Position numbers and translations under genes: made by a program. The notes beneath the pieces are model-generated. The model saw only the letters and a list, made by a program, of their open reading frames with translations. It was not told the origin of the DNA and searched no databases. From assembly GCF_018977255.1 (NCBI RefSeq), contig NW_024704771.1, positions 2,356,001 to 2,420,000 of the forward strand: 64,000 nucleotides of DNA, read 5' to 3'. Within the stretch, counting starts at the first letter, position 1; every line of letters begins with the position of its first letter. Positions 1-64,000 of the stretch are shown here, piece by piece. This stretch comes from Callorhinchus milii. Taxonomy: Eukaryota.

Positions 1-1351
1 CCTCTGCACCAGGCTGACACACGCTAACTCAAAGCTCAATCTGTGTCTGTTCAGATGAAGTTGAAAGATTCTAACTTTCTATTTGAAAAGAGAAGGGACT
101 AAACCGATACACGTACAGCCTCTGGAACAAGAGAATGGGCTACTCTTCACACACAGCACTGGCCCCCGAATTCTTCCATCTCTAAAAAACCTCACCGTCT
201 GGAACACCATGCCACAATCCCTTTGCCTCGTTCCCTCCTTTGCCACCTTAAGACCCTCCTCTTCAAACATGCCTTCAGCCAGCATCGTACCTCTACCCAC
301 TCTGCCCTCCACCCTCCCTAATCCCAACCGCCCCCTTCCCCATCCTCCCACCAATGCTCGTATCCTAATCCCTGACTGTTCAGCACCTTGGGACGTCTTC
401 CCGATGTGAAAGACGCGCTATAAATGTAATTTTTTTGTTGTTGTTCAGTGCCTTGGGACATCTTCCCGACATGAAAGGCACTTTATAAATGTAATTTTGT
501 ATTTTGTTGTATAATTATATGAAACTTAATCTGCATTTTGTTTCCAGTCATTTTTATTGATTTCCAATATAGGAACCTTATATCTCGCTTCTTTCATTTT
601 TCAAACTAAGCATTTGGAAATCTGCTTCCAATTCTGAAATCTGGGATGATCAACAAGAATGACCCATGTAAAGCTCATATTTTTAAATTCATTTTCACTT
701 AGTTATACAATGTTGAATAGAATCATAGAATTATACAGCACAGAAGGAGGCCATGAAATTATTCCCACTCCACCACTCTCTCCCCATAACCCTGAAAACT
801 TGTCCTCCCCAAATAATTATCAACTTCTCTCTTAAAAGTTGTTATGGAATTGGACTGTCGATCAGGGAGGGGGCGGAGGAACGGGGAAGAAAGGGAGGAG
901 TCAAATCATGATTGATTGACAACCTGGAGCCGCTTGTGGTTGGGTGGAGCCTATCCATTCACAAGCAGCTCTAGGCTGTCAATCACCTCGGAGCTGCTGC
1001 TGATTGGTTCACTTCCTGTCCAATGGACATGGCAATGGGAGGGAGGAGGGGCCAATGGTGTTCCTCTGCTGGGTGGGAAGAAGTAAGGTAACTTCGGTTA
1101 ACCTCAGGCACCTCATAAGATGGACAAAATGGCCAGCCCCAGTTTAAGCCGCTTCCACTGTATTTAATTGTCTACACCTTTACCAACTAAGCTACCTGGG
1201 GCCTTTGGATAATTTTTATCATGTCACTTTATTCCGATTTATGGATCGTATTTATGAATTTTAAAATTGATGAGATAATTTTGTAAGTTTAGGGAGTAAG
1301 AAGCTTTTTGCAGTTATTTCCACTGTGAGCCATTAATACAGGGACTCTTAC

Positions 1352-1378
1352 CTGCACAAATAAGCATCCATTCCCACT
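1352..1378 (-). CDS. Butyrophilin-like gene, 27-nt pre-B30.2 exon
   Basis: Long polypyrimidine ...ttcttcag|AGTGGGAATGGATGCTTATTTGTGCAG|gtaaga, phase 1-1, EWEWMLICA. A 27-nt W-containing exon typically precedes the B30.2 exon in BTNs. Confidence 0.7.
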
Positions 1379-2406
1379 CTGAAGAAAAAGGAGAAAGGGA
1401 CAGATGATTAAATCTTCAGGAGGAATCAAGAACAAAGTTTCAGGACAAGTCATTCAGCCCATTGTACTCATTCCCGCATTTTACAAAACCATTTAATTTA
1501 TTTTTCTCTTTGCTTTTCTCGATTTCCCTTAAATACACTTCTGCCGAAGGATCCTTATATTTCCCTTTTAAGCATAATATAACAATTCTGTATCTAAGAC
1601 CTTCTAGTACTCTGTGTTTTGCTTTCTTACAAGTCTCTATGTAAAGAAATGTTTTCTGATTTCACTTCTAATTGGAACAGAACTAATTTTTGGACTATGT
1701 CCCCAGAGTAACTAGAAATCCCCCTATCTATCTGGCCTATTATTTTGAATAACTCAATCAGATCACCACTTAATATACACTTAATCTATTAATCACCGCA
1801 GATACTACGTGCCAGTTACCTTAATATCAGTAGTAATAATAATGATATTCCTTATTTGATAGAGGGTCTTATTCTGTATTCAGGAGATCTCAAAGCGCTT
1901 CACTGAATATACTGTAAAGTGAATTGACTGTATAATTTTTTGGATGGGACGAAGCCGCCAAATGCGCACAGCAGTGTCCCACAAACAGTCATAGATTGAG
2001 GTGACAAATTTATTATTCAGTGGTTAGAGTACTTGATTGATTCCCAGTAGGGCGAAACATTAGGCAAGTTTCCTTATTCCACACGATTGTTAGTCAATTG
2101 GCAGATCGTTTTTCCCGGGAGTAATAATTCCTTCAAAAATTATTAATAATGATATATCTCTAACACGTGATAAGGCGCTATATCAAATGCAAGGATTATT
2201 ATATTATTGTTTTCAGGTGGGTGTTAAAAAACGAACCCATGACATATTCAAACAGAAGAGATTCTCTTGGCCAACAATCCCCCAAATAAACACTTTCGGA
2301 TGTTCGCATGACATAAAAAGTTCTGTATCAAACATATTGCTATTATTATTAAACAAGCTGATGAACAGAAGGAGCCATTATTGGCTCCTTCTTAAGCTTA
2401 ACTTAC

Positions 2407-2424
2407 CCACTGTTTTCTGAAGGC
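2407..2424 (-). CDS. Butyrophilin-like gene, small cytoplasmic exon (18 nt)
   Basis: tttctccaatag|GCCTTCAGAAAACAGTGG|gtaagt, phase 1-1, GLQKTV. BTN genes have mini heptad exons between the TM and B30.2 exons. Confidence 0.6.
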
Positions 2425-2933
2425 CTATTGGAGAAATATAAAATGAAGGTAGCATTAGGTGCATTGCTTCCCAATCTATTTGCTGGTACAATTGGGCAAA
2501 AGAATACAGGCAGAAGACAAAAACAAAATAGATACAAGATTTTCCAAAGAGAAGCAACCAAGATTAATTTCATGCACGTGAACTGCATATTTTAAATTCA
2601 TATTAAAATTAAATACATATTAAAATCCACTTAAACCGAGTAATGGTGTGAAAGAAACCCAACATTTTTAATATGTATTGTAATACCCAAACCAGGGAAA
2701 ATGGAACTGGAGGTAACCATTTTTTTTTGGTCAGCTGGTTGTCTGACACATGCGGAAACCCATCACCATGCTTAGGGTATCCAAACGAAGCTGAGAAATG
2801 TAATTGCATCCCAATTACACATGGAAATCCCAGAGACAGATTGTTGGGATGGAATGCACACACTCCCTGGAGGGACACATCCTGTTTACCTAATTCCAAA
2901 CAGTATTAGGTGCAGATTGGCAAGAACCAGGGA

Positions 2934-3258
2934 GTGGAGTCCTGTAGCTCAGTGGTTAGAGCACTCGCTTTGCAAGTGAGAGACCTGAGTTCAATTCCAG
3001 GCAGAGGGCGAAACCTTGGGCAAGTTTCCTTACTCCACACAGAGCCTAATAATAATCCCTCCAAAACCAAAAACAATAATAAATCGGTCATTTTCAATCC
3101 ATGACTGTTTGTGGGACATTGCTGTGCGCAATTGGCTGCCGCGTTCGCCCACAAATATACAGTCAATTCACTTTACAGTATATTCTGTAAAGCGCTTTGG
3201 GACGTCTAGAAGACGTGAAAAGCACTATATCAAATGCAAGGATTATTATTTTATTATT
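2934..3258 (+). mobile_element. tRNA-Ala(TGC)-derived SINE, young full-length copy
   Basis: A box tagctcagtgg, anticodon arm ctcac/gtgag (ctcgc/gcgag in other copies) with a TTTGCAA loop, B box gagttcaattcc, Deu-like tgtttgtgggacattgctgtgcgcaattggctgcc, L2-like tail and (TTA)n. Confidence 0.9.
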
Positions 3259-4014
3259 AACCACGGTTTGGGGGACCCCAGAGGGTGCGTTGGGGTAACT
3301 GCTGGAGTCTAACCAGCTAAAACCCCATAGCTTGCCATTGATATCGCTGTCTGGCAAGCTTTCCTGCTGCTTGTCCAGCTAGGTCCTTTGGCTTGCAGGG
3401 TTAACAGGAGGTTTCCTGCCCCCAGTGACTGCTCTGCCTTTGCAGGTCCTGCCAATGAGCCACGCGGGCTGTGCTGTCATATGTCATATGTCATATGTGG
3501 AATACTGTGGACCTACCTGGGTCAGGAAATAGTCTCGAGACTGCCACAGATCACTGGCTCAATACCAACATTCTGTTGCCAGGCAAGTCACCTTGGAGCC
3601 AGTTTAGCTCTAAGGAGACCCCATTTACCTCCTATCCATAAAGGATAGGAGGTAATTGGGTAAGTAATTAAATAGCAGACAACTAATGGCACACATAATA
3701 ATATTCCTTGCAATTCAGTGTCTTATCAAGTCAAAATGTCTTAAATTGCTTCACAAGATTTCTTCTGTGAAGTAAACTAACTATGTAATTGTACAAAATT
3801 GAGATTAATCTACCTGTGCATGTTAGGTCATTAAACTGTTTACTTGGATACAATGGTGTCCATTCTTCGGATGGTTTTGCCTATAACATATACAGTCAAT
3901 TCACTTTACAGTATATTCTGTGAAGCGATTTGAGATGTCTCAAAGACATGATAAGGCGCTATATCAAATGAAGAATTATTATTATTTATATTTCTCACAG
4001 CGATTGGAACATAC

Positions 4015-4133
4015 CTTTGATCTTGTTGCGTTGTTGCATATTGCAGTATAAGCTCAGAACAAAAACTACTGTGAAAATGGTGAAGAGCATCAAAGAAACC
4101 ACCAACCACAAGAGATCCTGGGAAATACATCAT
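4015..4133 (-). CDS. Butyrophilin-like gene, transmembrane exon (apparent 1-nt deletion/frameshift)
   Basis: ttttcag acceptor and AAAG|gtatgt donor, but 119 nt rather than 120. The entry frame reads DDVFPRISCGWWFL*. The shifted frame reads WLVVSLMLFTIFTVVFVLSLYCNMQQRNKIK (TM plus basic stop-transfer). Confidence 0.8.
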
Positions 4134-4641
4134 CTGAAAAGTAAAAATTCAGCGAATAAATTTTGAGTTTGACATTAAATCCAAACAAATGTGATTAATT
4201 TCTCAACTAGAATTATCCAGGTAGATTTTAGATAGTTCTTATTCCACTTTCAGCTGATGACTTCGGGTAACTATGTACTGTTAATGAAATGAATGGAAAT
4301 ATGCCTAATTTTAGTTAGATTTTATGAATGTAAGTGGTGGTGGTGGATGGAATCGTCCAACCAGCAGTTGGACCATGTTCCCAACATGGAAGGTACTATA
4401 TCAATTCAACTTGCTGTGGAATGTGCTAACACATGTACAGAGAAGCATCATTCATTCTCCACATTCTACACTACACACAAGTATTCTGCCAATACAACAG
4501 GTTGTAGTTAGAAAGAGATATCAATCTACCAGTTTATAACACAAGTGAACTTTCGTCACCTTTAAAGCTGAGTATTAAATATTGGTTACAGATTAATTTC
4601 TTGGTTCAGCTAACAGCAGAATGATTTACATGTCGACACAC

Positions 4642-4926
4642 CTGCGATTTGGATTCTTCCTTCCTTTTCTTTCTTCATTAGACTATTGCTGATCAGACAC
4701 TTAAACCTGTTGCTGGAATCTTTTGTGATATTGAGGGAGGTTCGGACATTCACAAAACCTTCAGGATTCTTTTCTTCTTTCGTTTGACTTTGTGCCGTCA
4801 AATTGACTCCGTTTCCATCCAGCCACAGAATGTCTGGCTCAGGAAACCATCCCTCGGACTCGCACACAAGACGTATACCTCCACTGTAGTATCCTTGCAT
4901 AAAAACCCAAGGCTGACTGCCAAGAA
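4642..4926 (-). CDS. Butyrophilin-like gene, IgC exon
   Basis: cacag acceptor and GCAG|gtgtgt donor, 285 nt, phase 1-1. Reads VLGSQPWV...GGIRLVCESEGWFPEPDILWLDGNG...FKCLISNSLMKKEKEGRIQIA, containing the BTN IgC motif L-x-C-x-S-x-G-W-x-P-x-P. Confidence 0.95.
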
Positions 4927-7097
4927 CTGTGAGATGAAATACACGAAACCACTCTAAATCACAATGAAAAGCATTCAAAGTAAGTTCTTTTTTGGGGATC
5001 ACTTTGCCTAAGGTTCTCCAAACCAGACTGAGAATTCCATGTGTGTTTGCTGCCTACACATAGAGATTTCCAGACATTCTTCAGTCCATTTAAACATATA
5101 GTGTAACCAAATATGCTTCTTTATCACGTGAATTTGGTTACAATGCAATGTAATGGTCCCCATTCACTACACACATCAAACAGCATGAAGTGACATTGGA
5201 GGCAACCTGATAACTTGGAAGTCAGTCATTTTTCGTTTAGTTCAGGAGTTGAGCTGAGAGGCTGCTGAATGGACAGTGAAACCAGCAATTGATCGATCAC
5301 ACCTTGCTGTAGCACAGGCTGGGATTTCAGGGCTCCCAACCATCTTGCTATAAATGGAGAACCACTCTAACACCTAAACTTTCGGGATGAGAAATTATAA
5401 GTGAGGAGAAACACTCAGTCGGCGCTTTTTCCACTGAAGCAGAAGAGATTGAGAGAGAACATGAAAGAGTAAGATTTGAAGAGGCATAAGACAGGTAGAG
5501 AGGGAAAAACATTCCCATCAACACAAACAACAACAAATTACATTTGCCTAGCACTTTTCACATCAGGAGAACATCCCAAAGCATTGGACAGTCAGGGATT
5601 TCCACCCAAGCTGGTGGTTGGGATCAGGAGCGGTGGATGTCAGGGGATAGGGATAGATGGGTGATTGAAGACACGGTTGTAGAGGAGCAACGTGAGACAG
5701 GTTTTGAAGTAGGCAAGTGAGGAGGAGAGGCTGTGGGATGGAGTTCCAGAGGGTGGGGGTAGAAGGGCTGAAGCTCCACTCGCCAATGGTAGTGTGTACG
5801 AGGCGGGGGTGTGAAGCAGGCTGTAGCCCACTGAGCAGAGGGAACGGACAGGTCATTAAGGGGTTAGGAGGTCACAGAGGTAGGAGGTGGATCAAGGCTG
5901 TAGAAGATTTAGTGACAAGATGTCACAGTTTCAGGGGAATCAGAAGACAAGTTACAGGTTAGAAGGAATTTCTTCACTCAGAAAGCTGTTGGGGTTTGGA
6001 ATTCTTTCCTTATACTGAGGTTGGGCCTGAGTTCACGCGCTCTGGGATGCTCCCCTGTGTGAGGGACTATATAAATGCAAGTTATTGTTGTTCTTGGGTC
6101 AGTTGAAAGGAGAAATGAAGAGCAAAGGAATGAAAATGGAATTAATAAAGAAAAAAAGAGACAAAAAGAATAAATTGCATGTATACAGTAGAGCACCTTT
6201 CAGGTTGGAAGGACCTCCCAAAGCATTTCAAACACTGATTGGGAGCCAGAATTTGGGGAGGGGGATTTGGAGCATATCCAAACGAGCTGTAGAAGAGACA
6301 GATCCTAAGGCACAGAGGGAGGAGTTATGGAGGAACAACTGCAGATGGAATTCCAGAGGGTGGACCATGATCTGATGGTTGGGGGGGGAGGGGGGGGGTT
6401 TGTGCAGGAAACATGAATATGGGGAAGTCACGGAGATAGGTACAGAGATTAACACGTTTAGGTTTGGCCTGGGATAATAGTGCATATCACAAGTGAAAGA
6501 ACAATACAGATGAGATTGTTGAATAATGAGTGAATAATAATAATATTTATTATTAATATTATTTTAATTAATGGCAGGATGTTACAGATTGAATTTATTC
6601 TTTAGTTCATTTGTGATGAATCAATAGCTCAGAGGTCATTTAAAAATGATTTTTCTGAGCCAGAGAGTCAGCAAAACTAGCAACAAATAGTAACTGTTCT
6701 GCTAAAAATTTCATTAGAAAACAGAGTGACAATAATGAGTGGACTGGAAGATAGGAATTGACAGGAGAAGGATGTTGCATCTACTGTTAGATACAAACCT
6801 TCTTTAATGAACAGTATCAAAGGGAATGGTTTGAAAGGCTGCAAATGTTACCATCATTGAGGAGAAATTCCACCTGGATCTAGATTTCCTCTATTCATGA
6901 AGTATTTTAGAGCATTTGCCAATTGTTGAATTCAGTTTTAACCTTGGGAAGAATTTTCTGTCATTTCTTAAAAGAAACGTACAATCTGCAACACTGCATC
7001 AATACAATAAGTCTTGATCCAGGGAGATTTTCTCTTATACAGTCTAAAGTCAGGAGGAAAAGAACACTTTGAAGGGACATTTATAAATGTTACTTAC

Positions 7098-7445
7098 CCA
7101 GAACTTGCAATTGAATCTTTGCCTCTTCATACCATCCCTCATAATTGATAAAACATGTGTATATTCCGTTATCTGCCACCTGTACATCTTCCAGTCTGAG
7201 GGACATGTTGCCATTTATAAACTCTTCTACAAATAGCTGTGTTCTGTCTCTGTAGGCTGTATCTTGTTCCGCTGTCTGATCTCGTCCCTCACTGTATAAG
7301 TGGACAGGTGATCCGAATCTCGTCCTGAACCATCTCACCTCCATACCCTCTCGTGGCAGGTCTGTGGAACACTTACAGTCCAGGACAACATCCGAACCAG
7401 CAATGGCTGGGACAGGGAGGGCCGGGCCACTGACTGTGAATCTCT
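7098..7445 (-). CDS. Butyrophilin-like gene, IgV exon
   Basis: Polypyrimidine-aacag acceptor and G|gtaagt donor, 348 nt, phase 1-1, open. Reads ERFTVSGPALPVPAIAGSDVVLDCKC...MEVRWFR...PVHLYSEGRDQ...YRDRTQLF...GNMSLRLEDVQVADNGIYTC, a typical BTN/MOG/B7-type V domain with both Cys and the core Trp. Confidence 0.95.
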
Positions 7446-7744
7446 CTGTTTAATAACAAAAAAGGGAAAAAGTTAGAATTTGCAGAATGACACTGACACA
7501 GTTTCCTTTAGCTCAGTGGTTAGAGCACTCGCCTCGCAAGTGAAAGGACCCGGACTTGATTCCCAGGCAGAGCAAAACGTTGGGCAAATTTCCTTACTCC
7601 ACGTGCCTCTGTTTGCCTGACAGTAAGTAGGAACCCGGTTGTTAGTCGATTGGCAGATCCTTTTCTCAGGGATAATAATCCCTCCAACAAATAAATAAAT
7701 TAAACGATTTTCAGTATCACATTGACTTAGACTACAGAAACTCA

Positions 7745-8420
7745 CTGGGATCATGGAATCACAGAATATTACTTAAATAGATATTTGGGGAGGACAAGTT
7801 TGCAGGGATATGGGGAGAGCGCGGGGAGTGGGATTGACTTGGACAGCTCTTTCAAAGAGCTGGCATGGATATGATGGGCCAAATGGCCTCCTTCTGTACT
7901 GTATAATTCTATGATTCTATGATTACAGCACAGAAGGAGGCCATTTGGCCCATCAGCCTATGCCGGCTCTTTGAAAAAGTTACCCAATTAGTCCCACTGG
8001 CCTCTTAACCCACATCATTGCATATTTTTCCTTTTCAAGGACTTACCCAATTCCCTTTTGAAAGCTACTATTGAATCTGCTTCCAACACCCTTTCAGGGA
8101 ATGTATTCCAGATTGTAACAATTCTCGAGGTAAAAAAATTCCTCCTCATCTCCCCTCTGGCTCTTTTGTCAATTATCTTAAATCTGTGTTCTCTGGTTAC
8201 CGACCCACCTGCCAGTGGAAACAGTTTCCTGTTTACTCTATCAAAACCCCTCATAATTTTGAACACTTCTATTAAATTTCCCCTTAACCACTACTCTAAG
8301 GAGAACAATCCCAGCCTCTCTAGTCTCTCTATATAATTGAAGTCCTTCATCCCTGGCATCATTCTGGTAAATCTCCTCTGCACCCTCTCCAAGGACCTGA
8401 CATCCTTCTGTAAGGAGGTA
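7745..8420 (-). mobile_element. CR1 LINE 3' fragments
   Basis: ORF 8015-8266 (FKIMRGFDRV...FFTSRIVTIWN) and ATTCTATG-type tails. Confidence 0.85.
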
Positions 8421-9657
8421 TCAATAAATTCTGACATAAAATGGAAAAGGACCTTTTACACCCACAACAATAAGCTAATATATTACACTTGAGTATTGTG
8501 TTTGCTGGTAAATAATAATGATAATAATACTTGCATTTGATATAGCACCTTATCATGTCTTAGATGTCTCAAAGTGCTTCACAATTTATATTGTAAATTG
8601 AATTGACTCTATATGTTGTGGGCGAAATGCGGCAAGCAAATTACGCACAGAAGTGTCCCGCAGACAGTCGTGGATTTTAGGACCAAATTTCTTTTTTTTG
8701 AAGGAATTATTATCCCCATAAAAGCAATCTTCCAATCAACTAACAACCAGGTTCCTACTTATTGTTAGGTAAACAGAGGTGTGTGTGAGTAAGGAAACTT
8801 GCTCAAAGTTTTGCCCTGCCAGCATCAAACTCAGGTCTCTTGCCTTGCAAGGCGAGTGCACAGTCACTACAGTTTTACAGAAACTCTCCGTGAAGCTCTT
8901 CGAAAGACTTGGACATGCGAAGACTCTGCATCAAAAGCAATGATTATAGATGCAGGCATTTTTTTAGATTATTATTTTTTTCAACATTCTTTAAAAGATT
9001 GAGTTTAACAAGATTCAACAAAGCTCTCAAACTGACTGTTCACGTTATCATGTCAGAAGCATCTCGCTGTAGCCATACCAGTGCAGGAGAACAAGAAGGC
9101 AAAGTTCAGGGGCTGTGAAGGGCAATTTTGTAAAGGCATTTTTTTAAATATAAATTTAGTGTCCGATTAATTTGTTCTAATTTTCTTCTCAGCAAAAAGT
9201 GGCTCTCTGCGCCCGGTCTGTCACCCTCAGCCAATCATGCCCTTGCCAGTTTTTTTAAGAGCCATCCTTTCAATCCCATGTACCCGTCCTTTCCCCCCGT
9301 TACCTCTGAGCTTACTGCTTTTTTGGTATTTATCTCACTGTATTTTGAAGGCCAATGTTGTTACTGCCTCAAGCATCGCTCCTGGCAGGGGATTCCATAT
9401 CCTAACCACTCTGCGTGTGAAAATATTTCTCCTCACCTCTCCATTCGCTTGTTTGCTTATGATCATAAATTTATGCCCTCCATTTACATGAACGATGATG
9501 ACTTGGGCATCAATTTAATGAGGGTGATCAATGGGGTAACCAGCAACTGTGGAACTGAGAGCAGTGAGCATATTGTGGGAGTTGTTGAGGATTAGAAACA
9601 TAATTGGTCACACTTTTTTTTTCAAAAAGATAAAGCAGATACAACGGATTTCCTTAC

Positions 9658-9715
9658 CAGCCAGTGAGAGGGGAAGCACAAGCCATAGGACCTGAATCCA
9701 GTGTTTGCAGCTCAT
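9658..9715 (-). CDS. Butyrophilin-like gene, leader (signal peptide) exon
   Basis: ATG at 9715 reads MSCKHWIQVLWLVLPLSLA + G|gtaagg donor (58 nt, phase 1). It joins the IgV exon in frame (GAG=E, ...SLA-ERFTVSG). Acceptor ccag at 9745-9746 upstream of the ATG. Confidence 0.8.
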
Positions 9716-12700
9716 CTTCTCGGACCTTCACAATGAGATCACAACTGGTTACAACACAGCAAATCAGATCATTACACACAGAGATTTGTGATTATGAGCA
9801 ATAGATAAATCGTTTCAATGGGCACTTGGCTTTTAAAGCAATTTATAATAATAATAGCATTTGATATAGCACCTTGCCATAATTTTACTAATTGTTTTAT
9901 CTCTATCAAATAACCTCAATTGCCACTTTCTCAGTTACTGCAAATCTCAATTGTCCCTGACTTTGCTCCTTCTGAGCCTATTCTGTGATGTGACGATTTA
10001 TGTAGTTACAATCAATCGAGATCAGATTACTAGGAATGATGGATTTCAAATATGTGCAGAGACTAGAGAAGCTGGGATTGTTCTCCTTAGAACAGAGAAG
10101 GTTGAGGGGAGATTTAATAGAGGTGTTCACAATGTTGAGAGGTTTTGATAGAATAGATAGGGAGCGGGGGGGGGAGGGGTTAGTATCCAGGAGCCATAGA
10201 TTTAATATAATTGGCAAAAGAACCAGAGGGAAGACAAGGAGAATATGTTTTTACCCAGAGAGTTGTTTCGGTGTGGAATGCACTGCCTGAAAGGGTAGTG
10301 GAACCAGATTCAATAGTAGATTTCAAAAGGGAATTGGCTACGTACTTCAAAAGGACAATTTTGCAGGGTTTGGGGTAAGAGTGGGGGAGTGGGACTAGTT
10401 GAATTGCTCTTTCACAGAGCTGGCACAGGCATGATGGGCTAAATAGCCTCCTTCTCCCTAATTCTCTGATTAATCAACAATAAAACACCAGGAATTCACT
10501 CCTCAGTCTTTACAATATTAGGGCAGAAATCTCTCAGTGATTACACAAGCTCTTTTTCTAATATAAGAATGAGCTTTTAATTTCCAAATGTAAAATGAAC
10601 ATCGTATATTCTGTGAAGACATGAAGACATGCTATATCAAATGCAGGTATTATTATAATATATCACATTACAAATACAAATATACATTCACTGATTTTAA
10701 AAGTAGTAATTAAAAGAATTTTAAAAAATAGAAAGGAAAGTTTACTGATAATCTGTTTTGCTTTGTAAAATGGTACTTTTCCTTCACAGAATTAAAACTA
10801 AATATTGATTCTGATAAGTATTTCTTTTAACAATAAACCTCCCTACATATCCGAAAAGCTTACACCCCAACTCCACCACCCACCGCCTCGGCTTGGCTGG
10901 CTCCAGCCTCCTGTTTGACCTTGGTCCTCTCCCCTCCGCCATTGGTGGCCACACCTTCAGCCACTATGCCCCGAAACTCTGCAACTCTCTCCCTCAATCC
11001 CACCGCCTTTCCCTTCCCTAACCAGCTTCAAATTCTGTTCAAAGGCTTTTCTTTTTGATCATGCTCACAGTCACCTCCCCCTTCCCTCTCCCCATGGCTC
11101 CGGGTTAGAATCCACTACTGTGAAGTGCTCCGGGACACTACCCCCTGTGAAGGGCACTACATAAATAAGTTGTTGTTATATCTCTCTCCCGTGGTTTGTT
11201 CTCTGATGTTTAGACCTGTTGTTCCTTGTTCTCCTCAGGTCTCTGCAGATAAACAGTTCACTTCCAGAGCTCTGCTCAGACGAGGCAAATGCCTTGATCT
11301 TAAAAAATCATTGATTCGAGTTACGGGGGAGACTTAAAGGTTGATTCAATTCGAGGGGTAAAAGGACTTGGCTGTTGTCTATGAGACCATCACTGGAAAT
11401 TAACAGTATTTTCATTTGTGACATTAATTCATAAATGTGAGCAACACAAGTTCACCTAGCAACGAGGAGGCTCCCCAACCGTCTCTCTCCTCTCTCTCAC
11501 TCTCTCAATCTCCTTTCCTCCTATCTCAGTCATCGCTCTTTCTCACTCCCTGAGTCCTCTCTCAACAACAACATGCACTTCTATAGCACCCTCCATGCAG
11601 GTTAGCATCTCCGAATACTTAACAGTGGTGGAGCCTGACTCTGAGCCCGGGGGGTGGGGGAGGTGAGGTAGCAATAAGCACAGTTGAGAAGGAAGGTTTT
11701 CAGGTGAGACTTGAAAAAGGGGAGCGAGGGGCCAAAGTGGAAGGATTGAGGGATAGTGTTCCAGCGTTTAACAGTTTCCTCCTCTCCCTGGTCCCAGTCG
11801 TCTCTCTCTCTCTTCAACACTCTCAGTCCTGCCTCCCTCCCTCCCCCTCTCTCAGCCCCTTTTTCAAGCTGCTCTCTCCCCAGCATCACGGAAGAGAAGT
11901 TTGGAAGTGAATGTGCAGCAGACATGGCACACACCCAGGAAAGGGTCCTGTCACAAAATGTTTTCTGAATCTCATCTGTCACATAATGGAAAGAAAAAAG
12001 ATATAATAGTATAATAATCTTTGCATTTGATATTGCGCTTTATCACATCTCAGGCATCTCAAAGCACTTCACAGAATATACTGTGAAGTGAATGGATTGT
12101 ATATTTGTGGGCGAAACACGGCAGCCAATTACAACAGCAGTGTCCCACAAACAGTCTTGGATTGAATTGACAATTTTTTTTAAAAGGAATTTTTACCCCT
12201 GGAAAAGTAATCCACCAATCGACTAACAACCGGGTTCCTATTTACTGCCCGATAACCAGAGGCGTGTGGAGTAACAAAACTTGCCCAACGTTTCGCCCTG
12301 ACGGGAATCAAACCCAGGTCTCTTGCTTGTGAGTCGAGTGCTCTAACCACTGAGCTCCACAAAATGGCTGGAACATAGTGAGTGATCATTACCCACGACA
12401 GAGGCAGCCACACTGAAAGTCTGTATCACAGAAGCTTAGGAGCAGCAACATGACTGGGGATTTCCCTGGGAGAGAGATTGAGAGAGTCCACACAAAGCTG
12501 CCTGTCAGGAGATATTACCACCGGCTGCTTCACACAGAGAGTTTAATAATAATAATAATAATAATAATATTTGCATCAGATATAGCACCTTATCACGTCT
12601 TCAAGATGTCTAAAACACTTCACAAAACATATTGTAAATTGAATTGACTGTATAAGATCTATCATTAAAACACTGGCACTAAAGAGGAACCAGCCATTAT

Positions 12701-15211
12701 ATTCCTCTGAACAAATTAACATTTCCAGTCTGAAAGTAAAAATCACACACTCGGATTAAGACACAATGTGACATGAAAGTCTCTCTTACCTTTCTCTTCA
12801 GTCAGGATTAAATGATTTAAAGTGGGGACAATAGCTTTGATGAATGCAGTCAACAGAAGGAATCTTAGTTTCACTTTCACTCAATGTATTATTTCCATCA
12901 CGGGTCCGAAACACAGACTGTTCAGTGCCTTGGGGCATCCTCCCAATGTGACAGGCATTATACAAATGTAAATTTGTTGTTGTTGTTGTCACCCTTTTGA
13001 TCTGACACATCCAGAAACTCATACAATATAACACAAATTTACATTTAAACAGTACCCTTCATGTTGAGAGGGCGTCCCAAAATCCTTAACATTACAATAA
13101 AAAATGACATTAGCAAGTGCTTTTCACATTGGGAGGACTTCCCAAGGCGCTGGACAATCCTGACTTGGCACCCGAGCTGGGGGGAGAGATTATCAAAAGT
13201 GCACTCAAATTACATTTGCACAGTCCCTTTTTGTCCTTCTTATTACTTTCTTTGTATCCCTTTGATGCTTTTTATAAGTCTCCCAGTCCCCTGCATTTCC
13301 ACTTTTTCTTGCATTACTGTATAATTTTTCTTTTAGTTTAAGAACGAAACACTCCCTCTATCCTTCTGCCTCGACCCTTCCTTCCTCATTTTCAGATCAT
13401 TTCCTCTTCAACCATGCTTACAGTCACCACCCCCTCCCCCCAGCTCCTTCATCAAGCAAAGAGGAGACACCCCCAATCTCTCTCTCTCAGTCCTCTCTCA
13501 ACTGTCTCAGTTATCGCTCTCTCCCGTCCTCGCTCAGTCCTCTCTCTCCCCCTCTCCCTCAGTCCCATTTCTCAGAGAATTCAGTACAAATTCTTACCTT
13601 CTAGGCCTTCCACAGTCTTGTTCCCCCCTACATCTCCAACCACATAATCCCATATCAGCCTGTCTGCTCGATCAATTCAGTGGACAGTTTTAGGTCACCT
13701 GCACTTCCCACCCCACCATTGATGGTTCCAGAGTGTGGGGCATTCAGCATCTCTGTCCCACACTCTGGAACTCTATCCCACAATGTCTGCCTCAATCCCT
13801 CTCTTGCCTCCTTCTAATCCCGTCTGAAGACCTTCCTGTTCGAATGGGCCTTTGGCCACTCCGAGCATGTGTGTCAATAATAATAATAATAATCCTTCCT
13901 TTTGATACAGCATCTTATCATATTGTCGAGAAGTATCAAAGCGATTCATAACGTATTGTGAAGTGAACTGACTGTATATTTTGTGGATGAAACATGGCAG
14001 CCATTTGCGCACAGCAGTGTCCCACAAACAGTCACGGATTGAGTAATCAATTTATTACTTTTTTTGAAGGAATTATTACCCGCATGAAAAGCGATCAGGT
14101 TAGGTGACGAGATGGCCTCTCCGACATGACAAGCCTCGCCTGAGCCGCGTGACCAGAGGCTCAAGTGAGCTCTGTATCTCCACTTCCCCTGGGTGAGGAC
14201 AGATCACACACCTCAGATCAGAAGCCCTGCAATATTAATCCCGACCAGCTGACCGTATGTTAAATATAGATGGGCTTCACTCCTCCCTGTACAACCCCAA
14301 CCTTTGAACAATTGTACTGTTAGATTTACTCCCTTCATTGACTTATAAAAGGAAAATTTTGCTCTTTATGATACAATACTCAGCATAATAATAATAATAA
14401 TAATCTGTGGATTTGATACATCGCCTTATCCCATCGATGAGACATCTCAAATCGCTTCACAGCATATACTATAAAGTGCATTGACTGCAGATTTTTGGTG
14501 GTGAAATATGGCAGCCAATTGCGTTCAGCAGTGTCCTACAAAGGGTCGTGGATTCAGAGACCAAATTATTATTTTAATTTATTTTTGGAAGGTATTATTG
14601 CCCCCAGAAATGTGATTGCCTATCGACTAACAACCAGGTTCCTACTAACTGCTAACTAAACAGAGGGGTGTGGAGTAAGGAAACTTGCCTAAGATTTTAT
14701 CCGGTCCTGGAATCGAACCCAGGTCCTCTCCTTGAGAGGTGAGTGCTCTAATCACTGAGCTACAGGACTCCACAAACATGGACTGGACTCCACAGACTAA
14801 GAGACATAGGCTGTACTCATAAATCAAATTACACCACTATGAATCAATGGGAACTATATATATTGTTTGGGACACAACATGTCAAGGGATTGCCAGGATG
14901 GTGGAAAGCGAACAAGATGGAACTTGCTTTACTTTGTCCAGAAAATTCTTATGTTCTTATAAAAAGAAAGATAAAGAAGAAATGGAAGATTAATAAAGCT
15001 TGTATGTTTAACTCCCCCCTCTTCGGTAATAACCCTCACCGACCCGATCGCACAATATCCCTGACTGTTCAGTGCCTTGGGACATCCTCCCAACATGAAA
15101 GGTGCTAAAAAAAATAAAATTGTATTCTATTCCCATAAACGAGACATGGAGAATCACAAGGAAACTGAAGTAAAACCACTTCCATGATAACGTGTTATAA
15201 CCGTCAGATTC

Positions 15212-15316
15212 TCAGAATCTCTGAGTGTTTCCTGCAGTCATTCGCACTGGGACAGTGGGAATGTCCATCACGACCTTCCTCTGTGTGAGAGAAACTAAGG
15301 AGAACTTCACTTCATC
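15212..15316 (-). pseudogene. Possible TRIM coiled-coil exon relic
   Basis: ttccag acceptor, then DEVKFSLVSLTQRK..., resembling the first coiled-coil exon of fish/shark TRIMs (D-x-x-K-x-S-L-x-S-L-T). It runs into TGA with no donor. Confidence 0.45.
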
Positions 15317-15869
15317 CTGGAATTAAATACAAACAGTAAAAAAAACTTGATTAAACATTAGAACATAAGAAATGCAAGACGAAAAAAGACAAAGGTCCAT
15401 CTAGATCGCCTTCCAACTTCCCGGAGGTCACATGCACATATGTCCTATATACTATTTCCCATAATGTTATTTCCTAAAAGAAATCTATCTAATCTGAAGT
15501 ATCAACATTTCCTGCTTCAACCGTCTATCTAGGGAGCCTAGATTCATTATTCACTCACTGAAATAGTACTTGCGTAGATTCATTCTAAATTTACCTCCCT
15601 TCAATTGCACACCATGTCCTCTGGTTTTACTATTCTGGACAAGTTGAAATAGCCTGTGATGATCTGTATGGTCTAGCAATTTTAGAATCTTAAAGGCAGC
15701 AATCATGTTGCCTCTCAATCTTCTCTTTTCCAGTGTGAACAAACACAACAAAAATAAATGACATTTGTATAGAGCTTTTCACTCAGGAGGACGTCCCTAG
15801 TCACCGGACAGACGGAGATCCACACCCTGGTTGGGAACAGGTGGGGTGGAGGGTGGGGAGGTCAGGGGT

Positions 15870-16090
15870 AGCTCTCTCCAACAGAATCACCAGGGCACGA
15901 TTAACCCTCAGGTTACTTTTACCAACAACTTGTCAACATTCAGGACAAGTTTATCTCCTGTGTTTCCCAGCTCCCTGATACAGGATTGACAGCAGATGTG
16001 GCCACACTGCAGGATAACAGGATCAGTAAACACATTCAGGCAAACAGGACAGTTTAACTCCTCAATCCAGCTCTGATCCTGGTGTCTAGA
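15870..16090 (-). pseudogene. TRIM-family RING exon relic
   Basis: Reads SRHQDQSWIEELNCPVCLNVFTDPVILQCGHICCQSCI. After frameshifts it continues WETQEIN, CPEC* (tgtcctgaatgttga, 15933-15947) and NLRVNRALVILLERA. No ATG is present and no B-box follows. Confidence 0.85.
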
Positions 16091-17439
16091 ATGAAGTCGA
16101 GAATGGAACTGTGAAGAGATTGATATGTAAACGGGGCAAAGTTCATTCCGGTGTGGGCGAGGAGACAGAGTGAGAAGATAACAAACCCAGAGACTGTGAC
16201 ATTGGCTACAACAATCTCGATCTCTCCATTGTACTCTCCGCTCCACCATTGGAGGTCACCCATTCAGCCACAATCCCCCAAAACTTTGGAACACTCTCCG
16301 TCAATCCCTCTATTTTGCCCCCATCTCACCTTTTTCAAATCCCACCTGAAAATCTTCCTTTTCAACCATGCTTACAGTCACTTCCTGCCACCCCCATTCC
16401 CCCGCACCACTGACCAGCTTGGAGTCAGCCTCCATCACTGTTAAATGCTCTGAGATGCTATCCTGCATGAAAGGCACTATATAAGTGCAAGTTGTTTTTG
16501 AATTGATGATTACGTATACATTTCCCTATTGGGGACTGGTCCAAATATTTTCCAAGCAATGATGGAGTTAATCATTGGAAAGGAAGTTGAGGATTATCTG
16601 TAAAAAAAAACATGGCCATCATGGGTTCAGAAAGTGTCGGTCTTGTCTGACCAATTTTATAGACTTTTTGAGGAGGTATCAGCCCAGTGTGACCTTGGGA
16701 AGCCATGTGATGTAGTGTATATAGATTTCTAAACCTTAATACTATGAAGTATTTCTCCACTCAGATGGGTCAATCTCGTGCCCTTGCCCCCGAAGAGATT
16801 AAATGTTTGATACTGAAATACAGACGTAATCGAAACAAAGAGCATTGGAATTAACGTTTTATTTGTTCTGATCTGGAATGCATTGTCTGAAAGGGTGGTG
16901 GAAGCCAATGTGATAACAACTTTCAAGAGATGTTGGCAGATACTTGGGAAGCATACATTTGCAGGGCTTTGGGGAGAGATCGGGAGAGTGGGATTAATTT
17001 GGATAGCTTTTTCAAAGAGTCGGCACATACAGATTGGGCCGAATAGCCTCCTTCTATGCTGTATAATTCCACAATTCTATGAGTTCAACTTATGGTTGAT
17101 TGGACTAGACAAATATAAGGGAGAGCTTCAGGTTTCCTTGACTGTTCTGCTTCCAACAATTGCTGGAAACTCCTTTTCTTATCTTCTACACTAATAAAAT
17201 GACAATGTCTGTCTGTCTGTGCTTCAACAAGGATCTCAGTAACCGAATTGACATGGAGACATAATTTATACCTCATCGGAAAGGATTTACAACTGAAAGT
17301 GACCTGGGTATATTTGATTTTGAGTCTCTCCTATGATTCATGAGTTATGACTTAAGATGTATTTCAGTTTTCTGTTTTTCGCTTCCGTTACACCTGGTGG
17401 CCGCCGAATCAAAGTGGCGCTGTGGCATCGTGCAGTTAC

Positions 17440-18000
17440 AACTGCAATCACTCCAACTCTCCCTCCCACTCGCACTCTGACCTCTCCATTCACAGTCTCC
17501 TACTCTGTACCAATGAGCCAAAGCACAAGCTCAAGGAACAGCACCTGATTTATCTGGTGGGGACCTCACAGCCTCAATATTGATTTCAACAATTTCACAC
17601 CATAACAACTCACCTTCCCCTTCCCCATCTTCTGTGACCATAAGTACATCACCTGAGTCCCAGACATACCTTCTCTCTCTGGTCTGCCAATGTTGTTGCA
17701 ATTTTCCCCTCCCCTTTATTTTGCAGATTAAAACCTCTATTCCCCTGTTTGGTTGCAACCCCCACACCCTTTGTTTTGCATCATTAACCCTTCTTTAACC
17801 CATCATCCCCTGTCCTCTATACCATTTTCTCCTTTGTCTTCCTTGCCCTGCCTCCCACCTGTCTGTTAGCCCTTAGAAACCTCTCCCTCCCAACATGACC
17901 CAGTTCCTGACGAAGGATCATGGACCCAAAATTTTGACTCACTTTCCTTTCTCCATAGGTGCTGCCTGATCTGTTGAGTGTTCCCAGCAACTTCTGTTCT
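17440..18000 (+). mobile_element. Penelope-like element 3' fragment
   Basis: ggaacagcacctgatt...cagcctcaatattgatttcaacaatttc (GIY-YIG C-terminus-like), followed by the same terminal motif as 34102-34198. Confidence 0.65.
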
Positions 18001-18549
18001 AGTTAGACCTGGCGACCGCTGAGTCAAAGTGGCACTGTGTCACACAGCACTTTAGTATGTACACGCACACTGCAGTTACATCTGGTGGCTGCACTGGCTG
18101 ACCTTGGCGCTGTAGCATCCTGCGACACAGAGCACACATGTAACCAATCGGCGGAGGGAACAAAATAAGGGACGCAGACAAAGCTAAGCCATGGCAAAAA
18201 CAACAAAAAATTACATTTTTAATGTGCCTTTCATGCCGGGAGGACGTTCCAGTGATTATAAATTAAAGATTTATATTCATTAGTATAAAGGTACCTAAGT
18301 GAAAAGCAAACCTTTCAAGGATAAGTAAAGATGCTGGACAAAAGAGAGAAGACCCTTTAAATGATCCTGAAGAACAAAGAAGTACACAGCTGCACTTCAA
18401 TGCTGAAAGGACTGAAACAGCGTGCCAAAATAAGTTGCCCACTCGAAGAACAGAAGGGCCAAAATGAGTCCTTCCACAGGAGGCCTCCCAGATTAATATA
18501 GATAAAGATAAAATGTCTGTCTGTGTGTCAATCTACATTCCATATTGGA

Positions 18550-19165
18550 ATCCATATTGCAAGATTCCTGACTGACTTGGTGAGGTGGAGTGTGCATCCG
18601 TGGATGCTGATGTTGCCACTGCCTGAAGTGGTGTGAGATATAACACCTGAATGTAGGAATGGGGCCAAGGGAGTAGGTGGTCGGTTTCATGCAGGTATTA
18701 GTGGTGGTGAGAGAGGAGTGGGAGACAGTTTCAAAGGTGTGCATGGAGAGACGGGGTGGGTTGAATGGGTGGGAAGGGTGTGGTAGATGGAAGAGCAGAG
18801 GCAGCTGAGCGGATCCGCTTGACTTTGGATTTGAGCAAGTCCAGCATCGCCTCTCAGTTGGCATTGGTGATGAGGATGGGCAAGGCATGAGAGGTTCGAC
18901 AAGAGTGGAGGAGAGGGAGCTTAAAGAAGAGTGAGCGAGGTGGATAGGTCATTGTGGGAGGAAGCCCAGAGGGGATACAGTTGAGATCACTACAAGGCAG
19001 CCAAGAGAGAGGGGGGAGATTTGTTTTTTACCACGCGTGGTAGGAGATGGAGGTGGGTTGGGTGGCAATGGGGATGTGGATTGAGGAGTTAAGGGAGATT
19101 AAGTGATGGTCTGAGATTGCTTTGTCGATGATGGTGAGGTACAAGATAGCAAGGCCCTGAGTGAT
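18550..19165 (-). mobile_element. L2 LINE endonuclease-region fragment
   Basis: DLVITQGL...ISDHHLISL (APE C-terminal SDH motif) and PT/NHP-type motifs upstream. Confidence 0.65.
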
Positions 19166-19169
19166 CACC

Positions 19170-21290
19170 AGGTCGAATCGTATACAAGAACATAAGAAAT
19201 ACTTGACAAAAAAGCCCAAGGTCCATCTAGTTCACCTTCCACCTTCCTGGCGGTCACTTGCACTTATGTCCTGAGCTACCCATGTTGTATATCCCATATT
19301 GTTATTTCCTAAAAGAAAACTATCTAATCTGTGCTTGAAAGAGTCAACACTTCCTGCTTCAACCGTCTCCCTTGTCTGTTCCACAAGTTCACTATTCGCT
19401 CACTACAATTTTTTATGCATTCTGAATTTACCCACCCCCACCTCCCTTCAGTTGCGGGCAATTACCTCTGGTTTTACTATTCTGGACAAGGTGAAACAGC
19501 CTGTTATGATCTATGTTTTCTACTCCCTTTATAATCTTCAAGACAGCAATCATGTCACCTCTCAATCTTTCGCTTTTCCAGCATGAACATACCCAATTTA
19601 CCTAGTCTCTCCTCATAGTGCAGTTCTTCCATTCCCTCAATCAATTTTGTTGCCTTCTGTTATTTCTCGACTTCTACAATATCCTTTTTGTACTGCGGCA
19701 ACCAGAGCTGTACACAGTACTATAAATATGGCCTCATCAATGAATTATACAGTGGCAGGATTACCACACTATTTCAGCTTGCTATTGATCTTTGGATGAA
19801 TCCCAACATCTGAAGTGCTTTACTCACTGCCACAGATCATTGTTGAGAGCACTTCAATTTATTGTTAATCAGGAAACCCAGGACCTTTTCATTTTCCATA
19901 CATATCATTTTGCTTCAGTTCAAATAATAGTCCCTTACAGTATTTTTTGTCCCCATGCATTTTGGAAGAAAGAATGAGGGGAGACAATATAGGCTGGTAA
20001 TACAATCTTAAGAGGGATGAAGGAACAGAGAGACCTGGGGTTCAGGTAAATGAATCCTTGAAGGTGTCAGGACAGGTAGATAGAGCTGTAAAAAGGGCAT
20101 ATGGGATACTAGGCTTTATAACTAGGGGCATAGAGTGCAAGAGACAGGAGGTTATGATTAACCTTTATAAAACACTGGTTAGGCCTCAGTTAGAATACTG
20201 CGCCCAGTTCTGGGCCCCACACTATAGGAAGGATGTTAAGGCATTGGAAAGGGTGCAGAGGAGATTTACGAGGATGGTACCAAGAATGAGGGACCTTGAT
20301 CATGAGGAAAGGCGAGAGAGCTTAGAATTATTCTCATTGGAGCAGAGAAGGTTACGAGGACCTAATAGAGGTCTTCAAAATCATGAGGGGATTTGATAGG
20401 TTAGAAAGGGAAAAATTGTTTCCACTGGTGGGTGTGTCGGTGACTCGAGGTCACAGATTCAAAATAGTCTCTGTAGAAGAAGCCGAGGGGAGGTGAGAAG
20501 GAATTTTTTCATTCAGCGAGTTGTTCAAATCTGGAACGCATTGCCTGAATGGGTGGTGGAGGCCAATTCAATAACAACTTCGAAAACGCGGTGGATGGCT
20601 ATTTGAGGAGGACATGTTTGCAGGGTTATGGGGAAAGGGTTGGGGAGTGAGATTGACATTACATTGCTCTTTTCAAAGAGCCGGCACAGACTCGATGGGT
20701 TGAATGGCCTCTTTTTGTGTTGTATGATTCTATGATTCTATGTGAAGTACTTTATATTTTTCCACATTGAATTTCATCTGCCGCCAATCTGCCCAATTCC
20801 AAAGTGTGTTCAAATTCTCCTGTAACCTATTTTGTTCAGCTTTGCAATCTACCCCATTCATTAGCTTGGTGTCATCTGCAACCTCAACCACTGTGCTTGT
20901 GACTCCCATTTCCAGATCATTTATAAATATATTAAACAAATAAGATCCCAACAACAACAATAACAACAACAAGATTCCATTTATTGAGCGCCTTTCACGT
21001 CGGGAGGACGTCCCAAAACGGCCCCATGTGGTACTCCACTGGTAATAATTTCCCAATCTGAGGACATTCGCTGAACCATCAACCTGCTGAGTTCTTCTGG
21101 TCAACCAATTGTCTATCCACTGTGATTTACCTCCACTGATTCCCACTTTCTTTACTCTCAGTACCAGCTTCTCAAGCAGAACTGTATTAAAGGCCTTACT
21201 GAAATCCAGACATACATCCACAGCCTTAGCCTTATCAAGTTCCCTTGTCACTTCGTCAAAGTAAATTGGCAAGACCTTCTCTTGCTGAAT
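19170..21290 (-). mobile_element. Older CR1 LINE (minus), split by the plus CR1 and by an L2-tail insertion at about 20950-21035
   Basis: ORF 20730-21272 (DVCLDFSKAFN...ADDTKL...WQMKFNVEK). The CR1 3' part continues at 19170-19957. Confidence 0.8.
19958..20742 (+). mobile_element. CR1 LINE 3' fragment nested in an antiparallel CR1
   Basis: ORF 20058-20396 (LVRPQLEYCAQFWAPHYRKD) and a (TTCTATGA)n tail at about 20725-20742. Confidence 0.9.
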
Positions 21291-21882
21291 CCATATTGGC
21301 TATCATTTATGATTTTATTTCTGTGCAGATGCGCCATGATTTTATCTTTTATAAGAGTTTCCTTTCTTTGAGCCACAATGGATGTCAACTTCACTGGTCT
21401 GTAGTTTCCTGGGTCATTTTTGTTACCTTTCTTAAAAATAGATGTAACATCTGTCTTTCTTCAGTTCCCCGGCACTTCTCCAGTATTCAGTGATTTTTTA
21501 AATATTTGTGGCAGAGTTTCTGCGACATTATGAACCCTCCTTCAGTGGCCCTATTTCATTGGTTGTTTTTGTTCTCCTCTTAATGTAACCTTTTTATTAT
21601 TATCCTTTACATATTTAATTCGAAGCTTTTCTTTGCCAATTTGAGGGCATTTTTGCAGTCCTGTCATGCCTGCTGATATTGAATCTAACTTATATCTGTG
21701 CCATTTTCCTTACAGCCCAGAAGGAACATTTACCATTGAGTCTATATGGGCTCCCAGAACAAGGTGTTCATACAACAGTTGCCCTGCCCTATCACTATAC
21801 CACTTCAAGCTTCTATCCCTCATATATACCTGTCTACTTTCCTGTCTACTATAACGATAATAATCCTTGGATTATTCTATTA

Positions 21883-21937
21883 TCATTGGAGGGATATGAA
21901 GCATTGGAGGGATATTAAGCATTGGAGGAATATGAAG
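21883..21937. repeat. 18-bp tandem repeat x3
   Basis: cattggagg(g/a)atat(g/t)aag repeated three times. Confidence 0.85.
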
Positions 21938-22259
21938 TTGATTGAATAATAATAATCCTTGCATTTGATATAGCGCTTTTCACCTCTTGACATCTCAAAG
22001 CGCTTCACAGAATATGCTGTAACGCAAATTGACTGTATATTTGTGGGCGAATGCGGCAGCCAATTGCACACAGCAGTGTCTCACAAACAGTCATGGATTG
22101 AAAATCACCAATTTTTTTTCGAGGGATTATTAACAGGTGTGTGGAGTAAGGAAACTTGCCCAAGGTTTCGCTCTGCCTGAAACTGAACCCAGTTGTCTCG
22201 CTTGCAAGACGAGTGCTCTAACCACTGAGCTACAGGACTCCACAGGATTATTATTATTA

Positions 22260-22700
22260 GAGAGGCTGAAAGTCTGCCTGCTGCTGATGAAGCAGAGAGA
22301 GTGAGGACATGAAGCAGGTGGGGGATTGCTGAGCATAGGGGGTGAGGTGAGGATTTTGAAATTGATCTGTGGGGAAATGGTGGAGCTGAGCAAAGATAAT
22401 AGGAGTGCGAGAGTGGACTTGGGCTGCAGCTGATGTAGGGATGAGCTGGGGAGTCCAGCAAGCAGAACATTGGCGTAGTCGAGTCTTAACACGATAAATG
22501 TGTGGATCAGGGTTTTGGTGCCTGAGGGGAGGAAAGGTGGCAGTGAGGAAGATGACCAATGTTATGGAGGTGAGGAGAGCTCAGCAGGTCAGATCATGGA
22601 TGTGGGGTTTCAAAGACAGTTGGGAGTCAAACAGAACACTGAGGTTCAATACTGCCTCTGCGACACGACGTGAACATCCATGTAGGTTGACGATGTCAAC
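22260..22700 (-). mobile_element. L2 LINE post-RT fragment
   Basis: RLDYANVLLAGLPSSSLHQLQ (SRLDYCNSLLAGLP-type motif). Confidence 0.75.
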
Positions 22701-23689
22701 GTCTGAGTTTACTTTTTAGATCCCATTTATACATCTCTATAAAGAACCCATGAGTCATCTACTCTGAAGACAGAAGAGCTCAAGTTTGTCTTGTGCTCCA
22801 GGAACGTCAGAAGGAAATAAACAGATGAATCAATTGGACAAATAGATGGCAGATGAAATTTAATGCAGAAGGTGTGAGGTGATATGTTTTGGGAATTAGC
22901 ACAAAGCATGAAATTATATAAGGAGTGGAATAGGGATATACACAAAGACCTTTAAAAATGGGAGAACAAGGCAATGAACCACTTTGAACTGGACACATCA
23001 GGGTAGGCCATTTTGCTGGTCAAAGAGGATTCTGAGAGCCAAGGTTCACTGACCTCTTCCCACACAGCAGTCATTCCCAATGGATGAGAAGGGTTCAATC
23101 AGTGCTGTCTTCAAGGCGATTGACTTACCAGTTGTGATTATTTGGGCTCCGCCCATTCATAAGCAGTTCTAGCTGTCAATCAATCAACGTGACTCCTCCC
23201 ATGCCCTCGCAATTCTTCCACGGTCCTCCGCCCCCTCACTGATTGATAGCTCAACTCCAGCCACTTGTGAATGGGTGGAGTCCACTCTCAATCAATGCTC
23301 CACTCCTCCCATTTCCATCCTGGAGCCGCTATGACTGAATGGAGCTGTTCATGACACAGAAGGTGTCAGTGAGTACACTCTGCAGTGACCAGCACAACAT
23401 TTTTGCCTGAAGTGACCAGATTTTTGCCGGAATCAACTGCCTTATTTAAAACAGGTAAGAATATAAATGAATTGGGGCCGGGCGTTTTATTCGATTTACC
23501 CTGTGTCAATATACAGTGGAAACCCAGTTGCGGTCACTTTGGTAATCCAGCCACTTGGCAACTGTGGACACATCTTCATACTCTCTTTCATTTTCTATGT
23601 TAAAAGATACGCCGTCTGCTTCAGTAAATCGGGCACCTCGATCTTTGACAATGGCCCTCGACTGTGGCCGCTGTAAGCCTCTTTACATA

Positions 23690-24590
23690 GAATTACATAG
23701 AATATACAGCACAGAAACAGGCCATTTAGCCCAAATGGTCTATGCCATCGTTTATGCTCCACATGACCCTCCTCCTGCCCTTCCTCAACTAAGCCTATCA
23801 GCATAACCTTCTATTGCTTTCTCGCTCATGTACTTATTTAGCTTCCCCTTCTATGTTATTCACCTCAACTGCTCCTCGTGGTAGCAAGTGCCACATTCCC
23901 ACAGCTCTCTGGGTAAAGAAGTTTCTTCAGACTTTCCTGTTTGATTTATTGGTGACTATTTTATGTTTATGGCCCCTGGTGTTGGTGTCCCCACAATGTA
24001 AACATCTTCTCTATGTCTACCCTATCAAAACCTTTCATCATTTTGAAGATCTCCATTAGGTCACCCCTCACCCTTCTCTTTACAAGAGAAGAGTCCAAGC
24101 TTGTTCAGCCTTTCCTGATAGGTGTAGCCTTGCAGTTCCGGTATCATTTCTGTAAATCTCCTTTGCACCTTGTTCAGTGCCTCTATATCCTTTCCATAAT
24201 ATGGGGACCAGAACTATACGCAGTATTCCAAGTGTGGTCTAACCAAGGTTCAATATAAGTTCCACATAACTTCCCTGCTTTTCATTTCTATCACTCTAGA
24301 AATGAACTGCAATGCTTGGTTTGCTATTTTTATGGCCTTATTAACCCGTGTCGCTACATTTAGTGATTTATGTATCTGTAACCATGGATCTCTTTGCTCC
24401 TTTACTCCATTTAGGTTTTTATTTTCCATCCTACCAAAATGTAACCACCTCGCACTTATCTATATTGAAATGCATTTGATAATTAAATGGCCATTCAGCA
24501 AATTTATTAATGTCGTAATTTGTTGCAATCTTCCTCAGTATTGACTACACCCCCAAATTTGGTGTCGTCCACAAATTTCTGGACTTCACA
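23690..24590 (-). mobile_element. CR1 LINE 3' fragment
   Basis: Reverse-complement CR1 ORF2 end (cagttccggtatcatttctg, cacttggaatactgcg region) and a tatattctatgtaattctatg tail. Confidence 0.8.
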
Positions 24591-26699
24591 AATGGACCGG
24601 AGGAAGTTAGGACTACAGCTCCAGGAGCGCAGATCATGAAGGCGAAGTGTTTACACACAGGTCTTACAAGCCATGAGCTTGAGCTACACTTGATCTTCCT
24701 GTGCTTGAAAAGAGACGAGCACGATCATAGTGACCTCCCACCTTCTCTGTGCCGTCCTTCAGGAATCAAAGAGAGGTAAGGGGGTTGCAATGTAGTGCGT
24801 GTATCGGGGGGTGGGAGGGGTGTTGGTGAGGGGGGTGTGTGTCAAGAGGTGAGGGTTAGTGGTGAGTGTATCGGGGTGAGGAATGTGTGTAGATTCTGTA
24901 TAACGATTGGACATAAACTAATGATAACAAATGCCTTATTGTAAATTGATCTAGTATTTGCCAAGCGAATGACAATATTTTGGATATTAATATCCACTTG
25001 AACAGACAGAAACGTGTGCTTAGTTTAACGTCTCCGACAAATAGCACTTCTTGGTTGATTGTTACAGTGAAAGAGAGATGCTACAGATTATAAAAGATGA
25101 CACTGAAAATACACATTGTTCATACACAGTGAGAAGTGGCTGTTCACTGGAGAACAACATGTCTCCTTGTTTATAGATATACAAGTGATTTGGGAGATTT
25201 CAGTGAGATTCTGAGCACAGCCCCGACTGTGAGACTGGGCATTGCTGGAGAGAAAGATATCAGCGATATATATCCCTGTCTCAGAGCGTGTGAGCTCACA
25301 CACTGGATGGCAAGTCAGATTCTCCCAACAGGAGCACAGAGACGAGCTGGCGATGAGCTTTACAAAGATGGCTCACGTTTTGCTCCCACACATTGGGTGT
25401 CAGGTTCCTCTGATGCTCTGAATGATGTTAATCCAGACGAGCTGTTGCGGTGCTGGTGCTGATTGTGCTGTCTGGCGGCTACAGTGGCTCATTACACTGA
25501 ACCCCCGGCTCGAGGCCGGACCAATGGGGGAGATCCCGTCTGGAGAGCCGGAATTTCCAGCTGAGTGTCATTACAATGTCGGTCCCGGCATTTACTGCTT
25601 TATTGTAAAACGCCAATAAATTGTAATTGTTTGAATCCCAGGAACAGAAGATAGTGTATAAGTGATTCAAACAATCTGAGTGACAGTGGGTATCCCCGGC
25701 CCCTGTGAAGGCCAGTGGGGATGGTGAGGCTGCTCAGTGTGACAGGAGAGGGGAGCAGACGGGAGGCTACACAGTGAGGATTAACAGAAATCTTTTAAAA
25801 CCTATTTTGGTGTTGATCCCGTTCTGACTGAATCTGAATTCCGAATATCTGGAGTCCTGGTATCAGGATCCAGAGCAGGAGCTGAGAGAGACAGAAAAAT
25901 AATACATAGTGGTATGAGTGAGAGGCTCGTGGAGCAGGACAGTTACAGGCGGGAGTGTGGGTGGGGCAGAGACGATGTGTGGGCAGGGATTCCTCCTCAG
26001 GACTGAAATTGTGAGAATCTGTCAGCCCTGAGAGACCAATCTGAGTGAAATCTTGTGATAGAGACAGTTCTCTATTCAAATAACAGCGTGAGATCTTTAC
26101 ATCTTTATCACTGATTCTGAAATAAGAGATGGTTCACATTACAAAGTTAATCTGTTGTGCAGGACTTGGAATTGATAAAGGTTTTGGTCATTCAGTGAGT
26201 GACCTGGGTTTGATTCCCAGCAGGGTGAAATGTTGGCCAAGTTTCCTAACTCCACACACAAGCCTGTTTACCCAGCAGTAAACAGGAACTCGGTTGTTAG
26301 TCAGTTGGCGGATCGCTTTTCCAGGGGTAATAATTCCTTCAAAAGAAAATAAGAACTTGGTCAGTTCAGTCTATGACTGTCTGTGGGACACTGCTGTGTG
26401 CAATTGGCTGCCACTTTTCGCCAACAAAATATACAGTCAATTTGCTTTACAGTATATTCTGTGAAACGCTTAAACATACTGCAAAGACACGATAAGGCCC
26501 TACATCAAATGCAAGGATTATTATTATTTGCCGATTCTTGGAGACTATTAGGCGCAGGTTGGAAATGTATGTGTCAGGGTAACTGCTGGAGTTTAACCAG
26601 TGATAAAGCCTAGTTTGCCACAGTTGGCAGCTTTCCGCTGCTTGTCCAGCTGAAACCAACAACAACAGATTACTTTGATACAGCACCCTTCACATCAAT

Positions 26700-27302
26700 T
26701 TCCAAGGCCCTGGATTGTCATTCAGAACTCTGCAGCTCGTGTACTGTCCCGCACCAGGCTTCGGGACCACATCACTCCCACCCTCGCTCGCCTCCACTGG
26801 CTCCCCATCCTCCAGAGGATTGATTTCAAGATCCTCATCCTCACCTACAAGGCCATTCACGGCCTTGCTCCCTCCTACCTCTCCAACCTACTATCCCCCT
26901 ACCTACCTGCCCGTATCATCCGTTCCTCCGGCTCCGGTCTGCTCCACGTCCCCCGCCCCAATCACCCTACCATTGGTGGTCGGGCCTTCAGCCTCTCAGC
27001 CCCGAGGCTCTGGAACTCTATCCCCCAGTGTCTTCGCCGCTTCCTCCCTCTCCTCCTTCAAGGCCGGTCTCAAAACCTTTCTCTTTGACCGAGCCTTCAG
27101 CTCCCCTCTCGACTCTCTTCCCCCTTCTCACTCCCTCCCATCCCTCCCCTCAACCTAACCATTTCCCCCCTCCTCGTTCCCTCCCCTCCCCTCACCCTGA
27201 CCATATCCCCCCTGCTCGGGTCATGACCCAACTGTGTAGCGCCTTGGGACGTCCTCCTGACGTGAAACGCGCTTTATAAATGGAATCTTGTTGTTGTTGT
27301 TG
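26700..27302 (+). mobile_element. Young L2 (CR1/L2 clade) LINE 3' end
   Basis: Reads IQNSAARVL...DHITPTLARLHWLPILQRIDFKILILTYKAIHGLAPSYL...GGRAFS...APRLWNS, followed by a C-rich UTR and the tail gcgccttgggacgtcc...gtgaaacgcgctttataaatgg(TTG)n. Confidence 0.92.
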
Positions 27303-27717
27303 TCAAGAGTTTGCACCCGAGCTGGGGTTGGATTCTGGAGGGGTGGAGGCTAAGGGACTGAGGTTGGAAGAGGACTGAAGGTGCAGTGAAAGAGGAGGTT
27401 TTGAGACAGACCTTAAAGAAGGAGACCTTGACAACATGTGACAGAGCCCTCAGCCTCTCACTACACCTGCCCACACATCACCCGAAGCTACTTAGTTAAT
27501 GTACATGTCAAATTGTGCTCAATAGACAGGATTGCGAGTGCATTCACTCCATCCAAGATCAATGTCGATTTTGCCTTTCTTTTTTCAACTCAGGTTTCCT
27601 GACCAATAATCCCCCAAATAAAATTGGTAACTCTCTCCATGGCTATTTTGGTGACACTTCTGGTCATTAACTGGATTCACGGGGTCACTCAGGAAATTTC
27701 CCAATTTGCCGCATACA

Positions 27718-28050
27718 AAAACAACAACAAGATTCCATTTATAGAGCGCCTTTCACGTTGGGAGGACGTCCCAAAGCGCTGGACAGTTGGGTCAGGACCC
27801 GAGCAGGGGGGAAATGGTCAGGGTGAGGGGAGGGAAGGGAGGGAGTGAGGAAGGGGGAAATGGTCAGGGGGAGGGAAGGGAGGGGGCGAGGAGGGGGGAA
27901 ATGGTCAGGGTGAGGGGAGGGAAGGGAGGGAGCGAGGACGGGGTAGAGAGTTGAGAGGGGAGCTGAAGGCACGGTCAAAGAGAAAGGTCTTGAGACCGGC
28001 CTTGAAGGAGGAAAGGGAGGAAGCGGCGAAGGCACTGGGGGTTAGAGTTC
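27718..28050 (-). mobile_element. Young L2 3' end (inverted relative to 27000-27302)
   Basis: ORF 27739-28035 peptide is nearly the same as 27028-27279. (CAA)n plus an L2 tail on the plus-strand left end. Confidence 0.88.
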
Positions 28051-29493
28051 CAGAGCCATACCCAGTCTGCCCCAGACCAAGGACCCATCAGCGTCTATTC
28101 AGAGGAGAGAGGATTGAGTTCAAAATCTTCATCCTCAACTTCAAGGACCCTCCATGGCTACCAAATTCCTACCTCTGTGACCCGCTGACCCCATATCATC
28201 CTGTCCTTTCCCTCCGGCTTGCTTCACATTCCCCGCCCAGCCTGACCGACCATTTGTAATCGGGCCTTCAACCTTTCTGCCCTCACCTTTTTGAACTCCG
28301 TCCCATATTCCTTTGCCTTGGCCCATCCATTGCCTCCTTCAAAGTATGTTTCAAGAACCTCCTCTTCGACCGAGCCTTCAGCCACCCTCCCTACCTTCCA
28401 CCCTCCCCGATCCCGACCCACAGCTTGGGTCCAAATCCCTGACTGTCCAGTGCCTTGGGCCATCCTCCCGATGTGAAAGGCACTTTACAAATGTAATTTT
28501 GGTTTGTATTGTTTTCAGGTGGGTTGTGAAGGTTTCCTTCTTCAAGGTCTGTCTCAAAATCTCCCTCTTTATCATGTCTCACTATGTGTAATTTACTGAT
28601 TGATGTTGAGACATCGGAAAGGTCTTGCAAGGGGGAGTGTCATGGGCATATTGTTTCTCAGGGATCTCCTATCTTTGATGAGCTACGTTTAAAAAAATAT
28701 TTAATTTATTTAAGCTACAAAATATTAGGTATAAGTGGTATTCTGTAACAAAATAGTGCCAGAGATATCACACACTCTTGTAGAAATATACATCTATACT
28801 AATACAGAAAACAATTCTGACTGTGTGTCTGTCCGCTAATAAGACAACAACCAATTGACGTAGAAATATGCTTTATACTTCATGGGAAAGGTCTAGGGTG
28901 TGTCATGGGAAAATTGCTTAGAAGGATCTCAAATTGTTATATAAAGTAAAATAATCTAATATAAAGTATAATAATCCTTGCATTTGATATAATGCTTTTC
29001 ACATCTTCTAGAGGTCTCAAAGCCTTCACAGAATATACTGTTAAATGAATTTACTATATATTCATGCACAAAATGCACATATATAGTACAGATTATATTA
29101 ATAATGTGATATGAAGTATAGCAATCCAATATAAAGTATAATTATCTAATATGAAGTACAATGATTTAATATGAAGTATAACAATATAATATAAAGTATA
29201 ATACTGAAATCTACATTCCATATTCGATGCTTTGGTCACTCGTGTAGCTGCAACGAGTACATCCCTACACTATATCACACATAGCACCCCTGCACTGTGT
29301 CAGCTAGTTATTAATAAGTGTAAAGCCACGTGAAAATATTCCCCACGTATTTTGCTTTCTTAATCCCAACAGAGGCAACTCGGGCAATGCTTTCAAATTC
29401 AGAACGGTTGAGCAAGGTTTAATGTAAACAGAATCCACTTCAAGGGTTAATGTAATCTCTTCCCAGGCGGGGAATTCACAACATGGAGATCCT

Positions 29494-29800
29494 TAATAAT
29501 CCTTGCATTTGATATAGCGCTTTTCACGTCGGGAGGACGTCCCAAAGCGCTTCACAGAACATACAGTAAAGTGAATTGACTGTATATTTGTGGGCGAACG
29601 CGGCAGCCAATTGCGCACAGCAATGTCCCACAAACAGTCGTAGATTGAAAATGACCAATTTATTATTGTTTTGTTTTTTGGAGGGATTATTATTAGGTGT
29701 GTGGAGTAAGGAAACTTGCCCAAGGTTTCGCCCTGCCTGGAATTGAACTCAGGTCTCTCGCTTGCAAAGCGAGTGCTCTAACCACTGAGCTACAGGACTC
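29494..29800 (-). mobile_element. Same SINE family, young copy
   Basis: Reverse complement is nearly identical to 2934-3258. Confidence 0.9.
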
Positions 29801-30179
29801 CTTGGGTCAGACTATCCAAAGGGGAAGTGAAAAGTCAAGTCAGACCGCGATGGTGAGCAATGAAGTAAAAATAAACAGCGGCTGGAAACCGAGGCTAAAT
29901 GCAGAGGTTGTGAATGTTGAAGAATAATTGGTGAGTGAGGTTTGGCCTGAATTAGCCTGCCTTCCCCCTGCCACCACTTCTAAGAATGGGTTAAATAAAC
30001 GAGGAGTCCTGTAACTCTCCTCACAAGCGAGAAGACGTGGTTTCGATTCCTGGGCAGGGAGAAATGTTTGGAAAGTTTCCTTACTCCACACACACACCTC
30101 TGTTTACTGAGCAGAAAGTAGCAACCCAGTTGTCAGGAGTTTTAAAATAGTTTTATCAAACAAATGTGCCATGTTACAA

Positions 30180-30800
30180 GTTAATAAATTCCTTACTGCT
30201 ACAAGGATAGACTGAATAGGTTAGGCCTTAATTTGCTTGAGGGGAGACATTTAATGGGGCCCTATGTTTAAAATTCTAAAAGGTGACCATAAATAAGCTG
30301 TTCTCACTGGTTGGGGATTACATAACCAGGGGACACAAATATATATACATTTGTCAGCCAAGGTCTGACACATGCGGACACCCAACACAGTGCTTAAGCT
30401 GAGATTTGCATCCATCCCACCGACACATGGAAACCCCAGAGATAGATTGTTGGAATGGATTGTACAGTCTCTCCCTGGAGGGACACATCCCACTTACATA
30501 ATTCCAGATACTATCAGGCGCAGGTTGGCAAGAGCCAAGGCTTGGGGAACCCATAGTGTATGTTGGGGTAACTGCTGGAGTCTAACCAGTTAAAACTACA
30601 TAGCTTGCCATTGATATCACTGTCTGGCAAACGTTCCCGCTGCGTGTCCAGCTTGGACCATACTACCTGATAGGCCTTTGGCTGTAGGGTTAACAGGAGC
30701 TGAGAGGGAGGATTCCCTGCTGATGAACCAGGCCGGGCTGGGCTGCCATGAGCAGTGGCCTGGAATACTACAGACCCTCCTCGCTTAGGAACCGGACTAG
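30180..30800. repeat. Unclassified dispersed repeat (copy; inverted near-identical copy at 61745-62090)
   Basis: Shared motifs gtctgacacatgcggaaacc, gaaatcccagaga.agattgttgg and ggggtaactgctggagtctaaccag recur at about 2740-3470, 26550-26660, 42690-43020, 61745-61900 and 62990-63620. Confidence 0.8.
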
Positions 30801-32017
30801 AGACCGTCACAGAGGGCTGCTCGATTCCGACATCCCATTGCTAGGCACGTAACCTTGGAACCAGTTCAGCTCCGCGGAGACCTCGTTTATCTCCCCCCAA
30901 GGAGGACAGTCCCACAAAATATTAGGCACCAAGTTATACAGTTGGTTTGAGAGATCTGAAGTGTCTGCTTTCAAAGAAAGTTCCTTCAGGATCAAAGGTT
31001 GAAAAGATAAGTCCAGTTACTGCACAACAAATCCCGAATGTGGCACTTGATGAGATGCGCTGTTTGAGGCGGGAACTCTGTTTAATGAGGAACTGTGTGA
31101 ATGGAAACCACAACTTCAACCAACACAATTTGGCAAAGACGATAAAGTAGACGAGTATTTCACGCAATCCTCAGCACCACACGTAATTATTAAACAGCTA
31201 ATCCTCTGTCTGCTGGCAGTAATGATTTCCTGTTATGAATGACTTGTGAATCCATGTTGCAACCGTGAAAGCCAGTCTTGCCGTCAAAATGCACGTCAAT
31301 TTGTCTTGTTTTAAGTTCAGCAACAAACAGAGCATGAACTATAACATTCTAATAATAAACCAGATACACTCCTCAGATTAACACAGCTATTAATCCAGCA
31401 AACTGCTCCAGTAACCGCCAGCATCAGCAATTGTGGGAAGTTCAATTTATTTACAGAATGTGGTCACCTTGCTATACAGCTGTTACACTGGTACATTGGT
31501 TTTGAGGTAAACAATATACCTTTCTGACCAGCCTGACACGGAACTTGCATCAAAGGATATATTTTGGAACTACAACAAATGCACATATCGTATTTATCCA
31601 GTGCCTTTCACGTCGGGAGGATGATCCAAGGCGATGGATAGTGAAGAGTTTGCATCTGAGCTGGAGGTGAGAATCAAGAGAGGCAGAGGGCAAAGGGAAG
31701 GGAGGATGACAAGAGCAAACTACATGACCAAAGAGGAAGGTCTTGAGATGGACCTTGAAGGAGGCAAGTGAATTAACAATGTTATTTGGGGGATTGTTGG
31801 CCAGGACACCAGGTGAGGAAGAGAGAAAAACTCCCTTCTCTTTTTCAAATAATTTCTTCAAGTGAGCAGCAATTCTTCACACGATGAAGAGGCAAAGGAA
31901 CATTAGTGCAACAAACATGATGTGTTATAACCTAATGGCACAAGAGGCCATTCAGCTCCCCCAGCCCAGCCCAGGCTGCCACAGCTTCTCATCTCCAATA
32001 TCAGTTTCACAATAATG

Positions 32018-32227
32018 TTATACACTCTCCTCTCCATTAGATCTCACTCCAGTTCTGTTTGTGGGTTGTGTCTGAGCCACAGATACACAGTCTGGAGATG
32101 TTGGTGACACAATCCTCCTCCTGAAGGAGAGAAACAGAAACCAGATGATTAATAGTTGTCCCCACTACAGTGTTACCGACTCCGTACTTACCGAGAGGTC
32201 TCTCACATCACAGACTCCTGTGTGTCA
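32018..32227 (-). other. Gene A residual cytoplasmic-tail exons (32192-32227 and 32018-32120), downstream of the stop
   Basis: tttcag|36 nt|gtaagt and ccttcag|GAGGAGGATTGTGTCACC...GTATAA, near-identical to 59633-59658 and 59726-59828 of gene B. Confidence 0.7.
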
Positions 32228-32836
32228 CTGAAACATACATAGGCGGTGGGTGATAGGAGCAGCCTCCGCGCCAGCGTCAAAGATATCCTCACCCCACTCC
32301 CACTGCCCCCCACCTCAGTTTGACCATTGACCCTGTCCCTGTAAAGCACTCCAAGATGTTATCCAATATGAAGGGCATTGTATAAATATAAGTTCTTGTT
32401 TCCTATCCACATGTCTCTGTTTACACAGTAGAACACAGTCGTTAGTCGATTGGCAGATCACTTTCTGGGGTGTGATAATCGCTCGAAAGAAAGAAATAAT
32501 TTGGCCACTCAATCCACAACTGTTTTGGGACACACTGTGCGCAATTGGTTGCCTTGTTTCGCCCACAAGACACACAGACAATTCACTTTATAATATATTC
32601 AGTGAAGCGCTTTGAGACGACTGAACAAGGTGATGAGGTGCATATAAAGTGCAAGGTTTATTTCTTGTTACTGCTGTTTTTTAGGCTGACGTGGAGGATA
32701 ATTTGTTTATCGCCTGTTCAACAAACACTCATGAAGTGATTCAGCAATTGTCTGGAGGATTGTTGGACAGGACAAGACAGTGGGAAGCTGACCTTATCCG
32801 AGTGCTTAGTGTCGTCTCAATACCTTTTGCATCTCA

Positions 32837-32895
32837 TTACGTGGACAACAACAACAGCAGCAGAACAACAAGAATAACCCAGTGATGGCTTCCAC
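32837..32895 (-). CDS. CD2/SLAM-family gene A, terminal hydrophobic (putative GPI-signal) exon
   Basis: tgtttcag acceptor. Reads GGSHHWVILVVLLLLLLST* (TAA at 32839-32837). Homologous to the TM exon at 59123. The total CDS is 28+372+279+59=738 nt (245 aa). Confidence 0.8.
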
Positions 32896-33870
32896 CTGAA
32901 ACAGATTGGAAATGTAATTAATAACAACAATAAAACAATAATCCTTGGATTTGATACAGCGACTTTCAGACAGAGAACCTCTCCAAATGCTTCACATGAT
33001 TTACTGGTAAATTGCAGTGACTGTTTTGTGGGTGAACACGGCAGTCAGTTTGCGCAAACCAATGTCCCACGAGCAGCTGTGAAGTGAATGACTGGATGTA
33101 TCTGGGGGATTGGCAGCCAGGACACCGAGAGAGAGAAACTCCTTCTGTTTTGCTGCAGGATCTTTAACTTCCGTCTGAACAGGCACAGACAAGACATTAA
33201 TTTCACAACTCATCCAAAGGACGGCACCTCCAAACAGCACTGAATTGCAGTGTCACCTGAGACAGGAGTCCCAAACCCTGATGCGGGGGCTTCAATCCAC
33301 AACCTCTGACTCAGAGGCAAGAGTGTGACTGATTGAGCCCGGATGACGCACAATTATACACCAATTAGCCTCCATCCCTCCTGCCCCCTCCCCAACCTTT
33401 TGGCAAAGATCAAGTGTAGCATCTATAATAACAATAATGATCCTTGCATTTGATATTGCACCTTATCACATCTTTGAGACGTTATTCAGGATTCTCTTGA
33501 GATGATATTAAGTCGGTAAAGCCAAATAATATTATTAAAATCAGCGGTATTGTAACATTACAATACATTTACGCAATCAGCACAATTGAGATCATATTAC
33601 CTGATCCCAGCTTCTGTTGCAACTCAGTCAGTTGCTCTTCTCTGAACCTCTGCCCTAATTACACACTTCCACTTCCTTTTATAACAGTAATATAACTGTT
33701 TCGAAAAATGTGGCTGTGTTGTTTCTACACAGCTGTGCTGAAAGCTGGTGCTGCTTATCCTGACCTCTGATCTGTTTTTTTTTACTTCCTCAATCTTGCA
33801 ATTATAGCAAGATTTTGCTTCCCCACAAAATTAACCAAATCTTGTTTCCATCTACTGCAACGTTAAAAGT

Positions 33871-33978
33871 ACTCCACCCAAGAATGTAAACAACTCCACC
33901 CAAGAATGTAAACAACTCCACCCAAGAATGTAAACAACTCCACCCAAGAATGTAAACAACTCCACCCAAGAATGTAAA
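33871..33978. repeat. 22-bp perfect tandem repeat x5
   Basis: actccacccaagaatgtaaaca at 33871, 33893, 33915, 33937 and 33959. Confidence 0.95.
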
Positions 33979-33980
33979 GA

Positions 33981-34198
33981 AAAACAGAAGTCGCTGGGAA
34001 CACTCAGCAGGTCAGGCAGTATTTGTGGAGAAAGGTAAGTGAGTCAATGTTTCGGGTCATTGACCCTTCGTCAGAACCTGTGGTCCAGTCCGTTAGCTTC
34101 AGTTCTGACGAAGGGCCGTGGAGTCGAAACGTTGACTCACTTTCCTTTCTCCATAGATGCTGCCTGACCTGCGGAGTGTTCCCAGCGACTTCTGTTTT
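33981..34198. mobile_element. Penelope-like element inverted terminal (pseudo-LTR) pair
   Basis: Two antiparallel ~97-nt arms (33981-34077, 34102-34198) of ctgacgaaggg...gaaac.ttgactcact..cctttctcca.a.atgctgcctgacctgc.gagtgttcccagcgacttctgtttt. Confidence 0.75.
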
Positions 34199-34633
34199 GG
34201 CTTCAGATTTCCAGCACTTGCAGTATTTTTTGTTTTGTCTGTACAAGAATGTTCCTGACTCATCAGTTGCTCACTTTCATCCTGGCATCTAGTCCCTTAA
34301 ATGATTTTAATATTACTACTAATAGCTTGTTTAATAGCCCTTATACATAACCCCACCATCATCACACTTGAGCAATTATTCTCTACAGTGTCTCTAAGCA
34401 CTTCACAGAATATACTGTCAAGTGGGCGAAACACAGCAGCCGATTTCATATAGTGACATCCCACAAATAGTCATGGATTGAATGACCACATTATTTATTT
34501 GTTTGAACGTTTGGTTTTTGTTTATTAATTTATTTTTGACTGATGAGAGTGTGGTGTGTATCTGCCTAACGCATGGATTGGATTTCCTGATGTCAGGTTG
34601 TGTCAGTGTAGGATTGTTCTCTCTCTCTCTCAC

Positions 34634-34912
34634 CTGCTGAGCTGCTGTCAGGGCACAGATCTGCAGTGACTGGTTTGCTGGCTGTCTGGCTGACCGGGTT
34701 GTGAGCCACACACGTGTAGCTGTCTCGCTCCCGCCCCGTGACGTTGCTCAGATGTAATGTGGACCCATTGTAGACGACTGTGTTACCAGCAAAGCCCGAG
34801 ACTTTCTCCCAGTGAAACAGTGGGTTTGTACCGTTGGGAGCAGAGCAGGTCAGAGTGGCAGCTGGCACAGAGCAGTTAGTGGTTACCTTCACCACGGGCT
34901 GGGCCACGGGCT
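34634..34912 (-). CDS. CD2/SLAM-family gene A, IgC2 exon
   Basis: tgtttcag acceptor and GCAG|gtgaga donor, 279 nt, phase 1-1. Reads EPVAQP...NCSVPAATLTC...W...YTCVAHNPVS...DLC, a four-cysteine C2 domain with the NPVS motif characteristic of the CD2/SLAM family. Confidence 0.93.
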
Positions 34913-35314
34913 CTGAAACACACAATGTCACATCAATGTCAATATCACACAGTAAATGTCATTCTTTACACAACTGTTTGCCGAGTCCGGTGTCCGGCTC
35001 ATGTGGAAACCCATCACTGTACTTGTGATGGTCCAAACCAGACTGAGAGCATCTCTGCGAAGAGAAGGTGACATAAAAATACTTTTCCTGTCAATTAATA
35101 CAGCACTTAATGACATAATAATATTCACTGTATTGGATATAATGCTTTATCATGTTGTTCAAACAACGAGAACAACTTATCTATGTGGCGCCCCAGCATA
35201 GAGTACCAGAGGCATCTCAGAGGGCTTCACAGAATATATTGTAAACTCTCTGCTGCGTTCATCCACAAACACAGAGCCACCACAACTTATTGTGAAATCT
35301 TGTGAAGTGCTATT

Positions 35315-36457
35315 ACTTGTAAGAAAGATAGAAGCCCATGGTATAAAAGGGAGAGTGGCAGTGTGGATCCAGAACGGGCTGAGTGACAGAAAGCAGAGAG
35401 TGGTGAACGGCTGCTTTTCTGACTGGAGGGAAGTGTACAGTGGTGTCCCCCAGGAATCAGTATTAGGACCACTGCTCTTCTTAACATACATAAATGATCT
35501 GCACTTGGGTATAGCAACACCATTTCCAAGTTTGCGGATGACACAAAGTTAGGTAGGGAGGTACACAGTGAGAAGGATAGGAGTCAACTGCAGGAAGACA
35601 TAGACAGAACGGTAAACTGGGCAGACACATGGCAGAGGAGTTTCAATGTGGAGAAATGCAAAGTAATGTATTTTGGAAGAAAGAATGAGGGGAGGCAATA
35701 TAGGCTGGTAATACAATCTTAAGGGGGGGGTGAAAGAACAGAGAGACCTGGGGGTTCAGGTAAATGAATCCTTGAAGGTGGCAGAACAGGGAGATAAGGC
35801 TGTAAAAAGGGCATATGGGATACTTGGCTTTATAAATAGGGACATAGAGTATACAAGAGTCAGGAGGTTATGATTAACTGATATAAACACTGGTTAGGCC
35901 TCAGTTAGAATACTGCGCCCAGTTCTGGGCACCACACTACAGGAAGGATGTTAAGGCATTGGAAAGGGTACAGAGGAGATTTACGAGGCTGGTACCAGGA
36001 ATGAGGGACCTTGATCATGAGGAAAGGCGAGAGAGGTTAGGATTATTCTCATTGGAGCAGAGAAGGTTACGAGGAGACCTCTTCGAGGTCTTCAAAATCA
36101 TGAGGGAATTTGATAGGTTAAAAAGGGAAAAACTGTTTCCACTGGTGGGTGTGTCGGTGACTCGAGGTCACAGATTCAAAATAGTCTCTAAAAGAAGCCG
36201 AGGGGAGGTGAGAAGGAATTTTTTCACGCAGCGAGTTGTTCGAATCTGGAACACATTGCCTGAAAGGGCGGTCGAGGCCAATTTGATAACTACTTTTGAA
36301 AACGTGGTGGATGGGTATTTGAGGAGGACGGGTTTACAGGGTTATGGGGAAAGGGCTGGGGAGTGGGATTGACATTACATTGCTCTATTCAAAGACCCAG
36401 CACAAACTCGATAGGTCGAATGGCCTCTTTTTGTGCTGTGCAATTCTATGATTCTAT
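35315..36457 (+). mobile_element. CR1 LINE 3' fragment
   Basis: RT C-terminal motifs (SKFADDTKL, LERVQRRFTRL, LFSLEQRRLRGDL, FFTQRVVRIWN) and a ttctatgattctat tail. Closely similar to 48840-49980. Confidence 0.93.
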
Positions 36458-37066
36458 AAGACGTTTGGATGATGCTGTGCACAATCGGCTGCTGCATTTC
36501 ACCCACAAAACACTCACAAAAATCTACACATACCTGTGAAGTGAGTGAGGATTTTCATCCAGTGAATTCCTGGCCAGGACACCGGGAGAGAGAAACTGCT
36601 TTTCTTTTCAAATAGGCCGTGGGATTTTTAACATCCAGAGGCACAGACAGGACCTTAGTTTAATGTCTCATCCAAAGGACATCACCTCCAACAACAGCAC
36701 CTCCAACAACAGCCTCCAGCAACAGAATGTGCTGTGAAGTGAATTGACTATATATTTGTGGACGAAACGCAGCAGCCAATTGCACACAGCAGTGTCCCAC
36801 AAACAGTCATGGATTGAGTGACCAAATTATTATTTTTTTCTTGAGGGATTACTATCAGGCTTGAGGACTAAACTTGCCCAAGGTTTTGCCCTGCCAGGAA
36901 TCGAACCAAGATCTCTTGCTTGTGAGACGATTGCTCTAACCACTGAGCTACAGGACTCCACAACTATTAAGTGTTATTGGAGTATAATTCCAACGTGGGG
37001 TCTTGAACCCACAAACTTCTGATTCAGAGACGAGAAGGAGCCTAATCCAGCCAGACCAGTACTCAC

Positions 37067-37438
37067 CAAAGACTTTCAGATGAAATGTAAGCTCATCTCT
37101 CTGCCGCAGCACCTTTCCCAGGTAGTTTGTTTGGATGCGATATTCTCCACTGTCTTCCATGTGGACATCTTTAAGTAACAAAGAGCGATTGACTGTGAGC
37201 TGAACCCGGTCTCTATAGAGAGGATGGACAATATGTGCATTTCCTATAGAGAAGGGCTGATCAGAATTCCAGCCGAGGATTTTAATTGAGTGTGGGCTTT
37301 CCCGGCGAGCTGTCACTTCGTATTTCATGTTGTTGTCGTGAATTACAGGGAACTGGACATCTTGACCGACGGAGAGATTGGTGACTGTGTCCGGGATGGC
37401 CCTCACAGCCGGGCTGCCCAGTCTGACACAGAGCAGGA
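37067..37438 (-). CDS. CD2/SLAM-family gene A, signal end + Cys-less IgV exon
   Basis: ctctttcag acceptor and TTTG|gtgagt donor, 372 nt, phase 1-1, open. Reads LLCVRLGSPAVRA-IPDTV...LYRDRVQL...SLLLKDVHMEDSGEY...LKVF. The V domain lacks the canonical disulfide, as in CD2/SLAM N-terminal domains. Confidence 0.92.
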
Positions 37439-38817
37439 CTGAAAGAGGAGAAACAGCAAAAATTTACAAACAACAGCAACAACTTGCACTTATATAGCGC
37501 CCTCCACACAGGGCAGCATCTCAGAGCGCTTAACAGTGGTGGAGCCTAACTCCGAGCCGGGGGGATACAAGGGCTGTAAGCACAGTTGAAGAGGAAAGTC
37601 TTCAGGCGAGACTTGAAGGAGGGGAGAGTGGGGGCAAGGCGGAGGGATTGAGGGAGAGTGTTCCAGAGTTTTGGGGTCTGCTGCCGATCTCTGATGGTGG
37701 GTGCAAGGGACGAGTGCCAGGAGGTCAGAGTGGTAGGGAGCTGCCAGGGAGTGAAGGGATTTGAATACGAGTGTGAGGAACCTGAAGTTGATCTGTTTGT
37801 TAATGGGGAGTCAGTGGAGCCTGAGCCAGAACTGGTTATTGTGGGTACGGGCTGTGGTGGAGGGAGGACAGCTGGGGACCAAACTGGACGCCGAGGTTGA
37901 ACACTGGTTCGGTGCATCTGAGGGAGAGCCCCGGGAGGTTGAGGAGTGAAGACATTTAAACTGCAGAGGTGAAGCACAAGACAACTGAGAGGTGGGACCT
38001 GTTGGTGAGTCTAACGCGAGTGGACAAAAAAAAAGCAGCAACAGCTTTTCTTCAGCTCCTTAACTCAAACCAAATAGATTCTGACATTAATTCCTCTGGA
38101 CATCATCCCTTTCCAGGACTGAACAATAACTTTGATCAATATTGCCAACCCCATCAGCTTTATTTCCTACCCTATCCCTGCTAAATATATTTTATTCAAT
38201 CATGGAATCCTGTAGCTCAGTGGTTAGAGCACTCGCCTCGCAAGAGAGAGACCTGAGTTTGATTCCCACCAGGACGAAATGTTGGGCAAGTTTTCTTATT
38301 CCATACGCCTCTGTTTACCAGGCAATAAATAGGAACCCGGGTGTTAATCGATTAGCAGATCGCTTTTCCAGAGGTAATAATCCCTCCAAAAAACAATCAT
38401 AAATTAGTCATTTTAATCCATGACTGTTTGTGGAACATCGCTGTAAGCAATTGGCTGCCCGTATCACCCAGAAAATATATGGTCAATACGGTTCACAATA
38501 TATTCTGTGAGGCGCTTTGAGACGTCTCGAAGATATGATAAGGTGCTATATCAAATGCAAGGATTATTATTGTTGCTATATTATTTGTAAAGGAAGTGCA
38601 TGCAATTCATGGTGTGGGGAAGGGGGAGAAAGAGAGAGGGGGGGACACACAAATGCTGTATCTGATCACTGTAAATCAATGGCATATTAATCTTTGCAAG
38701 GACAGGCAGTTTAAAAAACTGTAGCCTTCAATGCAAAGTCTTGCTACTCTGTAAAAAGGAGATCTACCACTGCGGCACCAGAAAAAACCCAAACTTCCAT
38801 ACCCGGGTGAATATTAC

Positions 38818-38845
38818 CTGTAATAATTCTGAAGAGAGTCACCAT
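38818..38845 (-). CDS. CD2/SLAM-family gene A, leader exon
   Basis: ATG GTG ACT CTC TTC AGA ATT ATT ACA G|gtaata = MVTLFRIIT, phase 1. The homologous context (ccaaa-atggt...attattacag|gtaat) occurs at 55392-55420 in the paralog. Confidence 0.8.
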
Positions 38846-41087
38846 GTTTGGGGATCGGGGAATCTCCAGCCGACATCCTCTTACATTTGATAACTTTGCG
38901 GTTGTCTGTGCGCAAATTGGCTGCCGCACTCGCCTACAAAACACAGAGTTAACACACTTTACAGTGTATTCTTTGAAGAGGTTGAAATTATTATTATGAT
39001 TAATATTGTCACCCCATTTGGCATTTGATCAAAGACGCTCATGTTTGAAAAGTGAACAGAGGAAACATTCAATATTTCCGAGACGTTCTCATTGTAAGGA
39101 AAGAGTTCAAATAAAATGATAACGCTGTGGAAATGTACTCTGTAGGAATGAACACGTTGATGTGACTCAGAGTCTCCAACTCTATTCACAAGAAACAATT
39201 CAACGGTTAATGCTTCAACACATACAATGATACACGCAGTAAAATTCAACAAAACCGTTCAATCATTAGAGCACTCGTTTCGCAAGCGATTCGATTCCCG
39301 GCCGGGCAAAATCTTGCGCAAGTTTCCTTACTACACACTCCTGATAATAATCACTCATGAAAAAAACTAATAATAAAAAAATTTTGGTCACTCAATCCAT
39401 AGCTGTTTGTGAGACGCTGCTGTGTGCAATTGACTGCAGCATTTTGTCCAGAAATATACAGTCAATTTACTTTAAGGTCTATTCTGTGAAGCGCTTTGAG
39501 ACATCTTGAAGACATGAAAAAGCGCTGTATCAAATGCAAAGGTTATTATCATTATTATTACCCAATTCCATTGAGAAAGTCGCTGACCACCAGCTGTTCA
39601 CAACTGTTCCTCCTGCACTATTCCAAAGTGACATCTTTCTTTTATGTGTTTCTAACTCGCCTCCCCTTGTCAGAGAGACGGCTCCCACCCTTCGCTGGCT
39701 GCTGGAGACCTTGAACAAGCTCTTTTCCGGGAAAAGAACTGATAGGGAAACAGAGAGATAAACAGTATTTTGGGGGAGGGTTCTACCATGGATTCTTAGT
39801 GTGAGATAAGCAGATGTGCACGAGGGCATTTCTCCTTCTGAGGCCACTTGTTTTCACATCTGGCTCAAGGACATGATCAATTAATCTCAGAGGAGTGTCC
39901 GCCTGCTCAAGAGAATATGAAATCAGACTTGTGCCAGGGTCAAATGACTTCACTAACACTGGTTACCGCCCTTAAGCTAATCATTAAAACACACAACATT
40001 GTTCCTACCCCGGTAACTAAGGAATCCAATTCTAAAAAGACTATGAGTTTTGGTTACATTCCAAAAAGTATATCAAAGATTGGAATAGGTATTAGCAGTT
40101 GATTGACTGTCCTTTGATCAGCAAAAATAACCTTATCTTGAAACTGGTTGAGACTCTTCGATGATCAAAGAAGTTGAGTTATTGCTGACTTTTCTATACG
40201 AGCTGCGAACACAAGGAAGTTGGAGAGAGAGATGATCAAGAAGCCTGAAACACAGACAGCGGAAGCTCCAGAGACAGGTAACTGATCATTATCACTACCC
40301 ACTTCTCTACTTGATTGATGCCTTATCCAATAGATTTTGTGTCAAAGTTGTGTTATTATTATTTGACAATCTAAATACAACAACAAAATTACATTTAGAG
40401 CGCGTTTCACGTTGGGAGAACGGCCCAAAGCTGAACAGTCAGGTGTTGCGGCCCGGGTATGGGGGAGGGGTGGTGTAGGGGTGAAGGAAGGCAGAGAGGT
40501 AGGAGGGCGACTGAATCATAGAATCATAGAATCATAGAATGTTACAGCACAGAAGGAGGCCATTCGGCCCATCGAGTCTGTGCGGCTCTTTGACAGAGCA
40601 ACTGACTTTTATTAACCCCACTCACCAGCTTTCTCCCCATAACTCTGCAAACCCGTCTTCTCCAGATACCTATCCAGTTCTCTCTTAAAAGCTGTTATCG
40701 AATCGGACTTCACTACCCTTTCGGGCAGATCATTCCAAATTCTAACAACTCGTTGAGTGAAAACATTTCTTCTAACCTCTCCTCTGCTTCTTTTGGTAGA
40801 TATCTTAAGACTGAAGGCACGATCGAAGAGAAGAGTCTTGAGACCAGCCTTGAAGGAGGCAATGGAGGAAGCGAGACGAAGGGATCGTGGGATGGAGTTC
40901 CAGAGTGTGAGGTGCTGGCCCGAGACACCCGGCCCACCTCAGGGTCCACAAGACCCCGGCCCAGCCTGCAGCTGCCGGTCCCTGCCTCTGGCTACCGGCC
41001 TCGATCCCCGGGAGACTAGCCCTGTGACTCCCTGCCACTGCCTGACTTACCTTCCGTGAGTCCCGCTCGGTTTTACTTGGGTTTACG

Positions 41088-41405
41088 ATGCCCTCCCACT
41101 CGCTGGCTCCCAACTGTCCCTCCCACTCTCTGGCTCCCAACTGTCCCTCCCGCTCTCTGGCTCCCAACTGACCCTCCCGCTCGCTGGCTCCCGACTGTCC
41201 CTCCCGCTCGCTGGCGCGTGACTCTCCCTCCCACTCGCTGGTGCGTGACTCTCCCTCCCACTCGCTGGCTCCCGACTGTCCCTCCCGCTCGCTGGCTCCC
41301 AACTGTCCCTCCCACTCGCTGGCTCCCGACTGTCCCTCCCACTCGCTGGTGCGTGACTCTCCCTCCCGCTCGCTGGCTCCCGACTGTCCCTCCCACTCGC
41401 TGGGA
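41088..41405. repeat. 27-bp GC-rich minisatellite (~12 units, two variants)
   Basis: Units ractgtccctccc(a/g)ctcgctggctccc and gactctccctcccrctcgctggtgcgt. The ORF track shows 9-aa repeats SEWEGQSGA. Confidence 0.92.
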
Positions 41406-43026
41406 CAGTCAAGGATTGACAAGGATATAAAATTAATTTCGACATTTGATTTATTATCCGTCCCAAATAAACCATTCAGAAGGAGGTACTGAGGGAGGAT
41501 CATCATTTTTATTACAAAAAATAATTTAGCGTCTTATTGTGTGTCCCTCCAAGTCCTGGTGCTGAGCCAGGCTGGGCTGGGCTGGGCTGCCATCAGCAAT
41601 GCCCTGGAATACTGCGCACCCGTCTGGCTCAGGAACCGGAGTCTCTCCCGTTGGCCTGGGCAACACTCCCCAAATAAAACTAACCAGTCACTCCATGGCT
41701 ACTTGTGGTTACGTGGAAATTAGCTGCCGCGATGCCCCAAATAAAATGATATCTGACAATGTGATCAGCCTCTACATGAAGTAGAAGAATTATTAATATT
41801 ATTAATAAATGTAAAGCCAGGTTTTGCTTTCCTAAACCCATCCCGTTAAACAGAGGAGACTCAGCCAATGCTTTCAAATTCAGTAACAAGGCCAGACACA
41901 CACACTTACCCTGCTTCTCACAGCGGCTTCAGAATGGAATAAGACCAATTTACTGTAAAAATAATCTACTCCAAGGGTAAATGTCATCTCTCCTGGGAAT
42001 TTTGACTGTTGGGGACTTTGATCTCATGTAACTAACAGATTTCTACAGGTGAAGCAATGCTTCATGTATTTGTTTCAAACCTTAGGATGATTAAGATAAT
42101 ATGAAACATTAATATAAGTAATCATACAATGTCTTTAATTATCTATTAATATTCTGTAAAATTTACCAACAATGCTGTAAACACTGCCGACTTATTATTA
42201 TGAAAGGGCAACTTACTGCTGGGAATTTTTTGTAATTACTTTTGAAAAATTCCGAGTTGCTGGTGATTTCCACGACAACTTTATATGTTAATATAGACTT
42301 GACATCTGTCCCCAGGAAGGGGATTTGCATCTCTCCCCACGCAGGGGATTTCAATTTTTAAGGTCAGACAATCATATCATGAGTAACAAATTAAATACAA
42401 CCAGTGATCACACAGCGAATGGAAACCAAGGCTAAGTGCAGAGGCTGTGAATGTAAAAGAGAACATTTACTGTATCAGGAAACCGTGAGAAAGCCACAAA
42501 CAGCACATTTAAACACATAGTGGATTAGTCTCAGTTACCTTCTCTCTTACATTTTCACTCACCGCTTTCTGCAATAAAAAATAGAAATGGCAGTTGTAAC
42601 TTTACATATTGTCTATGTATATAACAAGCTCCGCCCTCAATACATTATTGGGCCACGTTTAGCTGACAAATTGATGTAGTCAGCCCTGTGTGTGACACAT
42701 GTGGAAACCCATCACCATGTTTAAGAATATCCAAATCAAGTTGAGTTTCCATGCATCCCAACCCACCTACACATGGAAATCCCACAGATAGATTGTTGGA
42801 ATGCGCTCTCTTCCTATGGAGGAACAAATCCTGTTTACCTAATTGCGGAAAAAGTATTAGGCACAGGATGGGAAGAGCCAAGGCTTGGGGACCCATGAGT
42901 ATCTGTTGGGGTAACTGCTGGAGTCTAACCAGCAAACCATACAGCTTGCCATTGATATCACTGTCTGGCAAGCTCGGTCCAGCTCGGACAATTAACTTGT
43001 AAGGTTAACAGGAACTGAGTGGTATG

Positions 43027-43694
43027 TGTCATGGATACCTTGTGTTTATTAATGCTCTACCTCATTCTAACAATATTGGCTGTAGATAGTCTATATATAG
43101 AAAGTTTGGGTTGAAATAAGCCGCTTTGCTTTAAGAGTAATTATGATTCGGGCACCACAATATAATTTTATAGCGGGACAGCCTTGGAGACGCAAAGTCA
43201 GTGATCTGGGTGAGTGTTGCAACAAAAAGGCAGGAAAAGAGGTTGTGTGGAGCCTGGAGCGGCAAGTGACATATTGGATGGGAAGGAGTTAAAATAGGAG
43301 GCGGCTCATTGGACTCAAAGTCGCTCTTGGCGTTAGTGTCATCAAGGGAGGGTTGCCTCCGGGTCAAGATTGTTTTTCTTTGTTTACTAACGTTAGATAA
43401 AGCTGCCGGTGACACAGTTCTGCTGTCAGGGTTTTATTTTTTGTTCAAGTTGTGACCGTCTATTTTATTGTCGGGCGTGTAAGTGAGCCATAGGGTCCAT
43501 TGTTAGGACCAATAAAATACCGTTGTCTTCTCTAAAAAGTGCATCTCGAGTCTCTGTTAAATTCAAGGAGGGAGAGAGAGACACAAACAGGTTAATGAGA
43601 AGTCATCTGTCTGAGAGTGCGAAGGGCACTGACTGAAGTGTCCCATTGTTGCGCTATAAGGCATTGGGATGACCTGTCGTTGTGTTAATTCTCA
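43027..43694 (+). mobile_element. Putative solo LTR
   Basis: TG...CA ends, imperfect TSD tatg/tata and AATAAA at 43511. It interrupts a repeat whose two halves are contiguous in other copies (about 3390-3470, 30690-30790). Confidence 0.4.
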
Positions 43695-44923
43695 TATAGA
43701 GTTCTCAGCAGAACTCACAGAGAACAATCTACACAGAAGCCACGAGTACACTGGGCCCTTCACATAACATGTGTAAACATTCAGAGGACTCCCTGTCCCC
43801 AGTGATTGGTCTGCCCTGCAAGGTCCTGCCAATGAGCCAGGCTGGGCTGGGCTGGGCTGGGCTGGGCTGTCAGCAGCAATGACCTGGAACCCTGCGGACC
43901 TGCCTGGCTCAGGAACCAACTCCTGCTCTGTATCACACTGGTTGCTCTGCACTGTGTCGCACTGGTTGCCCTGCACTGTGTCGCATTGGTTGCCCTACAC
44001 TGTGTCACACTGGTTGCCCTTCACTGTATCAAACTGGTTGCCCTGCACTGTGTCACACTGGTTGCCCTTCACTGTATCAAACTGGTTGCCCTGGACTGTG
44101 TCACACTGGTTGCCCTGCACTGTGTCGCACTGGTTGCCCTGCACTGTGTCACACTGGTTGCCCTTCACTGTATCAAACTGGTTGCCCTGCACTGTGTCAC
44201 ACTGGTTGCCCTTCACAGTATCAAACTGGTTGCCCTGCACTGTGTCACACTGGTTGCCTTGCACTGTGTCGCACTGGTTGCCCTTCACTGTATCAAACTG
44301 GTTGCCCTGCACTGTGTCACACTGGTTGCCCTGCACTGTGTCGCACTGGTTGCCCTGCACTGTGTCGCACTGGTTGCCCTGCACTGTGTCGCACTGGTTG
44401 CCCTGCACTGTGTCGCACTGGTTGCCCTGCACTGTGTCGCACTGGTTGCCCTGCACTGTGTCGCACTGGTTGCACTGCACTCTGTCGCACTGGTTGCCTT
44501 GCACTGTGTCGCACTGGTTGCCCTGCACTGTGTCGCACTGGTTGCCCTGCACTGTGTCGCACTGGTTGCCCTGCACTGTGTCACACTGGTTGCCCTGCAC
44601 TGTGTCACACTGGTTACACTGCACTGTGTTGCACTGGTTGCCCTGCACTGTGTCGCACTGGTTGCCCTGCACTGTGTCGCACTGGTTGCCCTGCACTGTG
44701 TCGCACTGGTTGCCCTGCACTGTGTCACACTGGTTGCCCTGCACTGTGTCACACTGGTTGCCCTGCACTGTGTCACACTGGTTGCCCTGCACTGTATCGC
44801 ACTGGTTGCCCTGCACTGTGTCGCACTGGTTGCCCTGCACTGTGTCGCACTGGTTGCCCTGCACTGTGTCGCACTGGTTGCCCTGCACTGTATCGCACTG
44901 GTTGCCCTGCACTGTGTCACACT

Positions 44924-45726
44924 TGTTAGAAAATAAAATCAGCCAAATCTGTAAGGAAATAACGCTAATTCCTCTAACCAGATATCAGACTGTTTTATTA
45001 TAATTCGTTCGTTATTCACCAATATCCCGATGGGTCAGACCATACAATCAACAGATCTTATAACGGAATAACACCACTATAGATATCTCGGTTGAAGAGT
45101 TCAACACTGTGTCTTTCCAGCACACAAGTTTGATTCTTCATGTTTTCAGTCTTCTTGCTTACAGCTTTCAATCTTCCATCTGATATCCTCAGTCTTAGTG
45201 TTTCCAGCTCTCAGTCTTCCATCTCTGTACCCTTGTCTCCGCAGCCCGGGACGGTCCATCTCCCGTATCCTTGTCTCCGCGACCCGGGACTGTCCATCTC
45301 CCGTATCCTTGTCTCCGCGACCCGGGACGGTCCATCTCCCGTATCCTTGTCTTCGCAGCCCGGGACGGTCCATCTCCCGTATCCTTGTCTCCGCGACCCG
45401 GGACGGTCCATCTCCCATATCTTTGTCTCCGCGACCCGGGACGGCCCCGTACACAAAGTTATCGGAACTCTTATACCAATGTTCATCCAATCATGGTGCC
45501 GACATTAGATCACCGCACCGTCGAAATCATGCCGGGTTCACGTGAACACCTCATGGGGTGTACGTGCCTCACACACACAAACACACTGTCCTTGAGACAG
45601 TCCGTCATCTCGTGTACGTGTAGGGAGTTTCAGTCCAGCTGCCCACAACACACTTAACTTAAAAGTTAACCCGTTCGCAACATCTATTATGATTCTAACA
45701 TTATACAAAAAGTGTAAATTCTAACA
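44924..45726 (-). mobile_element. Solo LTR (803 bp) with 4-bp TSD
   Basis: Termini TGTTAGAA...TTCTAACA (perfect 8-bp inverted repeat), flanked by CACT (44920-44923, 45727-45730). Minus-strand AATAAA at about 44994-44999 and ATTGGTATAAGAG at about 45469-45481. Confidence 0.85.
45210..45450. repeat. 38-bp tandem repeat inside the LTR (~6 units)
   Basis: CCCGGG recurs at 45245, 45283, 45321, 45359, 45397 and 45435. Confidence 0.95.
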
Positions 45727-47427
45727 CACTGTTTTCCCTGCACTGTGTCGCACTGGTTGCCCTGCACTGTGTCGCACTGGTTGCCCTGCACTGTGTCGCA
45801 CTGGTTGCCCTGCACTGTGTCGCACTGGTTGCCCTGCACTGTGTCGCACTGGTTGCCCTGCACTGTGTCGCACTGGTTGCCCTGCACTGTGTCGCACTGG
45901 TTGCCCTGCACTGTGTCGCACTGGTTGCCCTGCACTGTGTCGCACTGGTTGCCCTGCACTGTGTCGCACTGGTTGCCCTGCACTGTGTCGCACTGGTTGC
46001 CCTGCACTGTGTCGCACTGGTTGCCCTGCACTGTGTCACACTGGTTGCCCTGCACTGTGTCGCACTGGTTGCCCTGCACTGTGTCACACTGGTTGCCCTG
46101 CACTGTGTCACACTGGTTGTCCTGCTCTGTGTCACACTGGTTGCCCTGCACTGTGTCGCACTGGTTGCCCTGCTCTGTGTCACACTGGTTGTGTGGGTGA
46201 CCTCAGGTGATGTCTGTGTCGGGGAAGATGTCCAGTTCCATGTAATTCACCACAACAACTGCATGAAATACCAAGTGACAGCTCATGGTCAACAGCTGTT
46301 TCTTACTTAACGATGTGCACATTGCAACAACAACTAACATTTGTCCTGTGCTCCTCACGCAGGACAGCGTCGCAGAGCTTGACAGTAGCAGATCACGATA
46401 CTGAGCCGGGGGAAGTGTGAGTAGGGGGGTGGCAACCATTGATGAGTGAGACTTCAGGAACGAGCTGAAGACGGGAAAGGAAGGAAGGGGCAAGGCAGAG
46501 TGATAGAGGAAGAGTATTCCAGAGCTTTGCAGCCTCGTGGCTGAAAGTGTGGCCACCAATGGTGGAATAGAGGGCCCGAGGAACATGCAGAGGCCGGAGT
46601 CAGTCGAGCGGAGGCAGCGGGTTATGGGTTAGGGGGTAAGCAAGTGGGAGAGGTTGGGAGGTGCCAGGGGATTGTAAGATTATATTTGTGATATAAGAAA
46701 GAAAAGGCTACAGAACTCAGACACCTGCCTATCTCAAGGCTGAGAAACAAGTAGGCTGTGGCAGGCTGCCCGGAAGTTGTCCATATCTCTCTCTCTGTGC
46801 AAAGCAGCCTACGACAGGTGGGAGCTGTCTCTGTGACAAGCGGAGATAGAGTTAGAAACACATGAACTTTGATATAGTTGGAGCTGTTATAAAGGGTCAG
46901 CACACTTCCCAGTGGAATCAATATCGATTCTACTGTACCTATGGTCTCAGTTTTAAGAATAAGTTAAGATAATTGTATTACTTAATAAACCTTGGGGTAT
47001 TACACCACCATATTTGTCATTTCCATCTGAATCTCTTACAGCATGAGGGGATTTGGAAATAAACGTGAGGATCTTGAAATCAATCCTTTCGGCAATAGGG
47101 AGCCAGTGGAGCCTGGCTAGAACTGGTGTGATGGGTGTATGGAGTTTAGTACGGGTGAATCAGCTGGATCCTGTGCACGGTGGAGCTGAGAGACCGGCAA
47201 AGAGGGCATTTGAGAAATCCAGTCCGGAAGTGACGAACGCATGGATGAGTGTTTCGGCTGTGTCCTGAGTAAGGAACAGTCGGAGGTGGGCAATGTGGCG
47301 AGGGTGGAGAAAGGCAGGGATGGGTTGCTGGGAAGGAAGAACAGCTGTGGATCAAACCTGATGCCCAAGTTACATATAGGTTTGGTGAGTCTGAGGGATA
47401 GGTCAGGGAGGTTGAGAAGGTCAGAAG

Positions 47428-49980
47428 TATGTATATGGAAAGAGACAAGGAACCATCTAAAGTGAAGATATTCAACTGGAAGAGGGCAAATTTCAGTGAA
47501 CTAAAAAGGGACCTAGCCAAGGTGGACTGGAAAGAAAGATTGGCGGGTAAAGAGCAGTGGGAAGTCTTCAAGGATGAGATAATAATAATAATAATAATAA
47601 TAATCCTTGCATTTGATATAGCGCTTTTCACTTCGGGAGGACGTCCCAAAGCGCTTCACAGAACACACTGTAAAGTGAATTGACTGTATATTTGTGGGCG
47701 AACGCAGCAGCCAATTGCGCACAGCAATGTCCCACAAACAGTCGTGGATTGAAAATGACCAATTTATTATTGTTTTTGGTTTTGGAGGGATTATTATTAG
47801 GCTCTGTGTGGAGTAAGGAAACTTGCCCAAGGTTTGGCCCTCTGCCTGGAATTGAACTCAGGTCTCTCGCTTGCAAAGCGAGTGCTCTAACCACTGAGCT
47901 GCAGGACTCCACATTCAGGACCCCAGATAGTTCGGGAACAGAATAAATACATTCCCACAAAAGGGAAAAGTAGGGCTTCCAAACCTCCATGGATGACGAA
48001 GGTAATTGTATCTAAAATGAAGCAGAAAAAGGAGGCGTATGACAAATGTCAAACCCAAGATACAGAAGACAACCAAATTGAATATAGGAAGTGCAGAAGA
48101 GGTTTGAAAAAGGAAATAAGAGCAGTAAAAGGATTATACGAAAAAAGGTTAAGGGGTAACATTAAAGGGAATTCTAAAATATTTTACAAACATATCAAGG
48201 AAAAAAGGCTAATCAAAGGTAGGGTGGGGCCAATTAAGGACCGAGGGGGAAATCTTATTGTGGAGGCAGAGGGCATGGCTGATGTGCTGAATGAGTACTT
48301 TGCATCTGTCTTCACAAAAGAAGTGGATGCACCAAATGCTACAGTATCAGAGAGGGTAGAGGAAATGGATAGGATAAGTATAAACAAAGAGGAAGTACTG
48401 AAAAGGTTGACTCCGCTGAAGTCGCCAGGTCCGGACGGGATGCAGCCAAGGTTACTATGGGAGGCACGGGTACAAATAGCGGAGGCTTTGGCTACAATTT
48501 TTCAATCTTTGTTGGACACAGGAGTGATGCCAGAGGACTGGAGAGTGGCCAATGTTACTCCCCTGTACAAAAAGTCACAGAAGGACAAACCTGGGAACTA
48601 CAGGCCAGTCAGCCTCACAACAGTAGTGGGGAAACGCCTGGAGACTATAATCCGGGACAGAATAAATCTTCACTTAGAAGAATATGGGTTAATTAGGGAC
48701 AGCCAACATGGATTTGTTAAAGGCAAATCTTGTCTAACAAATCTGATAGAATGAGGTAACGGAGAGGGTGGGTAAAGGTAGTGCAGTTGATGTAGTTTAT
48801 ATGGACTTTCAAAAGGCATTTGACAAAGTGCCACATGAAAGACTTGTAAGAAAGATAGAAGCCCATGGTATAAAAGGGACAGTGGCAGCATTGATCCAGA
48901 ACTGTCTGGGAGACAGAAAGCAGAGAGTTGTGGTGAACGGCTGCTTTTCTGACTGGAGAGAAGTGTACAGTGGCGTCCCCTAGCGATCAGTATTAGGACC
49001 ACTGCTCTTCTTAATATACATAAATTATCTGGACTTGGGTATAGCAAGCACCATTTCCAAGTTTGCAAAGTTAGGTAGGGAGGTACACAGTGAGAAGGAT
49101 AGGAGCCAACTGCAGGAAGACATAGACAGAACGGTAAACTGGGCAGACACATGGCAGAGGAGTTTCAATGTGGAGAAATGCGAAGTAATGCATTTTGGTA
49201 GAAAGAATGAGGGGAGGCAATATAGGCTGGTAATACAATCTTAAGGGGGGTAAAAGAGCAGAGAGACCTGCGGGGGGGGCAGGTAAATGCATCCTTGAAG
49301 GTGGCAGAACAGGGAGATAAGGCTGTAAAAAGGGCAAATGGGATTCTAGGCTTTATCAATAGGGACATAGAGTACAAGAGTCAGGAGGTTATGATTAACT
49401 GATATAAAACACTGGTTAGGCCTCAGTTAGAATACTGCGCCCAGTTCTGGGCACCACACTATAGGAAGGATGTTAAGGCATTGGAAAGGGTACAGAGGAG
49501 ATTTACGAGGATGGTACCAAGAATGAGGGACCGTGATGATGAGGAAAGGCGATAGAGGTTAGGATTATTCTCATTGGAGCAGAGAAGGTTACGAGGAGAC
49601 CTAATAGAGGTCTTCAAAATCATGAGGGGATTTGATAGATTAAAAAGGGAAAAACTGTTTCCACTGGTGGGTGTGTCGGTGACTCGAGGTCACAGATTTA
49701 AAATAGTCTCTAAAAGAAGCCGAGGGGAGGTGAGAAGAAATTTTTTCACGCAGCGAGTTGTTCGAATCTGGAACACATTGCCTGAAAGGGTGGTCAAGGC
49801 CGATTCGATAACTACTTTTAAAAACGCGGTGGATGGGTATTTGAGGAGGACGGGTTTGCAGGGTTATGGGGGAAGGGCTGGGGAGTGGGATTGACATTAA
49901 TTGCTCTATTCAAAGAGCCGCACAGACTCGATGGGTCGAATGGCCTCTTTTTGTGCTGTACAATTCTATGATTCTATGAT
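47428..49980 (+). mobile_element. CR1 LINE, 5'-truncated ORF2 (RT) with 3' tail; interrupted by a SINE at about 47581-47912
   Basis: ORF 47993-48754 (KSPGPDG...DWRVANVTPLYKK...NYRPVSLT...QHGFVKGKSCLTNL), then VDVVYMDFQKAFDKVPH and YSGVP motifs with stops and frameshifts. Ends in (TTCTATGA)n. Confidence 0.95.
47581..47912 (-). mobile_element. Same SINE family, inserted in CR1
   Basis: Full head-to-tail copy with a long (TTA)n. The CR1 frame KDEI|VREQNKYIP resumes after it. Confidence 0.92.
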
Positions 49981-51126
49981 TCTTTGAAGTGTAGGATAGA
50001 AGATGCTGACAGGAGCCAATGATTATGGCTTCCGTCTTGTCAACATTTAGATGTAAGAAGTTTGCGCTCATCCAGCATATAAATGAGGAAGAGGAGGATG
50101 CGAAAGATGGAGCCCTGGGAGTCCTGCGGAGTACTGTAGCTCAGTGGTTAGAGCACGTGCCTCACAAGTGAGAAGCCTGGGTTTGATTCCCAGGCAGGGA
50201 GAAATGTTGGGCAAATTTCCTTACTCCGCACACTGCTGTTTACCTAGCTGTAAGTAGGAATCCAGTTGTTCGTCGATTGGTGGATCACTTTTACGGGGGT
50301 AAATGCAAGAACGTTCTTAAGGTGCTGGACAGACAGAGTTTCGGACCCAAGCTGGTGTTTGGGGTCGGGGAGGGTGTAGGGCAGAGAGGGGGAACTGGGT
50401 GATCGAAGAGCACGTTCAAAGAGCAGGGTCTTGAGATGGACTTGAAGTTGGCAAGGGAGGAAAGGCAGCTGAAACCCTCGTCCATGCGTTTGCATACCTC
50501 AGGAACACTGACCTCAGAAATGTAACACAACAACAACTTGCCTGGATATTACTGCAGTGTTGAACCATATCCATTTCATTGTGAGTTACAAAGATTTGTG
50601 TGACAAGCTACACATGGACCAATCAGAGTATTGCAGAGCGGAGCTGACAAAGTATGTGGACAATATATACTGTTCTATCTGCTCATTGCTCTCTTTTACT
50701 GTAGGATGTGGTGAGGCCAAGAGGATAAGAGATGAGGTTACTGAGGGCGATCTATATGGGTTAAACGTGCTCTTTATCGTTGTCTCGTCATCTCGATACT
50801 GTAAATGGTTAACCAGTTTATCCTTTGACAATTTGGGGTGAGCGAGTTTGGGGGGATCGGGGTTGAAGCTTGTCTGCCGAGCAAACCCCGGTGGAAGATA
50901 TTTGGGTCTAATTTTGGTTAATGGGGGTGAGGAGGTCTAACCTCACTCACCAATCATTCACAAACTCTGCCTCGGTTTCCAGTCGCTGTTTGCTCACTTG
51001 TTATATTTTCCTTTATTGCTCTCCATCGTGGCTCTGACATGACTTTTTACTTCACTTGCCCTTTGGATAGTCTGACCCTATGATCTCCATGTTGTAAATC
51101 CCCCGCCTGGGGAGAGATTACATTAA

Positions 51127-51442
51127 GTGGAGTCCTGTAGCTCAGTGGTTAGAGCACTCGCTTTCCAAGCGAGAGACCTGAGTTCAATTCCAGGCAGAGG
51201 GCGAAACCTTGGGCAAGTTTCCTTACTCCACACAGAGCTTAATAATCCTCCAAAAACAATAATAAATTGGTCATTTTCAATCTACGACTGTTTGTGGGAT
51301 ATTGCTGTGCGCGATTGGCTGCCGCGTTCGCCCACAAATATATAGTCAATTCACTTTACAGTGTGTTCTGTGAAGCGCTTTGGGACATCCTCCTGATGTG
51401 AAAAGCGCTATATCAAATGCAAGGATTATTATTATTATTATT
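51127..51442 (+). mobile_element. Same SINE family, young copy
   Basis: gtggagtcctgtagctcagtggttagagcac...tatcaaatgcaaggattattatt. Confidence 0.9.
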
Positions 51443-51954
51443 AGCACTTGAAGTGGATTCTGTTCACATTAAACCTGTTTCCATCCACTTTGAAACCAGT
51501 GTGAGAACCAGGGAAAGCATGTGTGTGTCTGGCTTTGTCATCAACAACAACAACGACAATAACAACTTGCTATACAACATCCCTCATGCAGGATAGCGTC
51601 CCAGAGCACTTGGTCAGTGAGTCTGCATTGACCTGCAGCTCAGTGCTTAGAGCATTCGCCTCGCAATTGAAAGGACCAGGGTTCACTTCCTGGGCAGCGC
51701 AAAACATTGGGCAACTTTCCTCACTCCACAGTCATGCTCTGTTTTCCTTGCAGCAAATAGGAACACAATTGTTATCGATTGGTGGTTCACTTTTTCTGGA
51801 ATATGAATGTGATAGGGAGCCAGTGGAGCCTGGCGAGGACTGGTGTGATGGGGACCCGGAGTTTAGTGTGGGTGAGAATACTGCCAATGGAGTTCCGGAT
51901 TGGTTGTAGTTTGTGTGTGGAGCAGCTGGGGTGCCAGCGAGATTAGGGGCCAGA

Positions 51955-52737
51955 CGTGGAAATGGTAGGACATTTAGGTAGGAAAACTGATAGGAGGCAA
52001 TATAGGCTTGGAAGTTCAATCTTAAGGGGGGTGAACGTACAGAGAGATCTGGGCGTTCAAGTAAGCGATTCATTGAAGGTGGCAGAGCAGGTAGATAGGG
52101 CAGTAAAAAGGGCATTTGGTGTACTGAGCTTCATTAGTAGGGGCATAGAGTATAAGAGTAGGGAAGTTATGCTTAATCTGTACAAAACACTGGTTAGACT
52201 TCAGCTGGAGTATTGCGTCCAGTTCTGGGCACCTTACCTCAGGAAGGACATTAAGGCACTGGAAAGGGTGCAGAGGAGATTCACAAGAAGACAGGCTGGA
52301 GAAGTTAGGACTTTTCCCATTAGAGCAGAGAAGGTTACGCGGGGACCTGATATATGTCTTCAAGATCATGAAAGGTTTCGATAGGTGAGATAGGGAAAAG
52401 CTGTTTCCGCTGGTAGGTGTGTCTGTGACTCGTGGTCACAGTCTTAAGATATCTACTAAAAGAAGCAGAGGAGAGGTTAGAAGAAATGTTTTCACTCAGC
52501 GAGTTGTTAGAATTTGGAATGATCTGCCCGAAAGGGCAGTGAAGTCCGATTCGATAACAGCTTTTAAGAGAGAACTGGATAGGTATCTGGAGAAGACAGG
52601 TTTGCAGAGTTATGGGGAGAAAGCTGGTGAGTGGGTTTAATAAAAGTCAGTTGCTCTGTCAAAGAGCCGCACAGACTCGATGGGCCGAATGGCCTTCTTC
52701 TGTGTCGTAACATTCTATGATTCTATGATTCTATGAT
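51955..52737 (+). mobile_element. CR1 LINE 3' fragment nested in L2
   Basis: ORF 51956-52384 (LVRLQLEYCVQFWAPYLRKD) and a (TTCTATGA)x3 tail. Confidence 0.9.
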
Positions 52738-53110
52738 CTGGGGGTCGAACCTGATGCCTCGGTTACATACCCGTTTGGTAAGGTTTAAGGAAATGACACG
52801 GAGGTTGAGAAGGTCTGAGCTACAGGAGAGGAGAAGTTGACAGGAACCAAGGAGTATGGCTTCCATCTTGTCTTTCAGCTGCAGGAAATTTGCGCTCATC
52901 CAGGCCTTGATGTCTGACAGACAAGCTGACAGGACAGCAGCGGACTTGGAATCGCAGCTGGTTGAGGAGAAGTAGATTTGTGTGTTATCTGCAAACACGT
53001 GGAAGTTAATCCGGTTTCTGCGGATGACATCACCGAGAGGGGCCATGTATTGAGGAAGAGGAGGGGGACAGGAATGGAAGTGCGGGTTCCACCACACGCC
53101 ACTGTGCAGG
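52738..53110 (-). mobile_element. L2 LINE RT fragment
   Basis: Reads YMAPLGDVIRR..INFHVFADNTQIY...CLSDIKAWMSANFLQL...FDPQ. Confidence 0.88.
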
Positions 53111-53979
53111 AATCAAAAGGAAAAATATATGTTGAGAAAACTATTACGAATGCGGGGACTTCACATAATATATTGTAAAGTGAATTGACTGTGTATTTTG
53201 TGGGTGAAACGCGGCAGCCAATTGTGCACAGCAGAGTCCCACACAGTCGAGGATTGAACTGATCAATTTATTATTATTTATTTTTTTGAAGGAATTATTA
53301 CCCATTGGAAAAGCGATCCACCAAATGACTAACAACTGGATTTGTGTTTAGTGCAGGGTAAACAGGCTTGTGTGTGGAGTAAGGGAACTTGGCCAACATT
53401 TCGCCCTGATGGGAATCGAATCCAGGTCACTCTCTTGTGAGGTGAGTGGTCGAACCACTGAGCTACAGGACTCCACATATCCTGTGAAAAGCTTTGAGAT
53501 GCCTCGAAGAAGCGCTATAATGATTAGTTGCTAAATCAAATACAAGGCTTAGTATTGTATAAAGTTTCTACTGGCATCAGTCTTTCTTTTTTCAAAAAAA
53601 TTATGCGTAGATTGAATATATAGTTACATTTATCTTAAAATTAAAAATTAAAACCACTTCCCATCAGTGGTTTTAAAACCACTTCCCATCAGTCAGTGTA
53701 TTGCGGGATGTTGCTTCCCATTTACCTGACAATATATAAAGTTACAATTACACATTTCTGCCTTTTACTACTGTAACCGCTGAGGGGAAGACGGTAAGAG
53801 AGGCTGAGGGTGAAGCTGATCTTTGTGGGTTAAACGCGCTGTATGTTTCTCGATCAAGTAAATGTGCGTTTACATTCACAACCTCTGCATTTAGCTGCGT
53901 TTCCACACTCCACGTGGTTACTGGTCACATTTTATTTTGTCACACAATCTGGACCCAGACATCGATTGTCACTCTCCTT

Positions 53980-54488
53980 TCATCTGACAATACGATGGTC
54001 ATTTTTGAATTCCTTGTCTGGGAGCAGATTTCGTTCAGTCCTTGAATGGTTCAGATCGTACCTCTCACACTGCCTCCACAAAATCTCTACAAACATTTTC
54101 TCCTCGAGCCCCCGCACCGTCTCGTGTGGTGTTCCTCAGGGCTTTGTCCTTGGTCGCCACCTCTTCAATATCTATATGCTCCCTCTTAGTGACATCATCC
54201 TCAGACATGGGGTCAACTTCCACATGTATGTGGATGACATCCAACTATACCTCTCTGCCTCCACCCGTGACTCCACGGGTGGACTCAACTGCTGTCCTGA
54301 CAGACTGTCTGTCAGACATCAAGTCCTGGATGAGAGCTAACTTTCTACAGTTGAACTTCAACAAGAAAAAGTTTGGCTTCCATCAGCACCTCCACACCTC
54401 AAGCACTGACAGCATCACCATCCATGGTTGCACACTCCACCTTGCTAAGCCTTGGAGCCTTGTTTGACCCTCAACTATCCTTTCTTCC
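53980..54488 (+). mobile_element. L2 LINE RT fragment
   Basis: Reads WFRSYLS...SCGVPQGFVLG..LFNIYMLPL...FHMYVDDIQLYLS...LSDIKSWMRANFLQLN. Confidence 0.9.
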
Positions 54489-54489
54489 T

Positions 54490-55170
54490 GTTGGGATTTC
54501 CAATCCCGAGGTTCAAATACAATCCCGAGGTTCAGAGACAATCCAATTAAGGTGTATTAGAGATTTATTAATCAAAGTAACACATGCGAAACTAGTAAAA
54601 TAATACTGCCACTGCAAATAACAGAACTTATACTACCAGTTTTGGAGCAGTCAGTCAGTTGCGATGGTTTCAGCACACCTTCTCTCTGGTGGTTCGGCTG
54701 CCCCCTTTGTCTGGCTGGATCTGTTGTCTTACTTACCTAAAGTCAGGATAGTTACACTTTTTCCACCTGGGTATCGTCTCCCCTTCTTCTCCAATCAAGC
54801 ATCTTAGCGCGTACCCAACGTATTCGACCCTCGCACATCCTTGTACCCATATCTTCTAGATAAGCAGACCCTTTTGAGACAAAGCAGCTTTCTCATTATT
54901 CTTCAACACAGGACATCGTGCTTCTCCCTTCCAAGGCCGGAGCCTGTCTCTGTCTGGTAGAAACATTTAACGTGATCGGCATGTGTTCGCAGAATACTGA
55001 GCAACTTTACTGGAATGTAGATTTCTTGGGCCCTTCTTGAAGCCTGTTCTGTGCCTTCTCTCACCATGATAACTGACTGACTGTTGGCCTTTCAAAACCA
55101 GGATGGCTTATTCTGCCATTTCCTAAAATGTTAGTAAAACAGTTTCTTTCCCCCCTGTTTCCTACCGCAA
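54490..55170 (-). mobile_element. LTR-like sequence of uncertain boundaries
   Basis: Begins abruptly in an L2 RT fragment (tgttggga) and ends ...ccgca. Minus-strand AATAAA near 54565; no TSD found. Confidence 0.3.
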
Positions 55171-55397
55171 TGTATTTATGAGTATTGATAAACATTTATA
55201 TTAGATTATTATATATCATATTACATTATTATACTTTAGATTAAATTATTATATATTATATTAGGTTATTATAAATCATATCAGATTATTATACGGCATG
55301 TTAGATTGTTATGCTTTATATTAGATTATCAAGTGATTGAGCTGAAGAGAGAGAGAGAGCGGAGGAGAGGATCATGAGATGAAGATGTTCACCAAAT

Positions 55398-55416
55398 ATG
55401 GTACCTATTATTACAG
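55398..55416 (+). pseudogene. CD2/SLAM-family gene B, leader exon
   Basis: ATG GTA CCT ATT ATT ACA G|gtaatg = MVPIIT, phase 1, homologous to the gene A leader. Confidence 0.65.
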
Positions 55417-56520
55417 GTAATGAGCTCTAACACACATCCTCCATCTCTGCTACATTTTGCCAGACCTCCCCACCTCAATACCTCACCCTCTTCATAATTC
55501 TCAATCCATAATTCTCCCCCCAAACTGCCCTCCCTACCTCCGAGCTTCTATACCTCCCCCAACCATCCTCCCTCCATACCACCCTCCATAAGCACCCTCT
55601 ACTCCCCTCCATAACAGCCCCATACCTCCCCACTCCATATCCGCCAACCATACGTCACCGTATCTATACATAGGAACGTAGTAATAGGAGGAGGCCATTC
55701 ACCATTCTATCAGATCATGGCTGATCTGTACCTCAACTCCAATTACCTGCCTTTGCCCCATATTCTGTTACTTTTGGTGAAAAACCTCCTCCTAATTTCA
55801 CTCCTAAACGGCCTGGCTCTAATTTGAAGATGATGACCCCTTGTTCTGGATTCTCTCACCAGAGGAAATAGTTTCTCTGTGATTGCGCTATCGAATTCCT
55901 TTATTATTTTAGAAACCTCAATCAGATCACCACTCAACCTTCTAATCTCAAAGGAATATAGACGATCCCTCAACCCCCTCCATACCTCATAAATCAACCT
56001 GACCGCTCCCTTCGATCACTGAACAGGTCTGCCCACTGTCATCAGATGGACCTTCAGCTATTCCTGCCCTGCTCTTTAGTGTATCAGCTGGTCAGTCTGG
56101 TCACAGTATAGAGTAGTGCTGGGGGAACATGTTCTTGTCTGACCTGCTGTCCTTTGGATGAGATGTTAAACTGACGCCCAGTTTAGGTGGATGTTAAAGA
56201 CCCCGTGCCACTAATTGAAAGCAAATGGAGTTTCTCTCTCCCACTGTCTTGGGCGACAGATAAGTTTGGTCTCTCACTTCACAGCTGTTTGTGGGACATT
56301 GGGACATTCTGCAGGAATTAGCTGCACAATCCAACACTGTCTCTCCATTTCACAGTAAATCAGAACTGCTTTGAGGCGTCCTCTCAAAGAAAAGACACTG
56401 TAACATCTGTAAGAAATGCAAAGATTTGCTTCAATAAGAAATTGTACAATGTTGAGCCCACTGTCTGTTCTTATTTACCACTTTTGCTCTTCTTGTGGTT
56501 TTGTTTTGCATCTCTTTCAG

Positions 56521-56870
56521 CACTGCAATACCTCAGTCTTTCACTTCTGCTCTGTGTCAGAAGCTGTGATCCAGTGATGTGGGCAATCCCAGGCACTGTC
56601 ACTAATCTCTCCATTGGGAACGATATCTGGTTCCCTGTAACTCACTTCGACAGCCAGTACATAGTGACTGTTCTACACAAACATCCAATTCCCACCGAGA
56701 TTATCAGATGGATTTTAACAGAGTCGGAGATGTCAAAGATTGTGAACACCACCTACAAAGACAATGACAAGCGCTAAAGGACACGACTGTAAGCAACTCT
56801 AATACTTTCAGTGTAAAAGGTTACTTGAGTTTGTGAAACCCGGTGATAAATTAAGCCAGACATCGATATT
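56521..56870 (+). pseudogene. CD2/SLAM-family gene B, disrupted IgV exon
   Basis: LLCVRSCDPVMWAIPGTVTNLSIGNDIWFPVTH...IVNTTYKD aligns with gene A. Only 11 nt then separate YKD from the shifted-frame LKDTTVSNSNTF (33 nt in A), giving TAA at 56775-56777. The 3' boundary is uncertain. Confidence 0.75.
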
Positions 56871-57464
56871 CAGGTTAATACTTTTGTTTTCTAAATTAAA
56901 ATACCATTGTATCAGAGTTACAATATGCTTCCTGCAACGTGTAGTTCCAAACTATCGAGTGATCATGATCTGCAGACGGGCAAAGCGCGGACAAGGCAGA
57001 GGGATTGAGACAGAGTTCCAAAGGTTCGGAACATAGTGGCTGAAAGATGTCGATGGTGCAGCAGAGGGGATGAGTGGCGGGCAGAAGGCTGAAGCCAGAT
57101 GAGCTAAGGAGATGAGTAGAGGAGTGGGGTGTGAGGTCGAGGAGGTGGAGAGGCAAATTAATTTGTGAGTGTGAGGATCTTGAAATGAATCTGATAACAC
57201 TGTTTAGAAACAGGCCATTGGGAATGACGTACAAAGTAGCTGGATGCTGTGATGGGGGAACGGAAGGACAGGTGTTCTGTAGGTCAGAAAGGTGTAATAA
57301 GAATGTAATTTGCTGTTGTTAGCAAGATGCAATAAATGTGACGCTAAAGACAAATGTCCTTGGAGGTGGCGTCCTTTGATTGAGACGTTAAACCACAATC
57401 CCGTCTGTGCTTGTGGATGTTAAAATTCCTGTGGCGCTACACAATAATAATAATGCATTTCATA

Positions 57465-57792
57465 TAATAATAATAATAATAATAATCCTTGCATTTGATA
57501 TAGTGCTTTTCACATCGGGAGGACGTCCCAAAGCGCTTCACAGTTCACACTGTAAAGTGAATTGACTGTATACTTGTGGGCGAACGTGGCAGCCAATTGC
57601 GCACAGCAATGTCCCACAAACAGTCGTAGATTGAAAATGACCAATTTATTATTGTTTTTTTTTGGAGGGATTATTATTAGGCTCTGTGTGGAGTAAGGAA
57701 ACTTGCCCAAGGTTTGGCCCTCTGCCTGGAATTGAACTCAGGTCTCTCACTTGCAAAGCGAGTGCTCTAACCACTGAGCTACAGGACTCCAC
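57465..57792 (-). mobile_element. Same SINE family, young copy
   Basis: Reverse complement of the consensus. Further, more diverged copies lie at about 7500, 8500-8880, 12000-12360, 14390-14770, 21950-22255, 26190-26530, 36720-36962, 38205-38575, 39260-39560, 50130, 53160-53475, 62330-62660 and 63145-63530. Confidence 0.9.
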
Positions 57793-58273
57793 AAAGCGCC
57801 TCAACACATCGTTGAGATGCCTCAAAGCGCTTTACGGTGTATTGTAAAGTGCCAACAAGTGAAATGCAGCAAATTACACACTGCAGTAACCCACAAACAG
57901 TCACGATTGAGTGACCACATTTGTTTTGGAAAGGAATATTAGCCCCGGAAAGTGATGGGCCAATTGGAAAAGATAAGCGAGTTTCTCTCTCCCGGTGTCC
58001 TGGCCTGCAATCCTTCAGACAAAAATTCTCACTCACTTCACGGTTGTTCGTGGGACATTGCTGTAGGTTGCGTTCATCTTTGGATGCACAGGCAGTAACA
58101 TGGCTTTCCTCTTGGCTTTAGCAAAGTGGGAAGGTGACCTTACTCATAACAACAGCAAGTGACATGGACAACAGTTGCCGCACGAGCCGGACACCCGACT
58201 GAGCAAACAATTGTATGTAAAGAGTGACATTTACTGTGTGATATTGACATTGATGTGACATTGTGTGTTTCAG

Positions 58274-58551
58274 AGCCCGTGGCCCAGCCCGTGGTGAAGT
58301 AACCACTAACTGCTCTGTGCCAGCTGCCACTCTGACCTGCTCTGCTCCCAACGGTACAAACCCACTATTCCACTGGGAGAAAGTTTTGGGCTTTGCTGGT
58401 AATACAGTCGACTACAATGGGACTACATTTCATCTGAGCAACGTCACGGGGCGGGAGCGAGACAGCTACACGTGTGTGGCTCACAACCCGGTCAGCCAGA
58501 CAGCCAGCGAGCCAGTCACTACAGATCTGTGCCCTGACAGCGGCTCAGAAG
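58274..58551 (+). pseudogene. CD2/SLAM-family gene B, IgC2 exon with 1-nt deletion
   Basis: About 90% aa identical to gene A C2 by eye, but 278 nt. It has gtgaagtaacc vs gtgaaggtaacc in A, giving AAG TAA immediately. Confidence 0.85.
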
Positions 58552-58699
58552 GTGAGAGAGAGAGAGAACAATCCTACACTGACACAACCTGACATCAGGG
58601 CATTTAACAGGAAATTCAATACACGAGGGAGAAAGTACACTGGATTTTAGCCAAATTGGTGAGGGGGCAGGAGGGATGGAGGCTAATTGGAGTATAATT

Positions 58700-59100
58700 G
58701 TGCATCATCCTGACTCCAACAGTCACACTCTTACCTCTGAGTCAGGGTTTGGAACTCTTGTTTCAGGCGACAATGCAATGCAGTGCTCGGGGGGTATCAA
58801 GTTGGAGATGCCGTCCTTTGGATAAGTTCTGAAATTAATGTCTTGTCTGTTCCTGTTCACACGGACATTAAAGATGCTGTGGTAGAACAGAAGGGAGTTT
58901 CTCTCTCGGTGTCCTGGCTGACAATCCCCCAGATAAATCCAGTCATTCACTTCACAGCTGCTTGTGGGACATTGGTTTGCGCAAATTCGCTGCCGTGTTC
59001 ACCCACAAAACAGTAAATCATGTGAAGCGTTTGGAGAGGTTCTCTGTCTGAAAGTCGCTGTATCAAATCCAGGGATTTTTGTTTTATTGTTGTTATTGAA
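58700..59100 (+). mobile_element. Older Deu-domain SINE (SacSINE1-like) in the gene B C2-TM intron
   Basis: gccgtcctttggat...gtcttgtctg...cggtgtcctggc...gctgcttgtgggacattggtttgcgcaaatt, a Deu-domain-like core. The equivalent copy lies at about 32920-33350 (minus) in gene A; others are at about 56100-56430 and 36470-36720. Confidence 0.7.
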
Positions 59101-59122
59101 CTACATTTCCAATCTGTTTCAG

Positions 59123-59231
59123 GTGGAAGGCATCGCTGGGTTATTCTTGTTGTTCTACTGTTATTGCTGTCTGTGTCACTTGTTGTTGGTATGAAGCACA
59201 AAATGACCTCGAGACGAAGCTCAGCATTGGG
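59123..59231 (+). pseudogene. CD2/SLAM-family gene B, transmembrane exon
   Basis: tgtttcag acceptor. Reads GGRHRWVILVVLLLLLSVSLVVGMKHKMTSRRSSALG with donor GG|gtgagg (phase 2): a 19-aa hydrophobic span plus basic residues. Confidence 0.8.
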
Positions 59232-59632
59232 GTGAGGACAGCTTCACACTTTACAGAAAACCCAAGAGATAAGCCACGTTTCTGCCTGTGATGTGTGGGT
59301 GTCTGGAGACGCGGCAGGTAGGCAGCCTGTACTGTACTGTCCTGTCCTGACCGCAATCCTCCAAATAACAATTGCTGATTCACTTCACGGCTGTTTGGTG
59401 GACATTGCTGTTCCCAGAATGACATCAGCCTACAAAATACACAGTTACTACACTTCACGGTAAACTCCTGTGATGTCACGCTGACGTGAATGGTGCTGCG
59501 CTAAATGCATCGATTATTATTATTAAGAACTTATTTTTCACCCTGGTATGAAAGCTGCTCCTGTCTCAAAGAGTTTGACCCCCCCCCAGAATATTCTCAC
59601 CCACCACCTATATATGTTTCGTTTACACACAG

Positions 59633-59828
59633 GAGCCTGTGATGTGCAAGACATCTCGGTGAGTACAGTCGGTAACACTGTCGTGGGGACAACTATTATC
59701 ATCTTGTTTCTGTTTCCTCCTTCAGGAGGAGGATTGTGTCACCAACAGCTCCAGATTGTGTGTCTGTGGATCAGACACAACCCACAAACAGAACTGGAGC
59801 GACATCTAATGGAGAGGAGAGTGTATAA
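59633..59828 (+). pseudogene. CD2/SLAM-family gene B, cytoplasmic exons (59633-59658; 59726-59828)
   Basis: cacag|26 nt|gtgagt and ccttcag|last exon. Direct TM-to-last-exon splicing reads GRRIVSPTAPDCVSVDQTQPTNRTGATSNGEESV*. Confidence 0.6.
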
Positions 59829-62800
59829 CATTATTGTGAAACTGATGTTGGAGATGAGAAGCTGCTGTCGGGCTGGGCTGGGCTGGGTTTGTAGGATACA
59901 AAATCCCTTTAAGAAGTACAAGGCCATAAAGGATGTAAATATACCTACAACTCATAATCTGGGATTCGTCAAGAACACGCGAGTAGGAACAAGAATTGCT
60001 CAACTCAGGACTCTGTGTATATTTCCCTTTCCTTGTCTTTAAGCGTCCTCCGCTTCTTCTGCATGACATTGGTCCAGTCAACTTTACTTGTGAATTCTAC
60101 TGAATAGAGATCAGCATTACTTTTGATTCATTAACTCAATATACCTTGAATAAGCTTCCTAACCTGCATTAATAAATATTGATTAAATGAAAGAATTTGT
60201 GTTGATCTTTACTTCACCAAAGGATCAGTTATAGGAGATTCCTTACAGCCACCATTTACTGGACAGGAGAGATACTCGTTTGATTGTTATAAGCGATGAC
60301 CTGTATGAGGCTGAGGTCACATCTTGTAATAATTGCTTATATGGAGGGAATCAGGAGTTATTAATTTAAGAATCTACAAAAATAGGAGATCCTCCCAAAA
60401 AATATGCCCATGACGCACCTTTGTACAAAACCTTTCCAATGAGATATAAATAATATCTCTACGTCAATCGGTTACTGTGTTATTGGCGGACAGCCACACA
60501 CGCAAACATTTTGTCTGTATTAGTATAGATGTATCTCTCTAGAAGGGTGTGTGATGTCCTCTGTCACTACTTTATTGCAGAATACCATGCATGCCGCACA
60601 TTTTGTGGTTTAATTAAAGTATTTTTTAAACCTAGCTGATCAACGATAGTACATCCCCAAGACACAATATGCCCATGACACTCTCCCTTGCAAGACCTTT
60701 CCGATAAGCTATAAATCATGTCTCTATGTCAATTGCTTAATTGCATTATTGGTGGACAGACACACAGAGAGACATTTTGTCTTTATTAATACAGATGATA
60801 AATCCTTGCTTTTCCCCTGTCATTGCTATAATTGACTATTTTCATGTTAATACTTTGATCTGTTGTTTAATTATTGAAACATGACGAGGCACCATTAAAA
60901 TGACTTAATGTTTAATTTCAGACAGCTCCATCTCTGTATGAGAATAACCACCTGAATACAATACAAAATTGCATTTGTAAATCACCTTTCATATCGGGAG
61001 GACGGCCCAAGGCACTGGACTGTCAGGGATTTGGACCCAAGCTGGGGATCGGGATTGGAGAGGGTGGAAGGCAGGGAGGGTGGCTGAAGGCTCGCTCGAA
61101 GAAGCATGGCTTGAGGGAGGCAAGGGGTGGGCCAAGGCAAAGGGAATGAGGGACGGGGTCCAAAAAATGAGCGGAAAGGTTGAAGGCCCGACCGCAAATG
61201 GTGGGTCAGACCGGGCGGGGAATGTGGAACAGGCCGGAGGGAACGGACAGGATGATATGGGGTCAGCAGGTCACAGAGGTAGGAAGGAGCTAGCCATGGA
61301 GGGCCTTGAAGGTGAGGATGAGGATTTTGAACTCAATCCTCTCTACGGAGTGAAAGCACTCGCAATCCAGTCTATTGAGCAGGATTTGAGACGTTCACTA
61401 ACTGAGTAGCTTCAGGTAGTGTGTGGGCAGGTGTAGTGAGAGGCTGTGGGCTGCGCATTCAGTCAGCCCACTGTGTTCCCTGCCCTCCAACCACGCTGAT
61501 CCCAACCACCAGCTCGGATCCAAATTCCTGACTGTCCATCGCCTTGGGACATTGTCCCGACGTGAAAGGCGCTGTGTAAATAAAACTGGTTGTTGTTGTC
61601 TAACTTCTTCTTGAACGCATTTATGTTTCTGAATGAACCCCACTTCAGGCAGCAAGTTCCATAGTCTCACAAGTTCTGTTGCTCCTAAATTCTGTTTCAT
61701 ATCCGCTAGTCATGATGCTATATTTGTGTAAGTAATTTCTGGAATGAGATCACCAGCATGTGTCCCTCCAGGGAGATACTGTGCAGTCCATTCCAACAAC
61801 CTATCTCTGGGATTTCCATGTGTCGGTGGGATGGATGCAAATCTCAACTTAAGCACTGTGTTGGGTTTCCGCATGTGTCAGACCTGGCTGACAAATGTAT
61901 ATATATTTGTGTCCCCTGGTTATGTAATCCCCAACCAGTGAGAAAAGCCTATTTATGGTCACCTTTTAGAAATTTAAGCATAGGTATTAGGGCCCCATTA
62001 AATGTCTCCTCTCAAGCAAATTAAGGCCTAACTTATTCAGTCTATCCTTGTAGCAGTAAGGAATTTATTAACTTGTAACATGGTACATTGTTTATTTACT
62101 GGACACCTCACTGGGAGCGAGGAGATCTGGGACTAACTCTCACTATCTTCTCTCTAATAGTGAGATCCTTTAATCCTTTGATAAGAAAGACAGAGATTGG
62201 ACTGAGGACAGAGTCGATTTGATAAAACTCTTTTTAAACTCCTGCACGACCACTTCATCACAGTTCACAGCTTCCCCTCGGCTGACAATAATTACACACA
62301 CAATAGAGCTGCCCCACCACCTTTTTATTATAATAATAATAATAATAATCCTTGCAATTGATACAGGGCCTTCTCATGTTGTTGAGATGTCTCACAGAGT
62401 TTTACGGAATATTGTATAATTTGGGGGCGAAAAGCGGTAACCAATTGCGTAAAGCAGTGTCCCACAAACAGTCGTGGATTGAGTGACCAAACTATTATAA
62501 ATTTTTTTTAGGGGTTTATTATCCCCGGAAAAGCAATCCGACAATCGACCGATGCTACTTACTGCGAGATAACCAGGTCATATGAAGTAAGGAAACTTTC
62601 CCAATGTTTCGCCCTGCCCATGAATCAAAACCAAGTCCTTTGACTTGCGAGGCGAGTTATAGGATTCCCCATTTATTTAATACATTCTTAGAAGTGGGGA
62701 CTTATTCAAAAGGGAAAGGAGTTTTTCCCGGTGTCCTGGCCAATGATCCTGGATTCATTCCACCTGCCTCTCTTCCACCCCACCCTTTCAAGGCACGTCT

Positions 62801-64000
62801 CCAGGAATGGATTAACTAATGAATCAGGTAAACCAAGCTTTAGAGCCCTGAGGTCTGAGGAGCCCTGGATATGTTGATGCTTTTACCTTCTGCTCTCCCC
62901 CGGGCAGTGCAGTGAGCGGTAGGAGGTAAGAGCGTGGAGAGCAGGAGCCACGTCTGGCAGCAACAGACATTCTTTTGGAGGTCAGTCTGGTGTCTGACAC
63001 ATGCGGAAACCCGTGCTTAAGAGTCTCCAAACCGAGCTGAGAATTCCATGACTCTTAACCCACCTCCACATGGAAATCCCAGAGATAGATTGATGGAATG
63101 GAATGCACAAACTCTCACCCTGGAGGGACACAACCTGCTAACCTGCTATGGGGTCCTGTAGCTCAGTGATTGGGGCACTCACCTCGCAAGCGAGAGGATC
63201 CGGGTACAATTCTCGGACAGGCCAAAACCCTAGACAATTTCCCTTCCTTCACACGCCTCTGTTTACTTAGCAGTAAGTAGGAACCTGTTTGTTGGCCGAT
63301 TGGCAGCTGGTTTTTCTGGGGTAATAATCCCTTCAAAAAAAATATAATTAAAAAAAGGAATAATTTGGTCACTCAATCAATCCACGACTGTTTGTGGGAC
63401 GCTGCTGTGCACACTTGGCTGCCGTGTTTCGCCCACAAAATATACACTTTACAGTATATTCTGTGAAACGCTTTGAGACGATTCGAGGAAATGCTAAGGG
63501 GCTGTATCAAATGCAAGGATTATTAGTATTATTACCTAATTTCAGAAAGTATTAGGCGGAAGTTGGCAAGAGATGAGGTTTGGGAACCCCACAGTGTGCG
63601 TTGGGGGGAACTGGAGTCATTTTCTGTGTGTTCACTGGAGTGTGTGAGGGTGAGAGAATGGCAGTGTGTGTGAGTTGGAGGAGAGGGTGGACAGGCTTTC
63701 CGATAGTCGTGAGGATGATTTGACGGCCTGTGAGTTCCTGATCTCGGCGCTGAGCGAAGGTATACGTCACTCACACGTCACTGGCAGGACCAAGGCCTCA
63801 AAGTGAAGCCATTACAAACACAGTCACTGTTAAGGTAAACCCAATGAACAACGGCAAGTTACAGGGACAGGTCACAGCAGTTTAAATACAAAACTTATAT
63901 ACTTAATCAAATAAAATCAGCTCACAAAATACACTTTACAGTAGAGTATATCTTATGAAGCTATTCGAGATGTCTCAATGACGTGACAAGGTGCTAGATC

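Follow-up and report, generated by a model that had tools for sequence, protein, structure and literature searches.

A truncated transmembrane exon and a candidate GPI-attachment signal in a SLAM/CD2-like immunoglobulin gene of the elephant shark

The gene considered here, gene A, lies on the minus strand of a 64-kb window (the whole stretch of DNA analysed) from the holocephalan Callorhinchus milii, a source in keeping with the probable cartilaginous fish named in a preliminary description of the sequence. It belongs to a cluster of Ig genes on scaffold MU249860.1 (2.15–2.42 Mb). Four phase-1 exons with AG acceptors and GT donors (coding parts 38845-38818, 37438-37067, 34912-34634 and 32895-32837, the last ending at the stop) give a spliced ORF of 738 nt and a protein of 245 aa, which is 100% the same sequence as RefSeq XP_042200780.1 (P0085 below), labelled ‘hepatocyte cell adhesion molecule-like isoform X2’. 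This exact match and the RNA joints described below agree with the uninterrupted four-exon reading originally made from the letters alone. The features of gene A and of its neighbour gene B are as follows, a slash marking the exon boundary in splice sites.

38818..38845, minus strand: exon 1, coding part; ATG and first 9 signal-peptide codons, with the 5′UTR further upstream (a contig from RNA sample X2 has 283 nt upstream of exon 2)
37067..37438, minus strand: exon 2; remaining signal peptide and Cys-less V-set Ig domain
34634..34912, minus strand: exon 3; 4-Cys C2-type Ig domain, then the stalk ...LCPDSSSA
32824..32895, minus strand: exon 4 as in mRNA, 72 nt; truncated transmembrane (TM) exon encoding GGSHHWVILVVLLLLLLST, TAA at 32839-32837, 13 nt of UTR
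32846..32851, minus strand: approximate place where alignments with the long TM exon show 10 nt missing; 1 nt more is missing about 20 nt downstream
32822..32823, minus strand: new GT donor (AAAAG/GTATTG), 13 nt past the stop and absent from long-form paralogs (RNA joints, alignment)
32796..32797, minus strand: dead ancestral donor (alignments)
30601..32120, minus strand: exon 5, the former cytoplasmic-tail exon; 3′UTR in the 245-aa isoform, whose transcript end may reach about 30140
56523..59231, plus strand: gene B, pseudogene copy of a TM-type paralog (sequence reading and alignments)
V exon of gene B, plus strand: diverged, ends in a stop near 56777
58274-58551, plus strand: C2 exon of gene B; a 1-nt deletion after 58299 leads to an in-frame TAA
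59123-59231, plus strand: TM exon of gene B; long form with a GG/GT donor

Gene A is a real, intact, transcribed surface-protein gene with two Ig domains. Its 245-aa product consists of a signal peptide, a Cys-less V domain, a 4-Cys C2 domain and a tail ending in CPDSSSAGGSHHWVILVVLLLLLLST at the stop. The candidate N-terminal ER signal peptide, MVTLFRIITVLLCVRLGS, is hydrophobic, conserved in all paralogs and helical at residues 2-13 in the AF2 model. Residue counts in the spliced protein bear out the architecture first proposed: Cys is absent from the stretch between residues 14 and 146, the C2 cysteines fall at 147, 156, 201 and 220, and six N-x-S/T sequons are present (N30, 93, 146, 160, 182, 190). 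In a 21-member family alignment C156 is invariant, C201 nearly so, and C147 and C220 are found in most members; the four probably pair into two disulfides. The exon 2 product matches the Pfam V-set at E=7.6e-4, below the gathering score, and forms a beta-sandwich in the AF2 model with pLDDT mostly >85, while the exon 3 product matches Ig_3 at 6.4e-9. Neither product matched Pfam SLAM (PF06214), Receptor_2B4 (PF11465) or C2-set (PF05790) at E<=1.

RNA contigs from three samples carry the joints 37067/34912, 34634/32895 and 32824/32120, and so confirm both the exon use and the stop. The exon 2/exon 3 joint is found in contigs of samples X2, X3 and X4, and the exon 3/exon 4 joint in those of X1, X2 and X3. 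An X2 contig (1373 nt, depth 65) spans exons 2 to 5, an X3 contig (677 nt, depth 58) spans exons 2 to 4 plus the first 27 nt of exon 5, and shorter X1 contigs span the exon 3/exon 4 and exon 4/exon 5 joints. Exon 4 shows zero variants in the RNA contigs, including at the TAA (pieces 32823-32892 in X2 and X3), and 4/4 words sampled from it are present in five RNA runs from two studies. Overlapping contigs cover exon 5 (31757-32119, 30724-31786 and 30601-31721). The coding part of exon 4 ends at 32837 as the preliminary description had it, but the true 3′ end of the exon is 32824, set by the new donor; likewise the old cytoplasmic exon does remain downstream of the stop, but it is spliced on as 3′UTR, a joint that had been missed. 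The stop of the 245-aa isoform lies 13 nt before the last exon junction. Two other splicing candidates were rejected: a donor CAC/GTAATG that would include the TAA is used by no contig, and a 36-nt block with splice-like flanks at 32192-32227, considered as a cytoplasmic mini-exon, has stops in 3/3 frames and is likewise used by no contig.

Skipping of exon 4, which had been counted in advance as evidence against a membrane-anchor reading, does occur. The skipped isoform encodes a 251-aa protein that is predicted to be soluble, with 32120-32044 specifying GGLCHQHLQTVYLWLRHNPQTELE and a stop in a frame other than the ancestral one (RRIVSPTSPDC..., judged by gene C, P0086). RefSeq ranks this form as isoform X1, and it is the dominant contig in RNA sample X4 (depth 105). 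Contigs containing exon 4 dominate in X2 and X3, and exon 4 is also present in X1, X6 and X15. The sequence ‘TVYLWL’, a candidate ITSM within exon 5, is confined to a non-ancestral frame and was discarded.

Alignment of the TM exon with the long exons of three paralogs (genes B, C and D) reveals a net loss of 11 nt in gene A, which shifts the frame into the TAA, and a change of the old donor from GG/GT in B, C and D to GG/AT in gene A. The preliminary description's view of a derived frameshift and stop, with decay of the donor, is thus upheld against three long forms. Its in-window reference for the ancestral state was gene B, which has the long TM exon and the GG/GT donor as described, but gene B is itself a pseudogene; the intact TM paralogs sit outside the window. 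These encode proteins of 293–301 aa with cytoplasmic tails of about 45 aa, and the closest, P0086, has an ectodomain 93% identical to the gene A protein. A second gene, A2, lies 190 kb from gene A and carries the same truncated exon (102/102 nt identical). The two copies are inverted relative to each other on one scaffold and have different partners (intact gene C versus dead gene B), and with this separation and arrangement they are unlikely to be uncollapsed haplotypes. The cluster contains the ancestral version (C, D), the derived one (A, A2) and a dead one (B) side by side, and the mechanism can be read from sequence.

The C-terminus left by the truncation fits the published layout of a GPI signal, in which small omega and omega+2 residues are followed by a spacer and a hydrophobic tail from about omega+9/+10 (PMC2571997, PMC10491789), albeit with a short hydrophobic run. 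Under the published layout rules (small residues at omega and omega+2, no Pro at omega+1), D222/S/S, S223/S/S, S224/S/A and S225/A/G qualify, and the run begins at W232, which is omega+10, +9 and +8 for D222, S223 and S224, respectively. The run is Leu-rich, with a mean Kyte-Doolittle value of about 4, and comprises 12 strongly hydrophobic residues, or 14 including ST; nothing follows ST, and there is no cytoplasmic tail. The best 19-residue Kyte-Doolittle window scores 1.88 in gene A versus 2.4–3.7 in its TM relatives. The GPI reading is weakened because the run falls below the typical 15–20 residues (PMC10491789) and is extremely hydrophobic; for GPI addition to be efficient, hydrophobicity reportedly has to lie within narrow limits (PMC10491789, citing Galian 2012). 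When only the C-terminal 41 residues were used as query, the language-model atlas search listed CD48 and Thy-1, but its scores of 0.65–0.69 are not meaningful. On this layout the gene A product is plausibly GPI-anchored.

The cluster looks SLAM/CD2-like, with no clean separation from CEACAM or HEPACAM. Relatives of the gene A protein were gathered by a HMMER search of representative proteins. The resulting family profile aligns over both domains to the CD48/CD2 chimera, SLAMF6 and CD58, and it scores CEACAM1 at 5e-16, the CD48/CD2 chimera at 3e-15 and SLAMF6 at 4e-13. A single-sequence search of the PDB placed CEACAM1/CEA best (7.5e-10 to 6e-8), with SLAMF6 at 2e-5; the V domain alone matched SLAMF5 best (0.0077). 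In a Foldseek search with the two-domain ectodomain HEPACAM came top (4e-15, 25–27% identity), with SLAMF7 at 2e-14. The nearest language-model neighbours of P0085 are ‘CD48 antigen’ clusters (0.96), a soft result that may partly reflect protein length, and those of the TM paralog P0086 are TM-type SLAMF6/8/9 and its own HEPACAM-like cluster. The Cys-less V plus 4-Cys C2 architecture is that of the CD2/SLAM family named at the outset, but membership is not clear-cut: in two of the searches CEACAM1 and HEPACAM equal or outscore the SLAM members, and the ITSM (TxYxx[VI]) is absent from the tails of the closest TM paralogs (P0086, P0090). More distant relatives in the family alignment carry IEPTYxx[IL]-type motifs. 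The ITSM is not universal in the CD2/SLAM family, CD2, CD58 and SLAMF8/9 being without it. CEACAM A/B domains are C2-type with two Cys and a single disulfide, versus four Cys in gene A; the similarity to CEACAM1 is real but non-exclusive. The RefSeq ‘HEPACAM-like’ name is an automatic best-hit label, and HEPACAM/GlialCAM, at 416–418 aa, is longer than the elephant-shark TM paralogs.

Among known systems, the GPI-linked CEACAMs (human CEACAM5-8, and those of New World monkeys and swine) share a disulfide-less N-terminal V domain followed by C2-type domains. In the CEACAM family deletion and a stop in TM exons created GPI signals repeatedly and independently (PMC2832619), and gene A resembles these genes in its small deletion and stop inside the TM exon with cytoplasmic exons left behind (PMC2832619), its own GPI linkage being putative. 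The CEACAM exons lost 1 or 3 nt, compared with 11 nt here; the new donor of gene A, unlike the CEACAM arrangement, still joins the old tail exon as 3′UTR; and the lineage, a holocephalan, is different. CD48 (SLAMF2) and CD58, which are the GPI-anchored representatives of the CD2/SLAM family, also share with gene A a disulfide-less V plus C2 ectodomain of about 220 aa and a C-terminal hydrophobic signal with no cytoplasmic tail. Gene A is not, however, an ortholog of CD48 or CD58: mouse CD48 shows 23% identity in structural alignment, and since the closest relatives are its own TM paralogs at 93% identity the switch in the anchor appears recent and local. Since the truncation is specific to this lineage, it arose independently of CD48, CD58 and CEACAM in mammals, as the preliminary description had supposed.

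We propose that a net 11 nt disappeared from the TM exon before A and A2 diverged, and that the resulting frameshift into TAA removed the latter half of the membrane-spanning segment together with the entire cytoplasmic tail. The old splice donor would have decayed afterwards, and the new donor 13 nt past the stop retains the old tail exon as 3′UTR, a position that leaves the stop too near the last junction for nonsense-mediated decay. The small residues of DSSSAG, the short polar spacer and the Leu/Val run of 12–14 residues most likely constitute a GPI-attachment signal, with putative cleavage at about D222-S224. The product would then be an ectodomain tethered by lipid and without signalling capacity, comparable to CD48 or the GPI-linked CEACAMs, and skipping of exon 4 would yield a secreted form. 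Gene structure, stop, splicing and expression are established from the data, as are the derived nature of the truncation and the existence of two copies of it; GPI attachment and a ligand or decoy role we infer, and we give the reading as a whole, from truncation to lipid-anchored ectodomain, new donor and skipped secreted form, a probability of roughly 0.55.

A functional gene whose tail is no GPI signal is the chief competitor: the 245-aa form would be a short, tail-less membrane stub, or would be retained in the ER and degraded, and the relevant product would be the secreted decoy or ligand made by skipping exon 4. The dominance of that form in X4 and its RefSeq rank favour this, as does a run that is short, very Leu-rich and outside the typical 15–20 residues of moderate hydrophobicity (PMC10491789). 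We nevertheless think it unlikely, as contigs with exon 4 are the main form in X2 and X3, the exon is present in three further samples, the small residues and spacer ahead of the run agree with a GPI signal, and the skipped isoform resembles a by-product because its tail is read in a non-ancestral frame. Still less probable, in our view, is that A and A2 are young transcribed pseudogenes in which the frameshift inactivated a receptor that now drifts neutrally in a birth-and-death cluster. The dN/dS of A versus A2 is 0.70 (11 N, 5 S), a value that cannot be told apart from 1; along the A2 branch there are 8 N and 2 S changes, and two glycosylation sequons have disappeared; coding and intron divergence are about equal (2.2% and 2.5%); and the dead gene B next door shows that pseudogenisation is common in the cluster. 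Set against this, gene A itself has 3 N and 3 S changes since the split (omega roughly 0.3), both copies keep the full ORF, signal peptide, four C2 Cys and all splice sites, which is weak evidence at about 1.4% divergence per lineage, a donor has arisen past the stop that preserves the 3′UTR and avoids nonsense-mediated decay, and several samples give good coverage of the spliced mRNA. Taken together, the substitution data speak only weakly for coding constraint on A and A2. An artefact of assembly or sequencing, hiding a gene with a full TM exon, is an extremely improbable source of the stop: exon 4 is the same in RNA contigs from three samples and two studies (2013, 2015 and 2022), the A2 copy has the identical 102 nt, and nothing in favour of error was found.

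The RefSeq protein model and the evolutionary route were known already, and no new class of mechanism is involved; searches of the literature for elephant-shark SLAM-family or CEACAM genes turned up nothing about gene A, which is plausibly a new instance of the known TM-to-GPI route. The broader proposition, that a holocephalan independently made a CD48-like GPI molecule and a tail-less secreted form from a TM SLAM-like receptor by way of the 11-nt loss and the donor shift, and that the converted gene and its TM partner, arranged head to head, were later duplicated as a unit, falls in our estimate a little short of an even chance. It would represent receptor/decoy (paired-receptor) evolution through TM-to-GPI switching in a cartilaginous fish, a route known from primate CEACAMs. 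The elephant shark genome is among the slowest-evolving vertebrate genomes. Should the tail prove to function as a GPI signal, gene A would offer a dated TM-to-GPI switch outside mammals, and the CEACAM route of a small deletion and a stop in the TM exon would extend to a SLAM/CD2-like IgSF cluster of cartilaginous fish. It would also give comparative immunology a candidate partner, as ligand or decoy, for the SLAM-like receptors of the elephant shark.

Gene A, the two-Ig-domain gene under study, occupies MU249860.1:2,388,044-2,394,845 (GCA_018977255.1), which places the window at 2,356,001-2,420,000 on this scaffold. The minus strand of 32500-39200 was read and each boundary located by script, giving the following coding exons:

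38845-38818, minus strand: exon 1, coding part, ending at a GT donor
37438-37067, minus strand: exon 2, with a TTTCAG-type acceptor and a GT donor
34912-34634, minus strand: exon 3, with a TTTCAG-type acceptor and a GT donor
32895-32837, minus strand: exon 4, coding segment to the stop, with a TTTCAG-type acceptor

Junctions are in phase 1 throughout, and the spliced coding sequence of 738 nt encodes 245 amino acids, from MVTLFRIITVLLCVRLGS at the N-terminus to CPDSSSAGGSHHWVILVVLLLLLLST immediately before the stop. There are six N-x-S/T sequons and, besides C13 of the signal peptide, cysteines only at 147, 156, 201 and 220. Everything in the preliminary description of this protein, namely four phase-1 GT-AG exons, an uninterrupted reading frame, a V domain devoid of cysteine, a four-cysteine C2 domain and six sequons, was recovered. 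Exon 2 has a weak Pfam match to V-set (E=7.6e-4) and exon 3 matches Ig_3/Ig_2. The translation (P0085) is letter-for-letter equal to XP_042200780.1/781.1, labelled 'hepatocyte cell adhesion molecule-like isoform X2', and the protein model is thus already present in RefSeq.

The V exon was found in eight C. milii RNA runs, and contigs from four of these (samples X1-X4, which are distinct from the RefSeq isoforms of similar name) were placed on 32400-38399 and 26950-32949. In X2, a contig of 1373 nt (depth 65) joins exons 2, 3 and 4 to a fifth exon; an X3 contig of 677 nt (depth 58) joins exons 2, 3 and 4 and includes only 27 nt of the fifth, and shorter X1 contigs also cover the joints of exon 3 to 4 and exon 4 to 5. 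The joints lie at 37067 to 34912, 34634 to 32895 and 32824 to 32120. Since these contigs read exon 4 without differences, the TAA is real. The gene and its expression are also real. Exon 4 ends at the donor AAAAG/GTATTG, 13 nt past the stop, and its partner from 32120 begins GAGGAGGATTG; overlapping contigs continue unspliced from exon 5 to at least ~30.6 kb. The old cytoplasmic exons had been said to remain beyond the stop: exon 5 is indeed present, and it is moreover still spliced to exon 4. Nonsense-mediated decay usually follows a 50-55-nt rule, under which a stop only 13 nt before the last junction is not predicted to trigger it. In the introns, interspersed repeats, among them tRNA-like SINEs, at 36600-37000, 38200-38400, 29350-29950 and elsewhere draw contig depths of up to ~1e5-1e6 and dominate the depth tables, but are unrelated to expression of gene A. 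Intron 3 also contains a perfect 22-nt tandem repeat of 4.9 copies (33871-33978).

Skipping of exon 4, which would remove the shortened tail from the product, is also seen. An X4 contig of 747 nt (depth 105) passes straight from exon 3 into exon 5, as in RefSeq isoform X1 (P0087, 251 aa, C-terminus GGLCHQHLQTVYLWLRHNPQTELE), although its C2 part carries substitutions of A2, the near-twin of gene A, so that its gene of origin is not certain. Exon 4 is included in the X1, X2 and X3 contigs, and all four words sampled from it occur in five RNA runs from two studies, X4 not among them. One low-depth X1 contig has T for C on the plus strand at 32823, which is a G to A change on the minus strand at +1 of the new exon-4 donor; with such an allele the donor would be lost, and exon 4 might more often be skipped or the intron retained.

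How the exon came to be shortened can be read from its paralogs. The copy in the window, gene B, had been taken as the transmembrane (TM) reference, and its TM exon does have the long form with a GG/GT donor on the plus strand. Gene B is itself dead, however, with a stop in its diverged V exon and a 1-nt deletion after 58299 that produces an in-frame TAA in the C2 exon, and three further loci of the same scaffold were therefore compared. Gene C (L002; P0086, 293 aa, and P0090, 301 aa) is intact and of the TM type, gene D (L004) also has a long TM exon, and A2 (L001; P0089, 245 aa) has the same C-terminus as gene A, GGSHHWVILVVLLLLLLST. In the five-way alignment the exon is long in B, C and D, whilst A and A2 have in common two gaps, of 10 nt and 1 nt, and a cluster of substitutions in which the TAA lies. 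They also share the new GT donor, as well as GG/AT at the old donor, in agreement with the GT to AT change reported earlier for gene A. Among the more distant relatives from sharks, rays and skates, the usual form is a complete TM segment with a short tail after it. Because B, C and D are long and these relatives are mostly of the full form, the short exon is the derived one, and a lineage-specific truncation in A and A2 is well supported. The TM exon of gene C ends in phase 2, with exon 5 read as RRMESPTAPDC..., and when gene A skips exon 4, the frame in which its exon 5 is read is therefore not the ancestral one.

A distance of 190 kb separates A from A2, and the two are inverted relative to each other. 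Their loci show 97.5% identity over 10.3 kb; exon 4 together with 15 nt on either side matches at 102/102 positions. Each has a head-to-head partner of TM type, C for A2 and the dead B for A, a mirrored arrangement, so that duplication took in the whole pair as one block. Gene B occupies 56523-59231 on the plus strand, continuing to ~62100, as a pseudogene copy with a truncated V exon and an intact-looking long TM exon. By the Nei-Gojobori method, dN between A and A2 is 0.020 and dS 0.029 (dN/dS 0.70; 11 nonsynonymous and 5 synonymous changes), and coding sequence and introns have diverged to about the same extent; between A and C dN/dS is 0.47. When gene C is used as the outgroup to polarise the changes, 3 nonsynonymous and 3 synonymous ones fall on the A lineage and 8 and 2 on the A2 lineage, too few to tell weak purifying selection apart from neutrality.

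Two descriptions of GPI signals bear on the resulting tail. In one, small residues occupy omega-1 to omega+2 (omega being the attachment residue), the spacer spans omega+3 to omega+9, and everything from omega+10 onward is hydrophobic tail (PMC2571997); the other requires that omega+1 is not proline and omega+2 is small, with a spacer of 8-12 residues and 15-20 hydrophobic residues (PMC10491789). For D222, S223 and S224 alike the omega+2 residue is small, and W232 falls at omega+10, +9 and +8 respectively, giving a predicted cleaved propeptide of 21-23 residues; only ST follows the hydrophobic run. The proposed GPI layout thus holds for the attachment residues, the spacer and the missing cytoplasmic tail. 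What counts against it is that the hydrophobic run, although it reaches the C-terminus, has only 12 strongly hydrophobic residues, below the typical 15-20, and is very Leu-rich. The narrow hydrophobicity range needed for efficient anchoring (PMC10491789) also counts against it. A conventional membrane span is unlikely, as the best 19-residue Kyte-Doolittle window scores 1.88 vs 2.4-3.7 in TM relatives. Soft support for GPI comes from language-model neighbours: those nearest to P0085 are 'CD48 antigen' clusters (0.96). For P0086, with a 93% identical ectodomain, they are its own HEPACAM-like cluster and TM-type SLAMF6, SLAMF9 and SLAMF8, and the sets listed include no CD48. GPI anchoring of the 245-aa form is accordingly plausible from the sequence, with a probability that we put at roughly 0.55.

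The assignment to the CD2/SLAM family stands in part. The Cys-less V and four-Cys C2 domains fit, whereas CEACAM1 or HEPACAM lead some searches and the nearest paralog of TM type lacks an ITSM. A single-sequence PDB search placed CEACAM1 and CEA best (~1e-9), with SLAMF6 at 2e-5. A profile of 21 family members gave 5e-16 for CEACAM1, with the alignment limited to the back half of V plus C2; both domains were aligned for a CD48/CD2 chimera (3e-15), SLAMF6 (4e-13) and CD58 (9e-13). The V domain alone matched SLAMF5 best (E=0.0077). The AF2 model (pLDDT 84.8) had HEPACAM as top structural match (4e-15), followed by SLAMF7, SLAMF1, SLAMF5/8/9, CD2, 2B4 and CD48. Relatives collected by a V-exon HMMER search over 1.8 billion representatives, with subsequent cluster look-ups, carry automatic names that vary between SLAMF5/7/9-like, HEPACAM-like, Ly-9-like and CEACAM-like. 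'SLAM/CD2-like' is thus a fair description of gene A, and membership is not proven.

Elsewhere in the window, an isolated plus-strand fragment at 46158-46323 resembles the start of the family V exon (~50% identity to residues 8-60). Next to it are 24-nt minisatellites, with 42 copies at 43922-44927 and 19 at 45727-46191; these account for the GC richness and AT skew of the 44-46 kb bin. In the cluster of paralog D, a Tc5/DDE_1 (pogo-like) transposase gene (L004 21548-23068) lies ~8 kb downstream of that gene.

We found no paper on gene A or on elephant-shark SLAM-like genes. Cartilaginous fish are reported to possess homologs of the CEA family (PMC4079198, PMC5112662). GPI-linked CEACAMs are documented to have arisen by a deletion plus a stop in the TM exon, with separate origins in swine and in both Old World and New World monkeys (PMC2832619), and are also predicted in Xenopus (PMC5112662). 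In a different SLAMF7-like gene of C. milii, on a 20-Mb scaffold, the annotated isoforms P0076/P0077 also stop partway through the TM segment (...LWMFSIIGASISY), whereas their sister isoforms retain all of it together with a tail. Products with a shortened TM segment may recur in the family of gene A, which is itself a further case of a route already known and not a new kind of system.
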